The notes beneath the pieces are model-generated. The model had not been told where the DNA came from, searched no databases, and was given only the letters and a program-made list of their open reading frames with translations. This document shows positions 1 through 64,000 of a DNA stretch of 64,000 nucleotides, one piece after another (within the stretch, counting starts at the first letter, position 1; every line of letters begins with the position of its first letter). This stretch comes from a virus. A program made the translations under genes and the position numbers. The stretch is from the IMG/VR virus record IMGVR_UViG_3300031787_000011; one strand, 5' to 3'.

Positions 1-3000
1 TGCCTGCGGAAGCTGGCAAAGCTTGGCTTATAAATTTTGACACAGCAGAAGGAATCACTTCTCTTTCTGCCAATTCATCTATTATGCTAGCGTAAGCTTG
101 TTTTTCAAAAAGCTCTAACGCTCCAGAAATTGGATTAGCAAGTTTTCCGCCTGATTTTCCGAAAAAACGAGATAATAAAGCTGTAGGAATTTTAGCAAAA
201 TTAGGAACTACGTCTTTTAACCCATTAGGCTCATCTCTTTTATTTGTTACCGCTATTGGATTTCCGCCTTCATCAAAATGAGCCATGATTTGAGAGGCTG
301 GTAAGCCGCTCATTGTTTTTTCTCTTCCTATGGCATCTGATAAGCCAGCAAAATTAGGAATATATCCTCCAGCTATTAGCTTTTCTTGCCGCAATATTTT
401 TTTGCTATAGCCTAGTCTATCAAGTAATTTAAGATGCTCTGGATTATCTGTATCTAAAACTCTTGTACCAAACAGCTGAGCCGAAGAGAAGAAAACACTA
501 CTTTTATTATCAGTTATTCCTGGGAATATTTCTTCTGCATTAATTGGTTTTGATATTGATGGGCCGACTTTTCCAGTCACTAGTATGGGATAACTTTTAT
601 GCTTACCAGGGACTTTAGACGCGTATTCTCCTTGTTGCATTGAAGCTATTGAAGATCCAAATGCATAAGCTCCTTTTGGTCCTCTCGCTTTAACTCCGCC
701 AGGCGCAAAAAATTTAACTAGTCTAGGATCTTTTAATTCATTTGCTGATTTAACTAATATTTTTTTATTAAATAAATCAGAGCTTAAAATATCAATAATG
801 CTTTTTATTTCTGATCCGCTATGAGAATTTAAAATTGATTTGACATTAAATCCTCGCTCAGAAAGAGAAGCTATTATTTCTTTTGGCTTTGGATGATTAG
901 CTAAAAATTGCTGTAAAAGAGCCTCATTAGTTTTTAAATTCTCTGGTACTAGATCGTTTACAGCGGAAGGGGCGACAACTGGGATGATTATGCTTTTAGT
1001 TACTCCAGCTTTTCGACTTGCATTTTTTAAAGCCGTTGTCGGAGATGTAGATCTAACTGCGCTGGCATACCCTTTGCCTATTCTTGATGCAGAAAAACCA
1101 ATTCCTCCAAATACTTCTCTTCCGATGATTTGAACGTCTCCAGTTTTCGAAATGTTTACTCCTTTTGCTCTACCTACTTTTAATGCATCGTAATATTTTG
1201 CAGCTATTAATATTTTAGCAAAATTAGGAACATATCCACTCGCCCTTCCCTCGATGCCAGATAAAGCGGATCTTACTGTCTCTGGGCTATATTTTTCTTT
1301 ATGTACGCTATTGGATTTAAAAATAGCAGCCTGCAAACCTGCTGCGCCAGTTTCTATTTGATGTGATTTAGCAAATTCATTAGCTAATGATATCAATTTT
1401 GCCGCTTCTGTTTTGCTAGGTTTTTTGCCTCCAAGGATAGCTTGGATTACATTTGTATCTATTGGAAAGGCTGTTTTATCTTGCAATATAGCTCTAGCGT
1501 AGTGTCTAGTTTTAGCCGTGTCGTCGCTTCCTAAATCAACCCCTCTTAAAGCCTTCGACAAACCATATCTTCTGGCATCATCTCTAGTTCTTATATTTCC
1601 TTCGGCAGATACTTCACCTTTTTTGCCGAATAAACCCAAAGACGCTACATTTTTGTGCCTGCTAACTATTTTTGATGGAGCTAAATCAAAATAATCTTCT
1701 ACATTAGTAGATCTTGTTTTCATGTACCTGTTGAATATTGGAGCCGCGAATTGAGCAGCTACATAATCAGGCACAGAAGGAGAAATAGCAGAAGTTATAT
1801 TAGCGTAAATTTTAGCTTCTTGTGGGGAAAGTTTTTTGCCACTAAATTCTTCGCCATGTATATTATAAAATCCTGCGTAATCCTTTCCTTGTTCATAATG
1901 CTTTTGAAATCTAGCAAAGATTTCTTTTTTGCCGATTCTTTGGATGATGTCTTTACGTTTTGCAAAATTAGGAATATACCCAGAACTCATTCTGGGAATG
2001 TCTTGCATTTTCCTATATTTAGGAATTATCGCGGTGTCTCCTGTGCCAGCAAAGTTAGGAATAACATCCTCTTCGCTATTGACCATTACTGGCTGAGTCT
2101 TGCCTTTAATTGTCGCTTGTATTAATTTAGCTTTTGGATTTTTAGCTCCATAAGCCTTGGCCATAGCGACCTCTTCTTGAGCTCCGCCAAATGTCGGGAC
2201 ATATCCAGAAGCTCTTACTCTGCTTGGGCCGCCTCTAGCGACAACTGTAGGAATTATTCTAGCCCTTAAAGCTTCTTGCGTTTTTAGTTGTTTATTTTGC
2301 TCTCTTAAAGTTTGTAATACTGCTTGCTCCGCTGCAGCCAATGAAATGGTTCCCTTTTGTACAAGAGCAACTAATTTAGGACTTTGTGATAAAACATCAT
2401 TAACAGCTTTTTGCGAAGCTAATGATTTTTCTCCAGCGAATACTTCATCAAAATTTTTACTTACATCTTTTATAGAACTAACTCCGAATTTAACCATCTT
2501 AGCTAACAAAGTGCCTCCGATTCCCACTAGAAGAGGGATGCTACCAGTCGCTATAGTTTTTCCAAGGGCAGAGGCGGCCCCTTTAAAAAAAGACTCTCCT
2601 ACAGATTTGCCGCTTTCCTCAGATTTTCCTAAAAGATCACTTGTAGGATTTACTGCTTTTAATAATATTTCAGAAAATGAACTACCGATCCTAACTAGTG
2701 GCTCTAACAATGGCTTACCTAATGCGGCAGCAGCTTCCTGAGCTTGGTTTTTTGTTTGTTGTAATAAAGCTGATAAGCTCTTATTTAATTCTTCGTTCTT
2801 TTTCTTAGCTTCATCTGTTGCTGCGCTAGAAATTTTTAAAGCACTAGCATAAACGCTATTTGAGCTAGAAAGATCTTTAATTAAAGCGTTAACTTGGTTG
2901 ATTTGGTAAATACCACCAATTAATTCTGCTGTTCTTGATTTTTCTATCTGACTTAAATTTTTTGTAGCATCAGCGTAATTCTTAAGCACGGACAAACCAT

Positions 3001-3829
3001 CCAATAAGAATCCATTTTGATCTTTAATAGCAACACCCAACTGCTCCAACTGACTAAGAACCTCTGGTCTTTGTAGGCGAGTAAATATTGTCTTTAAAGC
3101 GTTACCAATTACAGCGCCACCACGACCAGTTATTTGTTGAGCGGCTGTAACTGTAGCTATTAGCTTGTCTATGCTGATTCCGCTTTCTTCCGCAGAGCTA
3201 CCTACACGGCTAAGAGCCTCGTTCAATTGAGCAGAGCTAACAGCAAATCTTGTATCAACAGCAATTAACTTATTGACAATGTCTGTTGAGCTTAATGCTT
3301 CCTTATTGAAGCTGTTTATCGCAGTAGTGACACCATTTACAGCATCTGCATAACTAATTCCAGATATTCTTGCTAGTGTTAAAGCATCTTCTGTTCTTCT
3401 TAATACTTCATTAGCAGACAAACCTTGTCTTGCGAATTCTTTAGCAGCTTCAGAAGCGGCTTCGAAAGGAACAGCGGCATTTCTTGCTACTTTGAATAAC
3501 GACTGAGAAAACCCTTCTAGTTGATCTCTAGATTGGCCTAAAAATGTATTTAATTCTACAAGTTGCTTATCGATTTCTATTGTAGCTCTTGCACCAGCTC
3601 TAATAGCTTCTGAAACTTTGTAGATAGCGCCAGCAGTTAAACCGAAGGCTGTAACGCGGGCTGTAGCAGCTTCCAGAGATTTCCTGAATTCCGTGACATC
3701 TCCGCTTATTCTTCCCAGTGGTTGACCAAATTTAACAGAAGACGCTCTTCTACTAATACTATCAAAAGCTAAGTCTACCTGCTTTGTATTCGGTACAAGA
3801 TTTAAATTTACGTTTACATTAGCTGGCAT
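1..3829 (-). CDS. Tape measure protein (TP901-like N-terminal domain), 3' end beyond the window; contains PNFA-bounded inserted domains
   Basis: Manual translation from ATG at 3829 (MPANVNVNLV...AAKEFARQGLS...). The frame was open wherever checked down to position 2. It lies directly after the tail chaperones and tube. It is missing from the ORF track, consistent with no stop inside the window. Confidence 0.88.
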   Translation of the reverse strand, partial: MPANVNVNLNLVPNTKQVDLAFDSISRRASSVKFGQPLGRISGDVTEFRKSLEAATARVTAFGLTAGAIYKVSEAIRAGARATIEIDKQLVELNTFLGQSRDQLEGFSQSLFKVARNAAVPFEAASEAAKEFARQGLSANEVLRRTEDALTLARISGISYADAVNGVTTAINSFNKEALSSTDIVNKLIAVDTRFAVSSAQLNEALSRVGSSAEESGISIDKLIATVTAAQQITGRGGAVIGNALKTIFTRLQRPEVLSQLEQLGVAIKDQNGFLLDGLSVLKNYADATKNLSQIEKSRTAELIGGIYQINQVNALIKDLSSSNSVYASALKISSAATDEAKKKNEELNKSLSALLQQTKNQAQEAAAALGKPLLEPLVRIGSSFSEILLKAVNPTSDLLGKSEESGKSVGESFFKGAASALGKTIATGSIPLLVGIGGTLLAKMVKFGVSSIKDVSKNFDEVFAGEKSLASQKAVNDVLSQSPKLVALVQKGTISLAAAEQAVLQTLREQNKQLKTQEALRARIIPTVVARGGPSRVRASGYVPTFGGAQEEVAMAKAYGAKNPKAKLIQATIKGKTQPVMVNSEEDVIPNFAGTGDTAIIPKYRKMQDIPRMSSGYIPNFAKRKDIIQRIGKKEIFARFQKHYEQGKDYAGFYNIHGEEFSGKKLSPQEAKIYANITSAISPSVPDYVAAQFAAPIFNRYMKTRSTNVEDYFDLAPSKIVSRHKNVASLGLFGKKGEVSAEGNIRTRDDARRYGLSKALRGVDLGSDDTAKTRHYARAILQDKTAFPIDTNVIQAILGGKKPSKTEAAKLISLANEFAKSHQIETGAAGLQAAIFKSNSVHKEKYSPETVRSALSGIEGRASGYVPNFAKILIAAKYYDALKVGRAKGVNISKTGDVQIIGREVFGGIGFSASRIGKGYASAVRSTSPTTALKNASRKAGVTKSIIIPVVAPSAVNDLVPENLKTNEALLQQFLANHPKPKEIIASLSERGFNVKSILNSHSGSEIKSIIDILSSDLFNKKILVKSANELKDPRLVKFFAPGGVKARGPKGAYAFGSSIASMQQGEYASKVPGKHKSYPILVTGKVGPSISKPINAEEIFPGITDNKSSVFFSSAQLFGTRVLDTDNPEHLKLLDRLGYSKKILRQEKLIAGGYIPNFAGLSDAIGREKTMSGLPASQIMAHFDEGGNPIAVTNKRDEPNGLKDVVPNFAKIPTALLSRFFGKSGGKLANPISGALELFEKQAYASIIDELAEREVIPSAVSKFISQALPASAG

Positions 3830-3854
3830 AACCTGTTTCCTTCAGTACATTACA

Positions 3855-4850
3855 CTATAATCCATGCATTTCGATAAAATCTTGTTTTGTGAGCTTGCCG
3901 CCTTTTTTCGCGGCTAATTCATTTAGTGTCACTGCTTTACCGCCCACCATTTTTTCTAGCTCTTCTCTTGTAGCGCCAGTATAGCCCACGCCGCTTGATT
4001 GACTTCCCGCGTTTGGCATAGAAACAGAATTTTCTACAGACTCATACCATTCTATCATCTTATCTGGATCAGAAACTACATCAGAAGGAGGGTTTGTTTG
4101 GGCTTGGTTTTCCATCAAAGACTTAAAATACTTTGCTTGAGAGAATAGATTTACTTGCAATATTGTTAAATCTCTTACATATTTACCAAAAAAATTCAAA
4201 GGACTATTATCACACAAATTAAAAAGACTCATAAAAAACGAACAAGCGCAAATTCTCTTTATTTTATCGTGAGCGAATTTTTGGTAAAAACGCGTTAAAA
4301 TAAGAACAAGATTATCTAACTCTCTATCCGATAATAAATCAAATTCTTCCTCTGAAAAAAAACGATTCTTAAATTCTTTATCGCTGTAGAAAGAAAGATA
4401 TATCACTAATTCATTTATTTTTTTGTCGGTATAGCTTTCGGCGCAGAAACCAAGCATGCTCAATTTTTCATTTTCTAATTCAGACAGTTGCTTTGTATAA
4501 TTTTTTATTTTATTCTTTGCGTCGTTGATTTGTTTTTTTATGATAAGATTTCTCAGCAACATTTCTGTATCTGAAATTTGGCGCTCTAAGTTCTCTATTT
4601 CTTTTTCTTTTTCATTAGACCATAGTTGATTTCTTATTAAAAAAGTAAGTTTCTCTTCTTTGGATTCAAGACCTTTGTCTATAGCTTCTTGGCTGAATTT
4701 TCTTCTATGCTTATCTAGCTCGCCGTTCTCTAATTCAGTGAAATGCTTAATAAAAATAGGCTTTCCTAAGTATTCATCCTCAGAAAAGCCTACAGCTATC
4801 TCTTTGTACAAGCCTTTGTAAAAGCTTATTTTTTCATAAAGATCGCTCAC
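3855..4850 (-). CDS. Putative tail assembly chaperone (second)
   Basis: 331-aa ORF between the tail tube and TMP; helical and charged; call by synteny. Confidence 0.5.
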   Translation of the reverse strand: MSDLYEKISFYKGLYKEIAVGFSEDEYLGKPIFIKHFTELENGELDKHRRKFSQEAIDKGLESKEEKLTFLIRNQLWSNEKEKEIENLERQISDTEMLLRNLIIKKQINDAKNKIKNYTKQLSELENEKLSMLGFCAESYTDKKINELVIYLSFYSDKEFKNRFFSEEEFDLLSDRELDNLVLILTRFYQKFAHDKIKRICACSFFMSLFNLCDNSPLNFFGKYVRDLTILQVNLFSQAKYFKSLMENQAQTNPPSDVVSDPDKMIEWYESVENSVSMPNAGSQSSGVGYTGATREELEKMVGGKAVTLNELAAKKGGKLTKQDFIEMHGL

Positions 4851-4856
4851 ACTATA

Positions 4857-5570
4857 TTAACCGACCAGTTCTTCTTTCGGCACTCCAGAGTTGAGCTGCC
4901 CGATAAGGAAACCACCCTTTTCAACAACCCCGCTCAAGAATTCATCTCCAGATTCTTCTATCTGGTTTAGTCTTTCAAGTTTTTGCTCGAACGAACCTTC
5001 ACCAAATAAACAAGTCTGAGACCCTTCCTCGCCCTGATAAAGAAGATTCAATACAAACCAAACATTCAAGAAATCAGAAGCTCTCTTCTCTGCTGTATTA
5101 TCAAACAAAGAATTTTGCACGTTTTCATAATCGAAAATCTTTTGGCGTAGCACTTGATACTCTGAATTTAAAGCGGCATTCTTTAATTCCTTTTCTGCGT
5201 CACTTAAACTCGAATCTTGACGAACCTTTTCTAGTTCAATTTCGATTGCTATTGCCTTGGAATAATTTTCTGCGTGCGCCTTCTTTTCTTCTTCTGATGG
5301 CAACACGCCGTCTTGCTGGAACTTGCGCAAAAGATAATTTCTAGTAACAAGACCCATCTTTATGCCTTCGGAAACCTTAACTGAATAAAATACGCTCGCC
5401 TCGTCTTGGATCTTTCTATTTGGCCTCAGAATATAAAACTTGTGCGGGACTTTCTTTTCCACCTCTTTGGTGATCTGTATTTCTTCGCCAGCAGCGTTTA
5501 CTTCTGTTGTGGTTTCTTTTACCTTTTGAGTCTTTTCGACTTCAAAACTATGTAGCCATTTTTCTTTCAT
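4857..5570 (-). CDS. Putative tail assembly chaperone
   Basis: 237-aa charged helical ORF downstream of the tail tube; synteny. Confidence 0.5.
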   Translation of the reverse strand: MKEKWLHSFEVEKTQKVKETTTEVNAAGEEIQITKEVEKKVPHKFYILRPNRKIQDEASVFYSVKVSEGIKMGLVTRNYLLRKFQQDGVLPSEEEKKAHAENYSKAIAIEIELEKVRQDSSLSDAEKELKNAALNSEYQVLRQKIFDYENVQNSLFDNTAEKRASDFLNVWFVLNLLYQGEEGSQTCLFGEGSFEQKLERLNQIEESGDEFLSGVVEKGGFLIGQLNSGVPKEELVG

Positions 5571-5573
5571 ATT

Positions 5574-5855
5574 TTATTTTAGTGAAATATTTATAGACTT
5601 AAAGCTAGTATCAATATTTCTAATTGCATCATTGCCAGCGTCTAAGATCTTTTTTCTTATGTAATTATATTTATCGTTATCGAAATAATCAACATTTTTA
5701 GCAAAATCCTCGGAAGAGTTTTCGGCTATTTTTTTTAATAGTATTTCATGATCTTGCTTCAAATCATCGATAATCTCAAAATACTTCTTATAAAGAGAAA
5801 TAATATTTCTGCTATATTGGAATTTCAAATACTCTTTTAGTTTTTCGTCGTCCAT
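5574..5855 (-). CDS. Hypothetical protein (93 aa, start MDDEKL)
   Basis: The ORF-track extension runs through a terminator and the tube gene. AAGGA and TATAAT precede the ATG at 5855. Confidence 0.7.
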   Translation of the reverse strand: MDDEKLKEYLKFQYSRNIISLYKKYFEIIDDLKQDHEILLKKIAENSSEDFAKNVDYFDNDKYNYIRKKILDAGNDAIRNIDTSFKSINISLK

Positions 5856-5897
5856 AGTCCTTTGCTGTATTATATAGAAATAATAGAAAATATAAAA

Positions 5898-5927
5898 TAA
5901 AAAACCCCCGCCGGTTAGGGCGGGGGC
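5898..5927 (-). terminator. Intrinsic terminator after the tail tube gene
   Basis: CCCCCGCC/GGCGGGGG stem followed by a T-tract on the minus strand. Confidence 0.8.
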
Positions 5928-5946
5928 TAGATCGAAAGTTTTTTTA

Positions 5947-7071
5947 TTAACCTTGCTTGAAGTGTAGCCCAGAATTCTTACCGATTTGAGCGGAGAATTC
6001 CATGGTAACAGTTTGGTTAGGTCCAATTGAAGAAGTGAAGTTTTGAGAATCCAATTTGGCGCCTTTTAGCATTACATAGGCTGTGTGAGCAGTGGCTCCT
6101 TGATAACCAACTAGCTTTAGCTCGCAGTAATACTTGGTATCGTCACCATTTGTGGTCATTAGAGTATATAGTTTATTGGAAGCAGTAGTTCCAACAATAG
6201 CATTTACGCTAAGAGTACAATTAATTGGGAAAGTGATTTCTCTAGCGAAAGCGAAAGCCTTGCCAAGTTTTCTGATTGGCTCACGGCCGATTGTCATGGC
6301 TATACTAGCGCTTTGGATCTTAAGGTCAGATTCGCTTAGACCAAACATCGGGGCATTGTCTGTGTCGCTAGTCCCTAGTTTTAAAGTAATATCGCCTGGT
6401 CTAACAGCAGATACTTCAGAGGCTGAGTCGAATAATCCAGCGCCGTCAGGGAGAGTAACTGTGCTTGATGTAGAAATATCAGCTCCATCAACTACAGCAG
6501 GATTTCCTATGTTGTAAGAACCGCCTCCTCCAGTAAATACTATGTTTTGGCCTTCTAGGGCGCAAGAAACTGTTGGAATTGCTCCTACTGAAGCTTCCAA
6601 AGACCAAGAAGTGACGAAAGCATTACCAATACCAATAATTCCTTCGACTGTGCTTGTTGACATTTTATTTGAGTCATTGGCGTCGATACCGGCATCGCTG
6701 ACAAGAACATAAACATTCTTTTGATCATAACCAGTGCCGCTAGAAATAATATAATCTAGCATGTGGTCAGCATTCGAAGAAACTCCAGTAACAGCGTCTG
6801 TTCTAAACCCTAAATGGCTTTCATTGAACCCTGTTGGCTCAAAGTAGTATGACATATCTACTGCTACGGTAGGTTCTTGCAAAATCAATCTATCAATAGC
6901 GGCCAATTCACCATATTGATTAATGTCTTGGCGGGTAATCGAAAAGTTATAATTACAACTTTGGACTCTGCGTAAGCTATGATCAGCAGCAGTGACTGTT
7001 GTTGTACCTGTTGGCGCGGCAAACAAAGCTTGGCTTTGGTAAATAACACGATTTCTTGTGGTGTTTGACAT
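5947..7071 (-). CDS. Major tail (tube) protein
   Basis: 374 aa, beta-rich (RVQSCNYNFSITRQDINQYG...LDSQNFTSSIG); strong RBS, own terminator, upstream of chaperones and TMP. Confidence 0.75.
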   Translation of the reverse strand: MSNTTRNRVIYQSQALFAAPTGTTTVTAADHSLRRVQSCNYNFSITRQDINQYGELAAIDRLILQEPTVAVDMSYYFEPTGFNESHLGFRTDAVTGVSSNADHMLDYIISSGTGYDQKNVYVLVSDAGIDANDSNKMSTSTVEGIIGIGNAFVTSWSLEASVGAIPTVSCALEGQNIVFTGGGGSYNIGNPAVVDGADISTSSTVTLPDGAGLFDSASEVSAVRPGDITLKLGTSDTDNAPMFGLSESDLKIQSASIAMTIGREPIRKLGKAFAFAREITFPINCTLSVNAIVGTTASNKLYTLMTTNGDDTKYYCELKLVGYQGATAHTAYVMLKGAKLDSQNFTSSIGPNQTVTMEFSAQIGKNSGLHFKQG

Positions 7072-7130
7072 ATGGTTTCCTTATATTCTATTGTCATTTA
7101 CACAAAATAAATGAACTATAGAAAATTATT

Positions 7131-7976
7131 TTAGTAAGCATGAGGGGCTCTTACCACCTCCAAATCGAAGTCAACAAAAGCTGCTATGATGTCTGGATTT
7201 AAGCTCTTAAATTCTGCGGAACTTGATGTTTTTACTTGCGAAACTGAAACGCTAGACATATAAACATTATCTCCTGTAGCTATGCCAGTATAATTGTATG
7301 GCACTCCAGTATAAGAACTCATTGCATTAAGATTTAAATCATTATTGCTTACTGTTCTAAAAAAGTCGTGAGCAGAATCTCTTAATACTCCGCAAGCGGC
7401 ATCAAGGGAATACATTGAATTAGACATAACTAATCCCCTAAAATAACAAGTTGTCATATCTGTGCCGCCAAATCCAAAGGGTTCATTTTGCGAATTGACA
7501 AGCCTTAAAAATATAGCTGGATAAGTTATTTCATTTACAGCTAAACCCGTAAATGTTTGCGGCTTTCTATTTTTTGGCTCCATTTTTGTGGAAAATAATA
7601 GATAGTCTTCTGATTTATCAGTTAAATAAACATTGAAATCTTTTATGGCATAATTACCACTTATTGTATTGGAGTTTTTATTTGAAGAGAATATTACTTG
7701 ACCATCGTAATGGTTTATAGCTACTAAACCACTTTGCCCGGGCGTGATAAAATTACCATCTAAGTATATTCCTGTTAATTGATTCGCTCCTGTTATAGAA
7801 GCATCGCTGACTATTTGTTTGTATGGAGCAGCATATGTGTAATACCCATTATAAGCCCCAGAAATTGGATAAAATTTAGAACTAACATTTGTATAGCCCT
7901 CGCCTCTTTTTAATATAGTGTGGTCCACATATAGCAAAAAGCTACTTGTTAAAACGTTTTGGAAATTGGCTTTCAT
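7131..7976 (-). CDS. Putative tail completion/terminator protein
   Basis: Position before the tail tube; YPAIFL motif typical of tail-terminator-like proteins. Confidence 0.5.
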   Translation of the reverse strand: MKANFQNVLTSSFLLYVDHTILKRGEGYTNVSSKFYPISGAYNGYYTYAAPYKQIVSDASITGANQLTGIYLDGNFITPGQSGLVAINHYDGQVIFSSNKNSNTISGNYAIKDFNVYLTDKSEDYLLFSTKMEPKNRKPQTFTGLAVNEITYPAIFLRLVNSQNEPFGFGGTDMTTCYFRGLVMSNSMYSLDAACGVLRDSAHDFFRTVSNNDLNLNAMSSYTGVPYNYTGIATGDNVYMSSVSVSQVKTSSSAEFKSLNPDIIAAFVDFDLEVVRAPHAY

Positions 7977-8629
7977 TATATTATATTATTTGTAAAATTA
8001 TTAGTGAAGTTACTAATAATTTTTGATATATATTTTGTTGTCTTGAAACCAGTCGGACGGTTAGACGGACCATCTGTTATTGGGCCTTTTAATTGCAAAC
8101 CTCTTTCAGAACGACCTCTTGGGTAATCAGCGTAATAAGAAACTCCAGAAATTCCTCTTTCTATTCCTTTTACCCAGTTTCTGCCGCCATTCCAACCTTG
8201 GAATTGAGCCGACTCATTAAAGTCTTCCAACTCTGGGATTTGAAATGAAACTTTTATTATTCTTGTTCTTTTCCCAGTAGCGAATTGACCTTTTTTATTT
8301 CTTGGATAATTTATAGTTAAGTCGGTGCCTTTGAATTTTATTTTTGATTTCAAAGCTGCTCTGACTGGAGAAATTGGATTAAAGCCAGCTTCAAACCCAA
8401 TAAAACCAAATAAATCTCCATAACCACCTAAAGTATTGCTAATATTTCCCTGCCCCGGATCTAATAATTCTTGGGTTACAGGATGATCATCAAAATCTTC
8501 TAAAGCTTGATTTTTTATTTCATTAAATTGTTTTTTTATTGCTCTTTCTATTTCATCTTGCACTGAAACGTTAGAAAGGGCTTCTGAAACTATATCTCCT
8601 TGTATTATTATATTTCCTATTTTCATCAC
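7976..8629 (-). CDS. Putative neck/tail-completion protein
   Basis: 217-aa ORF in the head-tail connector position. Confidence 0.4.
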   Translation of the reverse strand: MMKIGNIIIQGDIVSEALSNVSVQDEIERAIKKQFNEIKNQALEDFDDHPVTQELLDPGQGNISNTLGGYGDLFGFIGFEAGFNPISPVRAALKSKIKFKGTDLTINYPRNKKGQFATGKRTRIIKVSFQIPELEDFNESAQFQGWNGGRNWVKGIERGISGVSYYADYPRGRSERGLQLKGPITDGPSNRPTGFKTTKYISKIISNFTNNFTNNII

Positions 8630-9069
8630 CTTTCCCTTTCTAAGAAATAAGTGAAATATTGAGAAGATATATAAGGCCTCGGAGATTGAGAAGAAATAAA
8701 CTTATACATCAAATCATTGATAGTCACATAAAGAGTTTTGCCATTGTTTTGTATGAAGTCGTTGGCGTCACTTTGGATTTTTATTTCTACTTCTCCTTTA
8801 TCTATTCTATTTTCTGTTTCTTCTAGTATGTCTTGAGATTGCTTTTTATTAGAAGTAACTAAAGCAGAGAATACCCCTGTAACTGGAGTATAATTAATAT
8901 TTTCTATGTCAGATCTCTCATTATAGCCAAACATTCTTGGCTGAGCTATGTTAATAATGTCGATTTTTGCTTCTTTATAAATGACTATGTCCTGCTTGAA
9001 GGTGTCAAACAGGTTAGTCATTCCTTTTTCGAAACTAGCTTTTTGCGTGGCAGACAGTAAAGAAGCCAT
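8626..9069 (-). CDS. Putative head-closure/head-tail adaptor protein
   Basis: 147-aa beta-rich ORF; synteny; GTGTAA late motif upstream. Confidence 0.45.
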   Translation of the reverse strand: MASLLSATQKASFEKGMTNLFDTFKQDIVIYKEAKIDIINIAQPRMFGYNERSDIENINYTPVTGVFSALVTSNKKQSQDILEETENRIDKGEVEIKIQSDANDFIQNNGKTLYVTINDLMYKFISSQSPRPYISSQYFTYFLERER

Positions 9070-9112
9070 GCTTTTTATTACACTCTATCAAGAGATAATA
9101 GATAGAAATAGC

Positions 9113-10015
9113 TTAAATTTGGCCAGAAGGATCTGGGGCTACAACATCTACATGAGCAATGTCGCTAATTGTTTCTCCTGCAACATTATAAACTTTTACA
9201 GTATAATCTCCTGCGCTTGCTTCTGAGCCAGAATTTATATAATAATATTGGCTTATCTCTCCAGAAATTTCAGTTCCGTTCAAGTTCCATTGATAAGAAG
9301 GAGTTGGGTATCCAGATGCCATTACAGACATCCCAAAACTGTTTCCTGAAATTATTTGACCGCCGACTGGTTGATTAGTTATTACTGGAGCAATTGGAGG
9401 ATTTACTATCACTGCGCATCCTGAGCTAATAGCTGTTCCTAAAGAATTTGAGACTACAACATCGTAAGTTCCTGCTTGATCTAGTTGAATATTTGAAATT
9501 TGTAAACCAGCACCAGTTTCTTCTGTAAGATCAATTGCGTCTTTTCTCCACTGATAGTACAATGGTTGACCATCTACTCCAACGGAAATATAAGCTGTTT
9601 GCCCAGACCATAATGTAATTTGCCTTTGAGGCTGTATAGAAATAAATGGAGCAATAATTGGAAAAATATCAGCAGACCATGGATTTGGAGGAGTAACTAC
9701 GGGAGGAGTAATTTTATTTAAAATCTGCTGTATTGCTGCGCTTTCTTGGCTCTCCTTTTCGCCAGATGGCATGGCAGAATAAACCCAAGAAAAAACTTGA
9801 TCTTCTTTCAAATCAAGATATGGAGTAAATGGCCCTGGAGAAGAAGGAACAGAAGTCACACCATAAGTTCTGCCATAATATGGCCCACCGCTTGGACCAT
9901 TATAGTAAGCCAAACAATCCCAGTGAACATTAAATACGTAATCAGTGACGCCGCTAAATTCTGGATAGCAGTCCATTTGATTAACTTTCCATTTTAATTG
10001 GATGTCGGAGCTCAT
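9113..10015 (-). CDS. Virion protein with two C-terminal immunoglobulin-like (I-set type) domains
   Basis: Two P.I..QP...YQW...G..I....AG.Y.V.V.N..G repeats. Confidence 0.8.
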   Translation of the reverse strand: MSSDIQLKWKVNQMDCYPEFSGVTDYVFNVHWDCLAYYNGPSGGPYYGRTYGVTSVPSSPGPFTPYLDLKEDQVFSWVYSAMPSGEKESQESAAIQQILNKITPPVVTPPNPWSADIFPIIAPFISIQPQRQITLWSGQTAYISVGVDGQPLYYQWRKDAIDLTEETGAGLQISNIQLDQAGTYDVVVSNSLGTAISSGCAVIVNPPIAPVITNQPVGGQIISGNSFGMSVMASGYPTPSYQWNLNGTEISGEISQYYYINSGSEASAGDYTVKVYNVAGETISDIAHVDVVAPDPSGQI

Positions 10016-10063
10016 ATATTGTATATAAGTATCTTACACTTTAAATTCTAAATCTTTTTTATT

Positions 10064-11395
10064 TTATAGCCCAAATCTAGATTTTGCTGTTTTGTAATTT
10101 TCTAAGATTTCCGATGGGCTCAGTACATTACTATATAAATTAAAATTTGCGACATTACAATTTGATCCGTACAGCGTGTTTTGAGCGCCTAAATAAAGAT
10201 TACCAACTAAATTTCCAGAAGGAATATCTGTTGAACTATTCCTTGCTATTCCATTTATATAAATTATTGCTAAAGGGCTGATTGTGCTTACGCTTACTGT
10301 TATATGGCACCATTGCCCAAATCCAATATTAACATTAGAATAAATAGTTGTAGTAGTCCCAGGAGCGCTTATTGGATTATAGTGAAATCCTACATTACTA
10401 GGATAATATACTGTATAAGTTCCAAAAGCGTCTGAACCAAAGATTCTATCGCCAACTGCGACATTAGATATCCATTTGCAAAAAAAAGAAAAAGTATATT
10501 CTGAAAGAGATATAGGTGATGTTATTATTGCATAATTTGTACCGCTAAAAGTTATGACCCCACCGTTAGTATTAGTAAATGTAGGACCATTCACTAAAGT
10601 TGCATTTTTTTGATTTCCAGTAATATCTTTGAGTTGAATAGGAGATCTATTTACTAATTCATAAATACTTGGCTCTGTTCCGTCTACTAAATCAATTCGC
10701 GGGTCATACCATTGTAATCTGCTAGTATTATCGCCACAATAATAATGAAAAACTCTTTGGAAAAGATATGTGCTTGTAGGCGCAAATTTAAAATCTCCGC
10801 CGCCGGTATTTCCTCCTATATCTGCAACTTTTTCTACACTACCTACGTTGTAAAGTCCACTATCTGGATGCCTTCCTGTGAAAGTCGTATCGAAAGGATA
10901 CAAATGCCCAACAATTAAATACCAAACATTTTGAGTAAAATTTGCAATATTATTATAATACCAATATGGATTTGACTCATCGACACTATCAGTTGTCCTT
11001 TTTATATATTGTCCAGCATCCCAAGATGTACATCCTAAATAAGCAGTGCCGCCTGTTGTGCTTGATGTTCTTCTCGCCCAAACGCTAAATCTATACATTT
11101 TTGATTTATCTATAGAATAATCAGCATATGTAACCCAACCGCCATCCGCTTCTCCATCGCCAGAAGGAAAACTACCCCAAATAATACTTGTTTCGCCCCA
11201 AGGATTCGTGCCAGAAAATCTTTGATTTTCAGTCGCAGCACTTTGATTCGGAGTATATCCAGCTACCCCTCCAGTTCCCGTTGTCCACGTAGACATATTT
11301 ATTAAAGAATATTTTAAAAAGCTATTCCTGTCTGCTGCGTCTAGGCTAACTAATAAAGAATCTTTTGTTATATTTGGTCCTAATGATGCTGCCAT
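10064..11395 (-). CDS. LamG/concanavalin-A-like domain virion protein
   Basis: LxxSLDAAD N-terminus, W.H...IYING motif, EILENYKTAKSRFGL C-terminus. Confidence 0.8.
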   Translation of the reverse strand: MAASLGPNITKDSLLVSLDAADRNSFLKYSLINMSTWTTGTGGVAGYTPNQSAATENQRFSGTNPWGETSIIWGSFPSGDGEADGGWVTYADYSIDKSKMYRFSVWARRTSSTTGGTAYLGCTSWDAGQYIKRTTDSVDESNPYWYYNNIANFTQNVWYLIVGHLYPFDTTFTGRHPDSGLYNVGSVEKVADIGGNTGGGDFKFAPTSTYLFQRVFHYYCGDNTSRLQWYDPRIDLVDGTEPSIYELVNRSPIQLKDITGNQKNATLVNGPTFTNTNGGVITFSGTNYAIITSPISLSEYTFSFFCKWISNVAVGDRIFGSDAFGTYTVYYPSNVGFHYNPISAPGTTTTIYSNVNIGFGQWCHITVSVSTISPLAIIYINGIARNSSTDIPSGNLVGNLYLGAQNTLYGSNCNVANFNLYSNVLSPSEILENYKTAKSRFGL

Positions 11396-11401
11396 AAATT
11401 T

Positions 11402-12112
11402 TTATAATCCAAATCTACTTTTAGTTGCGTTGTAATTTTGTAATATTTCTTGTGCCGAAAGCGTTCGGTTATATTGTTTAATAGTTGATAAATTAATATT
11501 GGCGTCAGGTCCTCCTAAATCTCCACCTATATAATAGAGATATCCAGAACCTGGATCTACAGAACCTCCTGAAGTTATAGAAACGGCGGCACCTTGTTGT
11601 ATACCATTTTTATAAAAAGTTATATTATTTGCACTTCTATTAACGACAGCGCTAACATTCATCCAAGTTAGTACATCAGTAAATGTCGCAACAGTTGAAT
11701 AATAAATGTTTTGATCAATATCAGTGGTAGTATTTAAAAAAAAGGCTACAGTCCCAGCCGTAGTGTAATTTAATAAAAATAAGAATCCATGTAAATTAGC
11801 ACCTCTCGCCTCTACTATTCCATTATATCCATTATCTTTTTGGTATACCCATGCATCTATCGTAAAGCTACTTAATCCTGGATTTAAACTAGCTGGATTA
11901 CTTACACTAATATAGTCATCTGTGCCATCAAAAACAATAGTTCCGCCATTTATATTGCTAAATGTGGGTCCATTGGTTAATGTTCCAATGTAACCAGTTC
12001 CGCTTAAATCTTTCCAAGTGGTACCTGTGCCAGAATAACTATTTTTATCAGCAGCATCTAAACACAATACCAATCCACTTCTAACTATTTTTGGGCCTCT
12101 TATTATTGCCAT
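11402..12112 (-). CDS. LamG-like domain virion protein
   Basis: GLVLCLDAAD...WKDLSG...FDGTDDY...EILQNYNATKSRFGL; start taken at MAIIRG. Confidence 0.8.
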   Translation of the reverse strand: MAIIRGPKIVRSGLVLCLDAADKNSYSGTGTTWKDLSGTGYIGTLTNGPTFSNINGGTIVFDGTDDYISVSNPASLNPGLSSFTIDAWVYQKDNGYNGIVEARGANLHGFLFLLNYTTAGTVAFFLNTTTDIDQNIYYSTVATFTDVLTWMNVSAVVNRSANNITFYKNGIQQGAAVSITSGGSVDPGSGYLYYIGGDLGGPDANINLSTIKQYNRTLSAQEILQNYNATKSRFGL

Positions 12113-12116
12113 AATT

Positions 12117-13289
12117 TTATAATCCAAATCTTGATTTTGTTGCGTTGTAATTTTGTAATACTTCCGCTGCTGTTAATGCTCTATTATAAATTCTAGCGTA
12201 GCCCATAGTCATATTTACATATAAATTAGAATACGCTAATCTTCCAATAAGCAACGGATTACTATTCGCGCTAGGCGTAGTAGGATACCCAGCACTATTG
12301 ATTTGATTGCCATTAACATAGTTTATTTGAGTTCCATATATTCCAGTTGATACTATATGATACCAAATCCCATTAGTAAAACTAGTATTGAATCCTAGCC
12401 CAGCATTATCTCCGACATATCTAAATAATAAATTTGTAGTTGATGCTGTATATGAATCTACTCTTATTTCATATCCGTCAGCGTTACTCAATGTTTTGCT
12501 TATGACTCCTCCGTATAGCTGTGTCTGAGTACCTAATTTTATAAAACACTCTAATGTTAAATTAGTCAAATTTGCTAAAACATTCCCGCAATTAATATGA
12601 TTGCTATTCGCTGGATTAAATGTTATGCTCCCTTTGCTTTCGCCGACAAATAGCGGGCCATTAGTTAGTGTTCCTGTATTATTATTACCACTTAAATCTT
12701 TCCAAATCGTATTTCCATAATAATATGGATTAAATTGTGTTGCGCTTGATGCTCTTTCTATTTGCAATCCATCCCACCAAATAGTTATACCAGAACCACC
12801 AGTATGTGTTCCATCTAATCTAAATTGAATATATCTAGTATTTGCATTTGTAAATGTATAACTGAAACTAAATCTTTGCCAGCTAGTCGTTATAGACATA
12901 TTTCCAGAACTATAATCATTTATAGTAAAAACCGCTCCATTGGTATCTGCGCCAAAAATAAATAATTGACCATCTGTGGCTACGCTCGCTTTTGCCCAAA
13001 CACTAATTGTCCAAGTTTGACCACTTAAAGCAGAAGCTAAATTAGCAGCAGAAGAACCATATTTTCCAGCATAAGCATCGTTGCCTGTTATTACCATTTT
13101 CATTGGCGTGGAACGATACTGTCTTATTATTGTAGTGTCTCTAGAAAGCGTGCAAGATTGTATTTCGCTTCCTATATTAGCAAATACGTCAGTAGGATTA
13201 GGTATAACATTCGGACTATAACTATTCATGTCCGCCGCATCCAATGCCAACACCAATCCATTCGTTGCTATTTTGGGGCCGTATTGCAT
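12117..13289 (-). CDS. LamG-like plus carbohydrate-binding-like domain virion protein
   Basis: Same N- and C-terminal motifs; inserted WQRFSFSYT/WWDGLQIE module. Confidence 0.78.
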   Translation of the reverse strand: MQYGPKIATNGLVLALDAADMNSYSPNVIPNPTDVFANIGSEIQSCTLSRDTTIIRQYRSTPMKMVITGNDAYAGKYGSSAANLASALSGQTWTISVWAKASVATDGQLFIFGADTNGAVFTINDYSSGNMSITTSWQRFSFSYTFTNANTRYIQFRLDGTHTGGSGITIWWDGLQIERASSATQFNPYYYGNTIWKDLSGNNNTGTLTNGPLFVGESKGSITFNPANSNHINCGNVLANLTNLTLECFIKLGTQTQLYGGVISKTLSNADGYEIRVDSYTASTTNLLFRYVGDNAGLGFNTSFTNGIWYHIVSTGIYGTQINYVNGNQINSAGYPTTPSANSNPLLIGRLAYSNLYVNMTMGYARIYNRALTAAEVLQNYNATKSRFGL

Positions 13290-13306
13290 GTATTATTGTT
13301 TACACT

Positions 13307-15382
13307 TTATAAACCGAATCGGCCTTTTGTAGCATTGTAATTTTGAAGAATTTCAGCAGCTGATAAAGCTCTATTGTAAACCAAAATACTTGCGATATCT
13401 AAATCTGTAAAATAACTTGTTCCCGCTCTAGATCCAATAAATAAATAATCATCTCCAAAATTATTAGTATTATTTGAAGCTAAACTAGGAAGAGGATTTG
13501 TTATAACAGTAGCTGCAACTCCTTGATTATATAAAGAAGCTTCTGCTGTAGTTTGACTTTTATCAAAAACAGCAGTGCTTATTTCCCAATTTAAATCATT
13601 ATAATTACTTTTATTCCAAACTCCTAAGTTATATCCATTGTTTCCTTTTACTCCTGCAAATACGTCATAATTTTGAGATGCAGAATTATCATTATATGTC
13701 CATACAAATCCATATTGAAAAGAATTAAAATCAGTAGATAATTCACATATAAATTTAGTATTTCCTGAAACTGGATACGATCTAGCTTTAAATATAACTA
13801 AAACAGTAACAGCATTATAAGCCGAAAGATTTAAGGTAGATGTAGTCTTAATATAATTATTTGTACCATTAAGAGAAAAATAACCATTAGAATTCCAAGT
13901 TGGAGAATTATAAAGCGTTGCATGATTACTATTACCACTAACATCATACCAAGTTGTACCTGCTCCAGCATAACTATATGGATTACCAGCATCAAGATTT
14001 AATACAAGACCTTGTTGTACTATTGTATTTGCAAATTTTGACTTTTGAGCTTCGTAATTTTGAGCAATTTCTACCGCGCTTAATGCTCTGCTATATATTA
14101 AGGTAGATCCTACATTAATTGGAGCATATCTTCCAGAAACGATATCGTCTCTAGCAATTATTAAGTCTCCGATTGTAGATCCAGAGTATGATATTGCAGA
14201 AGTATTTGCTGTTGTATTCGCAAGCACTCCATCTTTATAAACTTTTACATTTGAGCCATCAAAAGTACCCACTAGATTAGTCCAAGTATTTAATGGCATT
14301 GTAGTAGTAGCATCTATAACAGCGGCCGCAGCATTTCTAATTCTAAACCAAACAGTATCTGTATTATATGTCGCCATCAATGCGTATGCATCTCTGTCAT
14401 TTCTTCTTAAAAAATTGCATATACTTGATTGATAAGCGTTTCTTTTAAGCCACATTGAAACAGTAACTTTTGCAGGATTTAATATAACATTATCCGCCAC
14501 CACTAAATAATCAGAGGAGCCATCAAATCTAAGCGCTCCTTTATTATAATAATCTGCCGCAGGCATATCTGCTGTAGTACCATTACCAAGTAGCCCATGA
14601 TTATTATTTCCACTCAAATCAATTATACTTCTATCTGTATTAAGAATTCCCCATTTTTGGCCGAGATATGTATGGACTAATTTTCTTTCTGTAACTGATA
14701 ATAATCTATTAAAAACAATAATTTCAGCAACTTCACAATTGCTTAATTCAGCGCCATAAATATTTACTCCTAAATACCAAGGACCAGCATCTGCGCCTGT
14801 ACTATTCGTTGCTAATGCAGTTCCTGTTGCATAAAAATTTGCTGAATCATTTGATGGTCCACCCCAATCTCCTAAATATAATTTCCAATTAGTATCAGCA
14901 GCAGAATAAGTTTGATATACCCATCCATTTCCATAATATTTATTCGTTTCACTTGCCCAATGTCCTAAAAGCCAATTATTATAACTGCTATTTGAAGTTA
15001 AAATTCTTCCTGTTCCAGAAGATGCATTTGTATATCTATCAACTACAAAAATACTATACGCGCTATTTCTTAAATCTATTGTAGAATTTTGTATATTTTG
15101 AGCGGTAGTAAATGCTACTACTTTTCTAGAATTTTGAGAAGTACTACGTGTTGGTCCAGAAGATGGTGGCGTCATATGATAATTAAATCCACTTTTATCT
15201 CTCCATTGACTTACAGTAGTTCCTGAGCTATAACTAAATGTTGTATCATCCGCAGCATCTAGCCATAAAATCAATCCACCTTTCACAGGCAAATCTATGG
15301 CTGGATAAGATTTATTATGGGAAGGATCTAAAGATAAGACCAGATTTTCTGTTGTTATTTTTGGATTATAATGTTGAGCCAT
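13307..15382 (-). CDS. Multi-LamG-like domain virion protein
   Basis: Three LamG-type modules; ends EILQNYNATKGRFGL. Confidence 0.8.
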   Translation of the reverse strand: MAQHYNPKITTENLVLSLDPSHNKSYPAIDLPVKGGLILWLDAADDTTFSYSSGTTVSQWRDKSGFNYHMTPPSSGPTRSTSQNSRKVVAFTTAQNIQNSTIDLRNSAYSIFVVDRYTNASSGTGRILTSNSSYNNWLLGHWASETNKYYGNGWVYQTYSAADTNWKLYLGDWGGPSNDSANFYATGTALATNSTGADAGPWYLGVNIYGAELSNCEVAEIIVFNRLLSVTERKLVHTYLGQKWGILNTDRSIIDLSGNNNHGLLGNGTTADMPAADYYNKGALRFDGSSDYLVVADNVILNPAKVTVSMWLKRNAYQSSICNFLRRNDRDAYALMATYNTDTVWFRIRNAAAAVIDATTTMPLNTWTNLVGTFDGSNVKVYKDGVLANTTANTSAISYSGSTIGDLIIARDDIVSGRYAPINVGSTLIYSRALSAVEIAQNYEAQKSKFANTIVQQGLVLNLDAGNPYSYAGAGTTWYDVSGNSNHATLYNSPTWNSNGYFSLNGTNNYIKTTSTLNLSAYNAVTVLVIFKARSYPVSGNTKFICELSTDFNSFQYGFVWTYNDNSASQNYDVFAGVKGNNGYNLGVWNKSNYNDLNWEISTAVFDKSQTTAEASLYNQGVAATVITNPLPSLASNNTNNFGDDYLFIGSRAGTSYFTDLDIASILVYNRALSAAEILQNYNATKGRFGL

Positions 15383-15385
15383 ATA

Positions 15386-17521
15386 TTATTTTCCGAATCT
15401 AAATTTTGTTGCGTCGTAATTTTGAAGAACTTCTTCAGCCGATAATACTCTATTATACAATTTTACTTGACTAATACTTGCAGCTATAGTATAATTATTA
15501 TCTCCGTGAAATCTTCCTATCCAAAAATTATTTGAAGTCGTTGATGTAGTATTTCTATAAGCCGCAGTTCCGATTAATATACCGTCAATATACAATTTGG
15601 CATTTGTGGATGAATCATTAGTTACGACGATATAATGCCATTTGGCATCTGGATATGAACTGTTTGTGAATGGGTTGCTTTCACTATCACCGGTGTTCCA
15701 GTTTATATAATTTCCAGAAAAATAAAGATTTGGTCCAGATCCATAATTATCGCTGTCAATTGAAATTGGAATTTTTACAGCATAATTTGATGATCGTATC
15801 CAAATTGCAATGGTTGATGATGCGGGAATATTTGTTACGGATGAAACAGAATAATCATCTACACCGTCAAAACTTATACATTTTGGTTCGGTTGATATAA
15901 AAGAAGGACCATTAGTTAATGTACTATTATAACTATTTCCACTTAAGTCTCTCCACGAAGTCCCACTTCCGGAATAACTACTATAAACATCAGCATCTAC
16001 ATAAAATTGTAAACCATTAGTTACAATATTCGGTAAACTAGCAAATTCCGATTTACTTTGTTCATAATTTTGTAAAATTTCTGAAGCAGTTAACGCTTTA
16101 CCATATATTTTACAACCGGCAACATAACCATCTAACATCCTCCCATATGTAGAAGCTCCTTCAGCGCCTATTCCTAAATAGTTTGTTATATTGATAGTTC
16201 CTATGGTGAAAGTAGTTGATGAAGTTTTATCTAATACGCCATTCAAGTACCATCTTATATATGCCCCATCGAACGTCCAAACCACATGGTTCCATGCGTG
16301 TCTTGTTACCGATGTTGTGCTTGGCTGATGACCCACAGTAGAACCAGCGGAGCCATACATAAATGCATTAAATTTTCCATTGCCATCTAACGACAAATAA
16401 AAATTGCTATTAGCAATCATTATAGCCCCTAAATCAGTATTTGTTCCAGCAAAACTAAAACTATTTGGTTTAACCCATGCTTCTAATGTAATTGAAGTTG
16501 TTATAACTGAACTCATCCACGAAATAGAATCAGCAAAATAAAAATTGCTTTGTAATGGAGAACCTGTTGCATTTGCGGGATTTAATCTATAAGACTTGTC
16601 AATAACAGGTATATTATTATTTTGACATGTCGCTACTTTGCCAAAAACTAAATCTCTATTTGTTAATGTAGTTTGTAATAATGGTATTCTCCATTTATTA
16701 GCTAAATAATTATGAACTTGGGATCTTTCTATGGCGGATAATTGTCTACTATAAATAATTAATTCTCCGATATCTCCATAGTATGGCTGATTGGCTGATG
16801 TATTGACGGCCCCCATAAACAAATTAAAACCAGCCCCTCCTATTGTTATTGTTTGAGTCCCGGAAGAGTATAAATCAGGTCGTTGTCTTCCATTCGCATA
16901 AATTATATTTGTGCCGCTTCCCGCATTGGTATGAGAAAATGTAATTAAAGTTGGAGACCCTTGCAAAAAGTCAGAATTAGTATTTGGACTTGTTAATGGA
17001 AGAACTGTAACATTTCCACCACCCCCATTCCAATATACCCATAATGTTCTTGCGTAATTTGATCCATCTGGATCATTTACATCGAAATGAAGATTATTTG
17101 TGTTTGTGCCATTATTTATACTGAATGGATATTGATAAGTTGTGCTATTTACATCCCCCCGCATCACTAAAAATATTGTAAATTCGGTATATGATGTTGT
17201 AAATGGGCCGTAGATATAGTCATTCGCGCTAAATCTCATGGTATTTCTACCATTCAACCCACCAAGAACTGATAATGGTTCATTTGCAAGCGTTAGCCCA
17301 CCGCCAGTTAATACTAAATTACTATTTGATTTATCTCCCCAATATCTTACATTTCTAGTACTAGTTTCGGTTGTGATTGTAGATAGATCATCTGCGTCAA
17401 ACCAAGTAATGCAACCATTAATTTGTTTTGGTGTTTTGATAAAACCTGCGCTAACTGATGGATCTAGAGCAAAAGCAAGAGCAGATGTTACTGTACTTGG
17501 TCCTGAATTGATTGTACTCAT
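15386..17521 (-). CDS. Multi-LamG-like domain virion protein
   Basis: Three LamG-type modules; ends EVLQNYDATKFRFGK. Confidence 0.8.
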   Translation of the reverse strand: MSTINSGPSTVTSALAFALDPSVSAGFIKTPKQINGCITWFDADDLSTITTETSTRNVRYWGDKSNSNLVLTGGGLTLANEPLSVLGGLNGRNTMRFSANDYIYGPFTTSYTEFTIFLVMRGDVNSTTYQYPFSINNGTNTNNLHFDVNDPDGSNYARTLWVYWNGGGGNVTVLPLTSPNTNSDFLQGSPTLITFSHTNAGSGTNIIYANGRQRPDLYSSGTQTITIGGAGFNLFMGAVNTSANQPYYGDIGELIIYSRQLSAIERSQVHNYLANKWRIPLLQTTLTNRDLVFGKVATCQNNNIPVIDKSYRLNPANATGSPLQSNFYFADSISWMSSVITTSITLEAWVKPNSFSFAGTNTDLGAIMIANSNFYLSLDGNGKFNAFMYGSAGSTVGHQPSTTSVTRHAWNHVVWTFDGAYIRWYLNGVLDKTSSTTFTIGTINITNYLGIGAEGASTYGRMLDGYVAGCKIYGKALTASEILQNYEQSKSEFASLPNIVTNGLQFYVDADVYSSYSGSGTSWRDLSGNSYNSTLTNGPSFISTEPKCISFDGVDDYSVSSVTNIPASSTIAIWIRSSNYAVKIPISIDSDNYGSGPNLYFSGNYINWNTGDSESNPFTNSSYPDAKWHYIVVTNDSSTNAKLYIDGILIGTAAYRNTTSTTSNNFWIGRFHGDNNYTIAASISQVKLYNRVLSAEEVLQNYDATKFRFGK

Positions 17522-17524
17522 ATT

Positions 17525-18766
17525 TTATATTCCATAAGTTTTACGAGTTGCATTGAAATTTTGTAATACTTCTGCGGCAGTTAATGCGCGATTATAAGCT
17601 CTTGCAGTTGATACAATTGAATTACTTGCATAATCTGTACTTGCCGCTCCAATATAATATGGAACTGTCGATGAGTATTGTCTTAATTGTTTAGTTAATG
17701 TCGCGCTGTCTCTTAATACGCCATTTACATATAAATATCTCATAGCATTTTCAACATCATTCACAAAAACACCATGATACCAAGTGTTTAAACTCAATGT
17801 TACGCCAAGACCTGAATTTGTTACATCATTATACCATGTAATTGCATAAATAACATTTGGAGATCCTTTATCATGATTAAATCCACTATGATATCCTTGT
17901 CTTCCAAAAAAATATCCATTATATAATCCCGGCGGAGTTCCTAATAATTTAAACCAACATTCATATGTATGACTATTGTTACTTAAATTATCTAATATAG
18001 AATTGGCAACTGGAGTTGTTATTGCACCTTGAGAATTTGCATTAAAATAATATCCTCCACTATCAAAAGCTATAGCAGAACTGGTAAGATCAATATTATA
18101 ATTATTTCCACTTAAATCTATTAATCCGCCTCCACCAGCAATAGTATTTGCAGATCTAGAGCCTAAAACTAAAGGAGTAGAATATGCTTTCTGTTCTATT
18201 TGATATCCAAAATATGCAAGTTTTTCGCCGACATTATCGCCAGTATAACTACTCATATATACTCCAGTTTCATTTGATGGAGTAGTAAATGTTATTGATA
18301 GTCTAATCCAAGTTCTTCTTGGCCAATTTAAATAATTTGTATCACCATTATACGCAAAATTACCTAATGAATTATTATTTACGTTTGTCCTTAAATATGG
18401 TTGGGACTGCATCGATGTTCCATCAAACCAATAATAAATGGACATCGCATATTGAGTGCTTGGAGAAATCGGAATAATAGAAGAGCCCAACTGTTGATTG
18501 CCAGTGGCAGTCACAGTTGAGCTAAAGATTCGTAAATTAGTAGTATCTACATTTAAAATGACAGGCTTTGATATAGAGGTATCATTATCATTGAAAATAG
18601 TAGAACCTGAATTTACCCACCAATTACCATTGGAGTTTAAGTAATTATTGGTAGAATAAGCGATATTTGTAGTGGCCTGACCTCGAAAACTTTTAGCATA
18701 TTCACGATTATAATATAACTGTAAATCTTTTTTTACTATTCCTCTATTGGCATGCTGTACGGCCAT
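17525..18766 (-). CDS. LamG-like domain virion protein
   Basis: WYHGVFV...YLYVNG...EVLQNFNATRKTYGI. Confidence 0.78.
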   Translation of the reverse strand: MAVQHANRGIVKKDLQLYYNREYAKSFRGQATTNIAYSTNNYLNSNGNWWVNSGSTIFNDNDTSISKPVILNVDTTNLRIFSSTVTATGNQQLGSSIIPISPSTQYAMSIYYWFDGTSMQSQPYLRTNVNNNSLGNFAYNGDTNYLNWPRRTWIRLSITFTTPSNETGVYMSSYTGDNVGEKLAYFGYQIEQKAYSTPLVLGSRSANTIAGGGGLIDLSGNNYNIDLTSSAIAFDSGGYYFNANSQGAITTPVANSILDNLSNNSHTYECWFKLLGTPPGLYNGYFFGRQGYHSGFNHDKGSPNVIYAITWYNDVTNSGLGVTLSLNTWYHGVFVNDVENAMRYLYVNGVLRDSATLTKQLRQYSSTVPYYIGAASTDYASNSIVSTARAYNRALTAAEVLQNFNATRKTYGI

Positions 18767-18788
18767 ACATACTGTTACACCTTAAAAC

Positions 18789-19001
18789 TTAAGGCTTAAT
18801 AATATGCGACTCAAAAGATTCGCTCTTAGGAGCCTCTTCTGGCACTGGCAAAGCGGCTCTCAATTTTGGCTCAATCTTTCGAGTAAGAACTAGGCCAGCT
18901 TCAGCAGCCGCAAGACCTCTTGCTCGAACTGCGATGTCGATAATCTCTAGGAGAACCTGGGCTTCGTTAATTGTGTAATCTACTGAAATTGTTTTTTCCA
19001 T
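18789..19001 (-). CDS. Small hypothetical protein (possible fibre-associated chaperone)
   Basis: 70-aa helical ORF with TATATAAT upstream. Confidence 0.55.
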   Translation of the reverse strand: MEKTISVDYTINEAQVLLEIIDIAVRARGLAAAEAGLVLTRKIEPKLRAALPVPEEAPKSESFESHIIKP

Positions 19002-19040
19002 ACTTTTAATATTATATAAAGTTAAAACTAAAAATAAAAA

Positions 19041-19742
19041 TTATTTTTGGACATAATCTCTATAACTTTCTTTGAGCTTTTCTTTATAATCTGAGTATTG
19101 CCTTTCTATATCTGAATAACTTTCTTTTTGGACGCATAATAAATCTTTAGCCGCAAAACAATGATTGTTCTCTTGGAAGTTTCTTGCTAAATACCAATCA
19201 ATAGCCTCGTATTCTTTTATAAAATTTATTACATCTAATTCTTTTTCTAGATTTAAATCATTAAGAATTTTATTTATAGCATTTTTAGAATAAGCTATAG
19301 CATGAGTGCAAAAACAAGTTTTTGCCTTTATTAAATTTTGAGAATATTTTTCTACAGGCGCATAATCATATCCTTTAACAAAAAAAGCCCCAAAATAAAA
19401 AAGATCCCAATTCGCAGGCAACTCTGATGTACTTTTATTTATTTTATTATTTAAAGATTCTCCAAAATCTAAAAATAAAAAATCATCTTCTAAAACAAGA
19501 ACATTAGAGTAGTTATTTTTTTGGGCTTCTTTTAAAATATAATAATGAGATAAAGCACAGCCAATTTGAGCGTTTTGTCGGTGAGATAATTTAGGATGAG
19601 CGCAAAGTATTCCTTCTCTTTTATTTATTTTATCCGCTATGCCTAAAAGAGAAAATTGAGAAAGACAACTTTCCCATCTATCTGTCCGATGCTTTAAATT
19701 TATACAATAAATTTGTTCAAAAAAATCAAAAGCATTATTCAT
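19041..19742 (-). CDS. Glycosyltransferase family 25
   Basis: IYCINLKHRTDRW, GCALSH, LVLEDD, WDLFYFG, THAIAYS and AID motifs characteristic of GT25. Confidence 0.9.
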   Translation of the reverse strand: MNNAFDFFEQIYCINLKHRTDRWESCLSQFSLLGIADKINKREGILCAHPKLSHRQNAQIGCALSHYYILKEAQKNNYSNVLVLEDDFLFLDFGESLNNKINKSTSELPANWDLFYFGAFFVKGYDYAPVEKYSQNLIKAKTCFCTHAIAYSKNAINKILNDLNLEKELDVINFIKEYEAIDWYLARNFQENNHCFAAKDLLCVQKESYSDIERQYSDYKEKLKESYRDYVQK

Positions 19743-19750
19743 ATATATTG

Positions 19751-22700
19751 TTATCTTCTTTCTAAAGCAGTTACTCTAGATTTTAGCTCATTAATTTGCG
19801 CCTGCTGCTCTTTTATAGCTTCTGCTAACACTGCTGTTATTCTTGGATAATCTAAAGATCTAGCGTCTGGGCAATCATCATTTAATTTCCAAGTACTTAC
19901 TAGTTCGGGTAATACTTGCTCTAATTCTTGCGCAATAAATCCGATAACAGGAGTATTTAAACTATAACCGTCTCTTGTATTGTTTATGAATTCATTCCAT
20001 TCGTATGTTACGCCGCGCAACTTCATTACTTTTTGGAGCGCGTTTTCAATTGGTTTTATATTTTTCTTGAATCTTAAGTCTGATGACGTTGGGAATGAGG
20101 TCGCATGAGCATTACCATTAACATCCAAAGTATAAGCTGGGGTTACCCCTACACCTAATATATAAGTTCCGGGGCTAACTTGATTTGATAAAAATAATTT
20201 GTCTGAGCCGCTGTACCATCTTAATACATCACCAGCTACTCCATTTTGCAAGTAATTGTACCATTTTGTAGCACCTGCGTCTTGGAATTGAATGCCTCCT
20301 TGGTAACTAGTGCTTGATCTATTTATAATATAATAAGCTGCTCCCGCACCGCCGTTTAATGTCACAGTAGATGTTCCATCGTCAGTTTCAAGAGAATTTC
20401 CAAGAGTAGTAGTATTTGTAAATTTAGCTATTCTATTTGTTGTACCGCTTGCATTTGCTGCGCCTTGAGACCCAGTGCTACCTTGAGACCCAGTGCTGCC
20501 TTGAGAACCTAAGCTTCCAGTACCGCCAGTGCCGCCTTGAGATCCTATGGCTCCTGTACCGCCAGTACCACCTTGAGACCCAGTGCTACCTTGAGATCCA
20601 GTGCTACCTTGAGACCCAGTGCTGCCTTGAGAACCTAAGCTTCCAGTACCGCCAGTGCCGCCTTGAGAGCCTAAGCTTCCAGTACCGCCAGTGCCGCCTG
20701 TCCCGCCAGTACCCCCTGTTCCGCCAGTGCCGCCAGTGCCGCCTTGAGAACCTAAGCTTCCAGTACCGCCTGTTCCGCCAGTACCACCTGTTCCGCCAGT
20801 GCCGCCAGTGCCGCCTTGAGAGCCTAAGCTTCCAGTACCGCCAGTGCCGCCTGTCCCGCCAGTACCACCTGTTCCGCCAGTGCCGCCTGTCCCGCCAGTG
20901 CCGCCTGTTCCGCCAGTACCACCAGTGCCGCCTGTTCCGCCAGTAGCAGCGATAGAATCTAAAACATCGTAAGTGTTAGCGGAAGATAAATACCAAACTA
21001 ATGGGACCGTTGATGTTGGATTCGGAGTCCCATTTAAGGCGAAAAAGTTTGTAGAACTAAAAGTTCCTGTATTTCCGGCCTTTACGATCATGCAATACTC
21101 TTCCCATTTTCCTGTGCCAAGAGTAGAGGTAGTCCAATAAGATGTTCCGTTAGTACCAATAGAATTACTATGGAAACTAAGCGAATATCCAACAGGTATT
21201 TTAGCTACAAATACGCAAGCAAAAACAGAATTAGCTCTAGTATTATCCGCAAAATACCATCCTCCAAAATAAGGCGACGTTGCAGCAGAAGTATGAGTTA
21301 TTCTTACTACGTATCCGCTATTATTTGGAGCTCCTAAACCAGTCGAAGCTATTCTAGCTATAGATATGGTCCCTGTGGCGTTGTTATCGTAAATGTTTAT
21401 TCCATTTAAGTTATTATCAATGAATGTTTCGTTATTGTGTAAAGACTTGCCTCTTCTATAAGTATCAAAACCTATAGTAGACTGACCTAATTCTACAGTC
21501 GCCGCTGTGGCGAAAGAAGTTTGGCTCCTTATATTTAGATCTCCTATTAAATTTAAAGTTGATCCATTAAAAGTCAAATTAGACTCTCCATTAGCCCCGG
21601 CTCCTCCAGTGGCAGTAAGAATATAATCATTTACATTGTTAGTAAGCGCTACTGAAGAGCCTTGAGATCCTAAACTTCCAGTGCCGCCAGTGCCACCCGT
21701 TCCGCCAGTACCACCTGTTCCGCCAGTGCCGCCTTGAGAGCCTAAGCTTCCAGTACCGCCAGTGCCGCCTGTTCCGCCAGTACCACCAGTGCCGCCTGTT
21801 CCGCCTGTTCCGCCAGTACCACCAGTGCCGCCTTGAGAGCCTAAGCTTCCAGTACCGCCAGTGCCGCCTGTTCCGCCTGTTCCGCCAGTACCACCAGTGC
21901 CGCCTTGAGAACCCAAACTTCCAGTACCGCCAGTGCCGCCTGTTCCGCCAGTGCCGCCTGTTCCGCCAGTGCCGCCTGTTCCGCCAGTACCACCAGTGCC
22001 GCCTTGAGAACCCAAGCTTCCAGTCCCACCTGTGCCGCCAGATGTTCCAGATGTCCCAGATGTTCCAGAGCTTGCGGCATTGACTTTTGTCTTAACTGTT
22101 CCATCAGCGTCTATGACTAAACAATTTGTGCTTGAGCTTGCAGATATTCCAGTAAATCTGATAGTACCAGAAACATCTAAAGTATAAAGAGGGTTGCTTT
22201 GGCCTATTCCAACTTTATTATTTTTAAGAACAAAATCGCCGCTTCCATATTGCCCCAATACAACTCTATCATCAGCGAAGACTTCCATCACTGGCAATCC
22301 TGCACTATTATTTACAGACATTAATGAATCTGATAAATCATCAATTACAGAAAAGAGTGTCCCGTTTGTGCCGTCCGCCCTGAGTAATGTAGCGCCAGAT
22401 GTAGTTGAATTTAAATGCAATCTACCAAGAGGACTTGTAGTGCCGATACCAACATTACCACCATCAGCTTTGATGGTCATGCGGGTGGTCATTGTGCTAC
22501 TTACATTTTGTCTAAAATAAATATCTCCATAAACTTGAGAAGAAGTTACTGGATACGTATTATCAATGTAAGATACAGCGAAATTTGGATTATATATTAA
22601 ATGCAATCCATGAGCATCAGAAACTCCATAACTTATTTTTATGCCCTGATCGCTATTTGCAGAACTTGTTATTCTAACAAATGGATTTGCCCCGTGAATA

Positions 22701-25700
22701 TGCAGCAATGTAGCAGGGCTTGTTGTGCCTATGCCTACATTACCTCCTTGCAAGATTGTCAAAGTATCAGCGCCAACACTATTTTTAAAATAAGTTGCAG
22801 TGGAACTTCCAGCATAATAATTGGCGTTATAAATTCCAGATCCCACAACAAGATTTGTTCCAATATTAGCATCTCCATTAACGTCTAATTTCCGCGATGG
22901 ACCTGTTGAGCCAATGCCAACATTTCCATTACTTAACATTACAAAACTATTACCAAAATTAGATTTATAAGATAATGTAGCTAAATTATTACCAGTTCCT
23001 GTAGCGTCTGCATCTACCCAATTCCAACCATCTGCATAAGCATCATTATAAGCGCTACTGTACATGCTTTCAACATACAATTTAGGCCAGTAGCCCGGAC
23101 TTACTAATACAATACAAACTTTAAGTACGCCGGAAGAATCCCAGTCTTCGGCAGACAATTTAACTGTTGGGGCAAAGCTGCCTGCTGAAGTAATTGTCGC
23201 GTTATAAAAAGTGCTTAAATAATAATGCCAACAAATCATTAAATTAGTAGTTTCTGCGCTACCATATCTGAATCCTTTAATATTGATGGTAAAATCTGCT
23301 GCAGCAGATGCAAACGGAATTTTTGTTCTTATTTTTATGAAGCTTGGAGTAACTTGGCTATTTATATCCAAACCGATCATTGTTAATTTACTACCATCAC
23401 CAAAACTAGCTTCTCCATTAACAGCCAATTTAACAGATGGATTTGTTTCGCCTATTCCAACTTTATTGCCACTTATTATAAAATCTCCGCTATTAAATTG
23501 TCCGGCTTTTATTGTATTATTAGCGAATACTTCTAGTACAGGTAAACCTGCTATAGTATTTACAGACATCAAAGAATCAGATAAATCATCTGTTATTGAA
23601 AAAAGCGCTCCATTTGTGCCGTCGGCTTTCAATACTGTTTCGCCAGTAGTTGTTGAAACTACATGAAGTTTTCCGCTAGGTTGAACTGTACCGATGCCAA
23701 TACTTCTATTGTGCCCAACTGACATCATCACTTCAGGAGTAACATTTTGGACTCTATTTATAGCGAAGTCTATTCTTGTATCTGTATTTGTATTCCAATA
23801 AGGAGTAATTTGAGCGAGATAACCAGTACTAGCATCAAATCTTAATTGAAGGCCTTTGCCTTGAGTAGAGGCTACATCTAAATTAAAAAGCGCGCCTCCT
23901 AAATTGCCTAAGCCAAGATAACCATTACTATTAAGAACAAAAACATTACTTGCGTTTACGTTATTGTTATAAGCTATATTTAAATAATTAGTGTCAAGGC
24001 CAACAGAATAAAAGATGCCGTTGTTTCTTTGGAGTCTTAATACTTCAGAAAATGCCCCTAATGCATTATTAACATGTAAACCGCCAGAAGGAGTAGTTGT
24101 TCCTATGCCTATATTGCCATTAACATCTTGATATATTGTAGAATTATTAAGGGTACTCGCTGAATTAAATTTTGAGATATAACCCGAACTCCCTGACAAA
24201 CTTGCGCTAGACCCGGCGGATCCTGTACTTCCAAGGCTTCCAGTGCCACCAGTCCCGCCAGTCCCACCAGTACCGCCAGTGCCGCCAGTGCCGCCTGTTC
24301 CGCCAGTACCACCTGTTCCGCCAGTGCCGCCAGTGCCGCCTTGAGAGCCTAAACTTCCAGTACCGCCAGTGCCGCCTGTCCCGCCAGTGCCGCCTGTTCC
24401 GCCAGTACCACCTGTTCCGCCAGTGCCGCCAGTGCCGCCTTGAGAACCCAAGCTTCCAGTACCGCCAGTGCCGCCTGTTCCGCCAGTACCACCAGTGCCG
24501 CCTGTTCCGCCTGTTCCGCCAGTACCACCAGTGCCGCCTTGAGAGCCTAAGCTTCCAGTACCGCCAGTGCCGCCTGTCCCGCCAGTGCCGCCTGTTCCGC
24601 CAGTACCACCTGTTCCGCCAGTGCCGCCAGTGCCGCCTTGAGAACCTAAGCTTCCAGTCCCACCTGTGCCGCCAGATGTCCCAGAAGTTCCAGATGTTCC
24701 AGAACTTGCGGCGTTAACTTTCGTCTTTACTGTCCCGTCGGCATCTATCACCAAGCAATTTGTGCTTGAACTTGCGGATATTCCTGTAAATCTAATTGTA
24801 CCGCTAACATCAAGAGTATATAGGGGATTATTTTGTCCAATTCCTACTTTATTGTTTTTTAATACGAAGTCTCCACTGCCATATTGACCAAGAACAACTC
24901 TGTCATCTGCAAAAACTTCCATTACTGGGAGTCCTGCAGAATTATTAACAGACATTAAAGAATCACTCAAGTCATCAATTACTGAAAATATTGTTCCATT
25001 CGTTCCATCGGCGCGAATTAATGTGGCTCCTGCTGTTGTTGAATTTACATGCAATTTACCAGATGGAGTGGTCGTGCCTATGCCAACATTACCATCTGCT
25101 CGTATATAAACTGTATTATTATTTGATGAAGAATGAAATGCGATAGGGCCAGCATTATAGATATTAAAAGCGCCAGCGCCACCATAAGTAGTATATCCCG
25201 CGCTAGCTTTAAATATATAAGCCGAGCCTACTCCATTAGCTGTAAATTCTATTTCAGAATACTGATTAGCACTTGGGCTTTGCAGACTTAGTAGAGTTCC
25301 GTCTCCATATACTGTGAGTTTTCTATTTGGAGTTGTCGTACCTATACCAACATTATTTCCTGAGCTGATATATAAACTTGTATTTCCATTATTGATTAAA
25401 GAAGTAGAATTTAAGCTAAATAAAATAGAATTATTATTACCATCTATTACGGATGCGTATCTATCTGATATTATGCGAGAACTGGCAGCTATTTCTCCTA
25501 TCACGGACAAATTAGTGGCAGGATTTGTTGTCCCGATCCCGACATTTCCATTATTTTTTATTACCAATGCATTTATTACGTTCGCTGATGTAAATGAACC
25601 GGTAGCTACATCCATGAATCCAAATACTTTATAACCAACAGCCGGAGCAAAACCTTCGAAATATGGTCTATAAGCTTGAGTGGGTTCAACTGTACCAGCT

Positions 25701-28180
25701 AATTCATTAGTCCATGTTAAGTTTTGTCCATATGTGTACCAAGGACTATTTTGTGAAGAATGGAATGTATGTTCTGATGTTCTAAATCCTCCATTTAATC
25801 TTGTTAATTTTAAACCAACATTTGTTACAGAATCATTTCCAATTTGAGCATTGCCTTGTATTTCTAACTTTTGTGTAGGACTTGTTGTACCTATACCAAC
25901 ATTACCGCTATTATCAATAGTTAAAAATTCATTAGTAGCAAAACCATCTGCCATTGAAATTTTTAACTTATCAGAATCTGAGTTGTCTATCCCAACACTC
26001 CAATTTTGACCACCGGATGTCAAAAAATTAAGATATGGATCGTGTGTTGAATTTGAATTTAAAGTTGCAATTCGTATTTTAGCGTCACCTGAATTATTTG
26101 CAACTAATAATCCAACTGTAGGTGCTGAAAACAGACTTGTCCAATCAAAATTTGCAATCGCTGCAGATGAATTTACATGCAACTTTGCTAATGGACTACT
26201 TGTGCCTATACCAACACTTCCTGACACGAATAAATTTGAAGTTATATCAGTAGTTCCATTTATTTTAGAGCTACCAAATACTTCAAAAGTATTAGTAGAC
26301 TGAGAATGAGTGCCAAATCTTGCTAAATTTATGTATTGATTGGCGACGCTTCCTGCTTGTTGTAAATATAAAGGTATATTTGCAGAACGATCTATTTTTA
26401 CAAATCTATGTCTATATTGACCATTTGTATAAGCATCATGGTCCATTACTAAACCAAAAACTCCAGTAGCATTTGGGAATACATTAGAGTCAGCGATTCC
26501 TGATTGATCAGTAAATCCCATGTTTTTCAGGTGTAGTTGGCCTGATGGGTTATATATTCCTATCCCTACTGGGCCGCCGACTGGATTTAATAAAAGAGGA
26601 TAGGTTGCTGATAAACTAGTCTCATCTGTTGATTGCATCCATGCCCCCGACCCTCCTGCTCTAATACCAAAATCTAAAACTGCATTATCATTATTATTAC
26701 TTATTCTAAATATACCATTTTGATTTGCTCCAGAAATAGCAGGAGTACCGACTGGCCCATCAACTTGGAATTTTTGAGCAGGGGTAGTTATGTTTATCCC
26801 AATATTTCCATTAGCATTTTGATATATAACGGAATTATCAAGAGTACTTGATGAATTAAATTTTGAGATATAACCTGAGCTTCCTGACAAGCTTGCGCTA
26901 GATCCGGCAGATCCTGTACTTCCAAGGCTTCCAGTGCCACCAGTACCGCCAGTACCGCCTGTTCCACCTGTTCCGCCAGTGCCGCCTGTTCCGCCAGTGC
27001 CGCCTTGAGAGCCCAAGCTTCCAGTGCCACCAGTACCGCCAGTACCGCCTGTTCCACCTGTTCCGCCAGTGCCGCCTGTTCCGCCAGTGCCGCCTTGAGA
27101 GCCTAAGCTTCCAGTACCGCCAGTGCCTCCTGTCCCGCCAGTGCCGCCTGTTCCGCCAGTACCACCTGTTCCGCCAGTACCACCAGTGCCGCCTTGAGAG
27201 CCTAAGCTTCCAGTACCGCCAGTGCCGCCTGTTCCGCCAGTACCACCTGTTCCGCCAGTACCACCAGTGCCGCCAGTACCGCCTGTTCCGCCAGTGTCGC
27301 CTTGAGAGCCTAAGCTTCCAGTGCCGCCAGTACCACCTGTTCCGCCAGTACCACCAGTGCCGCCTGTTCCGCCAGTGTCACCTTGAGAACCTGTGGAACC
27401 AAAGGAGCCAGCGCTTCCAGAAGTGCCAGACGTACCAGACGTACCAGACGTACCAGACGAGCCAGAAACTGGAGCAACTGTAGTTACAATATAAGAATAA
27501 TGCTGAGATCCTTCTGTATAGAATTTTATTGTTCTACTTGCGTTATCTAAATTGTTGGCGTAAAATTTTATTATTATTCTATCAGATGCATTTAAGATTG
27601 TGCTTCCAAAAGTTACGTCTATTTTTGTTTCTACTGCTGTGGTATTATTTATTATCCAACCGATAGCGACTTCATCGCTTGTGAAAAGTAAAGTTTCTGT
27701 CCCGCCAGTATTACGTTTAGAAACAGTATAATAAACTTCTATTTCATCATTTTGAGCGTTCTTAGACAAATGAACGAAGGCTGCCCAAATTCCTCCCGCT
27801 ATTGTTGTGACATTTGGATCACTTGCATCAGTAATATAAGAAGATATTGGGGCGGCTGTTTGTAACGCTGTTAAATTTACTGTGACTATCTGTTCGGCAG
27901 CAGCAGTAATGTTTCTGGACATTTGCTTATAAGTACTAACCCCAGAAGAGACCGATTCGTTGAAAAAATAATTAATGCCGCCAGATAAACCATTTGAACC
28001 ACTAGAGCCAGAACTTCCACTTGTGCCACCCGACAAGACCCAAGCGCCATTTATTTTTAAATACTCTAAGAGAGTATCTGTCGCTTTATAAATTGCGCCG
28101 TCAAGGACTTGCGTGATTAAAGTATTCTTTTCAGAATCTAACCCGCAAAACCTATCTCCTGCATATCTTGTAATAGCCAT
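19751..28180 (-). CDS. Giant tail fibre (2809 aa) with four Gly-Gly-Thr repeat tracts and a C-terminal peptidase S74 intramolecular chaperone
   Basis: Many GNVGIGTTxP repeats; C-terminal SDLRFKKNI...GFIAQE...LDY...EAIKEQQ (S74). Confidence 0.9.
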   Translation of the reverse strand: MAITRYAGDRFCGLDSEKNTLITQVLDGAIYKATDTLLEYLKINGAWVLSGGTSGSSGSSGSNGLSGGINYFFNESVSSGVSTYKQMSRNITAAAEQIVTVNLTALQTAAPISSYITDASDPNVTTIAGGIWAAFVHLSKNAQNDEIEVYYTVSKRNTGGTETLLFTSDEVAIGWIINNTTAVETKIDVTFGSTILNASDRIIIKFYANNLDNASRTIKFYTEGSQHYSYIVTTVAPVSGSSGTSGTSGTSGTSGSAGSFGSTGSQGDTGGTGGTGGTGGTGGTGGTGSLGSQGDTGGTGGTGGTGGTGGTGGTGGTGGTGGTGSLGSQGGTGGTGGTGGTGGTGGTGGTGGTGGTGSLGSQGGTGGTGGTGGTGGTGGTGGTGGTGSLGSQGGTGGTGGTGGTGGTGGTGGTGGTGSLGSTGSAGSSASLSGSSGYISKFNSSSTLDNSVIYQNANGNIGINITTPAQKFQVDGPVGTPAISGANQNGIFRISNNNDNAVLDFGIRAGGSGAWMQSTDETSLSATYPLLLNPVGGPVGIGIYNPSGQLHLKNMGFTDQSGIADSNVFPNATGVFGLVMDHDAYTNGQYRHRFVKIDRSANIPLYLQQAGSVANQYINLARFGTHSQSTNTFEVFGSSKINGTTDITSNLFVSGSVGIGTSSPLAKLHVNSSAAIANFDWTSLFSAPTVGLLVANNSGDAKIRIATLNSNSTHDPYLNFLTSGGQNWSVGIDNSDSDKLKISMADGFATNEFLTIDNSGNVGIGTTSPTQKLEIQGNAQIGNDSVTNVGLKLTRLNGGFRTSEHTFHSSQNSPWYTYGQNLTWTNELAGTVEPTQAYRPYFEGFAPAVGYKVFGFMDVATGSFTSANVINALVIKNNGNVGIGTTNPATNLSVIGEIAASSRIISDRYASVIDGNNNSILFSLNSTSLINNGNTSLYISSGNNVGIGTTTPNRKLTVYGDGTLLSLQSPSANQYSEIEFTANGVGSAYIFKASAGYTTYGGAGAFNIYNAGPIAFHSSSNNNTVYIRADGNVGIGTTTPSGKLHVNSTTAGATLIRADGTNGTIFSVIDDLSDSLMSVNNSAGLPVMEVFADDRVVLGQYGSGDFVLKNNKVGIGQNNPLYTLDVSGTIRFTGISASSSTNCLVIDADGTVKTKVNAASSGTSGTSGTSGGTGGTGSLGSQGGTGGTGGTGGTGGTGGTGGTGGTGGTGSLGSQGGTGGTGGTGGTGGTGGTGGTGGTGGTGSLGSQGGTGGTGGTGGTGGTGGTGGTGGTGGTGSLGSQGGTGGTGGTGGTGGTGGTGGTGGTGGTGGTGGTGSLGSTGSAGSSASLSGSSGYISKFNSASTLNNSTIYQDVNGNIGIGTTTPSGGLHVNNALGAFSEVLRLQRNNGIFYSVGLDTNYLNIAYNNNVNASNVFVLNSNGYLGLGNLGGALFNLDVASTQGKGLQLRFDASTGYLAQITPYWNTNTDTRIDFAINRVQNVTPEVMMSVGHNRSIGIGTVQPSGKLHVVSTTTGETVLKADGTNGALFSITDDLSDSLMSVNTIAGLPVLEVFANNTIKAGQFNSGDFIISGNKVGIGETNPSVKLAVNGEASFGDGSKLTMIGLDINSQVTPSFIKIRTKIPFASAAADFTINIKGFRYGSAETTNLMICWHYYLSTFYNATITSAGSFAPTVKLSAEDWDSSGVLKVCIVLVSPGYWPKLYVESMYSSAYNDAYADGWNWVDADATGTGNNLATLSYKSNFGNSFVMLSNGNVGIGSTGPSRKLDVNGDANIGTNLVVGSGIYNANYYAGSSTATYFKNSVGADTLTILQGGNVGIGTTSPATLLHIHGANPFVRITSSANSDQGIKISYGVSDAHGLHLIYNPNFAVSYIDNTYPVTSSQVYGDIYFRQNVSSTMTTRMTIKADGGNVGIGTTSPLGRLHLNSTTSGATLLRADGTNGTLFSVIDDLSDSLMSVNNSAGLPVMEVFADDRVVLGQYGSGDFVLKNNKVGIGQSNPLYTLDVSGTIRFTGISASSSTNCLVIDADGTVKTKVNAASSGTSGTSGTSGGTGGTGSLGSQGGTGGTGGTGGTGGTGGTGGTGGTGGTGSLGSQGGTGGTGGTGGTGGTGGTGSLGSQGGTGGTGGTGGTGGTGGTGGTGGTGGTGSLGSQGGTGGTGGTGGTGGTGGTGSLGSQGSSVALTNNVNDYILTATGGAGANGESNLTFNGSTLNLIGDLNIRSQTSFATAATVELGQSTIGFDTYRRGKSLHNNETFIDNNLNGINIYDNNATGTISIARIASTGLGAPNNSGYVVRITHTSAATSPYFGGWYFADNTRANSVFACVFVAKIPVGYSLSFHSNSIGTNGTSYWTTSTLGTGKWEEYCMIVKAGNTGTFSSTNFFALNGTPNPTSTVPLVWYLSSANTYDVLDSIAATGGTGGTGGTGGTGGTGGTGGTGGTGGTGGTGGTGGTGSLGSQGGTGGTGGTGGTGGTGGTGSLGSQGGTGGTGGTGGTGGTGGTGGTGSLGSQGGTGGTGSLGSQGSTGSQGSTGSQGSTGSQGGTGGTGAIGSQGGTGGTGSLGSQGSTGSQGSTGSQGAANASGTTNRIAKFTNTTTLGNSLETDDGTSTVTLNGGAGAAYYIINRSSTSYQGGIQFQDAGATKWYNYLQNGVAGDVLRWYSGSDKLFLSNQVSPGTYILGVGVTPAYTLDVNGNAHATSFPTSSDLRFKKNIKPIENALQKVMKLRGVTYEWNEFINNTRDGYSLNTPVIGFIAQELEQVLPELVSTWKLNDDCPDARSLDYPRITAVLAEAIKEQQAQINELKSRVTALERR
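20460..20945 (-). repeat. 9-bp-unit coding tandem repeat (GGT)n/GSLGSQ/GSTGSQ, tract 4
   Basis: ccgccagtg/ccgcctgtt units visible; boundaries approximate. Confidence 0.9.
21655..22072 (-). repeat. 9-bp-unit coding tandem repeat (GGT)n/GSLGSQ, tract 3
   Basis: Visible in DNA and protein; boundaries approximate. Confidence 0.9.
24205..24705 (-). repeat. 9-bp-unit coding tandem repeat (GGT)n/GSLGSQ, tract 2
   Basis: Visible in DNA and protein; boundaries approximate. Confidence 0.9.
26900..27465 (-). repeat. 9-bp-unit coding tandem repeat (GGT)n/GSLGSQ, tract 1
   Basis: Visible in DNA and protein; boundaries approximate. Confidence 0.9.
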
Positions 28181-28183
28181 ATT

Positions 28184-30478
28184 TTATTCCAGTACCTTTC
28201 TAAAACTTCCAGAAGTTCCAGTATTTCCACTAATTACACTTCTTTGCTTTACGGAAGAACTTATCATAAGAGGATCTTGTGTTATATATTTATATAAAAA
28301 AGAATTATAATTTCTATTAACTTGAATAGAAGTTAATTGAATATCGTAAATTGCTATTCTATAAATGTAGCCTTCAAAATAATTAGGGGCATTTGTAGTA
28401 ATTGGATAATTACCAAAACATACTTTTGCCAAAGAACTATCGACAATTGAAGTTACGTTTCTATTGTAACTAAAATTATATCTAGCAGTTGATTTTGGGA
28501 AACCAGATTTTGTTTGGTTATTTTCGTCTGTGAAAGAAAGAGTATTTTTACTTGTTAATTGAGCCAATAAAGAAAAATTGCCAAAAACTGGAGAACTTGA
28601 TCTATATAAATAATATCCAAAAGCATCATCTACCATAGGCCATGATAATTGTATTGCTTTTTTAAGCGGATCACTTGTAGCAGATACTATTTCGGAAGCT
28701 TTTGATTCTCCTGCTCCATCATAAGAAGATATGCAATAAAAATTCGTAGCATTATTTAAGAAACCAATATTTCCAGTATTTCCTAAAGTTCCGACACTCG
28801 CTTGAACATTAGTAAAAGTTAAAGGAGTCGGTGGTTGTAAAATAGTTAAAATAGTAACTGAGACCCTTTGCCCATTAACATAAATGCTGACCTTTTCTCC
28901 ATCTTGCAAATACACATTGACGCAAATAGATACATTATACAAAATATTTGTTTCTATTAATTGCGGAGTATAACCTGACAAAATATCTCCAGTAGAAGAC
29001 GCAAAACTAAAATAAATTTTTTTGTCTTGTATATAAATTAATTGAGGGGAACCTTGATTTTCTAAAAAGTATCCGGAAGAAACAGCGTCTGATCTTGAAA
29101 ACAAATAAGCCTTTTGAAAAGATGCTCTAGTTTGAGTAAACCAAAAATCATAAGTTTGAGTTACTCCACTACCAACAGAGAAAGTTTTTGTTGAGTTATA
29201 TTTTAAGTTTATGTCTATTAGTCCGCCATCGTTTAAATTTGTTCTATTGCCAAACAAAACAAGTGCGTTGGCATCATACATTGAATTGACTAAATTAGAA
29301 TTATTATTTCTGCCAGTTAAATCCAAGAAAGAAGAAAAAGGACTCCTAGAAGAAGAAGTAAATTTTGTTTTATGTTTTATTCCTCTGAACATTGGCTTGT
29401 TTTTTTCAAACTGCATGTTCTTGTAGAGAATATATCCTCCGTTTAAATTTGCTGGGGTTAATTCTCCTTTAGTTGGATCAAAACAAACACCATAAGATTC
29501 TATTGTTTGTCCGATATTTCCAGTATTTCCGCTAGAACCCGTATTTCCAGTATTGCCAACGTTTCCAGAATTATAACCACCTAAAATATTTATTTTGCCG
29601 CCGAAATAGGAAGTGCCAGCAGTTTTAGAATTGTAATATAAAACACTAGGAGCATTGAATGGAACGCTAAATACTGCATAACCATCAAATCCTTCGTTAC
29701 CGAAATATGAAAAATTAGTAGTGTAAGAATTCGCGCCGCCTCCAGCATTCGGTGTAGTTGTTAAATAAAATTCATTATCAACATTTGTTATATTAGATTG
29801 TAAAAAAACATATGTAGCTCCTTTATATAAATTTAGTGTTCTTCCTTGGATATTTCCCACAGCGAATCCTTGCGCAGAACCAGAACCATAATAAGGATGT
29901 TGAGGCGTTTTATCTGCTACTGATATTTCAAAATAAAAAGCGCTATTACCGAAGTTGCTAGATACTGCAGGAATAAATACTTTATCAGAAATAGTTTGCC
30001 AAGTTCCTTTCTTTTGAAAATCATAAGATCCACTTATTGTATTAAATGCTCCAGTGCTTGGAGTAAGAGTCAAAACAGTTGCTTGTCCTGTTCTTGGATG
30101 CCCAGTAGAAACATAAACATCTACAGACGCTGTGTAAGTTTCTCCTCTTATGACATTAATATTAAATCCATGTTTATTAGAAATAGAATCTGTTTGCCCA
30201 GATACAAAATTATATTTATAAATAGAATCTGTTTTATCAAATGGCCCAGGAGCATTATCAAAAAAATTTCCTTGGCCATTCAAATTGCCTGAATAATCTA
30301 ATTTATAAAAAGCTCTTCCTGTATCTACTGGTTTTATTGCGAAGCCAGTATTTCCAGTTGGTTGAGTAAATAAATTAGTTGTTGGTTCGCCAGCATAAGA
30401 ATTGCCAAAAAAATCATAAAGTAAAACACAAGAATTGGCGGCAGAATCTAATGATCCATAAACTTTTTTTATTTCCAT
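28184..30478 (-). CDS. Structural protein with a split LamG-like and an FN3-like domain
   Basis: GEPTTN N-terminus shared with the 17525 gene; SIYVNG; IQLSW...GYYLYRS; RIAIYD...QVNRNY. Confidence 0.6.
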   Translation of the reverse strand: MEIKKVYGSLDSAANSCVLLYDFFGNSYAGEPTTNLFTQPTGNTGFAIKPVDTGRAFYKLDYSGNLNGQGNFFDNAPGPFDKTDSIYKYNFVSGQTDSISNKHGFNINVIRGETYTASVDVYVSTGHPRTGQATVLTLTPSTGAFNTISGSYDFQKKGTWQTISDKVFIPAVSSNFGNSAFYFEISVADKTPQHPYYGSGSAQGFAVGNIQGRTLNLYKGATYVFLQSNITNVDNEFYLTTTPNAGGGANSYTTNFSYFGNEGFDGYAVFSVPFNAPSVLYYNSKTAGTSYFGGKINILGGYNSGNVGNTGNTGSSGNTGNIGQTIESYGVCFDPTKGELTPANLNGGYILYKNMQFEKNKPMFRGIKHKTKFTSSSRSPFSSFLDLTGRNNNSNLVNSMYDANALVLFGNRTNLNDGGLIDINLKYNSTKTFSVGSGVTQTYDFWFTQTRASFQKAYLFSRSDAVSSGYFLENQGSPQLIYIQDKKIYFSFASSTGDILSGYTPQLIETNILYNVSICVNVYLQDGEKVSIYVNGQRVSVTILTILQPPTPLTFTNVQASVGTLGNTGNIGFLNNATNFYCISSYDGAGESKASEIVSATSDPLKKAIQLSWPMVDDAFGYYLYRSSSPVFGNFSLLAQLTSKNTLSFTDENNQTKSGFPKSTARYNFSYNRNVTSIVDSSLAKVCFGNYPITTNAPNYFEGYIYRIAIYDIQLTSIQVNRNYNSFLYKYITQDPLMISSSVKQRSVISGNTGTSGSFRKVLE

Positions 30479-30479
30479 A

Positions 30480-31268
30480 CTAGTAAGATCCTGTATAAAT
30501 AATAGAAGAGATTATGCACTCTATATTATTTTGTTGCATTAGTTTGGTCACAAAAACATCACCAGTTATGGTGCCAAGCCCACTCGCTGCAAAGCTGTAA
30601 TTATCAATAAATTGAGTGAATAAAATTCCATGCTGGCCGCCGGGATTGCTGTAGTTTCCAGAGTAAGGAAGAATATCTATTTTTTTAAGGCCAACTGTAT
30701 TATTAAATACTTTAGAGCCTTCTATCGTTTGATTATTAGAATTTAAATCAACGAAATTACTACCTGTTGTAGCAAAGTTGTTCTCTAAGTCTGTTATTCT
30801 TGCGCCAAGATTGCCGCTAAGATTATTTATTTTTGTATTTAATACTCCGCTAGTGCCTGTTATTAAATTAGTAAGCCCAGAAACTTCTCCGCTTATTACT
30901 CCGCTTACTTCTACTTCAAAACCAGTAATTAAATTTATTGCATACTGAGCATTGCCTGAGACTGTAGATACATTAGCATTTGTTGTATTTAAATTGCCAC
31001 TTAGAGTATCTACTTTTAAATTTAAATAAGATCCAGAAGAAATAATAAGGCCGCTTAGAGCAGCTCCACTTGAATTAATCCCTGAAAGTAAATTTGAGCC
31101 AGTCGTATTTAAGTTACCGCTTAAGGCAATGAAATCGCTATCAGACGAAATATCAGAGATATAACCAGAAGGGTTATTGCTCGGATAGTAATTTTCGTCT
31201 GTTACATTTAGAATATAACCAGACAACTCTGGTTTATCTAACTGCTTAAGCCTAACTAAATTAGCCAT
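30480..31268 (-). CDS. Ser-Gly-rich fibrous virion protein (paralogue of 37538-38416)
   Basis: MANLVRLKQLD...YYPSNNPSGY N-terminus shared with the 37538 gene. Confidence 0.65.
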   Translation of the reverse strand: MANLVRLKQLDKPELSGYILNVTDENYYPSNNPSGYISDISSDSDFIALSGNLNTTGSNLLSGINSSGAALSGLIISSGSYLNLKVDTLSGNLNTTNANVSTVSGNAQYAINLITGFEVEVSGVISGEVSGLTNLITGTSGVLNTKINNLSGNLGARITDLENNFATTGSNFVDLNSNNQTIEGSKVFNNTVGLKKIDILPYSGNYSNPGGQHGILFTQFIDNYSFAASGLGTITGDVFVTKLMQQNNIECIISSIIYTGSY

Positions 31269-31287
31269 TAAGTAAAATTACACCAGA

Positions 31288-31635
31288 TTACCTTCCTTCT
31301 GATAAGATCTTCTGAACGTCTTTAGAAATTTTTTTATTTGTCTTCTTATTATCTGGTGGAGCTTGATAAGTCGCAACGTGCCTCTGGAATTCTCTTTCTA
31401 GTCTGGCGATCAAAATTTCGTGATTGTCTGTTGGCATAATTCCAACTTTTAAAGCGTGATTTTGGATGTCGCTTCTATTTAAATTTCTCAAATATAATTG
31501 GTATTCTTCAAAATTATTCGTGCCATACTTTTGCAATCCAGTATCGCCCCAAATTTGATCTAGAGTCGTAGGTCTTCCGGTTTCTTCCTTGGCGTCAATT
31601 TGTTTGAGGTTTTTTAGGGTAGGTTTCTTAGCCAT
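31288..31635 (-). CDS. Hypothetical protein downstream of the major capsid gene
   Basis: 115-aa ORF with TATAAT upstream. Confidence 0.7.
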   Translation of the reverse strand: MAKKPTLKNLKQIDAKEETGRPTTLDQIWGDTGLQKYGTNNFEEYQLYLRNLNRSDIQNHALKVGIMPTDNHEILIARLEREFQRHVATYQAPPDNKKTNKKISKDVQKILSEGR

Positions 31636-31671
31636 ATATAAATTATAATTAAGAAAAGAAATATATCAAAT

Positions 31672-31703
31672 AAAAAACCCGCCGGGTTTCCCCAGCGGGT
31701 TTT
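31672..31703 (-). terminator. Intrinsic terminator after the major capsid gene
   Basis: AAAACCCGC...GCGGGTTTT inverted repeat plus T-tract. Confidence 0.85.
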
Positions 31704-31719
31704 GTTAGAATTTGACTAA

Positions 31720-32847
31720 TTAGACAATGATACCAGAGAGAGCGCGGGCATCAATGCAGATGCGGCCTTCCTCTAGGGATCCGTAGAATCCAGCTTTATC
31801 GCTTCTTTGTAGGAATTGATCGTCTGGTTGTACGTTGAATTGGCTGCCAGTCTCAGAGGTTGTGGCGACAGCGCGGATTAGAGCGCCCTTGGTGTTGTCA
31901 ACACCAACTAGGATTTGATGAGTGTTAGGATCAAATGTGGCTCCAGTTGGGATGGTTGTGATGTAGTTATCGAAAAGAATATTGTACTTCTTGCCGAGAC
32001 CGAGTTCAATCAACTCAACGATATTTACACCATAGATCTCTTGCATACCAGCATTGCGGTAGATCTCTTCTCTCATTCCGTCAGGAAGAGCGATACCTAC
32101 GTTAGTGTCGCTAGTGCCAGTGGCACCCTTGGTGGTGTTAAGAGGATTGTAAGCGAAGGCGCGAATCTTTTCCTTGATCTCAGGAGAGACGTAAAGATCA
32201 GTCAAGCCAGTGCTATATGGATCAGCAGGAGTACCACCAGCCCAGGACTCATTGATTCTCTTGACGCGGGTCATGAGCTTGTTGAGATCGTCGAGCTTGA
32301 ATTGGGTAAGAGTACCAGCCTCAGTATAGTGCTTGAGAGCAGATCCGCCAGCAGGAGTGGTTGAAGCCTCTCCAAGGGCCTTGAGCATAACTGCCCAAGC
32401 ATTGCGCTCTTGCTTAATTAGAACTTCTTGAGACATACGCTCAACCAACTTAGCGATGATGTCCAAGCGAGCTTGGCGAGCATATCTCTTATTGATTGAA
32501 ACGGCGCTATCAAGACGATAGGTAGCGATCTTTAGCTCTTGAATAGCAGAAACATCTTGAGCAGAAGGCAAGCCACCAGCAAGAGTTTGAGACCAAACGC
32601 TAACATAGCCGTTGTTTAACTCTTGGTAATAGAGATCAAGAGGATAGCTGGGGGAATCATTCTCGTCGAATGGAGCATCAGTATAAATCTGAGAGGCTGT
32701 TCCAGCTTGCAAAATGACTCTTTGAATAACAGGTCCGAGGAAAGCGGCAAAAGCTTCAGAAGCTTCAGCAGCAACCAATCTGTTCTTAGAGCCAAGAGCT
32801 TTAATTAGCTCAACTTGCTCAGGTGTATTTTTAAGTTTAATTCTCAT
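31720..32847 (-). CDS. Major capsid protein
   Basis: 375 aa; follows the protease/scaffold and decoration genes; AAAGGA RBS, highly expressed codon style, own terminator. Confidence 0.75.
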   Translation of the reverse strand: MRIKLKNTPEQVELIKALGSKNRLVAAEASEAFAAFLGPVIQRVILQAGTASQIYTDAPFDENDSPSYPLDLYYQELNNGYVSVWSQTLAGGLPSAQDVSAIQELKIATYRLDSAVSINKRYARQARLDIIAKLVERMSQEVLIKQERNAWAVMLKALGEASTTPAGGSALKHYTEAGTLTQFKLDDLNKLMTRVKRINESWAGGTPADPYSTGLTDLYVSPEIKEKIRAFAYNPLNTTKGATGTSDTNVGIALPDGMREEIYRNAGMQEIYGVNIVELIELGLGKKYNILFDNYITTIPTGATFDPNTHQILVGVDNTKGALIRAVATTSETGSQFNVQPDDQFLQRSDKAGFYGSLEEGRICIDARALSGIIV

Positions 32848-32860
32848 GTTAATCCTTTAA

Positions 32861-33445
32861 TTATAGGGCCAATTTAACGAGGGTTTCGCCGTTAGTATCA
32901 GCAGCTCCGAGGAACTTACCAATGGCAACGTTAGCAATACCAGCAGATCCGGTAGAAGCAGTGATTTGTCCTGTTCCACCAGCGTAAGCGGTTCCACCAG
33001 CAGAAGGAGTTCCAAGAACGCCTTGTACCAAGAAAATACCACGGGTAACTACTGGAACAGCTTGTCCAGGAATTACAGCTTGCATTTCGGCAGCTTTACG
33101 GGGCTTGTACTTGAGGAGCTCGCCGTTTTCGTCAGCGTCTCTTACGTCGTAAAGCATCATGCCAATTGGGGTCTCGCCAGTTGTGCTGACAACAACTTTA
33201 GCGGTGACTCCATAACGTTGAGAAACAACGTTACCTGGGGCGAGCGTACCAGCGCTGCCGATGAACTCTAGTCCACCGCCAAGCTCGACGCCTGAATCAT
33301 AGTTTTTCCAACCGGTAGCAATCTTTACCAAGGATCCCTTGGTAATATTGATCGAACCAGCGGACAAACCAGTTGTATCGTATGAGAACAGATTCAATAC
33401 ATCGTGTTCATCATAATCTCTAAAAGGTCTTAATTTATAAGCCAT
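32861..33445 (-). CDS. Head decoration/cement protein
   Basis: Gly-rich 194-aa ORF just upstream of the capsid gene; PIGMML...VPVVTRG...IGKFL pattern. Confidence 0.65.
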   Translation of the reverse strand: MAYKLRPFRDYDEHDVLNLFSYDTTGLSAGSINITKGSLVKIATGWKNYDSGVELGGGLEFIGSAGTLAPGNVVSQRYGVTAKVVVSTTGETPIGMMLYDVRDADENGELLKYKPRKAAEMQAVIPGQAVPVVTRGIFLVQGVLGTPSAGGTAYAGGTGQITASTGSAGIANVAIGKFLGAADTNGETLVKLAL

Positions 33446-33474
33446 ATTTTATCCTTATGTTGTATTATGTTTTT

Positions 33475-34908
33475 TTATCCGACTACGAATTCGTCGTAGT
33501 CAAAAGCTTTTTTGTATTTGTTAAAGAGTGAATCTTCAGAGGCTGTAGAAGTAGCAGGAATAACTGCTGTTTTCTTTTCGCCATTAGCGGCAGCTTGGTC
33601 GATTACTTCTGTAACGGAAGCATTCGCAGACTCTTTCTTCTCTTCTGTCATTTCTTTCTTTTCGCCCTTTTTCTTGTTTTTCATGAAGACGGCCATCTTA
33701 TTCTTGTAAGCGGCAAAAGCGTCATCATCCAAACCGGCGATATCAGAAGCTAGAACTTGTCTTGTATCAGCATCTAAATCATATTCAGCATCAAAGGCAT
33801 TCATTCTCTCATTGAACTTTTCATTAGCCAAAATAGCTTGCTTCTCAGCTTCGACAGCTTCGAGAGAAGCTTTTAGAGCAGCAATTTCCTTTTGGAGAGC
33901 CTCTTGTCCGGCAGCTAAAGTATCATACTTTTCTGTGGCGGCCTTGAGCGATTGTTCGACAGAAGCTTTTTCAGCAGCAAATTTTTCTGATGCTACCTTT
34001 AGCTCTTGTTCAATAAGATCTGAAATTTGAGAAGCCGTAGCTTGCTTCAAACTTTCATCTGTGATATCTTTGATGCTAGTAATTTTCATAACTTTATTAT
34101 CGATATCTGTATTTACATTTAAATTATCGATTTTGGAAATATTTTCTTCAATAATTTCTGCTGAAGCTTCTGATTTTAGTGTAGCTATACCTTTAACATC
34201 GGCGGCTGGGGTTTCTGTCAGACCAATACCAAGTGGTACAACATTTCCAATAACTTTTCTATAAACAGATTTTGTTTTGTCTACTTTACCAGAACCACCA
34301 AAGGCTTTGAGATTATTTTTAATAGACTCTATTTGGCTTGCGTCTGAAATAAGCGCGCCATCTTCAATATTCTTTGATTCACCATCAATCATTACTACAT
34401 TATAATCATTAAATCCAAGCTCCCAGCTTGCGCTTACTGATTGATATTTATCGCTAGTAGCATCGCTAGATTCTTCGATCTTGTCAGCTAAATGAGGATT
34501 AGCAATTTTCCAAATTACACCACCGAGAGTGATATTAAATGGTCCTTTCAAGTCTTTGACTTGCTCCTCTGAAAGAGAGATATCTGACCCAAATTCACTA
34601 AACCCGGCAGTTAAAATCACACCAACAATTTTTTCTCTATTGTGTTCAATATTTATTGGTTTATTAATAAAATCTTTGTAAGAAGCAATGGCTGTATCAG
34701 TGTCAATCACATCGCCATTCTTATTTACTCTATTTACTACAGCAGCATTAAAAGCGACAGGCAATAAATCAACATTTTTTTCAGTGTTGACATTAGGAAT
34801 AAAATTCCCAACTTGCATTAAAGACGCTAATGCTAAATATTTGTCCTTCTCTTCTGAAACCAATGGCTTTAGAACAGAACTAAATGTTGTAGTATAATTG
34901 TAAGTCAT
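33475..34908 (-). CDS. Prohead protease fused to a coiled-coil scaffold
   Basis: NKNGD, KPINIEH, SASWELGF and GIGLTETPA in the N-half; Ala/Glu/Lys coiled coil in the C-half. Confidence 0.7.
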   Translation of the reverse strand: MTYNYTTTFSSVLKPLVSEEKDKYLALASLMQVGNFIPNVNTEKNVDLLPVAFNAAVVNRVNKNGDVIDTDTAIASYKDFINKPINIEHNREKIVGVILTAGFSEFGSDISLSEEQVKDLKGPFNITLGGVIWKIANPHLADKIEESSDATSDKYQSVSASWELGFNDYNVVMIDGESKNIEDGALISDASQIESIKNNLKAFGGSGKVDKTKSVYRKVIGNVVPLGIGLTETPAADVKGIATLKSEASAEIIEENISKIDNLNVNTDIDNKVMKITSIKDITDESLKQATASQISDLIEQELKVASEKFAAEKASVEQSLKAATEKYDTLAAGQEALQKEIAALKASLEAVEAEKQAILANEKFNERMNAFDAEYDLDADTRQVLASDIAGLDDDAFAAYKNKMAVFMKNKKKGEKKEMTEEKKESANASVTEVIDQAAANGEKKTAVIPATSTASEDSLFNKYKKAFDYDEFVVG

Positions 34909-34910
34909 AA

Positions 34911-35609
34911 TTAAATTTCGTACCATTTTTCAGAACTAGAATACTCATCTAAATAAAGCTCATCTGCGTTTTCGAAATCAAAATCTCCAATTGATTCCAT
35001 GTCTAAAAGAGCTTGAGCTACATCTTGCTCTTCTGGCTCCCAAGAATCTGATATATCTATAAAGTCTGCGGATCCTTTAGCAACATCTTGATCAGCTTTT
35101 CTGTAAGCATCCTTTACTTTGCCGCCAGACATCATTCTCAAAAACATATTTACTCTTGCCATAGCCCACTGCCCTCTGGTTTTGCCGGGTCTGTGGGAAG
35201 AGCTAAAAGCTCCAGCGCCTCTTCTGTAAACTTTCTTTAACTGAGCTAGAGTAACTTTTCTAGAATGCTTTGCATTATGCTCTTTAACTTTATTTTTTAG
35301 AGCTTCAATTACTTTATTAGAAAAAGAAATAGCATCAGAACCTTTTTCTCCAGCAGAGCCGGGTTTGTTTTTAGAAGAACCTTGTTTTCTTTCTGATGGT
35401 TTAGCTGGTGTTTGAGCGGAGCTTTTAGGTCCGGGTCTTTTCGCTTCTATTTCTACGTCTAATTGGCCTGCCTTACTCCTAATAACCTCTCCTTCGGCAA
35501 TTGAATCGTCTTTATCAATTAGGCCGATGTCTTTTTTTGTGAAATCAACGAAAAAACCTGCCGATTCAGGCTTTTTGTTCAGATTTCCATTTTCTATTTC
35601 TAGATTCAT
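34911..35609 (-). CDS. DUF5824-like protein
   Basis: LKKVYRRGAGAFSSSHRPGKTRGQWAMARVNMFL motif. Confidence 0.65.
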   Translation of the reverse strand: MNLEIENGNLNKKPESAGFFVDFTKKDIGLIDKDDSIAEGEVIRSKAGQLDVEIEAKRPGPKSSAQTPAKPSERKQGSSKNKPGSAGEKGSDAISFSNKVIEALKNKVKEHNAKHSRKVTLAQLKKVYRRGAGAFSSSHRPGKTRGQWAMARVNMFLRMMSGGKVKDAYRKADQDVAKGSADFIDISDSWEPEEQDVAQALLDMESIGDFDFENADELYLDEYSSSEKWYEI

Positions 35610-35628
35610 TTTAAAGTAACGTTAAATA

Positions 35629-37536
35629 TTACACTTTTTCCTCAGATATTTGACTAATATTTAATATAGCCGCAGAAAAAACATCAACTCCATGCTCCTC
35701 TGATATTTCTAGAAGTTTAGAAATTTTCTCTGGGTTATCTTGCTTCTCGCCTTCGCAATATGCTTTTATAGAATAATCCCAGTTGGTTTTTTCTTCATTA
35801 ATTATAATATTTTGAGCTATTTGTTCTGCTATAGATTTTTGCTCAAGATTCAAATTTTTCTTTTTGTGCTTTTTCTTTAAAAAGTCTTCTACTTTAGCCG
35901 ATAACATTTCATACTCTTTAAAAGTTTGCGAAATACCTTTCATGGAATAAGAAGCAATAGCTGGAGCTTTTTTATTGCCACCAGTCGGCGAAACTTTCTT
36001 GGAAGTTTGGGGTGATCCAGTCCCTGGAGGCCTGCCCGTTGATAAGCCTCCTGCTGCACCAGCACCAGTAGCTACTGGAGCGTATAAACCTTCGTCTTTC
36101 AAAGTCTTAAATTTTCTTTGAGACTCTATTGATTCTTCTGGATCTGGAAGTCTACCGGTCTCGATAGCCTGCAAGCCTTCTTCTGGAGTCAAAACTCCAA
36201 GTTGGACCAATTGAGCGCTTACTCTATTCCATACTGAAGAGTCTCTTATGTCAATCTCTTCAAAATGAGGCGTAGGGAAATTTTTAAACCCTAAATTTTT
36301 GCAAAGTCTCTTTACCTCTGGAATTAAAAAGTCATTAAGGAAAGCTTGTCTTCCTTGTTCTAATCTTTGCATAAAAATATTAACCTTTATGCTTGTACTA
36401 GAAAACTTTTCATCGCCAATAAGAATATTATTTAAACCTTGTTGGATATCTGTATTTACTACCTCGTATTTTTTGGGATCCAAAATACTAGCGATATCAG
36501 GAATAATAAATTGAGCTTTTGTAGTAAAGTCAGAAACAAGAACTTTTCCTACAGATTGATTTTGGAAAAGAGTTTGCATGGCTTCAATATTTTTTTGATT
36601 AATATTTAAAGCGCCGCTCTTCAACTCTGATCCCATGGTAATTAAAAGAACAGCTTGTTGAGTTGTTCTTGTCAAGGCCATGTCCATTTTTTTCATTTCT
36701 TGCTTCCAGTTAATGTCTTCCAAAACTGGAAAGCCCATAGGAACAGAGAATGGTTCGTAATCTTGCTTTTTATAGAATACAGCAGACACTTGCTCTGTAT
36801 CCAAAGGAATTGTAATATAAGCTCCTGCACCAGAAAGTACTTTTTTTTGTAAATTTAATCTATTTTTTTCATTTAAACTCTTTAAGACTTCTCTGTCTTC
36901 ATCTGTCGTTGGATTGCGAAGTCTTTGAAGCTCATAATCTGTCAAAATTTTATAGTAATTGCCTCCAACAAATGATATATTCCCGCCATATTGAATGTCC
37001 GCTGGATTTAAAATCATGTACTTAGATGGTAGCTCTAACTTTTGAGCGGCCAAGCTTTCTGATCCAAATACCTGAGTGATTTTAGAGATATCATTTTGCG
37101 CTACCTTATAATCAAATCTATAAATAAAAACGTTGCCAGAACGATAATATTCTCTAAAGAATTTATCAACAAAGTTATCCATGTTGATCTTTTTAAATAA
37201 AGCATTTAGAAAATCTCTTGCCTTTTTATTGCCTCCAGTAAAATAAATTTTGCTGCAAGAAAACTCTGTCATCAAATCAATAACATTTCTGAACGACGAA
37301 AAGTTATAATAAGCCTTTTGGCACAAGATCACGGCGTCTCTTATGTTCAAGCTGCTTTTATTCTGTAAATTATGAGAATATTTAAATGGCACTAGACCAT
37401 AATCAATATTGTAGAATCTATCTGTTCTTTCGATATCTCCAGCCAAATTTCTACGAGCCTGCACTGGGGAGTTTTCTGTGCTCGCCGCATAAGCAGTCAT
37501 CATTGGTTTGATCTCTTGAATTTTTGGTTTTCTCAT
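35629..37536 (-). CDS. Portal protein
   Basis: 635 aa between terminase and protease; FFREYYRSGNVFIY motif; Gly/Pro-rich tail (GRPPG). Confidence 0.8.
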   Translation of the reverse strand: MRKPKIQEIKPMMTAYAASTENSPVQARRNLAGDIERTDRFYNIDYGLVPFKYSHNLQNKSSLNIRDAVILCQKAYYNFSSFRNVIDLMTEFSCSKIYFTGGNKKARDFLNALFKKINMDNFVDKFFREYYRSGNVFIYRFDYKVAQNDISKITQVFGSESLAAQKLELPSKYMILNPADIQYGGNISFVGGNYYKILTDYELQRLRNPTTDEDREVLKSLNEKNRLNLQKKVLSGAGAYITIPLDTEQVSAVFYKKQDYEPFSVPMGFPVLEDINWKQEMKKMDMALTRTTQQAVLLITMGSELKSGALNINQKNIEAMQTLFQNQSVGKVLVSDFTTKAQFIIPDIASILDPKKYEVVNTDIQQGLNNILIGDEKFSSTSIKVNIFMQRLEQGRQAFLNDFLIPEVKRLCKNLGFKNFPTPHFEEIDIRDSSVWNRVSAQLVQLGVLTPEEGLQAIETGRLPDPEESIESQRKFKTLKDEGLYAPVATGAGAAGGLSTGRPPGTGSPQTSKKVSPTGGNKKAPAIASYSMKGISQTFKEYEMLSAKVEDFLKKKHKKKNLNLEQKSIAEQIAQNIIINEEKTNWDYSIKAYCEGEKQDNPEKISKLLEISEEHGVDVFSAAILNISQISEEKV

Positions 37537-37537
37537 G

Positions 37538-38416
37538 TTATAAAATCATTAAGTAGTTGCCGCTCCTAAAAAGGGATCCAACAGGAAGCCCGCCAGTCTG
37601 AGTTTGATTTGGTAAATTTTGCATCAGAACGTATCCAGATAATCCACTAAGAGTTATAGAAGTTCTATTCGAATGCCCCAAGATTAAAGTATAATCATCA
37701 AATAATTCAATCATTGGTAAACCAGCAGAATCTGTAACAGCCCACAAAGAGGCATTAGCTCCAGTTTCATAATAACTAACAAATGTCCCAGCATTTCCTG
37801 CTATAGAAACAACTCCAGAAGAAGCAATCACAGAAATAGAAGTCGGAGTTGAAGTTCCGCTTATATTTATTCTTTGCGCGGTTATGGGAGAATTAAATGT
37901 TTTGTTACCAGTGAAACCAAAAGCGCCACTTGCCATGCCGCTAACTGTCGTAGCATTTGATTGAGCTATTATTTGATTATATAATAAACCAGAAGTTGTA
38001 TCTGTGTAAGATTTTAAATATCCACTCGCCGTGTCCACCTTCGCGCTGACAACTCCGCTTGAGCCAGTAACGGAAGCATATAAATTACCGCTTACTGAAA
38101 CCGTATATCCACTTAAAGAAGTTATTTGACCGCTTAAATAACTTCCGGAGTTAGATAATCTGGTAGATAAAACGCCACTGACTGCATCTGTATAAGCATT
38201 CGCAGCAATTCCAGAGTTTAATATTTTAGTATTTAATACTCCAGAAACAGAATTGATAGAAGAATTTAGAGTCCCTGTAGCAGAAGTTAGAACTGTTTGG
38301 TCAACGTATCCAGACGGATTAGTAGACAATGGATAATAATTCTCATCGGCTACTTCTATAATAAAGCCAGAGAATTCCACCTGATCTACCTGCTTTTTCC
38401 TAATCAAATTGGCCAT
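37538..38416 (-). CDS. Ser-Gly-rich fibrous virion protein inserted between terminase and portal
   Basis: Paralogue of the 30480 gene; its SAGLPMIELFDD resembles the tail-fibre module NSAGLPVMEVFADD. Confidence 0.65.
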   Translation of the reverse strand: MANLIRKKQVDQVEFSGFIIEVADENYYPLSTNPSGYVDQTVLTSATGTLNSSINSVSGVLNTKILNSGIAANAYTDAVSGVLSTRLSNSGSYLSGQITSLSGYTVSVSGNLYASVTGSSGVVSAKVDTASGYLKSYTDTTSGLLYNQIIAQSNATTVSGMASGAFGFTGNKTFNSPITAQRINISGTSTPTSISVIASSGVVSIAGNAGTFVSYYETGANASLWAVTDSAGLPMIELFDDYTLILGHSNRTSITLSGLSGYVLMQNLPNQTQTGGLPVGSLFRSGNYLMIL

Positions 38417-38433
38417 GCTAATATAAAGTTACA

Positions 38434-40272
38434 CTAAAACATTACTGGAGTAAACGTAAATGTATTATTTTCTACAGTCTGCTTCATAATATCGTTATAA
38501 CATTTGACGCCCCAATTAGCCAACATAAATGCTGAATAGTTATCTTTTCTGGCTCTTGTAGCAGAAGATCCGCGTTTTAAGTGTTGAGGCAAATCAAAAT
38601 TTTGCATACCTCTAGAAGTAGTAGTATATTCTACCAATGCGCATTGCTTTTTCGTTTGATAAATAAAGTCATCTTGATTTTCAATGAAGTCTAGGTTTGT
38701 CCAATCTGATTTATCGCCAATAAATATTAAATCTTTTGGCAAAGTAGTCCCAATCACGTTGTCAAAGAATTTATCATTAGAACAAACTCTAGAAGCAAAT
38801 AATACTTTTTTATAATCAATACATGCTTGCAAATATTCGTTGCCTTTTCTAATAAAGCTAGAAGTAAATACTTGATTAAATGCTATTCTGCCATCCGATA
38901 AGTTATAACTCATCTTGGCTTTTCTTAATTCGGCTTCTAATTCAGTTCCTTCTGCGTCTGAATTGAATTCTACAGTTTTTATATTTATTTTAGCTGCTTT
39001 GAATATTTCTGATTGATTGCAAGTATCTATAAAAATATCTGCGCCAGCATTATCTAACGTTATACTCACTACGTCAAAGTGAGTCATAATATAACAAAAA
39101 TATTTAACGTGATTATTTAAATTTCCTAATCCAGCATAAGTATGGACCAATATTCCAATGCCGGTTTCTTCGTCCAGCTCCATTACAGCTATGGCAAAAT
39201 AGTCAGCGTTTGGCGAATCGCTCATGTTGGGGTCTATACCGACTATATATTTTTTACCAGGAGTTCCTTTTGCCAAAGTGTGAGGATACTCATCTTTCAA
39301 AGTACACTCTTCCATTTTCTTTGCGCTAAAATAGCTATCAGATCCATCAGTAAATTGCGCACAATATTCTCTAAGGAACGCTGAATGAGAAGTGCCACCA
39401 CTTTGAGCTTCTTCGATAATAGTTTTATCTATCATTTCTGGCGGGAGAGCTTCATACCCTAATTGAGAAACAAAATAAGTAGAATCTTCTTTTTCTGGGG
39501 ATGTGATTTTATTTATCCACTCTTGATACGTCTTATATAAATTTTCAAATGTGTAGCTTGCAGAAGAAAGAGCTATCATTTTAGAATTATTAGTGAAAAC
39601 CATTCGGTCTTCTTCTTTCATTTTGCCTTCCTTGATTAGCAAGTCTTCCATTTCGCGCACATCAATACGTCTTTTCATGTCTTGAGGCGCGACAAGGAAT
39701 GGCATCAATACATTTTTGATAATCTCTTCTGGCAGTAGAAGGAACTCGTCAAGCACAAGAATATTGGCGCGAAAACCGCGAATCTTTTCGCCGCTTAGAG
39801 GAATAGCTCTAATAGATCCACCATTAATATCCCATTCATAAAGATCGTTTCTTTTGCTCTTAGCCCCAAAGGCTTGGAATAATAATTCTGCGCCTTTATT
39901 CTCAGCCATTTTTTCAATATTATTAAATATAGCTCTAGCTGTTCTGAATGTTGGCCCAGCAATAAGAATTTTAGTGTTAGGCTCAAATACACATTGCAAT
40001 ACACAATAGACACTGGCGATAAATGATTTCGCGCAACCACGGCCCCATACGCACATAGAGAAGTTTCTATTGAACATCCCTTTCAAAGTAATCTCTTGGT
40101 AGGCCGAGAGCTTTATTCCTGTTAATAAATATGTAGTGAAGTAAAGATTCTGGCGCAAAAACTTGCACAAAGTGATCTTAGCTTCTTTATCTTCTAGCTC
40201 TCCTTGTAGTTGCCGGAAGATTTCATTATAATTCTCTGTTTCTTTTTTATATTTAGGTGTTTCGTGCCACAT
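38434..40272 (-). CDS. terL: Terminase large subunit
   Basis: YQ adenine motif, Walker A (WGRGCAKS), IRGFRANILVLDE Walker B, coupling SSA, REYCAQF, nuclease VGIDP...D...KDNYSA. Confidence 0.93.
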   Translation of the reverse strand: MWHETPKYKKETENYNEIFRQLQGELEDKEAKITLCKFLRQNLYFTTYLLTGIKLSAYQEITLKGMFNRNFSMCVWGRGCAKSFIASVYCVLQCVFEPNTKILIAGPTFRTARAIFNNIEKMAENKGAELLFQAFGAKSKRNDLYEWDINGGSIRAIPLSGEKIRGFRANILVLDEFLLLPEEIIKNVLMPFLVAPQDMKRRIDVREMEDLLIKEGKMKEEDRMVFTNNSKMIALSSASYTFENLYKTYQEWINKITSPEKEDSTYFVSQLGYEALPPEMIDKTIIEEAQSGGTSHSAFLREYCAQFTDGSDSYFSAKKMEECTLKDEYPHTLAKGTPGKKYIVGIDPNMSDSPNADYFAIAVMELDEETGIGILVHTYAGLGNLNNHVKYFCYIMTHFDVVSITLDNAGADIFIDTCNQSEIFKAAKINIKTVEFNSDAEGTELEAELRKAKMSYNLSDGRIAFNQVFTSSFIRKGNEYLQACIDYKKVLFASRVCSNDKFFDNVIGTTLPKDLIFIGDKSDWTNLDFIENQDDFIYQTKKQCALVEYTTTSRGMQNFDLPQHLKRGSSATRARKDNYSAFMLANWGVKCYNDIMKQTVENNTFTFTPVMF

Positions 40273-40273
40273 A

Positions 40274-41194
40274 TTAGAGCAGATTTAAATCGTACATTAA
40301 TTGTAAGTCATATTTTTTATATTCTCCATTACTAAAAAATATTCTTTTCATTACTCTTACGCATTCTTCTCTGCCATCAACAAACAAAAATTGAACATTA
40401 GAGTATTTTTGAATTAACTCTCTTACGTTAAAGAACACAAACTCTGGAGTGACTTTGATTTTCTTTGATACATAATTAAGATACTGAAAGCTTAAACACT
40501 CTTGCAAAGGTCGCTCGACTAATACAATTAGATTAGCTTCTGCGGCTATTGATCTTTCTATTTCGCGGCAGAATCTTTCATATCCGCCGCTCATTGTGCC
40601 AATAAAATCAGAGATTGATTTTCTTTCAATGTAGCATTTATTTTCAGGGTCATTAATGGCGTAGTCTCCGAATTTTAAACCCTTAACTTCTGTAGGATAA
40701 TCAATTACAAGAGGCATCTGTTCTCTAGTATCAATAAATATTTTAAATCCTTGTTTTATTTCGCATTTTAATTCTTCTTTTGGATATTGGTATTTGTTCT
40801 TAAAACCAACTTCACCACAAAGCTTATAATAATCAGAGAAAAGACTGTGATAATAAGGAATGGGAGGGCTAGTAATAGAGCGAAGCTCCACTTCAGTAGG
40901 CGCATAAATTAAATTATGTTTTTCTTTTCTTTGAGATAGGAGTTTTCTTAAATATTCTTTTTGAATGGTTAAATCTTGTAGCTTTAGCCATTTTTTCATG
41001 GAGATTTTATTATTAAAATCATTTGAGAAGTAATAGTCCTTGTTTTTAAAGTTTATTAATTCTCCAGTGAGTAAATCATATCTTGGCTCATGAGTTTGGT
41101 AGTATTCTACCATTCTCAATTTGTGAGACTTGAGATGCCCATGAAAAGCTTTGTCTGTTTCGAATTCTAAATTGCAAATTTTACATTTAACCAT
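40274..41194 (-). CDS. C2H2 zinc finger plus ERCC4 (XPF-type) nuclease
   Basis: CKIC...H...H at the N-terminus; IFIDTREQ, GDY and IERKS..DF are ERCC4 signatures. Confidence 0.85.
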   Translation of the reverse strand: MVKCKICNLEFETDKAFHGHLKSHKLRMVEYYQTHEPRYDLLTGELINFKNKDYYFSNDFNNKISMKKWLKLQDLTIQKEYLRKLLSQRKEKHNLIYAPTEVELRSITSPPIPYYHSLFSDYYKLCGEVGFKNKYQYPKEELKCEIKQGFKIFIDTREQMPLVIDYPTEVKGLKFGDYAINDPENKCYIERKSISDFIGTMSGGYERFCREIERSIAAEANLIVLVERPLQECLSFQYLNYVSKKIKVTPEFVFFNVRELIQKYSNVQFLFVDGREECVRVMKRIFFSNGEYKKYDLQLMYDLNLL

Positions 41195-42275
41195 CTAATA
41201 CTTCCTCCTCAGTCAAACCAAAAATTCTGGCTTTAACGTCATCCATAGATGATAAGCGCCCGACTTCTGCTTTTAAAATTTCTCTTCTCATATCAGCCAT
41301 TTTTATCATTTCTTTTCTGGTTTCTTCATCTTTCCACATTTGAACTAGATTAAGAATAGAGGCATTTTCTTTTACTTGATTGGAAAGTCTTTCGCTACGC
41401 TTTACTTTTAAGTCATTAAGGAGTTTTTGCTGGCGAGTTACGCATTGATTGTATTCTGTGCGAGCAGAAGTAACTGCTTCGATTAATGGCATCGGAATTC
41501 TATTGCCAGCGGAGACTTCATTATCAATTTGCTCTTGAAGAGTTTGGATTGTGCGCTGAATATTCGCAGAGATTACAACTTCTGTAGATAATATGATATA
41601 TTGATCTACTTCTTCTTGCGTCAAATCTCCTTTATCATATGCGTATCTAATAAAACTACTCTCGAATAATTCTCTGTCTTCATTTGTGACATATGTTCCA
41701 ATCTGGTGGCCGAATCTAAATGTGTGAAGATAAGATATTAGAGAAGTTAGATCTTTTTTTTGCCTTGCTGTAAGCTTATCCTTGTCTAAACCGTTAAGAA
41801 CATATTTATTTACTCTAACTAAAGCTCTCTCAAGGTTTTTGGGTGGTTTATATTCGCCTTGGTCGTCTTCTCTGTCTGAAGTATTCGCTTGTATATTTTT
41901 AGGAAGAGTGTCAAGATATTCTTGGACGCTTCTTGCCTCTATGGAAAGATTTGTTAAACCATAATTATTAAAAAGTTCTCTAGCTAAGTCTACTGCCGTC
42001 ATCATAGCGGCATTATTAACAATATAGTCTTTCTGATCTTGAGTAAAATCTATTCTGTCTTTTGGAGTGTATTCGCTTTTAGTTTTGACTTTGAGTTCTC
42101 TAGAAGCTAAGAAATTTTTCACGGCCTTACCCTGTTTGCTTCTGCCATCTACATTTGGAATGTCTGGGAAAGCTATCTGGGTAAGCTCTTGCAAACTCGG
42201 AGGATTGTCTTTTCTGTCGTTCCAAGTTTTAATTATAATATCTTTTTGCTCTTGAGTTAAGTCTATGTCATTCAT
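41187..42275 (-). CDS. Hypothetical protein, candidate small terminase or packaging factor
   Basis: HTH-like N-terminus plus coiled coil; two genes upstream of terL. Confidence 0.4.
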   Translation of the reverse strand: MNDIDLTQEQKDIIIKTWNDRKDNPPSLQELTQIAFPDIPNVDGRSKQGKAVKNFLASRELKVKTKSEYTPKDRIDFTQDQKDYIVNNAAMMTAVDLARELFNNYGLTNLSIEARSVQEYLDTLPKNIQANTSDREDDQGEYKPPKNLERALVRVNKYVLNGLDKDKLTARQKKDLTSLISYLHTFRFGHQIGTYVTNEDRELFESSFIRYAYDKGDLTQEEVDQYIILSTEVVISANIQRTIQTLQEQIDNEVSAGNRIPMPLIEAVTSARTEYNQCVTRQQKLLNDLKVKRSERLSNQVKENASILNLVQMWKDEETRKEMIKMADMRREILKAEVGRLSSMDDVKARIFGLTEEEVLDG

Positions 42276-42952
42276 ACGTCTACTTCTCCATTAGCGAGGC
42301 TGTCTTTTGCTTTTTTTATTATAGATTTTTGTATATTACGAAGCTGTTTGTTGTAGGTCGTTTTGGCTTTTTTATCGTATTTAAAATTTAAATATTTGCA
42401 AACATATTCCTCGGTTTTATTTTGAATATATAATAAATCATACACTTTCCACTCTATCGGTTTTAAAACCTTTTTCATTCTTTCGTGTAAATTGGCCGCT
42501 GCTTTTTGTATATTGTATTCTGGAGTTGTTTGATTATTTATTTCGTAGGAATGGTCTTCTACAGATACAGTCATTTTTAAATCGTAAGCATTTTTCTTTG
42601 TTTTTAGCCAATTACTAAACATCGGGCATCCTTTGTCTTGCTTACCATATATTTTGCACTCATTTTCTCCTACCGCAGCAGCACATTTTAAACATGGGCG
42701 TGCATAATTACCATAATTATTTCTAATTAAGTTTTTAATCTGATTGGATATTATTCTATTTATCCAAGGAAGGATCGGTTTGCGCTCATCATAAAGGCCC
42801 CATTTTTTGTATATATGGAATCTAATAATTTGAGATACATCCTCAAAGTCAATCCAATTAAGCGCGGATAATGTCCATTTGTTTTTTCTCTTTACTATTT
42901 CCGTGTTAATTAAGTTGATATAATTTTCGAACTTTAATTTATTCTTCTTCAT
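42272..42952 (-). CDS. Phage sigma70/ECF-like sigma factor with a Cys-rich insert
   Basis: Region-2-like DFEDVSQ...YDERKPILPWINRIISNQIKNLIR; region-4-like LKPIEWKVYDLLY. Confidence 0.75.
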   Translation of the reverse strand: MKKNKLKFENYINLINTEIVKRKNKWTLSALNWIDFEDVSQIIRFHIYKKWGLYDERKPILPWINRIISNQIKNLIRNNYGNYARPCLKCAAAVGENECKIYGKQDKGCPMFSNWLKTKKNAYDLKMTVSVEDHSYEINNQTTPEYNIQKAAANLHERMKKVLKPIEWKVYDLLYIQNKTEEYVCKYLNFKYDKKAKTTYNKQLRNIQKSIIKKAKDSLANGEVDV

Positions 42953-43325
42953 TCATGGTTTGCCGAGAAGGGTAATATCCTGCTTCTCGTTTAAAATCTT
43001 CTAACGCCTGTTCTTTGCTGATCCTTGGGGCGCTAAAAGTTGGTTCGTCTGCACTTTGACCATTGTGTGTTCCCATTAAATTGTTTAATTTTACTCCTCT
43101 TTGAGGTTTTATATCTATATCAAAATCTAGCTTGGAGATATCTGGCACTCTTTCTGCAGTAATTTCTTCTTCTGGTTCTTGTTGTGTAATTCTAGGGGTA
43201 GTCTTTACTGTTTTTTGTATGAAAGAGGAAGCAATAATAAAACTAGAGCCGCAGCCAGAACAAAACTTTGGTTTATCAAAGGAATATTCTGTTGCGTTGC
43301 CACATTTTTGACAATAGATCTTCAT
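42939..43325 (-). CDS. Zinc-ribbon protein
   Basis: YCQKCG...KFCSGCG. Confidence 0.7.
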   Translation of the reverse strand: MKIYCQKCGNATEYSFDKPKFCSGCGSSFIIASSFIQKTVKTTPRITQQEPEEEITAERVPDISKLDFDIDIKPQRGVKLNNLMGTHNGQSADEPTFSAPRISKEQALEDFKREAGYYPSRQTMNEEE

Positions 43326-43344
43326 ATTAAGAATTATACACTAT

Positions 43345-43641
43345 ATGCCTAAAAAAACCACTAAAAGTTTTAAATTTAAAACAGATAAAGGCATAGAATA
43401 TTCTGTAAGCAAAATAAAAATCCCGGCTAAAGATAAAGCTGAAGGATTGTGCGACTCTCCAGAGAATGAATCTCCTCAAATATTTATAGAAAACTCTCTC
43501 TTGCCGCGAAGAGAAATGGCTGTTACTATTGAAGAGTTCGCTCATGCTTTCTTTTGGGATAAATCAGAGAAGAATGTTCGCAAATTTGCGGCAGTTTTAA
43601 CAAAATATTTATACGCGAACGGTTGGAGAAAAGGTCTTTAG
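43345..43641 (+). CDS. Zincin-like small protein (EExxH variant)
   Basis: EGLCD...QIFIEN...VTIEEFAHA..W..SE..V; the only credible plus-strand gene in the window. Confidence 0.6.
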   Translation: MPKKTTKSFKFKTDKGIEYSVSKIKIPAKDKAEGLCDSPENESPQIFIENSLLPRREMAVTIEEFAHAFFWDKSEKNVRKFAAVLTKYLYANGWRKGL

Positions 43642-44337
43642 TTTTTTGACTATAAATTTTACTAGATCACTTCTCTTGATGTCGTCTTCGGTGAATTGGA
43701 AAGAATAGATTCCCTTTTCTTGGCTTTCTTGGTCGCTGAAAATAGATTGAAGTTTGTCAAAGCCACCAGATTTACCATTGCCCAAGTCTGATTGGTCAGG
43801 ATCAGCGAGAATAAAACACTTACTGAACTCTCCAACTCTTGTCATTAAGGTTACAATTTCCTTTTGGGTGCAATTTTGAGCTTCATCAAGGATAATAGCC
43901 TTACAGTTCCAACTCATGCCGCGCACGAATGATAAAGGATGGCTTTGAATTCTTCCTTGGTTGTTTAGGGCTTCAATATATTGTCTTGATAGCAATTCTT
44001 CTAACTTGTCAGCGAATGGTAGATTGTAGTATTTAAGCTTTTCATCTGCATCTCCGGGCAGGTATCCAATTTTGCTGTCGCTGCTCTCTACTGGAGATCT
44101 AATATACATTATGTCACTAACTTTTTTGTCTTTTATTAATTGGAGGGCGCAGTAGATGCTCAACAACGTCTTAGAAGACCCGGCGGGGCCGCTAATAAAC
44201 ATCATTTTTACATCCTTATTCAGGGCAATATCAATGAAGGCTTTTTGTTTGTCTGTCCAGTTTAGTTCTCTTATCTTTAGCTCTTCCTTAAACTTATCGC
44301 GCTGAAGGATTTTCGGTGACTTATCTTGTTTTGACAT
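43609..44337 (-). CDS. phoH: PhoH family ATPase
   Basis: GPAGSSKT, IGYLPGD, FVRGMS, IILDEAQN, TRVGE, DPDQSD, DIKRS; start taken at MSKQDK. Confidence 0.95.
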   Translation of the reverse strand: MSKQDKSPKILQRDKFKEELKIRELNWTDKQKAFIDIALNKDVKMMFISGPAGSSKTLLSIYCALQLIKDKKVSDIMYIRSPVESSDSKIGYLPGDADEKLKYYNLPFADKLEELLSRQYIEALNNQGRIQSHPLSFVRGMSWNCKAIILDEAQNCTQKEIVTLMTRVGEFSKCFILADPDQSDLGNGKSGGFDKLQSIFSDQESQEKGIYSFQFTEDDIKRSDLVKFIVKKLKTFSPTVRV

Positions 44338-44359
44338 TAAAGGTATTATATAAGAAAAA

Positions 44360-44392
44360 CAAAAAACCCCTAAGTTTTTCAACCTAGGGGTA
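44360..44392 (-). terminator. Intrinsic terminator after the outer-membrane protein gene
   Basis: ACCCCTA...TAGGGGT inverted repeat plus T-tract. Confidence 0.65.
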
Positions 44393-44414
44393 AATTTAAT
44401 TTATTTATTAGTTA

Positions 44415-45113
44415 TTAGAAGGTCCAGCGCAAACCACCAGCACCAACTACCTCGCCGTCCAATTCCTTGCGGGCAAAGTTAAAATTAGCAACATCAAAGT
44501 CATTCTTGATGTAAGTGGCCTCGGCAAATACAGTTAGATGCTCAAATAGAGTCTTGCTGATTCCAATCTTAGCAATAGCATTAGCAGAATCGCTGAGCTT
44601 AATGTACTCCAAAGCAGGAGTAACAGTGAACCAACCAAATACGCTGGTTGGGCGCTCAATGCCGACGCCATATCCATATTGATCTAGATTAATGTCATAT
44701 ACGCCCTTGGCATAAGGAGTAAAGAACTTGTTCTGTAGAGCAACCTTGATATTTGCTTCTGTGGAATTTGGGATATTTGGGTCGCCAGCTTGGTGACGAA
44801 TTACTGAGCCGTCCGTACGCAAGGTCACGCCTTCGAATACTTCAAAGCCCTTTCCTACATTGAAAGCCCAGTGGCTTTCATCGAGATTCTCGCTAACTGG
44901 GAGAATTGTTCCAGACACCCCTACATCAATGCCATAGTATGTTGAACCAAGACCAACTCCTGCAAAAGGAGTAGCCTTAGTACGAGACAAGCCGTTCACA
45001 AGGTACGTTGAGGTGTACCCGGCCTCAAAAGAGGCGCGAACCGGGGCATTTTGGGCAAAGGCCGCTGTAGTTAGTGTTGCAATTAATAGTGCTAGTTTTA
45101 AGAATTTATTCAT
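44415..45113 (-). CDS. Outer-membrane beta-barrel protein (porin-like)
   Basis: Sec signal (MNKFLKLALLIATLTTAAFA), amphipathic beta strands, C-terminal GLRWTF beta-signal. Confidence 0.8.
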   Translation of the reverse strand: MNKFLKLALLIATLTTAAFAQNAPVRASFEAGYTSTYLVNGLSRTKATPFAGVGLGSTYYGIDVGVSGTILPVSENLDESHWAFNVGKGFEVFEGVTLRTDGSVIRHQAGDPNIPNSTEANIKVALQNKFFTPYAKGVYDINLDQYGYGVGIERPTSVFGWFTVTPALEYIKLSDSANAIAKIGISKTLFEHLTVFAEATYIKNDFDVANFNFARKELDGEVVGAGGLRWTF

Positions 45114-45486
45114 AGCATATTATTGTTACACCTATATGAGATTTTGTCAAGAAAAAAAAAGACCCTTAGAGAGAAAAAGCCCCGGGTAGATTTTGTTTTT
45201 GTTATTTTTGTTATGCGGCCTATGGCCTCCCATATAAGTAAATTAAGGATAAATAAAGGATAAAGAGGGGAAGAGTTTTGTTTTTTTTGTTTTGTATCTT
45301 AAAAGACCCATAAGAAAGAAATGCCTCTGGGATTTTTTTATTTTGATTTATTAGAAGAATAAAATTGAAGAGGGGAGAATGAAAAAAGGGCCCCCCCGCG
45401 CGCCCCCAAACGGCCCGGATTGTACCATTTCAAAAAGGGGCTGTCAAGCAAAAAAAGAAAAAAAATTTCGCGCCCAGGCTGCGGAC

Positions 45487-45659
45487 TTGGCACGGTTCTT
45501 GAATCGCGCAAAAGTGGAGGGATTGGCACGGAAATTGACGGGGGAGCTTGGCACGATTTCTGTCGGGCAGGTTCCATGCCAAGGCATCGAATCCGGCCAC
45601 CGCGGACACTTTTCTCGAAGAAAAGTTCACTTTTCGGAAAGTTGGCACACTTTTATTGC
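45487..45659. promoter_or_regulatory. Cluster of five sigma54-type (-24/-12) TGGCAY boxes
   Basis: TGGCACG-N4-TTGA at 45488 and 45524; TGGCACG-N4-CTGT at 45549; minus-strand TGGCATG-N4-CTGC at 45581-45567; TGGCACA at 45643. Confidence 0.5.
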
Positions 45660-45807
45660 CCCGCTGGCGCATTTTGTCCAATTGCAAATCGAGTGCAAAT
45701 GCCAATAAATAACGATAACGTAACCGGGGCCGCTGTAGGGGTAGCGGAAGGCGTTTTCGATTCAAAAGGTAACGATAACGAAAGCATTGCAGCTCTAGGT
45801 ATGTTTT

Positions 45808-46018
45808 GGGGGGGTTGGGGGCAGGCAGGCAGGCGGGGCAGGCAGGCAGGCGGGGCAGGCAGGCAGGCAGGCAGGCAGGCGGGGGCAGGCAGGCGGGGGC
45901 AGGCAGGCGGGGGCAGGCAGGCAGGCAGGCGGGGGCAGGCGGGGGCAGGCAGGCGGGGGCAGGCAGGCAGGCAGGCGGGGGCAGGCGGGGGCAGGCAGGC
46001 AGGCGGGGCAGGGGCAGG
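45808..46018 (+). repeat. G-rich tandem repeat (GGCA)n interrupted by G4-5 runs
   Basis: About 200 bp with no T on the plus strand after 45816. Confidence 0.95.
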
Positions 46019-46023
46019 AAACG

Positions 46024-46052
46024 AAAAGGCCCCCGGCGGGGAGCCGGGGGCC
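46024..46052 (-). terminator. Intrinsic terminator after the small Ala-rich gene
   Basis: GGCCCCCGGC/GCCGGGGGCC stem plus TTTT on the minus strand. Confidence 0.85.
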
Positions 46053-46071
46053 GTGAGCGGGGGCCGGAGGT

Positions 46072-46335
46072 TTAGCCCTTCACCACTTTGAAGCTGTGGA
46101 AGCGGTCTTCCCGCTCCGCGATTGCGGCGACGGGCCGGACGGTGTAGATCGCCGCGACCTCCATCGAGCGGTCGTCGGACTTCAAAAGGACCGACTCGGC
46201 GGGGAGGCCGAGGGCCTCGGCGGCGACCTTGGCGGCCTTGGCGGCGGCGGCGGCAGCGGCGGCGGTGGCCCGCTTTTCCTCCAGCAGGGCGGCGAAGGCG
46301 GAAAGATCGGCGGCGGAAACGGTCTTGGTTTTCAT
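46072..46335 (-). CDS. Small Ala-rich hypothetical protein (87 aa, MKTKTVSAADL)
   Basis: Lies between a promoter/leader repeat and a terminator; GC3-rich codons. Confidence 0.7.
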   Translation of the reverse strand: MKTKTVSAADLSAFAALLEEKRATAAAAAAAAKAAKVAAEALGLPAESVLLKSDDRSMEVAAIYTVRPVAAIAEREDRFHSFKVVKG

Positions 46336-46355
46336 GCTGTAGCTTTTCGGATCGG

Positions 46356-46437
46356 ACAACCGGGAACCCCCCGGCGGGGGCCGGTGGCAACGGCCACCGA
46401 CAGGGACACTCTCCGCGATTGCCGTTCCGTTGTCAAA
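46356..46437 (-). promoter_or_regulatory. Promoter plus double-hairpin leader, copy 1
   Basis: TTGACA-17-GAGAGT, then CGGTGG/CCACCG and CCCCC/GGGGG hairpins; near-identical to 47563-47643. Confidence 0.75.
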
Positions 46438-46446
46438 CCCGAATTG

Positions 46447-46478
46447 AAAAGAAAAGGCCCGGGGTTTCCCCCGGGCTT
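46447..46478 (-). terminator. Intrinsic terminator after the DUF932 operon
   Basis: GCCCGGGG/CCCCGGGC stem plus TTTTCTTTT. Confidence 0.85.
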
Positions 46479-46481
46479 GCT

Positions 46482-46547
46482 TCACTCGTCTGACAGGACC
46501 GCCAGCACCGCCAGCAGCAGGGCCAGCAGCAGGGCCACCGCGATCAT
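46482..46547 (-). CDS. 21-aa hydrophobic micropeptide MIAVALLLALLLAVLAVLSDE
   Basis: ATGA overlap with the DUF932 stop; ends immediately before the terminator. Confidence 0.6.
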   Translation of the reverse strand: MIAVALLLALLLAVLAVLSDE

Positions 46548-47542
46548 GCGACGGTGACCGCCCCCCGGCGAGCATCCGCCAGCGCGTCCGCGCCTTCCGC
46601 CGCCATCCGATCCCATCCGCCCGGGGCCGCGATTGCCGCCGCAAACGCTGACTTGCGGTCAGCGTTGCCCCCGAATTCGGAGGACTGCCACCGGCCAAAC
46701 GCATCCCGACGGGAGGAGGAGCCGACCAGCCCTTGCCCGAAAACCTCGGTGAAACCGTTCAGAACGTCCAACCGGGACGTTCCCGCATTGCCCCGGCCCG
46801 ACCGGAAACCCGCGACCAGATCGTCCAGCAGGTTGCTGGACCGCGCCGACCGCAGATCCGCCCCGTTCCCGGCGAGGTCCGCCGCGTACACCGCCCGGGC
46901 CTTGTCCGCCGTAGCGGGGAGGGCTTCAAGCCCCCGCAGGGTCTCGTTCCAGATCTTCGCCATGCCTACCGTCTCGCCCAGAGCGCCCCGGGAAGCCTCC
47001 AGCCGTCCCGCGAAACCCTTGGTGAGTTTCGAGGAAAACAACGCCCGACCCGCCCGGGCAACCCGGACCGTGTTTGCGCACACGGCGACCGTGTGCGTCA
47101 AATTGAAGGATGGCGATTGGCTCTTGTCCAATCCTCCCGAGGCGGTCAGCTTGAACGCCTCCCCCCGAGGGGCGACCCCGGCCAACTCATCCAAGGAAAA
47201 GGTGACGAACCACCGCGACCTGTCGAAGATCATCCCCAACGATTCCACCCGGTGACCCGTCCCGGCCAGCACCTCTTCGAGGTAGGCCATAGCGTCCCGG
47301 GGAGTGAAAAGGGAATAAGAGGCCCCGAAAGCGGTCCCCACCGGAAGGCCATCGTCCGCCGAGATCGGAACGGCCATCCCGTCCCACTCCCGCAACTGGT
47401 CGCCCACCGTGTAGGTCAGGGGGGCGGCGATGATTTCCGGGAAAGCATCCGCCCCGATCACCGGGAGAATCCGGGTCTGACGGTGCCACGCCTGCTCAAG
47501 CCCGACTTGAAAGTCGCGGCTGGTTTCGAGTCCTGATGACAT
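46544..47542 (-). CDS. DUF932 / phage-plasmid LGT-associated protein
   Basis: AWH motif, VESLG, VAVCANTVRVA, GTSRLDVLNGFTE. Confidence 0.75.
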   Translation of the reverse strand: MSSGLETSRDFQVGLEQAWHRQTRILPVIGADAFPEIIAAPLTYTVGDQLREWDGMAVPISADDGLPVGTAFGASYSLFTPRDAMAYLEEVLAGTGHRVESLGMIFDRSRWFVTFSLDELAGVAPRGEAFKLTASGGLDKSQSPSFNLTHTVAVCANTVRVARAGRALFSSKLTKGFAGRLEASRGALGETVGMAKIWNETLRGLEALPATADKARAVYAADLAGNGADLRSARSSNLLDDLVAGFRSGRGNAGTSRLDVLNGFTEVFGQGLVGSSSRRDAFGRWQSSEFGGNADRKSAFAAAIAAPGGWDRMAAEGADALADARRGAVTVA

Positions 47543-47562
47543 AACTTTGGATTGCTGAACTA

Positions 47563-47643
47563 ACAACCGGGAACCCCCCGGCGGGGGCCGGTGGAACGCC
47601 CACCGACAGGGACACTCTCCGCGATTGCCTTTCCGCCGTCAAA
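47563..47643 (-). promoter_or_regulatory. Promoter plus double-hairpin leader, copy 2
   Basis: TTGACG-17-GAGAGT and the same hairpins with a different loop. Confidence 0.75.
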
Positions 47644-47705
47644 TCTAAATTGCGGGAAATTTCGCCCAGGTATGTTTCAGGGGTAAAACATTGTCCTGGG
47701 CTATC

Positions 47706-47876
47706 GGGGGCCGGGGGGCCAGCGGGGGCCGGGGGGGCCAGCGGGGGCTGGGGGGCCAGCGGGGGCTGGGGGGCCAGCGGGGGCCGGGGGGCCAGCGGGG
47801 GCCGGGGGGCCAGCGGGGGCTGGGGGGCCAGCGGGGGCCGGGGGGCCAGCGGGGGCCGGGGGCGGGGGCGGGGGCG
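47706..47876 (+). repeat. 18-bp G-rich tandem repeat GGGGGCYGGGGGGCCAGC
   Basis: About 8-9 copies visible. Confidence 0.95.
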
Positions 47877-48000
47877 CACTATTTGCCCCTATTTGCACAA
47901 AATTGCACAAACTTCATTCTATTTCCCTTTTTATTATCTAAAACTTGGCAAACAAAAAACCCCTCTATTTCTAGAGAGGCTGGCATTATTTCTTTATTTA

Positions 48001-48141
48001 TTATTTGAAGAAGTAAATTCTTGCAGATAAGAGAAACCCTATTACAAAATAACTTATTGCTATTTCTATTCCTGCGCTCTTGGACAAAATAAAGGAAACA
48101 AAAGAAATCCCAACCATTGCCAAGAAGGAAAGTATTTTCAT
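48001..48141 (-). CDS. 46-aa membrane micro-protein (MKILSFLAMV...)
   Basis: Manual translation; ATGA overlap with the upstream ORF. Confidence 0.5.
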   Translation of the reverse strand: MKILSFLAMVGISFVSFILSKSAGIEIAISYFVIGFLLSARIYFFK

Positions 48142-48266
48142 TTTATTTCTGATGCTAGTAGGTCTAGAGCAAAGATTATTTCATCGAGTATTTCTTTTAT
48201 TTCAGAATTGTCGATGGAGAGCTTGGCTGATTCTAGGTGATCTTGGGCTATTTCAAGAGAGTTCAT
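48138..48266 (-). CDS. 42-aa acidic hypothetical protein (MNSLEIAQD...)
   Basis: Manual translation; fills the gap between neighbours. Confidence 0.5.
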   Translation of the reverse strand: MNSLEIAQDHLESAKLSIDNSEIKEILDEIIFALDLLASEIK

Positions 48267-48269
48267 TTT

Positions 48270-48542
48270 CTAATCAAGATAAGATTTGGCCCACTTTGCG
48301 GCAATTGCGCTTTCAATCAGGAAGAGTTCCTTCTCGTCTGCTCCCAGAATGTCAAGGTGTTCGAGATCCAGTTCGATCCAAGCCAAGATGACTCCCATTG
48401 CAAAGCTGTAAAGGGCAATGCCAGGACATTCTGAACCTGCTGCGGCAAGGATAGCGTCAATGGTCTTCTGGTCCTCCTGCTCAACCATCTTGAGGTTTTC
48501 GAGAAGACGTTTTTTCAATTTATTTTTGTCAGAGGTTGTCAT
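48270..48542 (-). CDS. Hypothetical protein
   Basis: ORF track; start taken at MTTSDK. Confidence 0.55.
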   Translation of the reverse strand: MTTSDKNKLKKRLLENLKMVEQEDQKTIDAILAAAGSECPGIALYSFAMGVILAWIELDLEHLDILGADEKELFLIESAIAAKWAKSYLD

Positions 48543-48732
48543 TGGCTTGAACGAGCTTGAGATTGGTGTACTTGGTGGCGGCTTCAACTTCTTTCAATTT
48601 GGAATAAAGTTCTGCCGAGATGGGAAGAGTCTTATTCTCCCGAATTGCGTCTTCGCACTTGTCCAGCATGATGACAAGGCAAGTCCGCAGAGAAACTAAA
48701 TCATTTGGGTTTATTTGGTATTTTTGATTCAT
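48529..48732 (-). CDS. Hypothetical protein
   Basis: ORF track; packed minus-strand gene run. Confidence 0.55.
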   Translation of the reverse strand: MNQKYQINPNDLVSLRTCLVIMLDKCEDAIRENKTLPISAELYSKLKEVEAATKYTNLKLVQANDNL

Positions 48733-48737
48733 TTTAT

Positions 48738-48893
48738 TTATTTTTTGATGCTTCGCGCCAGTTCGCTGATCTTCTTGGAGATTGCCAAGGCAGTTTCGCT
48801 CTCGTTTCCAGCATACTCTTGTGCAAGGTCTACTGCTGCATAAGCTAACTCAATAGCCTCGTCGAACTTTGATAGCAATTCTTTTGTAGTCAT
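48738..48893 (-). CDS. 51-aa hypothetical protein (MTTKELLSKF...)
   Basis: Manual translation. Confidence 0.55.
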   Translation of the reverse strand: MTTKELLSKFDEAIELAYAAVDLAQEYAGNESETALAISKKISELARSIKK

Positions 48894-48894
48894 A

Positions 48895-49089
48895 TTACTT
48901 GTTGAATGTAGCTGCGTCTTCTTCTTTTAGATAGAAACGATCATCACAAGCATCAGTAGCCAACATAATGTCACGAAGTGACTGGTCCTTTTCGGCAAGC
49001 TCATAGAGAATAGAGAATGATTCGCCGCTGATACCATTCTCATCATTCAACACCGAGATGATAAATTTACGCAATAGTTCTTTATTCAT
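48895..49089 (-). CDS. Hypothetical protein (MNKELL...)
   Basis: ORF track with trimmed start. Confidence 0.55.
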   Translation of the reverse strand: MNKELLRKFIISVLNDENGISGESFSILYELAEKDQSLRDIMLATDACDDRFYLKEEDAATFNK

Positions 49090-49286
49090 ATCAAAAAAAA
49101 GGGGGCTTTTTGACCTGACCCCAAGGTTGTTTTTATTCGCAAACCACAATTTCGCCGTTGTCGTTTTGTTTCAGACCAGTATAAACAAGTATCTGGCCCC
49201 CGTTGTCGGTCTCCACTCCACAACCCAGCTTCTGGAGCTTGTTGACCAGTTCGATGATTTCTCTGATTTGATTTTCTTCCATATCT

Positions 49287-49667
49287 TTACCAGTTGAATT
49301 TCCAGCCGAAAAACTTGTTCAGTAAATCCAGCTCGGTCGCAGGAATGAAGCACTCCCGAACGTACTGGTCAAGGCCCATTTCGGCATGGGTCTTGAAATT
49401 ATTCTGCAATTCAGATTTAGCTTGCCCCGCCGTCGTGACGAAGCGGGAGCCGTAGCCCATCTTGAAACCGACCTTGACCTCTGGGCAATGAGCCGCCAAA
49501 AGATTCAGATCAGTTTCGGTGAGAGAACCCATCTGCTCGCAGCAAATGGTTTGAAGCATCTTGAGGGTCATGGTTGGTTCCTCGGCGGGAATCTCCTCCC
49601 CAAGCTCAAGGTGGCTGACCTTGCACAAGTCGTGCAGGTCTGGGTCTGTAGGAATTGAAGCGTTCAT
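49287..49667 (-). CDS. Hypothetical protein (MNASIP...)
   Basis: Promoter TTGCAA-17-TAGGCT 10 nt before the ATG. Confidence 0.6.
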   Translation of the reverse strand: MNASIPTDPDLHDLCKVSHLELGEEIPAEEPTMTLKMLQTICCEQMGSLTETDLNLLAAHCPEVKVGFKMGYGSRFVTTAGQAKSELQNNFKTHAEMGLDQYVRECFIPATELDLLNKFFGWKFNW

Positions 49668-49714
49668 TGCGGAAGAGAGCCTAGGCGAACCTAGGCCCCC
49701 TTGCAACAAATTTT

Positions 49715-50584
49715 TTATTTATTTTCGAGGGCCGTCCCAGCCCCTGCCAGAGCGGCTTTGGCAGCGTTTGCCCTGCGGGTCACCCATGCCTTGTGGGCGG
49801 CAAGACTCTGCCTGCTGGCCTTCATCTGCTGCACAAGCTCCTCACCGGCTCCCAGATCGCCTTTGACCTCGGCGGCGGGGGTAACCTCCTGATCGGGCTT
49901 CTGAAGCTCGCCTTGGCCCCGCAGGGAGATCTTGCGCTTCAGGATAAGGTCGTTGGTGATGCAGAGGCAGATCATTGGCGCACGGCTGCTGATGTAGGTG
50001 TACTTCCAGAGTAAATTTATTTTATTTGAAATGTCTTCAATCTTGGAATTCATTTCATTCAGGGCATTCTTGAAATAAGTTTCAATTGCCTCTTGGTTGG
50101 AAGTTTCCTTTGCCATTTGGTTCAATTCAATTGGCAGGTTGTCTTTGATGCGCCAGCCCAAGGTAAAGGTGAAGATGGCGCAAACCCTGTCCCCATCCGC
50201 AAACACGTTGTTCAAGAACCTCAAGCACTCCACGCTCGGATTGCCACAAAAATCAAACCAGAAGAATTTATTGTTATTATTTAGGAGTTTGAGGTGATCC
50301 AAATTCAATTTGTCGTTTATGTATTTCGTTTTATTATCCTTATTCCTATCAAAAAGGGTATTTAGGGAATAAATGCGAAAACTCTTCTCAAAGCAAACAA
50401 GTTGAAGATCCAAGGGAATCTGCTGGATGCAATTCCTGTAATCTTGATAATTCAAAACAAAGTTCTCAAACTCCCAGTTTTCCCCCGGCAGGGACAAAAC
50501 TGAAACGGCATTGGTGAATTCGGCAAAGACTTCAAAGGTCTTCGTCGTCAGGTGGCGCAGGGCATTTTTACAGTCGTTTTTCAT
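49715..50584 (-). CDS. Possible SAM-methyltransferase-fold protein with a basic C-terminal KAWxTRR motif
   Basis: LSLPG, VCFEK and FFWFDFCG resemble Rossmann MTase motifs I, II and IV; weak call. Confidence 0.4.
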   Translation of the reverse strand: MKNDCKNALRHLTTKTFEVFAEFTNAVSVLSLPGENWEFENFVLNYQDYRNCIQQIPLDLQLVCFEKSFRIYSLNTLFDRNKDNKTKYINDKLNLDHLKLLNNNNKFFWFDFCGNPSVECLRFLNNVFADGDRVCAIFTFTLGWRIKDNLPIELNQMAKETSNQEAIETYFKNALNEMNSKIEDISNKINLLWKYTYISSRAPMICLCITNDLILKRKISLRGQGELQKPDQEVTPAAEVKGDLGAGEELVQQMKASRQSLAAHKAWVTRRANAAKAALAGAGTALENK

Positions 50585-50585
50585 A

Positions 50586-50651
50586 TCATTTGTCTGAATT
50601 TATTTCGTTTAGGATTAGGAGGAACACCAACAAGACCAACACTATTATCAT
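50586..50651 (-). CDS. 21-aa hydrophobic micropeptide MIIVLVLLVFLLILNEINSDK
   Basis: ATGA-coupled to the upstream micro-ORF; stop 1 nt before the next ATG. Confidence 0.5.
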   Translation of the reverse strand: MIIVLVLLVFLLILNEINSDK

Positions 50652-50734
50652 TTCTTCATTGCTACAATAACTACAATTAGGATTGAAAGGAAAAAAAGGA
50701 TTTTATCTGTATTAGATTTGAATTCAATTCTCAT
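50648..50734 (-). CDS. 28-aa hydrophobic micropeptide MRIEFKSNTDKILFFLSILIVVIVAMKK
   Basis: Manual translation. Confidence 0.45.
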   Translation of the reverse strand: MRIEFKSNTDKILFFLSILIVVIVAMKK

Positions 50735-50904
50735 AAAAGTAAAAACTAAATCAAAGCAGAGGTTGTGGCCTACCGGGGGCAAACTCTTTCCTGAACGTGC
50801 TTTCTAAGGAATTTCTCAAATGAGCCTAGCAATAAACGAGGAAACAAACAAACCCCGCTGCCCTCTTCGACTCATCATCGTTCCAATTTAGTTTGAAATC
50901 ATTT

Positions 50905-51531
50905 TTAGTGGTACTTATAGGCCACGTTGGAGACGGTTTTATCCCAACAGGCTCGGCATTGCAAGCACTTGTTTCCCTGACTTCCTGCTGGGCAGGTCCA
51001 GCTTGTCTTGGAGACCGAGGAGGTGACAACCCCCATGCGGTTTGCCAACGCCACCGGAGGAGGGCCGTCGATCATGTAGCCCGAGATCCTGATAGTCAGG
51101 TTTTCTGGCAATTTATTCTTTGCGGTGAATTCTGAAACAATTCTAAATTCCTTGGTAGGCAACCAGAATTTGATGTTTGGGAGGTTCTTTGCAATCTGGG
51201 CGATTTGTTCTAAATGCGCCAAAGATTGAATGTCGCCAGAGTCGAACCAGCGGAAGTAGCCGCTGCCCTCTGTCCCAGAGATTGCAAGGGTCATTGCCTC
51301 AACCCAGTCAGGATTTGAAAGGGAGTCGAACCTGCGAGCCAAGGCATTGACTACGTTGGGCGTAGGGTAAAAACCCCGCATTGCATAGCATTTATTGCAA
51401 ACGCTAGTTTTGAGCTTTGCCAGCTTGGACCCCATCTTGCAGTTCTTGGCCGGGATGGACCAAGAGTGGCAGGGCATTTTGCTGGGCTTGGAGAAGCCCC
51501 CGATCTTTTCGATTGCTTGAAGTAGCGTCAT
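50905..51531 (-). CDS. GP88-family (Cys-rich, radical-SAM-like) phage protein
   Basis: SKPSKMP, C..G...VC.KCYA, FRWFDSGD, WLPTKE, NLTIRIS, CPA...C.QCRACW, VAYKYH. Confidence 0.8.
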   Translation of the reverse strand: MTLLQAIEKIGGFSKPSKMPCHSWSIPAKNCKMGSKLAKLKTSVCNKCYAMRGFYPTPNVVNALARRFDSLSNPDWVEAMTLAISGTEGSGYFRWFDSGDIQSLAHLEQIAQIAKNLPNIKFWLPTKEFRIVSEFTAKNKLPENLTIRISGYMIDGPPPVALANRMGVVTSSVSKTSWTCPAGSQGNKCLQCRACWDKTVSNVAYKYH

Positions 51532-51589
51532 GGCAGGACACACTCTAGCCCCGTCGCGGGGCATTGCAAATAAATTTTTTATTTATTTT

Positions 51590-51991
51590 TCAAAGATTCT
51601 TCTTGACTTCTTTCCAGTAGCGTTTGGTGGCACTCTTTTCATGCCCCTTGGGGCCACCGTTCCAGATCCTCGCCTTCTCCTCTGCGCTCTTGCCTGTAGC
51701 GTACCGGCGCAGGTACGCATCAAAAATCCTTTTAGAATATTCCAATTTATGGCAATCAAGATATTTGCCCCCGATGGACCTGTCAAATTCTGTTGCGTCC
51801 TTCCAGTTCTCAAAATGGATTTGCAGGGGGCCAATTGCCTTACCGTTGTCCCCAACAATGTTTGGGCCAGTCCTGCCAGAGCTTTCAACCTGATGGATAG
51901 CTTTGGCTAATTCTGAATTAGAATATTCTCTATTAGAGAAACCATAGAGCAAAATTGAACAAGCGGCGCAAATAAGAATAGTTTTTTTCAT
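51590..51991 (-). CDS. Secreted lysozyme-like protein (destabilase/transglycosylase type)
   Basis: Signal-like N-terminus; AIHQVESSG, GDNGKAIGPLQIH, ARIWNGGP. Confidence 0.8.
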   Translation of the reverse strand: MKKTILICAACSILLYGFSNREYSNSELAKAIHQVESSGRTGPNIVGDNGKAIGPLQIHFENWKDATEFDRSIGGKYLDCHKLEYSKRIFDAYLRRYATGKSAEEKARIWNGGPKGHEKSATKRYWKEVKKNL

Positions 51992-52053
51992 TTGATTTAT
52001 TTATTTCGGGGCCAAGACTTCTTTGAAATCAACAAGACTGCCAATTACCTTTT

Positions 52054-52254
52054 TCATATTTCCCTTTGGATTGCCTTGGTGAGTGTGTCTTTTGCTCTTC
52101 TGATTCTTTCTATCTCTTTCTTGTAGAAGCTGGTGTTCTTGGGGTCAGCTTTTGTCAGGTTCCAGAATGCGTTTTCTGAAACGAAAAGGATTGCCCTTAT
52201 TTCAATTAGCTCTTCTGCGGTCAGCTTGGCTTCGATGGAGTCTAGTGTAATCAT
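52054..52254 (-). CDS. Hypothetical protein
   Basis: ORF track. Confidence 0.55.
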   Translation of the reverse strand: MITLDSIEAKLTAEELIEIRAILFVSENAFWNLTKADPKNTSFYKKEIERIRRAKDTLTKAIQREI

Positions 52255-52257
52255 AAA

Positions 52258-52515
52258 TCAAAAGAAATGAATTCTGCTTTCGTCGTGATGCACGGGTTTG
52301 CCGTCCACCCACTCTACGCCAAAGGTCAGCAACGGCGCAACATCTTCTTTCCGCAGGTAAGTGAAACCCTTGTAGGCTCCCGCATCCATGAGGAGGGTCG
52401 TAACAAGGCCAGCGCATCCTTTGCGCTCCTTGTCGTGAATGTTCCAGCTATTGGCGAGGTAATGGTTCGCTCGCTCTTTGATCTTCTCGATCTCGATGGT
52501 CTTTCGCGCTTTCAT
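52258..52515 (-). CDS. Hypothetical protein (MKARKTIE...)
   Basis: Promoter TTGCGC-16-TATGGT 8 nt before the ATG. Confidence 0.65.
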   Translation of the reverse strand: MKARKTIEIEKIKERANHYLANSWNIHDKERKGCAGLVTTLLMDAGAYKGFTYLRKEDVAPLLTFGVEWVDGKPVHHDESRIHFF

Positions 52516-52570
52516 CGAGGGCAACCATAGCCCATCCAGAGGCGAGCGCAAGCTCTTTTTCAGAAATATT

Positions 52571-52816
52571 TCAAATATTTTTCAGCGGCATCTGCGGCAG
52601 GCTGGCATCGGAAATGCTCCACACTATTTCTTTTGAATTAGAGCAGAGGATCTTTATTTCAGATGATTTTTGGCTCATCAAGAATGATTCTATTCTAAGG
52701 AAAGCATTCTCTAGTCCCTCTCTGGTCTTCTCATAAACTGAAACAAGAGTACAGGCTTCTGTTTCTATTTCTAGTATGTATTTATTATCCCCTACTATAT
52801 TTACCATATTGCACAC
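52571..52816 (-). CDS. Hypothetical protein
   Basis: ORF track. Confidence 0.5.
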   Translation of the reverse strand: MCNMVNIVGDNKYILEIETEACTLVSVYEKTREGLENAFLRIESFLMSQKSSEIKILCSNSKEIVWSISDASLPQMPLKNI

Positions 52817-52903
52817 AAAAATGATATTTATTTAGAATCGCGCAAAATTCCCTTATTTACACATTATTTGGCAAAACTGGCACAAAATCGCGCAAAATAG
52901 CAA

Positions 52904-53023
52904 TTAATTTATTTCACCTTCTAGCGGGGAAAATAAAATAAATATTATTCCTGCTGCAACGCCCCAAGGATTATTTGATGCCACAGAGGCAAACGTGATT
53001 ATTAAACCTATAATTAGTATCAT
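52904..53023 (-). CDS. 39-aa two-helix membrane micro-protein (MILIIGLII...)
   Basis: Manual translation. Confidence 0.45.
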   Translation of the reverse strand: MILIIGLIITFASVASNNPWGVAAGIIFILFSPLEGEIN

Positions 53024-53044
53024 ATTTGAGATTATTTGATATAA

Positions 53045-53395
53045 ACCCCTACAAAAACTTAATAACTTTATTAAAACCCCGGAGAAAACCTAATAAAAAC
53101 TGTACCAATGCACCTTATTAGGCATTATTTACATTAAAATTCGCCAAATTCGGCCCCAAAATTTTGTTTTATTTGTATTTTACCCTACAGAAACCTTATA
53201 CTCTTATACTTTCCCGGGGCGAAACCTAATAAAAACCCCTCTTTTGGCTCTTATTAGACATTATTTCTGCTAAAATTTGGTAATATTTGGGCTTTGAGTT
53301 CTCATTTATTTGTATTTACCCCGGGCAAAACCTAATAAAAACCCCCTAGCAAACAATAACAAGTATAACTTATTACTGCTAAAATTGCACAAAAT
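53045..53395. repeat. Degenerate non-coding tandem repeat (about 136 bp) with an AAACCTAATAAAAAC core; candidate origin
   Basis: 15-mer at 53086, 53222 and 53328, each preceded by CCCGG. Confidence 0.75.
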
Positions 53396-53686
53396 AGAAT
53401 GTAATAGGTAAGCATTTTTTTTGATTTTCTCATAATAATTTATTCTACATAATTGCAAAAAAGGGCCATTTTATTGGGCTTTTTGTTTATTTTTCAGGGA
53501 ATGAATTATTTAAATTAAGTTTTAAATATAAATTAGGGGCAGAACCAACTCATTAAAACATATCTCTCTACTATACTCTATTATTCTCTTTATTATTTCT
53601 CTTATTTAGTCTTATTATTTCTCTATGGGGGAAGAAGTATTAAATTTGATAAAAAGCCAACAAAAACGCTGTTTTTCTGTGGCTTT

Positions 53687-53770
53687 CTAGTCCTCGAAAG
53701 TGGCTGCAAAAATCAACAAACAAACAACAAAAACTACCATCGCTACAAATGTTATTATCATCGTAAACAT
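53687..53770 (-). CDS. 27-aa hydrophobic micropeptide MFTMIITFVAMVVFVVCLLIFAATFED
   Basis: Manual translation. Confidence 0.4.
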   Translation of the reverse strand: MFTMIITFVAMVVFVVCLLIFAATFED

Positions 53771-53908
53771 AATATATTACTAGTTTACCCTATATTTCCC
53801 TAATAGTTACTATACTTACCCTTATTTATATCTAAAAAGAAACAAAAAAGAACTAATTCCCAGCCCCGAATTAGCTCTTTTGTCTTTTAAGATACCATTT
53901 TTTGTTAT

Positions 53909-54280
53909 TTAATCAATGTATCTGCCTTCTCTGTTCTTCCTTGAATACTCATTAACTAGATTGAAATACTCTTCATTGCGCCTCTTGAGGGCATCCTCTA
54001 GCCTCTCAATTTCGCGCTTGGCGACCTCGCCAGAGCGTTTTGCCACCTCTCGCCATGCCTTGTCAAGCCCCCATACCGGGGCAGCGTCAGCAATGCAAGC
54101 AGACCCGCCAGAGTAGCAATTCTCTGTCCACTTGTCAAGAATCTGATCTGTAACGTGTCTAATTACCTTATCATTACAAGAAACAGACTCAAGGAATTCA
54201 CTCAAATCTTCTTCTCTAATATTGTCAAGAAGATCGTGCAGGTCAATTTGTAATTTGCCTTCTTTGTAAGTGATATTCAT
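53909..54280 (-). CDS. Hypothetical protein
   Basis: ORF track, 123 aa. Confidence 0.65.
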   Translation of the reverse strand: MNITYKEGKLQIDLHDLLDNIREEDLSEFLESVSCNDKVIRHVTDQILDKWTENCYSGGSACIADAAPVWGLDKAWREVAKRSGEVAKREIERLEDALKRRNEEYFNLVNEYSRKNREGRYID

Positions 54281-54285
54281 TTTAT

Positions 54286-54516
54286 TTAAAAGAACAAAAG
54301 ATTTACTTTGGTTTTATTCACTTCATGCGGATCAACAACTTGCCCATTCTTGTCTTTGAAAGAATAAGTCAAATAACTATTCTGGCCGTTTGCCTTTTTT
54401 ACTTTTTGTAAATGCTTGTGTTGCGCCAAAATAGCATTTTTAAGATTAAAATGACGGCTAATAAACACATCATTAAAAGAATCCCAAAGTTCAATCATAT
54501 TTAACGAAAGAAACAA
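54286..54516 (-). CDS. Hypothetical protein
   Basis: ORF track; start uncertain. Confidence 0.55.
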   Translation of the reverse strand: MFLSLNMIELWDSFNDVFISRHFNLKNAILAQHKHLQKVKKANGQNSYLTYSFKDKNGQVVDPHEVNKTKVNLLFF

Positions 54517-54761
54517 ACTCTTCTGACAACAACAACATTTTCCTTTTCTATCAACTTTTCGCTGCCTAAATATTCATAAGAATAGCAGCAATCGTGTTTT
54601 GTATAGGCTTCTCTTGGGGTAAATTCAAGACTTGTTTCACCAAAATCAATCATTGCCCCCATGTCAGGAGGATTAACTAATCTGGTATTTTCTGGCAGGT
54701 TTAGGGCCAGCAGGTCTGCCTTGATGACCTCAAGGTGCGCCAAGTAGGTTTTTATCGTCAT
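54501..54761 (-). CDS. Hypothetical protein (MTIKTY...)
   Basis: Promoter TTGACG-16-TAACGT 8 nt before the ATG. Confidence 0.6.
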   Translation of the reverse strand: MTIKTYLAHLEVIKADLLALNLPENTRLVNPPDMGAMIDFGETSLEFTPREAYTKHDCCYSYEYLGSEKLIEKENVVVVRRVCFFR

Positions 54762-54806
54762 GCAGGGTGACGTTAGCAGGTTTTTCGCGCTCGTCAAGAG
54801 GTTTTT

Positions 54807-55013
54807 TTAGGGCAAACCGTCATGCCCAACCCAACCCATGTCGCGGGGGTCGTCAGTCTGGAGCCATTCCTCAACGTCAGCGGCGGCATCGCACAGCTTG
54901 GCGTAACAGGGGTGATTTACGCCAATTGATTTTAATGTTTTATTTACTTCCTTTAAAAGGCGAATAACGTCACCCTCAAGGCATTGCGGTTCTTCTGAAT
55001 AATTTAATTCCAT
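54807..55013 (-). CDS. Hypothetical protein (MELNY...)
   Basis: ORF track with trimmed start. Confidence 0.55.
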   Translation of the reverse strand: MELNYSEEPQCLEGDVIRLLKEVNKTLKSIGVNHPCYAKLCDAAADVEEWLQTDDPRDMGWVGHDGLP

Positions 55014-55015
55014 AT

Positions 55016-55585
55016 TTACCTTTCGGTGTTGAAAAAAAACACTTGGAAGAGTCTGCAATTGTTGAGATGATTCCCAAAATAATCTAAACTCATGTGAAAA
55101 GACTTACCTCGAAACAAAACTAATCTATTAAAAACATTACCAATAATATCAACTTTTTCGTAGCAAGTCATATCCTGCCCTTCCTGCTCTGCTATTTTAG
55201 ATTCCTCTGGGCGATCTGGATTATGTTCAAATAATCCGCTCTTTTTGTGCTTGAAAGTTCCTGTGCCTCCTGATAGAGGAGCGTCAGGGGTAAGATAAAG
55301 CACTCCTGCCCACTCATTCCAAGGATCTGAGTGAATCCAAGAACGATCACAAGCAAAAGCCACTTGAAAAGAACCATTATATCCATCAGCAGGAAAATGA
55401 GTTATTTTGCCACAAGTAGATATTAATGATTTTTGAATATTATCATAAATTAAACCATTAATGTATGGTTCAGTTCTTGCGCCGGGGAAATTACCTCTAA
55501 CTTTGAATTCCATAGAAAGGGCTTTTTGCCTTATTTCCATAGGGTTCGGGTAGAAGTCGTCAATTATTATAACTTTTGTTTTCAT
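55016..55585 (-). CDS. 2OG-Fe(II) oxygenase-like protein (DUF6445 type)
   Basis: IIDDFY, FPGART, WIHSD (HxD), AGVLYL, FNRLVLF...H, RLFQVFF. Confidence 0.8.
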   Translation of the reverse strand: MKTKVIIIDDFYPNPMEIRQKALSMEFKVRGNFPGARTEPYINGLIYDNIQKSLISTCGKITHFPADGYNGSFQVAFACDRSWIHSDPWNEWAGVLYLTPDAPLSGGTGTFKHKKSGLFEHNPDRPEESKIAEQEGQDMTCYEKVDIIGNVFNRLVLFRGKSFHMSLDYFGNHLNNCRLFQVFFFNTER

Positions 55586-55589
55586 ATTA

Positions 55590-55913
55590 TTATTGTTTTG
55601 GAAATTGAGCTAAATAAAGTTTTCCTTGAGAAATACTATAAATAAAACTATTGATTGTTTTTAAAATAGGCACAATGTCTACTCCTACTGTTTGCTTGCC
55701 ATCACCCTCATAATTATTCGCTCTATCAGCGAAACTCCAAAACGCAAGAAAATCAGAATCTCCTAGCCCTTTGGAGTTAACAAACATCAGAAAAGGCACT
55801 TTATTTTTTAAACAAAATAACCTAAACTCCTCTACCTTTTCCAGAACCATTGCTTCTGTGTCGGGCAGAGTATCTGTGTCTGTAGATGAACCGTCAATGT
55901 GTGTAATCTTCAT
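55590..55913 (-). CDS. Hypothetical protein
   Basis: ORF track. Confidence 0.6.
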   Translation of the reverse strand: MKITHIDGSSTDTDTLPDTEAMVLEKVEEFRLFCLKNKVPFLMFVNSKGLGDSDFLAFWSFADRANNYEGDGKQTVGVDIVPILKTINSFIYSISQGKLYLAQFPKQ

Positions 55914-56152
55914 TTCTTATAATGCACAAAATTGGTGCAGTTACCTTTATGCACAAGACTCCAGCCATGACCATTGTAGCTTTGGATATACTGGCAACCA
56001 TCTATTACTTTGACGCTATTGTTATTAACTTTGATCCAAATGCCAAAACAAATAACACCAACAATAACAAAAACAAATATTAATCCCCAAATAAAGTCTT
56101 CAGAATATATTCTCATAGTTATTCCATTTCTTGCATCATTTCTAATGCACAC
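55910..56152 (-). CDS. Membrane-anchored small protein with an IDGCQY...HKGNC motif
   Basis: One TM helix plus a Cys/His motif; start uncertain. Confidence 0.6.
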   Translation of the reverse strand: MCIRNDARNGITMRIYSEDFIWGLIFVFVIVGVICFGIWIKVNNNSVKVIDGCQYIQSYNGHGWSLVHKGNCTNFVHYKK

Positions 56153-56277
56153 TCATAACCACTCCAATTATCTACTCCAGCACCTTGTAGGCATTGTAGA
56201 AGTTTTTGATCTTCTAGGAGTTCTTCGTATTCTTTTTTAGAGATAGTGATAGTTTCTTCCATATATTTTATGCTTAA

Positions 56278-56481
56278 TTAATCTTCAAAAACAAATCTAT
56301 CTAATTGATATTTAACATCGTCAATTTGAATACACCACTCGTTTTTTTCGTTTTCAGTAAGATAAAGAGACGCTTCATTCAATGCTTTTTGCGCTTTTTG
56401 AATTCTTTGCTTGAAATTATAGTAATTGTTTAGATTACTAAACTTATCAGGAGAACTGTGAATGATTTCAGAAAGTATCAT
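56278..56481 (-). CDS. Hypothetical protein
   Basis: ORF track; starts at a GAATAATTATG junction. Confidence 0.6.
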   Translation of the reverse strand: MILSEIIHSSPDKFSNLNNYYNFKQRIQKAQKALNEASLYLTENEKNEWCIQIDDVKYQLDRFVFED

Positions 56482-56483
56482 AA

Positions 56484-56648
56484 TTATTCTAATTCTACTG
56501 CATCAACGTATGCCTCTAGTAATTCTTCATCTATTAAACATTTTCTTGCGTAAAAATGCGCTTTATACTCTTCTTTAAAAACTTTCATAACAAATACCTC
56601 TGAAAAAATGTCACCCTCTTTGACGCCAATAACAGCATAAACTTTCAT
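56484..56648 (-). CDS. MKVY-family micro-protein
   Basis: MKVYAV...VMKVFKEE.KA...VELE. Confidence 0.65.
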   Translation of the reverse strand: MKVYAVIGVKEGDIFSEVFVMKVFKEEYKAHFYARKCLIDEELLEAYVDAVELE

Positions 56649-56650
56649 AA

Positions 56651-56710
56651 TTATTCTAATTCTTTTTCTTCGATATACCAATATCTACTATAAGAAGGAC
56701 ACACAGCTTA
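56651..56710 (-). pseudogene. 3' remnant of an MKVY-family gene
   Basis: Reads ...RYWYIEEKELE* (compare WYVEEMELE* of the 57204 gene) with an in-frame stop upstream. Confidence 0.45.
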
Positions 56711-56724
56711 ATGTTCAGATAAAA

Positions 56725-56958
56725 TTACGAAAGAAAACAAATTGTTTTGTGAATTCGGATTCCTTCGGGTATATCAGTATAAAACACAACATTGTCACGA
56801 TTGGGGTTGAAACCTTCTTCAGCAATCAAATGTTTTACAACTTCTTCAACTGTAATAACTTTATGGCTAACAAACAAACGTACATAAGATGACTTATTTT
56901 TATCGCGAAAATGGACATGCAACCAGACGCTTTTAATATTATGCCAAGATGAATTCAT
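56725..56958 (-). CDS. Hypothetical protein
   Basis: ORF track. Confidence 0.5.
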   Translation of the reverse strand: MNSSWHNIKSVWLHVHFRDKNKSSYVRLFVSHKVITVEEVVKHLIAEEGFNPNRDNVVFYTDIPEGIRIHKTICFLS

Positions 56959-56991
56959 GTTGTTTGTATAGTATAAGGTCGGCGGCTATAT

Positions 56992-57195
56992 TTATTGATT
57001 AATTGTAAAATACTCGGAAGAAACAGGCAATTCAGCAACAAAATCTCGCAACGCACTATTACTATCAAAGCTGATAATCATATCAGCATGACCAACATCA
57101 ACAAAGAATGCGTCCCAATGTTTATTTATTAGAACAGAAACAGCAGTATTAAATGCTTCTCTGTTATGAAATTTGATAGAAAATGTTTCGAACAT
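56992..57195 (-). CDS. Hypothetical protein
   Basis: ORF track. Confidence 0.6.
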   Translation of the reverse strand: MFETFSIKFHNREAFNTAVSVLINKHWDAFFVDVGHADMIISFDSNSALRDFVAELPVSSEYFTINQ

Positions 57196-57203
57196 ATTAT
57201 TTA

Positions 57204-57377
57204 TTATTCTAATTCCATTTCTTCGACATACCAGTTTCCAGTTACACTAGCAGAAGGAAGTGACGCTTCCTTCTTTAGATATTCAAAGGCTTTTTCTTTA
57301 TCTTTGAACGCCTTTTTAACATAAGATTCATCACAAAAATCATCATAAGTTAAGCCATAAACGAGATAAATTGTCAT
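57204..57377 (-). CDS. MKVY-family micro-protein (MTIYLVY...WYVEEMELE)
   Basis: Manual translation, 57 aa. Confidence 0.65.
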   Translation of the reverse strand: MTIYLVYGLTYDDFCDESYVKKAFKDKEKAFEYLKKEASLPSASVTGNWYVEEMELE

Positions 57378-57379
57378 AA

Positions 57380-57571
57380 TTATTCAATCTCCTCTGCAAG
57401 GAAAACGCCTTTTTTAAATTCATCCTTCTTGGCTTTGTTAAATGCGTTTATGGCTTCATCTTTGTTTGTGAATACTAGAGTTGTATAAAAATTCTGCCAT
57501 CCAAAATAGCTATCATCACCCAGTTCAGGATGTTGATATTCGATATAAACTAGAACGTAACGCTTATTCAT
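57380..57571 (-). CDS. MKVY-like micro-protein
   Basis: YVLVY...VFTNKDEA...EEIE. Confidence 0.6.
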   Translation of the reverse strand: MNKRYVLVYIEYQHPELGDDSYFGWQNFYTTLVFTNKDEAINAFNKAKKDEFKKGVFLAEEIE

Positions 57572-57573
57572 AA

Positions 57574-57768
57574 TTATTCTACTTCTTCTTCGTGAATAAC
57601 ACGATCAATTTCTTTAGTCAAATCTTCTTTTGATTTTCCCGCATGGATACGGTATTTCATAAAATCGGCATAAACATAATCAATAGCTTTCTCTTTATCA
57701 GAGAAAACCTTTTCAACAAAAGTTCTATCGTCACTATTCGATTCATCAAGTATGATATAAACTTTCAT
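57574..57768 (-). CDS. MKVY-family micro-protein
   Basis: MKVYII...VEKVFSDKEKAIDYV...EEEVE. Confidence 0.7.
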   Translation of the reverse strand: MKVYIILDESNSDDRTFVEKVFSDKEKAIDYVYADFMKYRIHAGKSKEDLTKEIDRVIHEEEVE

Positions 57769-57770
57769 AA

Positions 57771-57971
57771 TTATTCAACCTCCATTTCTTGAATATGGCC
57801 CCGAGCATTGTCATCCAACCAAGCAGGAATCATTTTCGAGTAAAAAGGCCCAGAGTATTCATTTTTAATGACATAATCAAGAGCTTTGCGCTCACTATCA
57901 AAAACTCTATTAACTCTAGTAAGATCGCACCCTTCGAATTTAGCAGTTTCGTGAACAAGATAAACTTTCAT
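57771..57971 (-). CDS. MKVY-family micro-protein
   Basis: MKVYLV...VNRVFDSERKALDYV...EMEVE. Confidence 0.7.
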   Translation of the reverse strand: MKVYLVHETAKFEGCDLTRVNRVFDSERKALDYVIKNEYSGPFYSKMIPAWLDDNARGHIQEMEVE

Positions 57972-57973
57972 AA

Positions 57974-58201
57974 TTATTCAAACTCTATTTCATCATCAGG
58001 ATCAAGAATAACTAAATTATTCCCTGAGCAGTTTGTTCTAATAACGTAAATAGCATGATCTTCGCAATAAGGATCGCGGCTGGCATAAACGTCTGTGATA
58101 GTCGCGCCCCAGAATTTTTCATGTATTAGTTTTTGTTTGGCGAGTTTTTTGCCAACAATTTGTTCGTAAAGTATTTGATTAAGAGAGTCTCGGGATCTCA
58201 T
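57974..58201 (-). CDS. Hypothetical protein (MRSRDS...)
   Basis: ORF track with trimmed start; ends at a GAATAATTATG junction. Confidence 0.55.
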   Translation of the reverse strand: MRSRDSLNQILYEQIVGKKLAKQKLIHEKFWGATITDVYASRDPYCEDHAIYVIRTNCSGNNLVILDPDDEIEFE

Positions 58202-58209
58202 AAATATTA

Positions 58210-58340
58210 AAAATATTGAGGCTAGGATCATCCCTCAATGTGGTAACTTTTTCCCGCTTTGCTAGGCATAAGCAGTTACTTCTGGCGTTTCCGTGAGGTT
58301 ATCGCTACTTCCCTTGCAATACGCCCAAAGGGTTAAGCAC
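58210..58340 (-). ncRNA. Candidate structured RNA / terminator element
   Basis: Intergenic; several stems and a final ATTGAGG/CCTCAAT hairpin plus T-tract. Confidence 0.35.
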
Positions 58341-58362
58341 TTGCGTTTCTATTGCTAGAAAA

Positions 58363-58581
58363 TTATTTACCGAAATCAATAGTCTTACCCTCTTTCCAAT
58401 AGGTAATGCCGTCAACAAAATCAATGTTAAACTCGCCATCCCCAAACTGCACAACATTTGTGTATGCTGTAGAGGTTTCCCAATTGCGTGAAATTTCCTC
58501 TTTGACCCGTACCTTCGTTTCTGGCGGGATGGTCTGCAAGAACTTAATGATGTCGGCAACCGTAATTACTTTCGTAGTCAT
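58363..58581 (-). CDS. Hypothetical protein
   Basis: ORF track; TVADIIKFLQTIPPETKV-type phage motif. Confidence 0.65.
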   Translation of the reverse strand: MTTKVITVADIIKFLQTIPPETKVRVKEEISRNWETSTAYTNVVQFGDGEFNIDFVDGITYWKEGKTIDFGK

Positions 58582-58590
58582 GCGTAAAAT

Positions 58591-58878
58591 TTAAATCTTT
58601 TTAATATGTTTAGGATGTACAGCAGTCCACTTGTTGAAACGGTCAGAGTTATACTTTTTAATGGAAGTGTCAAGTGCGGAACCCCATCTCTTATCTTTGC
58701 TTGCCCACATTATTTTGCACGTTTTGCTACCTTGATATAGCTCGCCATTAGAGAATTTAAATCCATCAAAGCGGTTCCCATAATGATCAAAAACTAAATA
58801 CCCTTTCTTGAGAAGACGGTTAGCCTTTGCCGCCTTCCGCAAGATGTTGCGCCATCGTGCCTTCTCCAGTCTATTCAT
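58591..58878 (-). CDS. Basic hypothetical protein (MNRLEK...)
   Basis: Promoter TTGCCT-17-GAGACT 7 nt before the ATG. Confidence 0.6.
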   Translation of the reverse strand: MNRLEKARWRNILRKAAKANRLLKKGYLVFDHYGNRFDGFKFSNGELYQGSKTCKIMWASKDKRWGSALDTSIKKYNSDRFNKWTAVHPKHIKKI

Positions 58879-59042
58879 CTTTGGAAGTCTCGCAGGTGCA
58901 GAACCACAAGGCAAGAGAAATTATGGAAAATTTCATCAGCCAAATTGAGAGTTGACAATGAACGTAGGTTGGTTTAGGGCCGAGAGTCAGCATGATTGCG
59001 CCTACAAGCCCAGAGCAACCAACTGTCAAGAGGTTTTTTCTG

Positions 59043-59393
59043 TCAATTTTCATGGAGCAAGTATCCTTCGGAGCAAAGATCGCAAAAGATATGCCAAGCA
59101 GGAATCAAATGAATTCTGCCACTATCAGGAGCATTGAACCAAGCATCATTAAAAACAATAGCAATTTCAGGATTTCTTTCTTTAACCCACTTATCTAATT
59201 CATTTTCATCAAGATAACTAAACATCAAAACAATATTCTTAATCTGGGGCCAATAATAATCTACAGTTGCCCAGTAACTTTCCTTTGTAGTTGGGCAAAG
59301 ATAATCACTAAAGCCTTTCTGGGCTTCTGATACTTGATTATGGAAATTAACTTGATACTGTTCGGGAACGCCAATGTAGCTCATATTAGTCAA
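59043..59393 (-). CDS. Hypothetical protein
   Basis: ORF track; AWFNAPD...W..FCDLCSE. Confidence 0.65.
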   Translation of the reverse strand: MTNMSYIGVPEQYQVNFHNQVSEAQKGFSDYLCPTTKESYWATVDYYWPQIKNIVLMFSYLDENELDKWVKERNPEIAIVFNDAWFNAPDSGRIHLIPAWHIFCDLCSEGYLLHEN

Positions 59394-59551
59394 TAAATGC
59401 GAATCTAATTAATGTTTCATCTACAGAAATGAGTTTGCCAGTTTGCGGATCAAAATTACTAGTATTATCTATGCGAAATGTTACATCAGTTTCTACTAAG
59501 ATAGTGTGGTTATAATAACGCCACAAGACATAGTGAAAATCATTATCGTCT

Positions 59552-59773
59552 CTATGACGCCAATTTATATCGGTCATGGTAAATTCTTTTGCAGTTATCC
59601 GGCGACGTTTGCACAAAGCGTCCATTTTCCAATTCAAGTAAGAAAACAAGATTCCATCTGCTATCAACCCAGCAAGCTCTAATAAGCCCTTCTCCTGTTT
59701 CTCCTTTTAATGAAGTATAAATGACACGGCATCCACAAAGAAAATTATTATCAATCTGTAGTGAATTATTCAT
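59552..59773 (-). CDS. Hypothetical protein
   Basis: ORF track. Confidence 0.55.
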   Translation of the reverse strand: MNNSLQIDNNFLCGCRVIYTSLKGETGEGLIRACWVDSRWNLVFLLELENGRFVQTSPDNCKRIYHDRYKLAS

Positions 59774-59778
59774 ATTTT

Positions 59779-59961
59779 TTATTCTTCAATAATGATATAC
59801 TGATATTTTCTAACTTCACTCATCAAACAACCATAACATCTATGAACGCACCAATCTGGAATATAATACATATAAGTATCAGTATCACCACAATTAGGGC
59901 ATTCATCTTGACAACTGTCTTCAATGATTAATTCTTTATTGTCGGTAGAGAGAATTTTCAT
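59779..59961 (-). CDS. Small zinc-finger-like protein
   Basis: CPNCG...C..C; promoter TTGACT-17-TAGACT. Confidence 0.6.
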   Translation of the reverse strand: MKILSTDNKELIIEDSCQDECPNCGDTDTYMYYIPDWCVHRCYGCLMSEVRKYQYIIIEE

Positions 59962-60060
59962 TGAGGAAATAGTCTATTTCAGAAATTGAGGCAAGTCAAC
60001 AGCTTTTTTCAATCAATCGTGATCCAACCACACCCAATACTTTTTGGCAACTATCGTTGG

Positions 60061-60258
60061 TTAGTATAGTGGAATAATAGTTACAATATTCTTACGGAAA
60101 ACATAACGAGTCCAAGACTTTCTATTCGGTCCATACACTTTGACCCGTTCATTATTGCGTTTGTCCTTGATACTTTCAGTTACATAACCAATATCAGTAC
60201 ACTCACCATAACGACCAACATCACCAGTCTTAAACTCAATAGCAGCATATAGTTTCAT
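60061..60258 (-). CDS. Hypothetical protein
   Basis: Promoter TTGACT-17-TAGGAT-ATTTCCACG-ATG. Confidence 0.65.
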   Translation of the reverse strand: MKLYAAIEFKTGDVGRYGECTDIGYVTESIKDKRNNERVKVYGPNRKSWTRYVFRKNIVTIIPLY

Positions 60259-60292
60259 CGTGGAAATATCCTACCCCAGAACTTGGGAAAAG

Positions 60293-60493
60293 TCAACAGC
60301 TTTTTTCAAGAACTTTGACCAATTGGTAAGGATCTTGAATCAAGTCCTGTTTTCCATCTCTATTCTCATAGACAACTCGCACTTTTTTTGGGGTAAAAGC
60401 AACAATCTGTGCCAACACAAACTCTCTGTAGTTCGGCACCACAACTACAACAGAATCACCAATCTGTAATTCTTTACCAAGAAAATCTTTCAT
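60293..60493 (-). CDS. Small SH3/KOW-like phage protein
   Basis: MKDFLGKELQIGDSVV...FTPKKVRV. Confidence 0.65.
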   Translation of the reverse strand: MKDFLGKELQIGDSVVVVVPNYREFVLAQIVAFTPKKVRVVYENRDGKQDLIQDPYQLVKVLEKSC

Positions 60494-60526
60494 CGTGGAA
60501 ATATACTATTAGCTTTTTTCAAGAAT

Positions 60527-60949
60527 TTACGACATCAAATAAGTCAACGCTTTGGCATACTTAACAATCTGTTTATCAGTAGGATCATCAGCCAAATTGC
60601 TCAAGATATCAGCAATCTTCACTCGTTTAGCCAACTCATTAGATTTAACATAATACAAATATTCATCATAATTCTGGCCTTCTCCCTTGGTCAAAATCTC
60701 CACAGCTTTAACAATATTCTCAGGAATACCCTTCTCAATCAAAATATCATAAGTAACATTTGTATCTTCCAATACATCATGTAAATAAGCTACACAAACA
60801 TATTCATAACCATATTTAATAACTCTATCTGCAACCGCCATTGGATGTTTAATGTGTGGAGTTGTGCCATCCCGCCGATATTGACCATTATGAGCAGTAG
60901 CAGCAATACCAAATGATTTACCAACTAAAGTAGTTAGGGGATCAGTCAT
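60527..60949 (-). CDS. HD-domain (p)ppGpp hydrolase-like protein (small alarmone hydrolase, Mesh1/SpoT-HD type)
   Basis: AHNGQYRRDG.P.I.HP..VA, LHDVLEDT, VKIAD..SNL. Confidence 0.88.
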   Translation of the reverse strand: MTDPLTTLVGKSFGIAATAHNGQYRRDGTTPHIKHPMAVADRVIKYGYEYVCVAYLHDVLEDTNVTYDILIEKGIPENIVKAVEILTKGEGQNYDEYLYYVKSNELAKRVKIADILSNLADDPTDKQIVKYAKALTYLMS

Positions 60950-60994
60950 AATTAAAGATTATTAAGTTTTTTTCAGGAAGTCAACAGCTTTTTT

Positions 60995-61174
60995 TCAAAA
61001 TTTCTTATTTTTTTTCCAATTATTTCTTTTAATTTTATCGTAAATTGCCATGCAGAAAAACAATACTACGATTGTAATAAAAAAGTAAATAATATATTGA
61101 GGATTATCATGCCAGAACTTATCAGCATCAGCCTCAAATTGAGATCGGTAAATTACAACAGATTCAGTTTTCAT
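60995..61174 (-). CDS. 59-aa single-TM protein (MKTESVV...)
   Basis: Manual translation; promoter TTGACA-16-TAATCT-GTATCCACG-ATG. Confidence 0.6.
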   Translation of the reverse strand: MKTESVVIYRSQFEADADKFWHDNPQYIIYFFITIVVLFFCMAIYDKIKRNNWKKNKKF

Positions 61175-61207
61175 CGTGGATACAGATTATCAGAGTTTTA
61201 GAGAGTG

Positions 61208-61696
61208 TCAATCGCTAATTGTAATTTCACAGTTGTTGTAGAAACCGATCACATCATCAAAATCAATTCCTTCAAATTTAAATCCAACCCCCATATCGCC
61301 TTCTCCAATATAAACGGGTTCAGCATAAACTATTTTTCTTCCAATCAAATCATCAATTGTGCAAATTTTTTCGTTGCTACGCAATCCATATATGTCATCA
61401 CCCGCATCATGAAATTCAGATCGCAGAAAGATTTTTCCAACAAATGTTTTTTGAACAAGCGACTCAAGTGAGATATTCATCGTGTTTCCTAAAAGTTCGC
61501 TGATGCTGGTGATATTGGTTTGTTGAATTTTATAATCAAAATCACCTGATACATTGTGTATTTTTCCAAACATTCCCATTGAATTTGCTCTGCATCCTTG
61601 AGTTGCAATATCCTGTTCTACGATATTTGCAAGAGCCCTCAAGGCATTAGGAATATCATTGACTGTATTCGTATTGATTACGCTTATGATGTTCAT
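61208..61696 (-). CDS. Hypothetical protein (possible internal start at 61480)
   Basis: ORF track; internal ACACG-ATG resembles the early start motif. Confidence 0.55.
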   Translation of the reverse strand: MNIISVINTNTVNDIPNALRALANIVEQDIATQGCRANSMGMFGKIHNVSGDFDYKIQQTNITSISELLGNTMNISLESLVQKTFVGKIFLRSEFHDAGDDIYGLRSNEKICTIDDLIGRKIVYAEPVYIGEGDMGVGFKFEGIDFDDVIGFYNNCEITISD

Positions 61697-61742
61697 TTGA
61701 AAATGCTTATTTATGCGTTTTTTGTTTTTATTCTAAAAAAAA

Positions 61743-61815
61743 TTCAGTTGATCGGAGGGTTTCCTGATCCCACCCACAAAGGTCACCTTGCGGCTTTACT
61801 CGACGATCAACTGAA
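61743..61815 (-). ncRNA. Candidate structured ncRNA (long closing stem plus three small arms)
   Basis: Perfect 12-bp TTCAGTTGATCG/CGATCAACTGAA stem followed by a T-tract. Confidence 0.5.
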
Positions 61816-61859
61816 AAAAAATTATCAAACACATCGTGCTTCCTACCTACACCACGCCA

Positions 61860-61966
61860 AAAAACATTGAGGTATGCCGCACTTACCATCATCTAGCGTA
61901 GCACTCGAAATGCTCATCAGCCACGGCACCTTACTTGATGCTCAACCTCAATCACTCTCGACACGT
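61860..61966 (-). ncRNA. Candidate structured ncRNA downstream of a sigma70-like promoter
   Basis: TTGACG-16-TAGATT upstream; nested stems ATTGAGGT/ACCTCAAT, GTGCCGT/GCGGCAT and AGCAT/GTGCT; T-tract. Confidence 0.5.
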
Positions 61967-62024
61967 TGAATCTACCAGAACTTCCGCATCCGTCAACAGA
62001 TTTTTTTGAAAATTTTTGGAGTGT

Positions 62025-62294
62025 TTATCGCAGTCCAATCAAACACACAAAACAAATAATAACTCCAAAAAAGATCATAATAGGAAGCATAAAAACATTT
62101 ATTTGATTAGCTTCCTTTCTTCCATACATGTATACATTTAGCAGATACACCGCTGCTAAAAAATATAACGGCCAAAAATTAATAAATTTCATTGTGGTAT
62201 ATTCTGTAGAGAAGTCAATGAAGAAAATAAATAATAAACACAAGGGCAAAGATCGCCCAACCGACAAAAAATGCTTTAATATGCTCTTTGACAA
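62025..62294 (-). CDS. Membrane protein
   Basis: Three hydrophobic segments. Confidence 0.55.
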   Translation of the reverse strand: MSKSILKHFLSVGRSLPLCLLFIFFIDFSTEYTTMKFINFWPLYFLAAVYLLNVYMYGRKEANQINVFMLPIMIFFGVIICFVCLIGLR

Positions 62295-62417
62295 ACCGAT
62301 CTTCTGCCTGTTGTATTTCGTTTCTGCGCTGTTTCATTTTTTCATTATATTCTTGAATAATCCTATCTTTATCGTTGATTTTCATCGTGGTAATAGATTA
62401 TCAGTTTTTTCAGGAAT

Positions 62418-62693
62418 TCAATCAAAAATATACACAATATCTGAATCTGTAGGGAGCGGCTTGTTTTTGTAAGTCCAACCCTCTTTAGTACGAGTACCAA
62501 AACCACCACTAGGATATTGGACGCTATATGGAAATTCTGTGCTTGCGCTTTTACCCATAAAGATCATTATTTCTCCTTTATTAGACAAAAGTTTCTGACC
62601 AATCTTACAGTTGGTCAAATCTACACAAGGACGGTTATTCAAAAAGTCAGTCCAAGATTCAATAATCAGTTCAATGTTTAGTTCGGCGTTCAC
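62418..62693 (-). CDS. Hypothetical protein
   Basis: ORF track. Confidence 0.6.
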   Translation of the reverse strand: MNAELNIELIIESWTDFLNNRPCVDLTNCKIGQKLLSNKGEIMIFMGKSASTEFPYSVQYPSGGFGTRTKEGWTYKNKPLPTDSDIVYIFD

Positions 62694-62704
62694 AATAATA
62701 TCTA

Positions 62705-62893
62705 TTATTTATTCCACTTAAAACTAACAACACCATTAGTATCAACTTCATAATGCGCCGCACCATGAGAGATTGCTTCTTTTTGCATCTTTTCTTCTAT
62801 TTGTCTAGGACTCTTATTTGTAATAATTAAAAGAAAACCTGAAAGCAAAACGCCGCAGGTAGCACCAATTAAAAAATCAGGTAATTCTTTCAT
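62705..62893 (-). CDS. Small TM protein, tandem paralogue A
   Basis: QIEEKMQKEAISHGAAHYEVDTNGVVSFKWNK. Confidence 0.7.
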   Translation of the reverse strand: MKELPDFLIGATCGVLLSGFLLIITNKSPRQIEEKMQKEAISHGAAHYEVDTNGVVSFKWNK

Positions 62894-62894
62894 G

Positions 62895-63077
62895 TTATTT
62901 ATTCCATTTAAAATATACTACTCCATTAGTATCAACTGCATAGCGAGCAGCACCATGAGAGATTGCTTCTTTACGCATCTTTTCTTCTATTTGCTTAGAA
63001 GCAACATTTAATGATATTAAAAGAATAATCCCCATAATTATAAGGCCGCAAATCAAACCAGCTAAAAATGCATCCAT
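62895..63077 (-). CDS. Small TM protein, tandem paralogue B
   Basis: QIEEKMRKEAISHGAARYAVDTNGVVYFKWNK. Confidence 0.7.
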   Translation of the reverse strand: MDAFLAGLICGLIIMGIILLISLNVASKQIEEKMRKEAISHGAARYAVDTNGVVYFKWNK

Positions 63078-63080
63078 ATA

Positions 63081-63614
63081 TTAAATGTATTTATAAAACT
63101 CTTCTGGCAAAATTACGTTATCAAAGACTCCTGTTTTAATTATCTTAAATAGTGGGGCAATGTCTTCTGGCCGATAGCCAGCCAAGCCGCATCCGATTTT
63201 TGAAACAAGAAATTCGTACTCTGGGTGAGAAAATGCTACTGCGAGGAAAGTATCAACGTGAGCTTGGATCTTGTCAAGGGGCAAGGTTTGAATTTTTTTG
63301 TCCTTGGTAGGGATGCCGTAGGTCTGCCCGTTCAGCCCATACTCGCCCATCTTGGCCCCCCAACGCAAGGCTAATTTTGCAGCACCAGCACCATGAATCC
63401 CTTTTTCGTTTGCGCCGTAAACAAAGATTTGATTTGGTTCAAGGTGGCGAATATTTTCTGGTGTGAATTTCATTGCTTTTATTTTATTTGGATTTTTATC
63501 AATTCTATGAAAGCATTTATCACAAGTAACCATTCCGTCCCAATCGTCGAAAATGTCGTACTCACGGTAAGTACCTGCTTTACATCTTTCGCAAGTTTTG
63601 CCGGTCATATTCAT
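63081..63614 (-). CDS. Macrodomain-like phage protein (A1S_2505 type) with an N-terminal zinc ribbon
   Basis: IFVYGANEKGIHGAGAA, YGIPTK, SKIGCGLAG; N-terminal CERC...CDKC. Confidence 0.8.
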   Translation of the reverse strand: MNMTGKTCERCKAGTYREYDIFDDWDGMVTCDKCFHRIDKNPNKIKAMKFTPENIRHLEPNQIFVYGANEKGIHGAGAAKLALRWGAKMGEYGLNGQTYGIPTKDKKIQTLPLDKIQAHVDTFLAVAFSHPEYEFLVSKIGCGLAGYRPEDIAPLFKIIKTGVFDNVILPEEFYKYI

Positions 63615-63850
63615 ATTTTATTTTCATTTACTCGTAAATAACCTACAAAATCACGAAGATTATATTTTTTTCCTTCCCAAAACTCTCCTTCTTGATCATA
63701 ACCCCACGCTTGAATTGTGTAATTATCATACGGTTGAAATTTTTGCAATACTTCCCATTTGGCTTTGCAATAAAGATGTTGACTATGTTCGCCAACAATT
63801 TTGCCTTGCGAATCTCTAATGTCGTAGTGTGTTACATTTGCAGAAGTCAT
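63611..63850 (-). CDS. Hypothetical protein
   Basis: ORF track. Confidence 0.55.
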   Translation of the reverse strand: MTSANVTHYDIRDSQGKIVGEHSQHLYCKAKWEVLQKFQPYDNYTIQAWGYDQEGEFWEGKKYNLRDFVGYLRVNENKI

Positions 63851-64000
63851 ATTTAATATTTACTTTCTTCTAATCCACAAATGAGAGTTTCACTTTCTTC
63901 GCATTCTTCCGCTAAAGAAATTGCAACAGAAAGGCCAGAATTGTAGCCCATTTTATAAGCACCTAAAGAAGCCTTCCGAGAAGATACGTCATACAAGACC

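Follow-up and report, generated by a model that had tools for sequence, protein, structure and literature searches.

Sequence comparison points to modular cassette exchange at a conserved heptad in a phage tape measure protein

Tape measure proteins (TMPs) are usually viewed as rulers and channel formers that carry at most one lytic domain. The TMP gene at the start of the 64,000-nucleotide stretch of viral DNA analysed here (the window) raises a different question: what are the large segments set between copies of one short motif, and why does that motif frame them? A first-pass annotation had described a TP901-like TMP with six related motifs and inter-motif segments of roughly 240 and 280 aa, and it proposed that the motifs mark cleavage or cassette-exchange boundaries for injected effectors. 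We think it likely that this protein is a TMP backbone with a central bay of exchangeable cassettes, each framed by a heptad, that serve as accessory payload. The features on which the argument turns are as follows, from the 5' end of the gene.

2..3829, minus strand: TMP gene, first 1276 codons, an open frame with its 3' end outside the window start
2690..3622, minus strand: TP901-family tape measure core (aa 70-380; TIGR01760, PF10145, PHROG), inside the conserved backbone segment aa 1-543
2186..2206, minus strand: motif 1, degenerate GYVPTFG (aa 542-548); relatives have GYLPNFA or GYIPNFA there
2048..2065, minus strand: motif 2, VIPNFA (aa 589-594), with a conserved 41-aa linker before it
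1961..1981, minus strand: motif 3, GYIPNFA (aa 617-623), with a conserved 24-aa linker before it; entry point for extra cassettes in relatives
1232..1960, minus strand: cassette 1, family F (aa 624-866, 243 aa), between motifs 3 and 4; basic, probably DUF7178-like
1217..1237, minus strand: motif 4, GYVPNFA (aa 865-871), the border of cassette 1 and cassette 2
362..1216, minus strand: cassette 2, family N (aa 872-1156, 285 aa), between motifs 4 and 5
347..367, minus strand: motif 5, GYIPNFA (aa 1155-1161), where identity with contig L002 starts and contigs of runs X5 and X8 diverge
209..346, minus strand: acidic 46-aa module (aa 1162-1207), between motifs 5 and 6; conserved in relatives
194..211, minus strand: motif 6, VVPNFA (aa 1207-1212), following the acidic module
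2..193, minus strand: start of the long conserved C-terminal backbone (segment B, ~748 aa in L002)

We believe the identity of the gene is robust. The ORF is a single open frame of 1276 aa that leaves the window at its start, and its N-terminal part passes the curated cut-offs of both TIGR01760 (128.8 bits against 28.8, over aa 70-380) and PF10145 (94.9 bits against 33.2), so the TP901-like reading stands. The protein also matches PHROG tape-measure families, and its core is 36-51% identical to the cores of all relatives. L002, a near-identical contig with 100% identity over window 1-361, carries the ORF on to 1730 aa; since this extends it ~1,580 residues past the window edge, the full TMP should be ~2,850 aa long. 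A hydropathy scan of the window's part found no clear transmembrane helix. The position of the gene fits a tail module, with the major tail protein and ORFs in the chaperone position before it and large distal-tail genes after it. At 9113..10015 there is an Ig-domain tail protein, two ORFs (237 aa and 331 aa) are directly upstream of the TMP, and the genes after it in L002 and L003 encode 634-639, 603-608, 596 and 1150 aa. The window and L003 are syntenic from the Ig-domain tail protein through five ORFs that have no family match and the TMP to four large downstream genes. Rfam and tRNA scans of the 64-kb window were empty.

The phage itself would be a large (~175 kb), uncultured phage of fresh water with a non-contractile type of tail. 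Cultured phages have no DNA match to the window, and their protein matches are to the TMP core only, at 23-28% identity. The conserved module has no relative in 185,579 prokaryote species genomes, so there is no prophage or host clue.

All six motifs are in the minus-strand TMP frame where the first-pass annotation had placed them, and the segments it had estimated by eye have the lengths listed above. Their number is far from chance: the window TMP has 5 copies of PNFA where 0.012 are expected from its composition. Six-frame translations of the rest of the window give 1 further copy, NPNFA in a 2809-aa fibre ORF, and it lacks the [IV]P context. The consensus that frames each cassette is G-[YR]-[IV]-P-N-F-A, and the proline is present in 84/84 copies, the asparagine in 82/84 and the phenylalanine in 84/84. 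The DNA is another matter, since 61 copies are encoded by 27 different 15-nt words and the exact DNA common to copies is only ~14-20 nt. Judged by this codon variation, the heptad is kept as protein and not as DNA. The same variation led us to reject a site-specific recombination site. A literature search with the motif strings found no paper describing the heptad.

The heptad is also not only a cassette fence, because further copies lie in the constant backbone, one between segments B and M and two near the C-terminus. Relatives with similar backbones have from 2 to 12 copies per TMP. A complete relative of 174.5 kb has the motif-coding pattern 9 times, every time within the TMP gene; since the motif is absent from all other genes there, a general virion-protease site is unlikely. 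The most conserved piece of the whole TMP is the 46-aa module held by two motif copies, with 47-100% identity over the aligned part in the 17 relatives that match.

The strongest evidence about what the motifs delimit comes from relatives. Those that are 70-98% identical have the same backbone and differing arrays of 2-5 cassettes, and cassette 1 itself occurs in only some of them. The order is F-N in the window, the shortest array found, J-L in L009, P-J-F-H in L007, u193-J-F-N-O in L003, P-Q-F-H-O in L010, J-F-H-S-R in L011 and P-Q-DUF7178-H-O in L012 (L numbers denote relatives and X numbers sequencing runs). At least 12 unrelated families are set in arrays on one backbone. Their order is largely colinear, with P first, then Q or J, then F, then N or H, and then O, S or R, so much of the variation may be loss and gain and not free shuffling.

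The junctions are precise. Blastn of the window against L007, which is ~96% identical, gives identity blocks at nt 1-1866, 1855-2616 and 3469-3828 of the gene; these are aa 1-622, 619-872 and 1157-1276, so each block ends in or beside a motif. The first two blocks overlap by 12 nt at motif 3 (nt 1855-1866 of the gene), and the DNA identity breaks off within the [IV]PNF codons. From motif 5 onward L002 is 100% identical to the window, and upstream of it L002 has another cassette end. Logan contigs from independent public runs leave the window sequence at 368/373 (runs X5 and X8), at 1217 (run X8) and at 1964/1983, which are motifs 5, 4 and 3, and contigs of X13 and X18 have inserts of 535 nt and 1411 nt exactly at motif 3 (window 1962-1983). 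As far as aligned sequences can tell, then, cassettes have been exchanged as modules at the heptad. The earlier suggestion of cassette-exchange boundaries is upheld: in related TMPs, which are not colinear across the inter-motif segments, a cassette may be missing, extra or exchanged for another although the motifs remain, and the DNA junctions lie within motif codons.

The picture we propose is simple. The constant backbone would consist of the TP901 core, two short linkers, the 46-aa acidic module and a C-terminal part of ~1,600 aa, and its central bay would take a variable array of independent cassettes, each between heptads. All heptad copies are in one reading frame, so a crossover between copies deletes, inserts or replaces whole cassettes and leaves the ORF intact. 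The partners in such crossovers may be copies within one gene or the genes of co-infecting relatives.

It could be argued that the arrays are chimeric assemblies that jump between repeated motifs. All comparison sequences are short-read metagenome assemblies, each gene contains 9-12 repeats of the motif DNA, and contig L001 has two frame-breaking deletions relative to L007. We consider this explanation very improbable. The ~14-20 nt common to copies is below usual assembler k-mer sizes, and Logan probably uses k=31. ORFs of 2,760-3,712 aa are open in every full-length relative, and one 3,692-aa TMP appears on 5 contigs, drawn from JGI, NCBI and Logan. The F-N-module order of the window is bridged at ~97-98% identity by Logan contigs of runs X13, X18 and X8, which come from three unrelated studies dated 2016-2025.

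Both cassettes have a pI near 10. Substitution rates indicate that both are under purifying selection, with dN/dS of 0.04-0.13 for F and 0.20-0.21 for N against 0.04-0.10 for the core. Between the window and L003, dS is 1.47 in the core, 0.61 in F and 0.35 in N, so the common ancestry of the cassettes should be more recent than that of the backbone.

The first-pass annotation had likened cassette 1 to helix-hairpin-helix glycosylase-like phage domains. The strings it quoted (AGFY, SAISP, KTRHY, FPIDTNVIQA and LQAAIF, with HKSYP in cassette 2) are all in the translation. The likeness itself gained no support: cassette 1 has no Pfam match at E<=10, including HhH-GPD and DUF7178, and neither the single sequence nor a profile has a relative among PDB sequences at E<=10. 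The pattern that was read as glycosylase-like is instead the pattern of DUF7178 (PF23802), with which cassette 1 has in common collinear motifs of the kind SA[IL]SP, K-[TR]-x-x-[FY]-A, [IV]D and QAxx[FW]. All 30 matches of cassette 1 in the Atlas, which scores language-model similarity, are DUF7178 (best 0.96). L012 has a bona fide DUF7178 domain, at 39.5 bits and so above the 27-bit gathering score, in the slot taken by F in L010. One relative of cassette 1 reaches DUF7178 at E 0.061, and the complete L006 copy scores 12.8 bits, under the cut-off. Hhalign of cassette 1 with DUF7178 on thin alignments is non-significant, but two true DUF7178 members compared in this way also give only a weak match. 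Cassette 1 is probably a divergent DUF7178-like domain, and we offer this only as a lead. The Atlas lists DUF7178 also as clusters of phage proteins of 195-239 aa. A literature search on DUF7178 gave nothing relevant, with no function or structure found for the family, and a profile search of DUF7178 cassettes against the PDB gave nothing meaningful. Only fragments were returned as stand-alone homologues of family F.

Among 1.84 billion representatives cassette 2 has only 2 homologues, both in TMP-like proteins, and the family is seen only inside such TMPs. Profile alignment with hhalign relates it distantly to cassette H, found in relatives (E 7e-5, 229 columns aligned). At 25% identity the N/H alignment keeps invariant residues that include S188, H206, Y209, P210, R252 and D257, and the H..YP motif (HKSYP in the window) is invariant in the family. 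Searches of the PDB with the single sequence and with the N/H profile gave nothing meaningful, and only fragments were returned as stand-alone homologues of N/H. An ADP-ribosyltransferase was considered as a candidate and rejected. We took as the mark of that family a canonically ordered R-S-E or H-Y-E catalytic triad whose Glu is invariant; in the N/H alignment no Glu is invariant and the invariant Arg comes after the Ser, there is no Pfam ART match, and the Atlas scores of 0.79-0.80 are in the chance range.

The AlphaFold2 model of cassette 1 has ~15 short helices and no long coiled coils (pLDDT 45, too poor for a comparison with the HhH-GPD fold), and that of cassette 2 is mixed alpha/beta (pLDDT 51), both from shallow alignments. 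Since both are of low confidence, the earlier term 'enzyme-like' is unproven for both cassettes. One might then argue that the cassettes have no host function and are length modules that tune the tail, for example to the thickness of the host envelope. The length of a TMP determines that of the tail, an all-helical structure is predicted for cassette 1, and gain and loss are largely colinear. We believe this is improbable. Short helices, and no long coiled coils, are predicted for cassette 1 and beta strands for cassette 2, and aromatic residues make up 7-13% of the cassettes against 4.6-6% of the backbone, with Ala mostly lower in the cassettes. It is also difficult to see a spacer in the distinct motifs and the invariant polar S, H, D and R that N and H retain, or in a slot filled by a recognised Pfam family that also occurs as clusters of phage proteins.

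Payload therefore remains our preferred reading of the cassettes, which would be ejected together with the TMP, before the DNA, and act on or in the host. Neither cassette of the window could be given a function or a confidently modelled fold, so we infer 'payload' from architecture alone. Three TMP copies per tail are reported for other phages. At that number, folded domains of 27-32 kDa would be too big for the lumen of a siphophage tube, so they would have to be stored extended or unfolded.

The heptad may have a role at the protein level too, as a release site or as a docking element. Cutting of a polyprotein is possible, though we hold it doubtful: the heptad would be cut after tail assembly or after ejection, either by autoproteolysis, with the invariant Asn as the site, or by a protease of the phage or the host, and the freed cassettes would act separately in the host. 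The near-invariance of P-N-F over varying codons would suit a cleavage site, as would the small, linker-like residues before the motif. Backbone copies point the same way, since one is always 77-78 aa from the C-terminus, which recalls how lambda gpH is trimmed at its C-terminal end. Polyvalent proteins, for comparison, are thought to be processed on deployment (PMC5512222). However, a peptidase domain was found neither in the window TMP nor in the full-length relative P0021, the motif is in no other gene of the complete relative, gp96, the one characterised enzyme-bearing TMP, is uncleaved in virions (PMC10770324), and the ruler would be lost if the cut came before tail assembly. The most elaborate version, in which a self-cleaving or protease-recognised heptad frees 2-5 interchangeable effectors that were pre-loaded in the tail, seems to us unlikely. 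Such effectors could be, for example, anti-defence or host-takeover proteins that enter ahead of the DNA, and lineages would re-equip the array by in-frame recombination at the motif.

The heptad could equally well be a docking or register element, with the cassettes remaining covalently attached and the recombination joint a by-product of repetition; we regard this as just as tentative as cutting. Its partner might be the tail-assembly chaperone or the tube lumen, or it might hold the three TMP chains together as a staple. In lambda, chaperones bind all along the TMP. Copies of the heptad run through the whole protein after the core and are not just at cassette borders. Confinement of the motif to the TMP in the complete 174.5-kb relative, and the position of the most conserved module between two copies, also argue for a structural role. 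A range of 2 to 12 copies across similar backbones is odd for a fixed structural register.

Whichever role the heptad has, the heptad-fenced cassettes have their nearest parallels in known TMP-borne functional domains and in polyvalent proteins. Several TMPs have cell-wall-degrading domains: T5 pb2, TP901-1 Tmp, SPbeta CwlP/YomI and that of mycobacteriophage TM4. These domains belong to known families of peptidoglycan hydrolases or peptidases, are used in entry and usually occur singly, close to the C-terminus. Unlike those TMPs, the ones here have no lysozyme, SLT or M23 domain detectable with Pfam. Pfam recognises only the TMP core in P0001 and P0021, gives no match for P0002 and gives only weak sub-threshold matches to unrelated families for P0004. 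A precedent for an active enzyme on a TMP is gp96 of Thermus phage P23-45, a TMP of 5,002 aa fused to a virion RNA polymerase, whose enzyme domain is carried in virions and works on the phage DNA at an early stage of infection (PMC10770324). Like gp96 of this long-tailed siphophage, the TMPs here are giant and would have functional domains that are not part of the ruler. However, the enzyme of gp96 is single, N-terminal and of known activity, and gp96 has no array, delimiting motif or reported cassette exchange, whereas the 2-5 cassettes of the TMPs here are internal and have a conserved heptad as their fence.

Polyvalent proteins (Iyer et al. 2017) are very large, combine unrelated effector domains in a highly mosaic way and are believed to reach the host cell along with the DNA and then be separated on deployment (PMC5512222). 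The TMPs here are likewise giant proteins with several unrelated domains in mosaic combinations, and delivery with the DNA would be a trait shared by analogy, given that TMPs are ejected. The signature domains of polyvalent proteins (MPTase, ART, ArdC-N, methylases, PBECR and others) were not found here, and Iyer et al. 2017 contains 0 occurrences of tape measure proteins and no conserved delimiting heptad (PMC5512222). A related non-TMP ORF in L006 has a PcfJ domain. The Sle1-type effectors of actinobacterial contractile injection systems are described as TMP-related and as a 'reconfigurable platform' (PMC13277306). As portrayed there, they too put an exchangeable functional domain that differs between relatives on a TMP-derived scaffold, and they differ in being cellular injection-system cargo instead of a phage ruler and in having just one variable domain, at the C-terminus.

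We believe the importance of this locus is that a conserved in-frame joint would let a phage lineage swap whole domains within its TMP. If the cassettes act in the host, they would be a tail-borne counterpart of head-packaged polyvalent proteins and a pool of uncharacterised early-acting phage proteins, as each cassette family here is without known function. The heptad offers a simple search handle for payload bays in metagenomes, and it may be a natural design rule for adding foreign domains to a TMP without breaking tail assembly. With the 46-aa acidic module as the query, the lineage was found at 48 IMG/VR loci, and it is present in fresh, estuarine and aquaculture water, in 20 runs that belong to 19 studies dated 2016-2025.

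The tape measure protein (TMP) gene lies at the end of the late structural module. Features of the window referred to below are these:

2..3829, minus strand: 5' part of the TMP gene, a single open frame of 1276 codons that leaves the window at its start
9113..10015: Ig-domain tail protein, upstream of the TMP gene
11402-18766, minus strand: five consecutive ORFs (241, 390, 691, 711 and 413 aa), all matching the virion-protein families phrog_8510 and phrog_24074
19751-28180, minus strand: ORF of 2809 aa with a Peptidase_S74 intramolecular chaperone domain at its end (aa 2700-2761)
46544..47566, minus strand: ORF of 340 aa in a GC-rich island, matching Pfam DUF932 at E 4e-7

Several paralogous virion proteins also lie upstream of the TMP, and the run of five ORFs looks like a paralogous structural gene array. 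The 2809-aa ORF, also upstream, is probably a giant tail fibre because of its terminal S74 domain; its GC is raised to 0.43-0.49 in parts. The island (45,700-47,900) has a GC content of 64-77% (~35% elsewhere) and ORFs that overlap in all frames. Inserted foreign DNA or a chimeric assembly may account for it.

A tape measure core of TP901 type makes up the N-terminal third of the window TMP (TIGR01760, 128.8 bits, aa 70-380; PF10145, 94.9 bits), and the many PHROG tape-measure families that match it are confined to the first ~575 residues. Positions 1-361 of the window are 100% identical in the metagenome contig L002, which extends the frame to 1730 aa in all. Since ~1,580 of these residues fall past the window edge, the whole TMP is ~2,850 aa. 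No close cultured phage was found, and no relative among 185,579 prokaryotic species genomes. The 1276 residues contain no cysteine, nor do homologous TMPs of up to 3,697 aa, those of L002, L003 and L007 included; cassettes and backbone parts alike are basic and cysteine-free.

The first-pass annotation had read six related motifs in this frame, and all six are present where it placed them (motifs 1-6, at 2186..2206, 2048..2065, 1961..1981, 1217..1237, 347..367 and 194..211). The two long segments between them are 243 aa (cassette F, between motifs 3 and 4) and 285 aa (cassette N, between motifs 4 and 5) and contain the strings quoted there. PNFA occurs five times in the window TMP where protein composition predicts 0.012, and six-frame translation of the 64-kb window gives one further PNFA only, outside any [IV]P context. 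The consensus of 84 copies from ten related TMPs is [AS]-x-G-[YR]-[VI]-P-N-F-A, with Pro and Phe in 84/84 and Asn in 82/84. Because 61 copies are encoded by 27 different 15-nt words, selection acts on the peptide and not on a DNA site. Codon choice is skewed for two residues. In near as well as distant relatives, 63-68% of motif copies have CCT for Pro, a codon used for 38-39% of Pro in the rest of these genes; in close relatives Ile is ATT in 29/31 copies against 42% elsewhere. Non-independence of the copies inflates the p-values for this bias. Asn, Phe and Ala codons are as in the background. The over-use may reflect homogenisation by recombination.

Searching with aa 540-1276 retrieved 19 metagenomic proteins, and the motif is present in 19/19. 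Cassette families were defined by cutting proteins at the motif and clustering the pieces, with DNA from seven full-length relatives. The constant parts are a core of ~543 aa, linkers of 41 aa and 24 aa, an acidic module of 46 aa, a segment of ~740 aa, a mosaic segment of 715-1117 aa, and a 32-aa piece with a 77-aa tail. What differs is the content of the bay between the 24-aa linker and the 46-aa module.

Cassette arrays in the variable bay of the window TMP and its relatives (L, metagenome contigs; P with four digits, proteins; other capitals and u-numbers, cassette families; cassette L is Pfam DUF7178)
Window: F-N
L007/L008: P-J-F-H
L003: u193-J-F-N-O
L009: J-L
L010: P-Q-F-H-O
L011: J-F-H-S-R
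L012: P-Q-DUF7178-H-O
P0005: u166-L
P0006: Q-L-u339

More distant relatives, 48 IMG/VR loci found through the 46-aa module, usually carry one cassette at this site. The mosaic segment lies between a GVPNFAMA copy and the penultimate motif (L002:841-1611, with equivalents in L003, L007 and L009-L012). Its ends are conserved and its middle is replaced, at internal breakpoints without motifs, and it holds the sole clearly hydrophobic stretch found.

The genes of the window and L007 (~96% identical) align as three blocks, nt 1-1866, 1855-2616 and 3469-3828, or aa 1-622, 619-872 and 1157-1276. Blocks 1 and 2 share 12 nt, the I-P-N-F codons of motif 3; block 2 ends one codon past motif 4 and block 3 starts at motif 5. 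Compared with L007, the window is thus without P-J, by an in-frame deletion or insertion that runs exactly from motif to motif, and it has N in the place of H. Blocks likewise end at motifs against L003, L010 and L011. L002 matches the window exactly from motif 5 on and has an H-type cassette end upstream of that motif. The earlier proposal that PNFA is a cassette-exchange boundary is supported, since arrays vary on the same backbone with junctions inside motif codons. Related TMPs are not colinear across these segments; cassettes are absent, added or replaced and the motifs persist. The case for modular exchange at the motif is strong. Two deletions, of 277 nt and 65 nt, set contig L001 apart from the L007 gene, to which it is otherwise 99.8-100% identical. 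Each disrupts the reading frame, and the first ends directly after motif 2. L001 is either a defective population variant or an assembly error.

It could be argued that such arrays are products of chimeric assembly. The window stretch is present in 20 public runs from 19 studies (2016-2025), mainly of lake, reservoir, estuary, aquaculture and other fresh water, with eight runs labelled "fungus metagenome". When Logan contigs of four runs, none of them flagged as a possible source of the window, were aligned to it, one contig in each of three (X13, X8, X18) spanned the conserved module, N, motif 4 and F at ~97-98% identity, so the arrangement is real and recurrent. The X13 contig has 535 extra nt at 1962-1975, which with a 14-nt overlap make 183 codons, as many as J and one motif have together; the X18 contig has 1411 extra nt at 1964-1983. 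Contigs diverge from the window at motifs 5 (368/373), 4 (1217) and 3 (1964/1983), and also at several points (926, 2946, 3016, 3445) that are not at any motif. Motif copies share only 14-20 nt of exact DNA, which makes chimeric assembly unlikely.

The cassettes are real protein domains under selection. dN/dS lies at 0.04-0.13 in F and 0.20-0.21 in N; the core has 0.04-0.10. Aromatic residues make up 7-13% of cassettes against 4.6-6% of the backbone. Between the window and L003, dS is 1.47 in the core and only 0.61 in F and 0.35 in N, so common ancestry is younger for the cassettes than for the backbone, in line with lateral exchange.

F had been read as a helix-hairpin-helix glycosylase-like domain, but this is unsupported, since it matches nothing in Pfam, PHROG or PDB sequences. 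The motif series on which that reading was based resembles that of DUF7178. All 30 of the nearest Atlas clusters are DUF7178 (best score 0.96), it is the sole family to surface among relatives of F (sub-threshold, E 0.061, 12.8 bits), and in L012 a bona fide DUF7178 (39.5 bits) occupies the slot held by F in the sister genome L010. Membership of F itself falls below the Pfam cut-off. For N, a search of 1.84 billion representative proteins gave just two homologues, each within a TMP-like protein; cassette H is a distant relative of N (hhalign E 7e-5, 229 columns). Their joint alignment (~25% identity) has invariant Y9, D10, a GG pair, S188, H206, Y209, P210, R252 and D257, and the HKSYP string picked out earlier is its conserved H..YP signature. 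The low-confidence AlphaFold2 models, ~15 short helices for F (pLDDT 45) and a mixed alpha/beta structure for N (pLDDT 51, 76 residues at 70 or above), appear unlike long TMP coiled coils and are not strong enough to demonstrate that either cassette folds independently or is an enzyme.

The constant backbone also holds motif copies, two of them near the C-terminus, so the peptide has a role beyond fencing cassettes. A general virion-protease site is argued against by a complete 174.5-kb relative, where the motif coding pattern occurs nine times, 9/9 within the TMP gene. No peptidase domain was found in the TMP. The motif may be a release site or a docking or register element; that the cassettes are payload, are delivered and are cut free is inferred.

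The feature is real. Experimentally, its nearest precedent is the TMP of P23-45, gp96, which bears a virion RNA polymerase at its N-terminus and remains uncleaved in the virion (PMC10770324). There is a conceptual likeness to polyvalent proteins (Iyer et al. 2017), a paper that does not mention tape measure proteins; none of the polyvalent signature domains tested (MPTase, ART, ArdC-N, methylases, PBECR and others) was found here. A 2026 report describes TMP-derived CIS effectors with an exchangeable domain (PMC13277306). A literature search for the heptad gave nothing relevant.

Outside TMPs, too, domains may be fenced by this motif. The ENA contig L006 (144-2768) has an 874-codon stop-to-stop frame ordered as motif, F-like domain, motif, 67 aa, motif, 442 aa containing PcfJ, motif and 99 aa. 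There is no TMP core within the 143 nt available upstream, and its neighbours are non-tail genes (kinase, DUF924/PP-loop).

Follow-up and report, generated by a model that had tools for sequence, protein, structure and literature searches.

The stretch of DNA that we analysed (64,000 nucleotides of IMG/VR record IMGVR_UViG_3300031787_000011, hereafter the window) comes from an AT-rich, uncultured freshwater phage of about 176 kb and carries, at 45385-47900, an island in which the GC content climbs from about 37% to 65-77%. Left of 45250 the GC fraction runs between 0.29 and 0.46; it goes up at 45400, stands at 0.70-0.77 across 45700-46300, keeps to 0.63-0.73 as far as 47950, lies at 0.33-0.59 until about 52600 and then falls to 0.24-0.35. 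This profile bears out an earlier account made from the letters alone (the sequence-only reading), which had described an abrupt switch from AT-rich to very GC-rich DNA near 45385 and intermediate GC to about 52600. Measured over 45700-47900, the island is 68.7% GC against 37.2% for the remaining window and accounts for 36 of the 44 runs of at least five G in the window; the adjoining early genes also lie above the GC of the phage genome. In G001, a relative of 174,551 bp that is 93-95% identical to the window phage and rated 100% complete, the island is the only region above 0.6 GC. From left to right its parts are indeed those that had been claimed: boxes, G-rich array 1, a terminator, a small gene, a promoter-leader, a second terminator, a micropeptide gene with a DUF932 gene, another promoter-leader and G-rich array 2.

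The DUF932 gene (46544..47542, minus strand) encodes a protein of 332 aa, of which residues 80-260 match profile positions 5-186 of the 227 in Pfam PF06067 (E=4e-7; 30.4 bits, cut-off 23). The protein also matches PHROG 1221 (E=5.5e-13), and it scores 29.9 bits against TIGR03299 of NCBIfam, below the cut-off of 110.7. Judged by these profiles, it is a relative of TIGR03299 outside that subfamily, in a divergent branch confined to phages. Homologs formed 113 clusters at E<=1e-5, every one metagenomic, and a tblastn search of cultured phages gave no match. The AlphaFold2 model (pLDDT 86.6) matched only uncharacterised viral DUF932 proteins with Foldseek (BFVD, E down to 1e-12) and nothing in the PDB at E<=0.001; the best hit of a wide VIA-align search (Z 5.5) was within noise, the profile found no PDB sequence, the ESM Atlas returned other DUF932 proteins alone, and a literature search for a DUF932 function found none. 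The same operon encodes a hydrophobic membrane micropeptide of 21 aa (46482..46547, minus strand), whose ATG overlaps the DUF932 stop codon as ATGA. Of 22 closer relatives checked, 19 had the micropeptide, each time with an NTGA overlap, an arrangement that points to translational coupling with DUF932.

The small gene (46072..46335, minus strand) encodes an 87-aa protein conserved in 13 relatives and assigned to no family: Pfam, NCBIfam and PHROG gave no match, the leads of an Atlas search all stayed below 0.9, and the AlphaFold2 model (pLDDT 57) was too poor for a structure search. Its predicted make-up, at low confidence, is a helix, Ala8, a second helix and three strands. Since dN/dS lies around 0.1-0.3 in both cases (0.16-0.31 for the 87-aa gene, 0.10-0.29 for DUF932), the two ORFs are real genes. 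Each is preceded by a copy of one promoter-leader. Copy 1 (46336..46436, minus strand) consists of TTGACA-N17-GAGAGT at 46436..46408 and a leader of about 70 nt with two hairpins, and copy 2 (47543..47642, minus strand) of TTGACG-N17-GAGAGT at 47642..47614 and again a two-hairpin leader. The two copies form an 84-nt direct repeat of 80% identity, and in an alignment of 23 leaders hairpin 1 showed compensatory changes at four pairs. No clear Shine-Dalgarno sequence was found before the two ATGs, and the −10 hexamers (GAGAGT, GATTGT, CATTGT) are far from consensus. The promoter style had been said to be common to the other early promoters of the phage, and both of these were located, as TTTGCA-N17-TAGAGT at 51531 and TTGCCT-N17-GAGACT at 58878. 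Intrinsic terminators on the minus strand close the 87-aa gene (46028..46052, ten G-C pairs then a T-run) and the DUF932-micropeptide operon (46457..46476, eight G-C pairs then a T-run), and behind each terminator, immediately before the −35 box, comes a short tract rich in T and A. A further terminator, that of the upstream AT-rich early gene (47958..47981, minus strand), marks the right boundary of the island.

The outer spacers hold the two arrays, which are the sole non-coding, high-scoring tandem arrays in the 64 kb. Array 1 (45820..46012) is built of CAGG and CGGGGG units with periods of 4, 14 and 46 (score 259) and is G-rich on the plus strand, the antisense strand of the island genes; array 2 (47705..47876) is an 18-mer repeated 8.7 times, and all five canonical G-quadruplex motifs of the plus strand fall within it. 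The arrays are unrelated to each other in the window, and their units vary between relatives, with periods from 4 to 46 and no shared motif found. Coding repeats were rejected, the periods in relatives being mostly not multiples of three, and so were Chi-like or other shared motifs, as nothing is common across relatives. Neither is the polarity universal: L092, L095, L067 and L070 form a subgroup in which the G-rich strand of the arrays is the sense strand. Where the island of a relative is less GC-rich, its arrays are short or missing. An imperfect hairpin (47665..47700) stands between array 2 and the DUF932 promoter, and in relatives L083 and L086-L094 it is replaced by a strong terminator (GC hairpin plus T-run). 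A literature search for G-rich tandem repeats of phage genomes brought up no relevant work. The arrays are fast-evolving minisatellites and are the cause of the short-read assembly breaks discussed below.

At its left edge the island begins with a G-rich junction that includes the transcript start of the phoH-operon promoter (45385..45418, minus strand). This promoter (45419..45447, minus strand) is a near-consensus sigma70 sequence, TTGACA-N17-TACAAT, with 11 of 12 matches; it is kept in relatives and is predicted to drive an operon with an outer-membrane-protein gene, phoH and a phage sigma-factor gene (a Sigma70_r2 protein is encoded at 42272..42952). Next to it lie four TTGGCAC boxes and two inverted TGCCAA (45487..45660, plus strand); four of the ten TTGGCAC matches in the window are packed within 160 bp (45487-45648), and the cluster looks like a set of repeated protein-binding sites. 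The boxes had been described as sigma54-like, a likeness that proved weak. Under the sigma54 pattern (GG at −24, GC at −12, TGGCAC-N5-TTGC) the −12 positions read TTGA, TTGA, CTGT and TATTG, the −12 GC is absent in three of the four boxes, and in relatives the first box is kept as TTGGCA[CT]G without it; a GC at the proper spacing occurs in L058 only. Relatives of the L017 type carry the box as TTGGCATG with AT-rich sequence behind it, and in L067 the location is taken by some ten 20-bp repeats of another kind. Two 37-nt direct repeats (45703..45799, TAACGATAACG motif) flank a short hairpin-capable motif, GCCGCTGTAGGGGTAGCGG, which is also present in L058.

The island is carried by at least 30 independent lake-metagenome assemblies, and bridging contigs from other lakes link it to the same phage flanks; these recurring joins uphold the view that it is native to the phage and not chimeric. 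Equivalent islands upstream of the phoH/terminase block, which had been proposed as a check, do exist (L058, L017, L067, L070, L076/77, L091, L096). In every bridging relative of the clade the position beside the phoH operon is fixed, and the left junction is kept in L001, L005, L017, L058 and L077. Related phages of the L012 type have no island, and homology to such relatives (L012, L015, L018, L038) stops at 45394. The parts occur in the window's order in L017, at 55-60% GC, and in L058, which has one extra gene, a 130-aa gene placed between duplicated terminator and promoter-leader modules; L067 and L070 are without the 87-aa gene. Between the window and L077, identity is 96-100% through the flanks and both arrays and 66-88% at 46100-47500, and dS is 0.04 for the outer-membrane-protein gene against 0.82 for DUF932. 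By these comparisons, gene gain, loss and replacement take place at the repeated regulatory modules.

Cultured phages gave no nucleotide match for the island or its flank. The large terminase has about 23% identity to its counterpart in any cultured phage; with neither it nor PhoH above 35%, the two proteins give no clue to the host. A scan of 185,579 species genomes returned a single match, a contig of 6 kb from a Candidatus Shapirobacteria MAG, which we take to be phage DNA in the wrong bin. Among ORFs scanned from 42 to 56 kb there was no match to integrase or transposase families, as had been stated from the sequence; the window contained no tRNA gene, and no credible Rfam family was found from 44 to 53 kb.

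The composition of the island is kept over long divergence. GC3 is 0.64-0.87 across the clade, with flanks at 0.33-0.45 GC, and 0.8-0.9 in the island of the window; it persists at 56% amino-acid identity (L058, GC3 0.84) and at dS above 1. Because GC3 is high despite saturated synonymous sites, the composition must be maintained by some lasting force. G001 encodes ten tRNAs, two with anticodon CAU and eight cognate to AGA, UUA, GAA, AUA, AAA, ACA, CAA and GGA. Within their codon families, these eight A-ending codons account for 56% of use in late genes; the figure drops to 23% for the intermediate early genes and to 10% for the island, where AGA, UUA, AUA and ACA are not used at all. The claim that the island genes match a GC-rich host thus stands in part: their composition dispenses with the phage tRNAs, which read A-ending codons, and this is consistent with a GC-richer host. 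Codon use and composition are not independent here, since high GC3 necessarily cuts A-ending codons, and codon selection cannot explain the non-coding parts of the island, which are GC-rich too.

We consider it probable that the island is a native, hyperplastic gene region of early type, neither a genome end nor foreign DNA, made of two cassettes with modules that resemble the PeSLs (promoter-early stem-loop cassettes) of T4-like phages; the label early follows from promoter type and position only. The region comprises two self-contained minus-strand cassettes, one for DUF932 and the 21-aa micropeptide and one for the 87-aa protein. In each, a promoter of the host sigma70 type is followed by a 70-nt leader that contains two stable hairpins, and an intrinsic terminator with only G-C pairs closes the unit. 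The terminator, promoter and leader modules may insulate the transcription of each gene, and they would offer short conserved homology for insertion, loss or replacement by recombination between co-circulating relatives. The GC-rich composition, presumably host-like, could let the host tRNA pool serve translation right after infection of a GC-richer host. The arrays, for their part, may also act as boundary elements, forming structures that block read-through, or serve as substrates for recombination. Their mixed polarity weakens any single structural role and fits an origin by neutral slippage.

A stronger version would make the island an ignition module, in which a host-like GC content is selected for immediate transcription and translation in a GC-rich host, without phage tRNAs and with escape from AT-silencing nucleoid proteins, while G-quadruplex or i-motif arrays serve as fences selected for their shape, stopping read-through or the spread of silencing from the AT-rich flanks. 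The same property would keep the locus systematically out of sight in short-read phage genomes. We regard this version as unlikely.

A replication origin or pac site in the left part of the island is likewise improbable; on this reading the TTGGCAC boxes and TAACGATAACG would attract an initiator or the small terminase, with the array serving as an R-loop or unwinding barrier. The clustered repeats are non-coding and partly conserved, the unrelated repeat set of L067 sits at the same place, and the site lies at the boundary of early and late genes, close to the terminase genes. However, we saw no plus-strand sigma70-like promoter to make a G-rich RNA. The sequence-only reading had suggested a skew plot, and in G001 the island shows neither a GC-skew turning point nor a strand switch, lying mid-way in a long block of genes on one strand. 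Moreover, the boxes stand 40-200 bp upstream of a consensus promoter and may be regulator sites for the sigma-factor operon, and another candidate ori-like region occurs at 52820-53900.

A genome end was the interpretation first proposed for this DNA, with the island as a first-injected, staged-entry region; in its T5-like form, the island is a physical end or terminal repeat that enters first and the arrays are ejection-stop or packaging signals. In at least 12 relatives the contig does end in an array, 1.1-2.2 kb upstream of phoH, the large terminase gene is about 5 kb downstream of the island, and the arrays are predicted to be able to form G-quadruplexes. However, contigs break in the tandem arrays on both sides, as de Bruijn graphs would; L066, a 1,796-bp contig identical to the island, has both ends inside them. 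In most samples the island is an orphan contig of 1.2-2 kb, and of the 82 clusters with at least 66% identity, 60 occur on contigs of at most 2.2 kb only. In addition, at least ten independent contigs, as well as the window, read straight through both arrays, and G001 starts at window position 47841, in array 2, and ends in array 1, that is, it runs round the circle. Since contig ends lie in arrays on both sides and the map of G001 is circular, the apparent end is where assemblies of a circular map break. A terminal repeat, if collapsed, would likewise assemble as a circle, so the map taken by itself is compatible with an end. The array units, with no common motif, held no conserved stop or packaging signal; the less GC-rich islands with little or no array, the L012-type relatives without any island and the weak match of the large terminase to the T4 (headful) type also count against this interpretation, which we find very improbable.

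Equally doubtful is the view that the phage recently took up the island from a GC-rich host, plasmid or other phage and has not yet ameliorated it. The extreme contrast (69% vs 37% GC), the elevated GC of the adjoining early genes and a protein family described as typical of mobile elements would suit an import, but high GC3 at synonymous saturation, down to 56% amino-acid identity, would not. The fixed site by the phoH operon, promoters in the style of the phage, unrelated flanking arrays and the lack of an integrase or transposase also argue against a mobile element or genomic island, and the only match among the species genomes is phage-like, while cultured phages gave none. Finally, a chimeric assembly of phage and host DNA, for which the compositional jump alone would speak, is scarcely credible given identical joins in independent assemblies from different lakes and the two ends of G001 in the two arrays.

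The island bears on several wider questions. A compositional island in a phage genome is normally taken for a recent import, yet this one, some 30 points above the genome's GC, is kept at saturating synonymous divergence; candidates for the lasting force are selection for host tRNA use, a role at the DNA level and biased recombination. The arrays drop the locus from most short-read assemblies, and contigs rated 'complete' lack the island, which amounts to a blind spot of viromics. The locus also offers a compact natural system (promoter, covarying leader, DUF932 and micropeptide) for probing the widespread DUF932 family.

Several known systems share features with the island. Like the first-step-transfer region of T5, it is a short early-gene block beside repeat-rich non-coding DNA, but what look like ends are breaks in the assembly, homologs of T5 pre-early genes were not found, and its repeats are simple tandem arrays with units that differ between relatives. 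The put antitermination RNAs of HK022, a pair of adjacent stem-loops directly behind a promoter, also have two conserved 5' stem-loops, duplicated before two units; in contrast, the island leaders have no sequence or Rfam match to them, each unit ends at a strong terminator and the next has its own promoter. Sets of phage tRNAs can compensate for the different codon usage of an AT-rich phage and a GC-richer host. Here, too, the tRNAs serve A-ending codons, which late genes use often and the island seldom, although the contrast is concentrated in 2.5 kb with a GC3 of 0.8-0.9 and reaches non-coding DNA. The DUF932 protein passes the Pfam cut-off and its model matches viral DUF932 models, as expected of the DUF932/TIGR03299 family, from which it differs in being coupled to a membrane micropeptide. 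A close parallel is found in the PeSLs of the hyperplastic regions of T4-like phages, in which a sigma70-type early promoter and a stable G/C stem-loop precede small genes of unknown function and insulate transcription units, keeping early transcription out of late genes (Arbiol et al. 2010, PMC2839356; Comeau et al. 2014, PMC4122927). The island likewise repeats a module of promoter and stem-loops (TTGAC(A/G)-N17-GAGAGT followed by two hairpins), and indel or replacement breakpoints lie at these modules (L077, L058, L067/L070). However, PeSLs as defined are AT-rich with one stem-loop (PMC2839356, PMC4122927), whereas the island is GC-rich, has a 70-nt leader with two hairpins and separate terminators, is bracketed by long G-rich minisatellites and belongs to a phage that, with a large terminase so distant from those of cultured phages, is not T4-like. 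The relation is therefore one of analogy and not of membership, and by that analogy modular shuffling of the PeSL type may extend beyond the T4-like phages.

The abrupt switch in base composition described by the sequence-only reading is real and sharp. Along the window, the GC fraction is 0.29-0.46 up to 45250, reaches 0.70-0.77 at 45700-46300 and stays at 0.63-0.73 to 47950; to the right of the island it lies between 0.33 and 0.59 until about 52600 and drops to 0.24-0.35 beyond. Overall, 45700-47900 contains 68.7% GC versus 37.2% for the remainder of the window. The minus strand carries every long ORF, and the order of the island parts read from the sequence along this strand matches the order given earlier. 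The series opens with the terminator (47981..47958) that serves the last AT-rich early gene, followed by the G-rich tandem array 2 (47876..47705, 8.7 copies of an 18-mer), an imperfect hairpin (47700..47665) and a promoter, TTGACG-N17-GAGAGT (47642..47614), with a leader of about 70 nt. The DUF932 gene comes next (47542..46544; Pfam PF06067 above cut-off, PHROG 1221), and its stop codon is overlapped, as ATGA, by the ATG of a 21-aa hydrophobic micropeptide (46547..46482). Beyond a terminator of 8 G-C pairs (46476..46457), the promoter-leader recurs (46436..46336; direct repeat of 84 nt, 80% identity) ahead of the 87-aa ORF (46335..46072) and a terminator of 10 G-C pairs (46052..46028). The island then runs through array 1 (46012..45820, CAGG and CGGGGG units), two 37-nt repeats and four of the window's ten TTGGCAC boxes, all inside 160 bp, to a near-consensus promoter, TTGACA-N17-TACAAT (45447..45419).

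The island is native to the phage, as had been supposed, conserved and compositionally unusual. In IMG/VR, 65 related loci were picked out with PhoH; a DUF932 search gave 113 homolog clusters, every one metagenomic, and a metagenome scan 32 further loci. In the related locus L058 (PhoH 80% identical), the island has 63-73% GC and its parts stand in the window's order, with one additional 130-aa gene; in L017 (PhoH 89%), it has 55-60% GC and shorter arrays. Since the island recurs in these relatives and is bridged to the phage flanks by contigs from several lakes (L067, L070, L076, L077, L081, L089, L091 and L096), a chimeric assembly is excluded. The island is a feature of one clade, because homology with L012-type relatives stops exactly at 45394, where these carry other small-gene cassettes, and DUF932 is absent altogether from a 170-kb relative whose PhoH is 55% identical. 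In the island-less L012, small genes of about 55% GC follow one another at 5200-9100, with one terminator per gene and spacers of AT-rich simple sequence (TTA-type runs), one of which also contains a GT/GC-rich low-complexity tract. The sole species-genome match for DUF932 (67% identity) is L107 (VFLE01000011.1), a 6-kb contig in a Candidatus Shapirobacteria MAG, which is probably mis-binned phage DNA.

The proposal that this region is a genome end, injected first in a staged entry, is not supported. Many PhoH loci lie on contigs with an end 1.1-2.2 kb upstream of phoH; 12 or more of these contigs start within a GC-rich tandem array. This end-like signal is an assembly break, for several reasons. 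A 1,796-bp JGI contig 100% identical to the island has one end in array 2 and the other in array 1, and of the 82 DUF932 clusters with at least 66% identity, 60 are found only on contigs of at most 2.2 kb. Moreover, G001, a 174,551-bp IMG/VR contig of a close relative with flanks 93-95% identical to the window, starts at the equivalent of 47841, within array 2, and stops in array 1. Its map therefore closes as a circle of about 176.4 kb, with the island as the only part missing. No other 500-bp window of G001 reaches 0.60 GC, the place of the island is in the middle of a block of one-strand genes (from 110 kb, across the contig ends, to 60 kb), and the GC skew of this genome has no turning point there. 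It is improbable that the island lies in a terminal repeat that assemblers collapse; positive evidence for an end was not found. CheckV rates G001 as 100% complete; the 1.8-kb DUF932 island is missing from it because this contig begins and ends in the arrays. In most samples, the island genes occur only on orphan contigs of 1.2-2 kb.

Judged by their conservation, the island cassettes are functional. The DUF932 and 87-aa genes are under purifying selection (dN/dS 0.10-0.31). Of the 22 closer relatives checked, 19 retain the micropeptide, in each case through a four-base NTGA overlap. The promoter-leader that precedes both genes is conserved across relatives; its consensus fold consists of two hairpins, with compensatory double changes at four pairs of hairpin 1. 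The AlphaFold2 model of the DUF932 protein is confident (pLDDT 86.6) and has no match among solved structures; its matches are limited to uncharacterised viral DUF932/TIGR03299 proteins, and the literature on the family gives no function. The 87-aa protein has no family match, and its predicted fold is poor.

The composition of these genes is maintained, and not left over from a recent transfer. Across the clade, the GC3 of the DUF932 gene is 0.64-0.87 while flanking phage DNA is at 0.33-0.45 GC, and in L058 it is still 0.84 at a protein identity of only 56%. Between the window and L091, L096, L017 and L058, dS exceeds 1. The large terminase and phoH genes show the bias of the phage itself (GC3 0.31-0.40), under which an import that drifted passively would no longer be GC-rich. 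Ten tRNA genes are present in G001 (L108, G001:26800-39500). Eight have the anticodons Arg-UCU, Leu-UAA, Glu-UUC, Ile-UAU, Lys-UUU, Thr-UGU, Gln-UUG and Gly-UCC, and are therefore cognate to A-ending codons; the remaining two have CAU. The share of these eight codons in their families falls from 56% in late genes and 39-45% in other genes to 23% in early genes of intermediate composition (48-52 kb) and 10% in the island, where AGA, UUA, AUA and ACA are never used. This fits a host that is GC-richer than the phage and whose tRNA pool alone suffices for the island genes, although high GC3 itself forces such a codon pattern. Codon selection is not the whole explanation, because the non-coding parts of the island are GC-rich too.

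Arrays 1 and 2 are non-coding; all other high-score tandem arrays in the 64 kb are long collagen-like coding repeats (period 9 and multiples) of a 2809-aa ORF (19751-28180, minus strand). Of the 44 runs of at least five G in the window, 36 lie in the island, and array 2 accounts for every one of the five canonical G-quadruplex motifs on the plus strand. In a Tandem Repeats Finder survey of 34 relatives, GC-rich arrays flank the DUF932 unit in most clade members (DUF932 gene 57-68% GC), with a nearly identical unit on either side in L092 and L099; no such arrays were found in distant relatives (DUF932 gene 42-52% GC). A sequence-specific signal does not fit: the units share no motif across the 34 relatives, their periods range from 4 to 46 and their polarity varies, most arrays being C-rich on the genes' sense strand and those of the subgroup L092, L095, L067 and L070 G-rich on it. 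Where the arrays of the window and L077 can be aligned they are 96-99% identical, and thus arrays are stable in the short term and turn over in the long term. These facts fit either selection for composition and structure, or slippage in unconstrained GC-rich spacers.

At the left edge, promoter 45447..45419 faces an operon comprising an outer-membrane beta-barrel gene, phoH, the gene of a Sigma70_r2 protein (42272..42952, minus strand; a phage-encoded sigma factor, ECF-like by NCBIfam) and then the large terminase gene. A further good sigma70-type promoter, TTGACA-N17-AACAAT (45122-45150, minus strand), lies about 300 bp downstream, directly before the first gene. The latter (44415-45113, minus strand) encodes a beta-barrel-like protein of 232 aa, 99% identical in L077 and only 40-49% in other relatives, and in its L058 counterpart (3181-3906) the N-terminus resembles a signal peptide and the C-terminal residue is Phe; this points to a host with two membranes. 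PhoH, of 257 aa in the window, has 611 aa and a weak LAGLIDADG_3 match in L067 (13023-14858) and L070 (4830-6665), which suggests an intein or homing-endonuclease insertion. The TTGGCAC cluster, 40-200 bp upstream of the operon's consensus promoter, is real, and its first box is kept as TTGGCA[CT]G in relatives. The sigma54 assignment is not supported, the -12 GC being missing in the window's boxes and not conserved among relatives. We read the boxes as repeated sites where a putative regulator would bind; sites for an initiator or small terminase are less likely. In L067 (11541-11795), about ten 20-bp repeats of the TGTGAGA...TGATATCA type, different from the boxes, take their place between the arrays and the outer-membrane-protein gene.

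Altogether, the island is best read as a hyperplastic early cassette region made of modules like promoter-early stem-loop (PeSL) cassettes, held GC-rich and fenced by minisatellites. It is improbable that composition and fences are themselves under selection for early firing; if true, they would make the island module fire first in a GC-rich host. Identity between the window and L077 is 96-100% from 44200 up to and including array 1, 66-88% at 46100-47500, and again 93-99% over the DUF932 leader, array 2 and the sequence past it; dS is 0.04 in the outer-membrane-protein gene, 0.40 in phoH and 0.82 in DUF932. According to this profile, a divergent allele replaced the genes between conserved regulatory modules. 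In L058 the additional gene is flanked by duplicated terminator and promoter-leader modules, and L067 and L070 are without the 87-aa gene. PeSLs are repeated early-promoter/stem-loop cassettes in the hyperplastic regions of T4-like phages, which act as transcriptional insulators and mediate the swapping of genes (PMC2839356, PMC4122927). As with PeSLs, the island genes are swapped, gained and lost at repeated regulatory modules; unlike PeSLs, these modules are GC-rich, have a longer, two-hairpin leader and lie alongside minisatellites, in a phage that is not T4-like.

Follow-up and report, generated by a model that had tools for sequence, protein, structure and literature searches.

The DNA analysed here, a window of 64,000 nucleotides, raises the question of what purpose a dense cluster of sigma-54-like promoter boxes serves when it faces no conserved gene. 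Promoters of sigma-54 (RpoN) follow the consensus YTGGCACGr-N3-TTGCW, and the polymerase carrying this factor normally needs a host ATPase activator to start transcription. To our knowledge, the use of this polymerase by phages is barely documented (phage YuA). In the account of Ceyssens et al. [quoted passage not shown] As far as that account goes, its sigma-54-like sites are single promoters in front of genes with support from a promoter trap, whereas the sites considered here form a cluster without a gene and are known from sequence only.

The window originates from an uncultured freshwater phage of ~175 kb with ~36% GC. Nearly all genes in the region are encoded on the minus strand, the genes lack Shine-Dalgarno sequences, and canonical sigma-70-type promoters occur in the region. 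The late and packaging block lies to the left of the boxes and includes the large terminase (38434-40272), an ERCC4 nuclease, a sigma-like protein and PhoH. Also to the left is a 232-aa gene of unassigned family (~44415-45113, minus strand, start at 45113), which has a GTGTAA late motif ahead of its apparently leaderless start. The box cluster itself is non-coding and sits between a divergent sigma-70-type promoter (45419-45447, minus strand) and the first of two G-rich repeats that bracket a GC-rich island, beyond which, further to the right, small early-type genes are found.

Because the large terminase (TerL) shares only ~23% identity with terminases of Bacillus phages, the host cannot be inferred, and neither the island nor the late region had a nucleotide match among cultured phages. 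A relative with a complete genome (G001; 174,551 bp, 92% identical to the window) encodes neither a sigma-54 DNA-binding domain nor the AAA+ ATPase domain of a sigma-54 activator. The same genome carries a near-consensus sigma-54 site, CGGCACA-GCCT-TTGCT (GG-N10-GC), on the minus strand at ~71949-71964, 15 nt before a small heat-shock (Hsp20-like) gene, which may be taken as a weak hint that the host has sigma-54.

All five TTGGCA[CT] boxes that the first-pass annotation had reported within 45487-45659 are where it placed them: TTGGCAC starts on the plus strand at 45487, 45523, 45548 and 45642, and TTGGCAT occupies 45576-45582 on the minus strand. Box 1 (45487-45502, plus strand) reads TTGGCACG-GTTC-TTGA; its extended -24 element is perfect, the -12 C is replaced by A, and the predicted +1 is at ~45514. 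Box 2 (45523-45538, plus strand) reads TTGGCACG-GAAA-TTGA with a predicted +1 at ~45550. Box 3 (45548-45563, plus strand; TTGGCACG-ATTT-CTGT) and box 5 (45567-45582, minus strand; TTGGCATG-GAAC-CTGC) are mirror images, with box 3 as the left arm, and form a face-to-face inverted repeat; box 5 points leftward like the late genes and has a predicted +1 at ~45555. Box 4 (45642-45649, plus strand) is TTGGCACA (TGGCACA), has no -12-like TG and is located in the loop of a conserved hairpin. The plus-strand boxes are 36, 25 and 94 bp apart, with 25 becoming 26 in two close relatives (L001 and L163), and this spacing is irregular and without helical phasing.

Measured against bacterial RpoN promoters, the agreement is strong at -24 and poor at -12. 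The -24 element TGGCAC with its invariant GG is present in the boxes (TTGGCACG three times, TTGGCACA and TTGGCATG), boxes 1-3 share the exact extended -24 element with RpoN promoters, and a TG is found at the -14/-13 distance in three plus-strand boxes. The earlier reading of the -12 positions was accurate, as four boxes have a YTG at this spacing (TTGA, TTGA, CTGT, CTGC) and only the minus-strand one has the GC. A -12 TTGC element with GC 10 bp after the GG is thus lacking in boxes 1-4, and the full GG-N10-GC is shared with RpoN promoters only by box 5 (CTGC). RpoN promoters keep the -12 C and drive a co-oriented gene, whereas all three tandem boxes (1-3) lack this C and the cluster has no such gene. 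In further contrast to RpoN promoters, the phage has no gene for an enhancer-binding protein, judged by a search for the domain in G001, and no upstream activator sites were identified.

Scoring of consensus sites and comparison with the background density gave a divided answer. Locally, the cluster is far above chance, with five TTGGCAY in 162 bp compared to ~0.07 expected under a Poisson model, while the entire window contains 29 on both strands compared to 21 expected. The exact TTGGCACG occurs three times in the window, always inside the cluster, and in the whole G001 genome TGGCACG-N4-YTG is found only at the three cluster sites. On the genome-wide scale, the density equals that of shuffled sequences, since G001 has 18 sites with at most two mismatches from TGGCACGNNNNTTGCW compared to ~16 in shuffles. 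Therefore, the box density is a local and not a genome-wide property. Matches of a 14-nt pattern search of viral contigs were almost all at chance level, and a metagenome contig scan for three copies of TTGGCACG yielded mainly simple tandem repeats, with L163 and L218 as the only relatives.

The relatives were assigned to four lineages, A (window, L163, L001), B (L007, L008, L218), C (L003, L004, L006) and D (L009, L011, L012, L013). The check for conservation in relatives that had been proposed earlier was informative: the boxes are kept in lineages A and B and missing from C, apart from one TTGGCATG, and from D. Lineages A and B share ~80% genome identity, boxes 1-5 are kept in both, and 31/31 box bases are identical. 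Box 1 and the next 19 nt are 100% identical, and the octamer of box 2 is conserved at 8/8 positions amid flanks of 33% and 56% identity; its TTGA becomes ATGA in lineage B, with TGA kept. In the same lineage, box 4 is TTGGCACG and box 5 is TTGGCATA-GAAC-CTGC, with GG and GC retained. Both lineages have the TG at the sigma-54 distance in three boxes as well as the lack of the -12 C in the tandem boxes. This pattern indicates that the boxes are under purifying selection where present. A sixth TTGGCAT (45699-45705, minus strand), just beyond the range described earlier and outside the alignable region, is not conserved in lineage B, and a 1-nt indel between boxes 2 and 3 sets the window apart from relatives with 89-92% identity.

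Lineage C has a similar architecture, with the promoter, a G-rich repeat of a different unit, a small gene and a DUF932 gene, but a single TTGGCATG. In lineage D, the whole region is replaced by other GC-rich small-gene cassettes without boxes. Since lineages C and D lack the cluster, the boxes are dispensable for the phage group.

The statement that no credible ORF follows the boxes is borne out by the relatives, as the plus-strand ORFs 45379-45708 and 45420-46091 are missing or interrupted in L163, L007 and L218. A coding role of the region was rejected because the plus-strand ORFs over the boxes are not conserved, and with no conserved plus-strand ORF the boxes have no co-oriented gene. Assembled RNA contigs cover the 232-aa gene (44422-45102) in three independent lake metatranscriptomes and the small island gene in one. 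Over 45113-46030 there are none, a count that refers to assembled contigs only and does not amount to an absence of transcription.

The first feature downstream of the plus-strand boxes is a G-rich minisatellite of GGCAGGCAGGCGGG units (45820-46012, plus strand), which forms the left edge of the GC-rich island (45385-47880, ~2.5 kb, 64-73% GC). Related units are present in lineages A and B and another unit in C, and assemblies break there. The island, located to the right of the boxes and bracketed by two G-rich minisatellites, contains two genes, one for a DUF932 protein and a small one, and both have a repeated leader and a terminator of their own. It is still GC-rich (53-73%) in lineages A-C (window 45385-47880; L003:7000-10000) despite the divergence of the DUF932 gene, which has 70.5% nucleotide identity between A and C over a 183-nt stretch. 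In lineage C, one and the same unit makes up both flanking repeats, in opposite orientations. Different GC-rich small-gene cassettes occupy the same spot in lineage D (L012:7600-10000), which makes it a hot spot for accessory DNA. Where AT-rich DNA gives way to GC-rich DNA lies the 21-nt tract GGGCCCCCCCGCGCGCCCCC (45390-45410), one of the non-coding elements most widely retained in lineages A-C and retained in part in D; it is identical in six aligned relatives and L003, differs by one change in L005, and shows no clean terminator fold.

These repeats account for the contig ends found near the cluster. The contig of G001 starts at ~47841 and ends at ~45850 in window coordinates, with both ends inside the two G-rich repeats, and in a DNA run, too, unitigs are interrupted at these repeats as well as at the duplicated leaders. 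However, the window and two independent contigs (L163, L003) continue on both sides of the region. Because these three run straight through, the ends of the relatives in the flanking G-rich repeats are assembly breaks, and the placement at a DNA end is not supported. No terminal pile-up was seen at the boxes in the assembled contigs. A chimera was rejected: in L163 and L003 the island and the boxes are joined on one contig, and the depth over the island (35-46) is similar to that over the flanks (30 and 59).

A comparison with other viruses places the cluster in a wider class. Tandem box arrays, defined as two canonical boxes (TTGGCACG-N4-TTGC) 24-54 bp apart, are widespread among viral contigs but seldom seen in bacterial genomes: they were found in at least 120 IMG/VR contigs, with 139 clusters of 2-10 boxes (GC 0.35-0.65) among the matches listed, and in 596 Gb of bacterial and archaeal genomes the same pattern occurs in 34 stretches, many on short MAG contigs. 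Start-to-start spacings peak at 26, 37-38, 46-48 and 54-57 bp among the matches listed (L274-L393). These values approximate 26 plus multiples of ~10.5 bp, which would put neighbouring boxes on alternating helix faces, and the modal 26 bp corresponds to about one polymerase footprint. The spacings of 36 and 25 bp in the window match the first two peaks. At least two co-oriented boxes with preferred spacing in non-coding phage DNA are therefore present here, and the cluster shares with the viral arrays the co-orientation at 25-36 bp, the location in an early/late non-coding control region and the lack of an own activator. It differs at -12, where the GC is kept in 311 of 318 TGGCACG boxes in and around canonical arrays (98%; among the matches listed) and in 0 of 3 tandem boxes here. 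It also differs in its surroundings, since viral arrays mostly have a co-oriented ORF within 400 nt (104 of 139 clusters with an ORF of at least 50 aa downstream, among the matches listed). Arrays of the C-less form TTGGCACG-N4-TTGAAT do exist in unrelated freshwater phage contigs (L394, L398/L399, L400), in L394 beside canonical boxes. T or G at -12 also occurs, at a low frequency similar to that of A. For this reason, A at -12 as a specially favoured variant was rejected.

The genes behind the arrays are diverse. Among the matches listed, the first downstream ORFs belong to 86 unrelated protein families, and ten downstream proteins that were checked include three small terminases and one each of an integrase, an ArdC-like protein and a sigma/HTH protein. 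Canonical box pairs are located upstream of small-terminase genes in GC-rich viral contigs (L290, L294, L301, L316; L314, L332, L346, L391; L293; PHROG families phrog_57 and phrog_606), at ~30-190 nt in three cases measured, which suggests late or packaging operons driven by sigma-54. One contig, L203, has three canonical boxes with spacings of 39 and 27, and its first box has 21 nt in common with box 1 of the window. The triple box clusters of L203 (7125-7198) and the unrelated L394 (6854-6903) are found where AT-rich DNA (0.27-0.43) changes abruptly to GC-rich DNA (0.48-0.62) and point into the GC-rich genes. On average, DNA downstream of arrays is 2.5% richer in GC (58/85 clusters, Wilcoxon p = 1.7e-5), a rise that may reflect only the difference between intergenic and coding DNA. 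A family of contigs of ~11-12 kb from sample 3300045988 (L317, L401-L425) has TTGGCACGGTTTTTGCTAT/TTGTTAT box arrays at each end, inverted relative to each other, which could represent inverted terminal repeats or an artefact of assembly. Tandem sigma-54 arrays in phages were not described in any paper that the literature searches turned up.

The missing -12 C is critical for the mechanism that the first-pass annotation had favoured, namely a decoy at the DNA end that traps host sigma-54 polymerase in stable closed complexes and thereby serves end protection, DNA pulling or titration. The -12 C is conserved in 96% of sigma-54 promoters and holds basal transcription in check (PMC4551910), and both promoter recognition and the formation of stable closed complexes depend to a major extent on the contact at the -12 site (PMC5095919). 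As the tandem boxes lack this base, a long-lived closed-complex sponge is not what their sequence predicts, and neither a stable closed complex nor a DNA end is supported, the region being internal in three assemblies. In addition, three or four weak sites would make a small sink, and lineages C and D live without the boxes. A decoy would fit the lack of a conserved ORF faced by the boxes, the lack of an activator encoded by the phage (G001 checked) and an array class that is dense, with a modal spacing of 26 bp, and enriched in viruses. Taken together, we regard such a sponge as unlikely. Another parallel is provided by the activator bypass with an altered -12 element described for laboratory mutants of glnAp2 (Wang, Guo and Gralla 1999, as cited in PMC4551910). 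In the description given there, the change likewise affects the -12 C/TGCA, the site restraining basal transcription; those variants were made in the laboratory, whereas the ones described here are natural, conserved candidates.

Iterated sites for a packaging protein had been offered as the alternative, and such sites could be small-terminase sites (pac/cos) or iterons of a replication origin. The location of the cluster just upstream of the packaging and structural block, the A-rich tract beside the boxes, and the tandem boxes that precede small-terminase genes by ~190 nt in two further phage families are compatible with this. Nevertheless, the packaging genes of lineages C and D are 77-80% identical to those of the window at the nucleotide level, yet the cluster is missing there, which argues against an essential packaging or replication site and leaves the packaging-protein alternative unsupported. 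The spacing of 36, 25 and 94 bp is not helically phased, and the GC skew follows the gene strand without a switch at the boxes. A packaging or origin function is therefore considered very improbable.

The elements next to the boxes point to another possibility. The divergent promoter (45419-45447, minus strand) reads TTGACA-N17-TACAAT with a TG extension, directs transcription leftward and is 97% conserved, with TATAAT as its -10 element in L005. An A/T tract (45446-45470) separates it from box 1. The 13-mer GAATCGCGCAAAA (45501-45513, plus strand) overlaps the -12 part of box 1. Exact copies of it (13/12-mer) are also located at 52835-52847 and 52886-52897, upstream of a minus-strand gene start at ~52808, and all three copies of the window are present in G001. 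This motif is probably a regulator site and may belong to a factor different from that of the boxes. The octamers could be iterated operator or activator sites of some other DNA-binding protein of the phage, an island or the host that controls the 45419-45447 promoter or local transcription, with a merely coincidental likeness to sigma-54 sites. Such a role is in line with the position of the boxes 40-230 bp upstream of the conserved promoter with the A/T tract in between, the strict retention of only the 8-mer in boxes 2 and 4, the second repeated motif GAATCGCGCAAAA beside box 1 and in another control region, and the inverted repeat of boxes 3 and 5, as preferred by dimeric binders. What this does not account for is that the octamer is exactly the extended -24 consensus, that a TG follows at the sigma-54 distance in three boxes of both lineages, and that the spacings match those of viral sigma-54 arrays, with TTGGCACG-N4-TTGAAT also being carried by unrelated phages. 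Furthermore, no candidate binder was identified. We consider another binding protein possible, though doubtful.

Structure was also taken into account. Between boxes 3 and 4 lies a conserved non-coding block of ~100 nt (45546-45648, plus strand) with several hairpins, which is 91% identical between lineages A and B compared to 33-64% in the neighbouring spacers. The stem of the box 4 hairpin shows one compensatory change from a G-C to a C-G pair, and the other changes are G-U compatible on the plus strand only. With two lineages and weak fold z-scores of -0.7 and -1.8, this is only a hint that the block may act as a plus-strand RNA, and an Rfam search over 44900-48300 returned nothing credible. 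The boxes as a whole could thus be part of a folded RNA or single-stranded DNA element with TTGGCA and TGCCAA as stem halves, or decaying relics of a once canonical array. The pairing of boxes 3 and 5 as a hairpin, the compensated stem around box 4, the G-U compatible substitutions and the near-complete loss of boxes in lineage C would agree with one or the other. However, boxes 1 and 2 lie outside the stems and are nevertheless perfectly conserved amid diverged flanks, the z-scores are weak, there is no Rfam match, and relics would not remain 31/31 identical. Both explanations are considered improbable.

Weighing this evidence, we propose that the presumed sigma-54 polymerase of the host docks at the boxes, which would be sites of a deregulated, C-less kind and not a closed-complex sponge (probability about 0.5). 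The cluster would then be a lineage-specific C-less variant of the phage tandem sigma-54-box arrays in an early/late non-coding control region. This is supported by octamers that are selected and equal the extended -24 YTGGCACGr, by the TG in three of them, by the array-like spacings, and by the mirror-image box 5, which has the full GG-N10-GC and faces the late genes. Against docking stands the lack of the -12 C in all three tandem boxes, compared to its presence in 311/318 array boxes. G001 encodes neither sigma-54 nor an AAA+ activator domain, and T and G are also found at -12, so that A is not special. The TTGA of box 1 overlaps GAATCGCGCAAAA, which could explain its conservation. The single TTGGCATG in lineage C and the absence of boxes in D show that the boxes are dispensable. 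Of the earlier interpretation, the sigma-54-like sites are supported, as they behave like selected sites and match the array class, while the DNA end, the stable closed complex and the packaging protein are not.

If docking takes place, the three tandem boxes should bind sigma-54 polymerase less stably because they lack the lock of the -12 C, and any initiation from them would be weak and activator-independent. The most concrete mechanism would be a rightward non-coding transcript that runs from the tandem boxes through the conserved hairpin block into the G-rich repeat. The phage might benefit from the RNA itself, from an R-loop, from a disturbance of leftward transcription or from polymerase captured locally. 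A more far-reaching version of this idea, to which we give little credence, is that the C-less boxes evolved in phages as an activator-independent entry for the otherwise locked sigma-54 polymerase, firing into the G-rich repeat to yield a non-coding RNA or an R-loop at the early/late boundary, and that dense arrays give viruses a means of their own, so far undescribed, of using or draining this polymerase.

Should the boxes turn out to bind a different factor, the cluster would be an ordinary regulatory site restricted to its lineage. Otherwise, it offers natural, conserved boxes without the base that enforces activator dependence, and thereby allows testing whether phages make use of sigma-54 initiation without an activator or simply dock the enzyme. 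Since viral contigs often have closely spaced boxes and bacterial genomes seldom do, the arrays suggest that many phages engage sigma-54 polymerase in a way that has not yet been described. Sigma-54 polymerase drives stress responses such as Psp and Rtc, and if arrays indeed use or drain it, they would touch the very polymerase on which these responses run.

Follow-up and report, generated by a model that had tools for sequence, protein, structure and literature searches.

A candidate early small-RNA unit at the head of a tRNA-like RNA array in a lake-phage genome

The locus and its early promoter

The DNA analysed here, referred to as the window, is a stretch of 64,000 nucleotides (IMG/VR record IMGVR_UViG_3300031787_000011) that forms part of an AT-rich lake-phage genome of about 36–38% GC, and all of its genes, that of the large terminase among them, are carried on the minus strand. 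The terminase is only 23–29% identical to those of Bacillus/Clostridium phages so that there is no close cultured relative, and a blastn search with the locus under study and a 2-kb RNA island gave 0 matches in 50,697 phage records. The predicted RNA of interest, named RNA1, lies in a gene-free gap of approximately 330 nt between a small membrane-protein gene that ends at 62025 and a gene for a 162-aa protein that starts at 61696, the latter lacking an early-class promoter of its own (table 1). An RNA-handling protein was sought among the neighbouring genes and none was found. Near RNA1 is the gene of a 140-aa HD_4-type phosphohydrolase (60527–60949, minus strand; phrog_990, E 1.6e-40), which is driven by an early leaderless promoter and the product of which, from its sequence, resembles small alarmone ((p)ppGpp) hydrolases. 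CATAAATA is found 11 nt ahead of the ATG that opens the 162-aa gene; a T4-style late promoter for this gene was considered and dropped. Over the whole window, the T4 late-promoter word TATAAATA is enriched (19 occurrences versus 8.7 ± 3.1 expected). Between 46001 and 48000, an island of 66% GC is found within the approximately 36% GC genome.

The promoter ahead of RNA1 is of the sigma-70 type, and it belongs to a family that recurs in the early region. Scanning both strands of the window with a strict family pattern (A-tract, TTGACN, 15–18 nt, TAnnnT) yielded five sites on the minus strand, spanning 54.8–62.0 kb, and none on the plus strand. In a repeat analysis all five sites belong to family D5, and four of them, that at 54797 being the exception, also to family D3, with AAAAAAGCTGTTGAC common to the two families, and GTTCTGG precedes the −10 hexamer in the RNA1 promoter and in two other family members. 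In four of the five strict promoters the ATG of a real gene is found 6–9 nt past the −10 hexamer, while the RNA1 promoter is the sole member that has no ATG there and exhibits CAACGTGTCGAGAG instead. Thus, the original prediction of a promoter of the early-gene class (A-tract, −35, 16-nt spacer, TAGATT) that is not followed by an ATG is borne out, on the minus strand and with one of the five strict members of the family. Among the early genes at 54761–60949 (minus strand) the ATG lies just 6–9 nt past the −10 hexamer, often as CCACGATG, an arrangement that implies leaderless or nearly leaderless early messages. The locus had also been described as ORF-less, and this holds: a small-ORF check of both strands gave no credible ORF, and none conserved across the three genomic contexts described below was found.

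Table 1. Features of the RNA1 locus and of the related RNA array (window coordinates unless a contig is named).
Feature	Coordinates	Strand	Remarks
A7 tract, then TCTG	62007–62001	−	UP-element-like; upstream edge of the conserved cassette
Sigma-70-type early promoter	61996–61969	−	sequence match
−35, TTGACG	61996–61991	−	
Extended −10, TGG	61977–61975	−	ends the 16-nt spacer
−10, TAGATT	61974–61969	−	
Strict promoter family sites	61996, 60984, 60296, 59999, 54797	−	
RNA1, predicted transcript	61965–61859	−	~100–105 nt, 50% GC, no credible ORF
P1 5′ strand, ATTGAGGT	61952–61945	−	pair probability 0.87–1.0
P1 3′ strand, ACCTCAAT	61873–61866	−	pair probability 0.87–1.0
31-nt core, GGTTGAGCATCAAGTAAGGTGCCGTGGCTGA	61947–61917	−	recurs with one mismatch
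CTGATGA, then apical hairpin AGCATT-TCG-AGTGCT	61920–61900	−	pair probability ~0.45
T6 run	61864–61859	−	one base past P1; cassette downstream edge at 61858
TCAACGT repeats at the RNA1 bypass junction	61963–61969; L001:8397–8403		
RNA4, 3′ half, cloverleaf-like	61858–61819	−	complete in L014:1833–1929
Hairpin, 12-bp stem flanked by T8 runs	61815–61743	−	z = −2.8; kept in L014/L026
tRNA-like RNAs	L001:7676–7812, L001:8416–8555, L014:1699–1831		~135 nt

Predicted fold of RNA1 and the T-run

Transcription would start at 61962 ± 3, approximately 7 nt past TAGATT, and the minimum free energy (MFE) structure of the resulting RNA is predicted to be a nested rod. The sole helix retained in the centroid structure is P1, with 8 bp, three of them G-C pairs, and 72 nt enclosed; by taking into account that position 61866 is T, C or G depending on the context, the conserved helix is of 7 bp. 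The fold energy of RNA1 compared with dinucleotide shuffles corresponds to z values of −0.57 (126 nt) and −0.47 (105 nt), the 89 nt between the arms of the stem giving −1.70. For the interior, two folds are calculated at −27.4 and −27.3 kcal mol−1, each with approximately 40% of the ensemble. Thus, of the approximately 100 nt of nested stems originally proposed, the MFE rod is recovered, but only P1 is robust and shuffled sequences fold with equally good energy.

No known RNA family was recognized. Rfam 15 at gathering thresholds gave no match in the window and in the related loci, and at E ≤ 10 the locus and the arrays of its relatives yielded just chance snoRNA and miRNA matches. A tRNA was considered and rejected: ARAGORN reports none, RF00005 does not match at RNA1 (25 matches are found elsewhere in the related contig L001) and inspection by eye of the sequence before ACCUCAA revealed no T arm. 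When introns were permitted, most ARAGORN calls were absurd, the predicted introns reaching hundreds of bases or beyond. A search for antisense targets in approximately 95 kb of phage DNA remained at the level of shuffled sequences, the best complementarity being of 13 nt and within a U-run.

The T6 run that had been predicted at the end of the unit is present, and it is likely to be a leaky stop. A canonical intrinsic terminator was rejected on the basis of the G-C content of P1 (3/8 pairs), the 72-nt interior, the single base that separates P1 from U6 and the silence of the terminator scan, which makes no call at this T6. The stem arms of P1 are found again in a compact hairpin at 58216–58238 (ATTGAGG-GATGATCCTAG-CCTCAAT, followed by a T-run), and TTGAGG...CCTCAA hairpins are three as opposed to 0.06 expected. 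This compact hairpin and its T-run end a gene-free stretch of approximately 125 nt that follows a stop codon (58216–58365, minus strand).

The cassette in related contigs and in RNA libraries

Exact-pattern scans detected further copies of the cassette in one IMG/VR contig (L001, 104.9 kb, estimated to be 36% complete) and in six metagenome contigs, the latter being the true copies, all near-identical, among 24 stretches returned by the metagenome scan. Beyond L001, the IMG/VR pattern scans gave only two chance 17-mer matches inside coding sequence, and a search of IMG/VR with the flanking proteins led to a single related contig only. A 21-mer of the RNA1 core was not found in genome contigs, and nhmmer with RNA1 against approximately 95 kb of related phage DNA found RNA1 itself and no paralogue. 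The copies reduce to three independent contexts, namely the window, L001/L007/L013/L016 and L014/L026, and homology across the three extends from the A-tract to one base past T6. In the L001-type context, a different gene, coding for 62 aa, is found upstream and a 135-nt tRNA-like RNA (RNA3) directly past T6, with no promoter between the two in L001. In L014/L026 the upstream sequence is yet another one, and T6 is followed by a second promoter with RNA2, by RNA3 and RNA4 (for neither of which a promoter was found in L014), by the hairpin that in the window reaches 61743 and by the 162-aa gene.

In all contexts RNA1 comes first and is followed by tRNA-like or cloverleaf RNAs, and the full array in the relatives consists of five units (RNA1, RNA2, the tRNA-like RNA3, RNA4 and the 61743 hairpin). 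The arrangement of the window corresponds to that of L014 minus L014:1504–1891 (388 nt, comprising RNA2, RNA3 and the 5′ half of RNA4), with the deletion ending exactly at the cassette edge and the RNA1 cassette intact, so that the sequence at 61858–61819 is the 3′ half of RNA4. The tandem of RNA1 with the 61743 element that had been noticed is therefore literally there, but the adjacency was produced by the deletion, and what had been taken for an early two-RNA locus is the remnant of the five-unit array. L001, in turn, corresponds to the L014 array from which promoter 2 and RNA2 are missing, and the break falls in an AAATT repeat, as judged from an alignment by eye. Just upstream of the cassette, L014:1245–1290 (and also L026) contains a C17-TG8AG7 sequence, the length of which differs between the two contigs, and which could be either a hypervariable hairpin made of homopolymers or a fault in the assembly.

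In the models, the other members of the array are structurally better supported than RNA1. RNA2 of L014 (approximately 120 nt) has an early-class TTGACG-18-TAGATT promoter, a predicted closing helix of 12 + 14 bp and three hairpins, with a fold z of −6.2, and RNA4 (approximately 97 nt) would combine a 13-bp closing stem with three hairpins (z = −4.4). The tRNA-like RNAs of approximately 135 nt, RNA3 included, exhibit an acceptor-like stem (AUUGAUA/UAUCAAU), a GG-containing hairpin that resembles a D arm and a good T arm (GGTTCGAATCC), with roughly 45 extra nucleotides in the middle of the molecule, and they are missed by ARAGORN with default settings. When introns are allowed, ARAGORN reads L001 7677–7811 as a tRNA-Ser(GCU) with a 42-nt insert, and RF00005 (E ≤ 1) matches the second tRNA-like copy of L001 only, with 15.6 bits.

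Within the cassette only two sites vary, 61985 in the promoter spacer (C/T) and 61866 (T/C/G), while the RNA body (61965–61867) is 100% identical in all copies. Compared with L014, there is one difference in 155 nt, against 32 mismatches and six gaps in the 691 nt of the adjoining homologous block (approximately 6%); approximately nine differences would be expected, corresponding to p ~ 0.002 in a binomial calculation done by hand. Compared with L001, there are two differences in 149 nt (98.7% identity), the other shared early blocks being 72–97% identical. The composition of RNA1 also stands out, its 50% GC being reached by only 5.9% of 98-nt windows in an early region of 35.8% GC. From sequence comparison, such conservation fits purifying selection, which could account for it, while a recent spread by recombination would look alike. 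No covariation signal is available because all copies are near-identical.

Half or more of the sampled query words are found in 14 DNA runs, the samples of which are of freshwater or aquaculture or carry the label fungus metagenome, and six RNA runs contain part of the query stretch. Four freshwater metatranscriptomes, each from a different study, have the cassette in their assembled contigs, in the L001-type context, a finding compatible with transcription. The zero coverage of 61550–61801 indicates that these runs hold the L001-type relative rather than the window phage. The RNA runs consist of assembled contigs with one depth figure each, which does not allow a ranking of RNA1 versus its neighbours. 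One contig of 99 nt (run X18) corresponds to 61867–61965 with 0 mismatches. The 3′ end of this contig is at the polymorphic site 61866 and is therefore probably an assembly branch, whereas its 5′ end, 4 nt past the −10 hexamer, falls at no known branch and gives a weak hint of the start site. Other RNA-run contigs cover the promoter and continue into the gene upstream of it, the depth being the same (20 versus 16.8 in X15), so that DNA carry-over or read-through could explain them. The X15 contig with the RNA4 segment 61819–61858 has a depth of 236, approximately 10 times that of the RNA1 contig, which would make some members of the array far more abundant in RNA than RNA1.

In a contig of run X16, the promoter (up to 61963) is joined directly to the T-run between two TCAACGT repeats, and exactly RNA1 is absent. 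The junction may have arisen by deletion in nature or because the reverse transcriptase jumped over the closed stem, and the unit may therefore be dispensable, unless the contig is a reverse-transcription artefact. Short contigs (151–157 nt) of X15 and X18 contain the 31-nt core with one mismatch between unrelated flanks, and on the basis of this match they may represent a diverged relative, which turned up neither in IMG/VR nor in the related loci.

Proposed reading, alternatives and comparison with known systems

By taking into account the promoter, the ORF-less body with its conservation and GC-rich composition, the edges of the cassette, the array that follows it and the presence of the cassette in RNA libraries, we favour the interpretation of RNA1 as a self-contained early small non-coding RNA unit at the head of a tRNA-like RNA array, to which we assign a rough probability of 0.5. 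A host sigma-70-type promoter of the phage early class would fire on the minus strand, and the ORF-less RNA of approximately 100 nt would close on itself through P1 (7–8 bp) and could accumulate as a discrete species, possibly with a role in trans. U6, one base past P1, would stop part of the transcription, and the remainder would read through into the adjoining tRNA-like and cloverleaf RNAs, several of which are promoterless. With such read-through, RNA1 would be the member of a small-RNA operon that lies closest to the promoter and is not a tRNA. The cassette, from promoter to T-run, would move between genomes through recombination at the A/T runs that border it, in the fashion of the PeSL elements discussed below. 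Weighing against the small-RNA interpretation are the shuffle-level fold, the near identity of the copies, the non-canonical terminator, the nature of the library contigs and the variant devoid of RNA1, to which the target search adds that no complementarity beyond that of shuffled sequences is found in approximately 95 kb.

The possibility that the locus encodes a micro-protein is scarcely credible, although suitable frames do exist. On the plus strand, a frame of 31 aa (61874–61969) also stays open, on hand translation, over all of the 91 nt available from the diverged relative, but it is promoterless, only 1 nt separates its GAGG from the ATG, no two contexts share the sequence upstream of it and the flanking peptide in the diverged relative is unrelated. 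The minus-strand candidates are GTG frames of 15–28 aa. Frames on this strand over RNA1 close within 15 codons, and the 28-aa frame (61929–61843) overruns the conserved block, with a C-terminus that differs in each context; none of them is arranged like the leaderless early genes, with an ATG at +9. Every gene and early promoter of the window being on the minus strand also argues against the plus-strand frame. Very unlikely, too, is a protein-binding GA-rich RNA of the k-turn or C/D-box kind, or a small ribozyme with CUGAUGA as a hammerhead core. RNA1 shares the UGAUGA and CUGA words with kink-turn and box C/D RNAs, and weak C/D-box matches are found in Rfam, but at 15.7 bits as opposed to a gathering score of 45 (E 2.7), and the combination of C stem, 3-nt bulge and tandem G.A pairs is missing. 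CTGATGA (61920–61914) and GATGATG (61893–61887), which had been assigned to k-turn-like internal loops, are instead mostly paired in the MFE fold. A rule-based scan (C stem, 3-nt bulge, tandem sheared G.A/A.G, NC stem; 500 shuffles) found six candidates with a C stem of at least 3 bp versus 3.6 ± 2.6 in shuffled sequences, and in those candidates that use CUGAUGA/GAUGAUG the two motifs cannot face each other with a C stem of more than 2 bp. The hammerhead was rejected on the grounds that UACG, and not the required GAAA, follows helix II and that no ribozyme family matches at E ≤ 10.

Other explanations accept the promoter and the T-run and differ in what they make of the body. RNA1 could be a cis-acting leader, riboswitch-like or an attenuator, that switches between two folds to set the read-through into the tRNA-like RNAs or the 162-aa gene. 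The nearly equal energies of the interior folds, the position of P1 directly ahead of U6 and the lack of promoters in the downstream units fit this proposal, which is nevertheless quite unlikely by taking into account that what lies downstream differs by context (RNA3, promoter 2 with RNA2, or the RNA4 remnant), leaving no constant gene to be regulated, that no Rfam riboswitch matches, and that random sequences also give two near-equal folds (z ~ −0.5). More weight, though still on the doubtful side, is given to the main rival, a regulatory or recombinational cassette of the PeSL type, or the relic of one, in which a terminator hairpin is swollen by approximately 72 nt of decaying filler, with the body being functionless and the unit mattering only as a recombination site and as a promoter for what follows it. 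The plain hairpin with T-run at 58216–58238, built from the same 7-nt arms, is in keeping with this scenario, as are the undefined interior fold with its shuffle-like energy, the neighbours that are decayed tRNA-like relics, the array indels that fall at A/T runs, the X16 contig without the body and the lack of an early-class promoter in front of the 162-aa gene itself. Filler, however, would not be expected to be invariant in three contexts when adjoining sequence differs by approximately 6%, nor to maintain 50% GC in a 36% GC region. The recurrence of a 31-nt piece of the body in further, otherwise unrelated sequence, and the 388-nt deletion of the window, which halted exactly at the cassette edge and left the cassette whole, also speak against it. 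A bolder extension of the small-RNA interpretation is that RNA1 founds a new family of phage early trans-acting RNAs, with the 31-nt core as the functional surface, and that together with the cloverleaf-like tRNA mimics it would form an anti-defence RNA island, holding, for example, an RNA-binding protein of the host or a defence nuclease directed against tRNAs; we regard this as unlikely.

The closest known kinds of element are T4 rnaC/rnaD and the PeSLs, and RNA1 belongs to no Rfam family. The rnaC and rnaD RNAs of T4 (species 1 and 2) are stable, ORF-less early RNAs of roughly 100–140 nt encoded within the tRNA cluster, without being tRNAs themselves; to our knowledge they have no known function, and have stayed unexplained for approximately fifty years. 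RNA1 resembles them in being small, ORF-less, early, not a tRNA and alongside tRNA or tRNA-like genes, and its position relative to the tRNA-like units is, by analogy, the one that they occupy. It differs from them in having its own promoter, in heading the array and in its neighbours, which are decayed tRNA-like RNAs and not working tRNAs. The likeness is thus one of setting and of lack of a known function. The oop RNA of lambda, a short phage RNA that runs from promoter to terminator and is antisense to a neighbouring gene, offers another comparison. As in oop, RNA1 has its own promoter, a length between tens and approximately 100 nt and a T-run stop, but it lacks an antisense partner beyond chance in approximately 95 kb of phage sequence.

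PeSL (promoter-early stem-loop) cassettes of T4-type phages combine, within a short motif that flanks ORFs, a terminator stem-loop with an early promoter; they are repeated in the variable early region and found at the boundaries of indels and replacements between close relatives (PMC2839356, PMC4122927). The RNA1 cassette has in common with them a strong sigma-70-like early promoter, as indicated by its sequence match, the promoter being repeated in the early region and the edges of the cassette coinciding with the changes of context in three genomes. What sets it apart is the invariant, GC-rich and ORF-less sequence of approximately 100 nt between promoter and T-run. A stem of 8 bp followed by U6 is joined to the promoter here, but it encloses 72 nt and the terminator scan makes no call at it, a compact version of the stem being that at 58216–58238.

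RNA1 is a real yet modest candidate. Its cassette provides a bounded example, with its own early promoter and invariant in three contexts, at the head of a shuffling tRNA-mimic array, and, should RNA1 prove to be a discrete RNA, it would offer a simple handle on the role of unexplained phage small RNAs. Large phages with tRNA arrays often carry such unexplained extra small RNAs. The L001 contig contains 23 canonical tRNA genes and a tmRNA at 15.3–28 kb, that is 7–20 kb beyond RNA1, the tmRNA coding for the tag AEDNVISYDFSYDDVAVAA (locus L031, G001:14700–29000). The same locus includes a 142-nt match to the tRNA model, which ARAGORN reads as a tRNA-Gly with a 48-nt insert.
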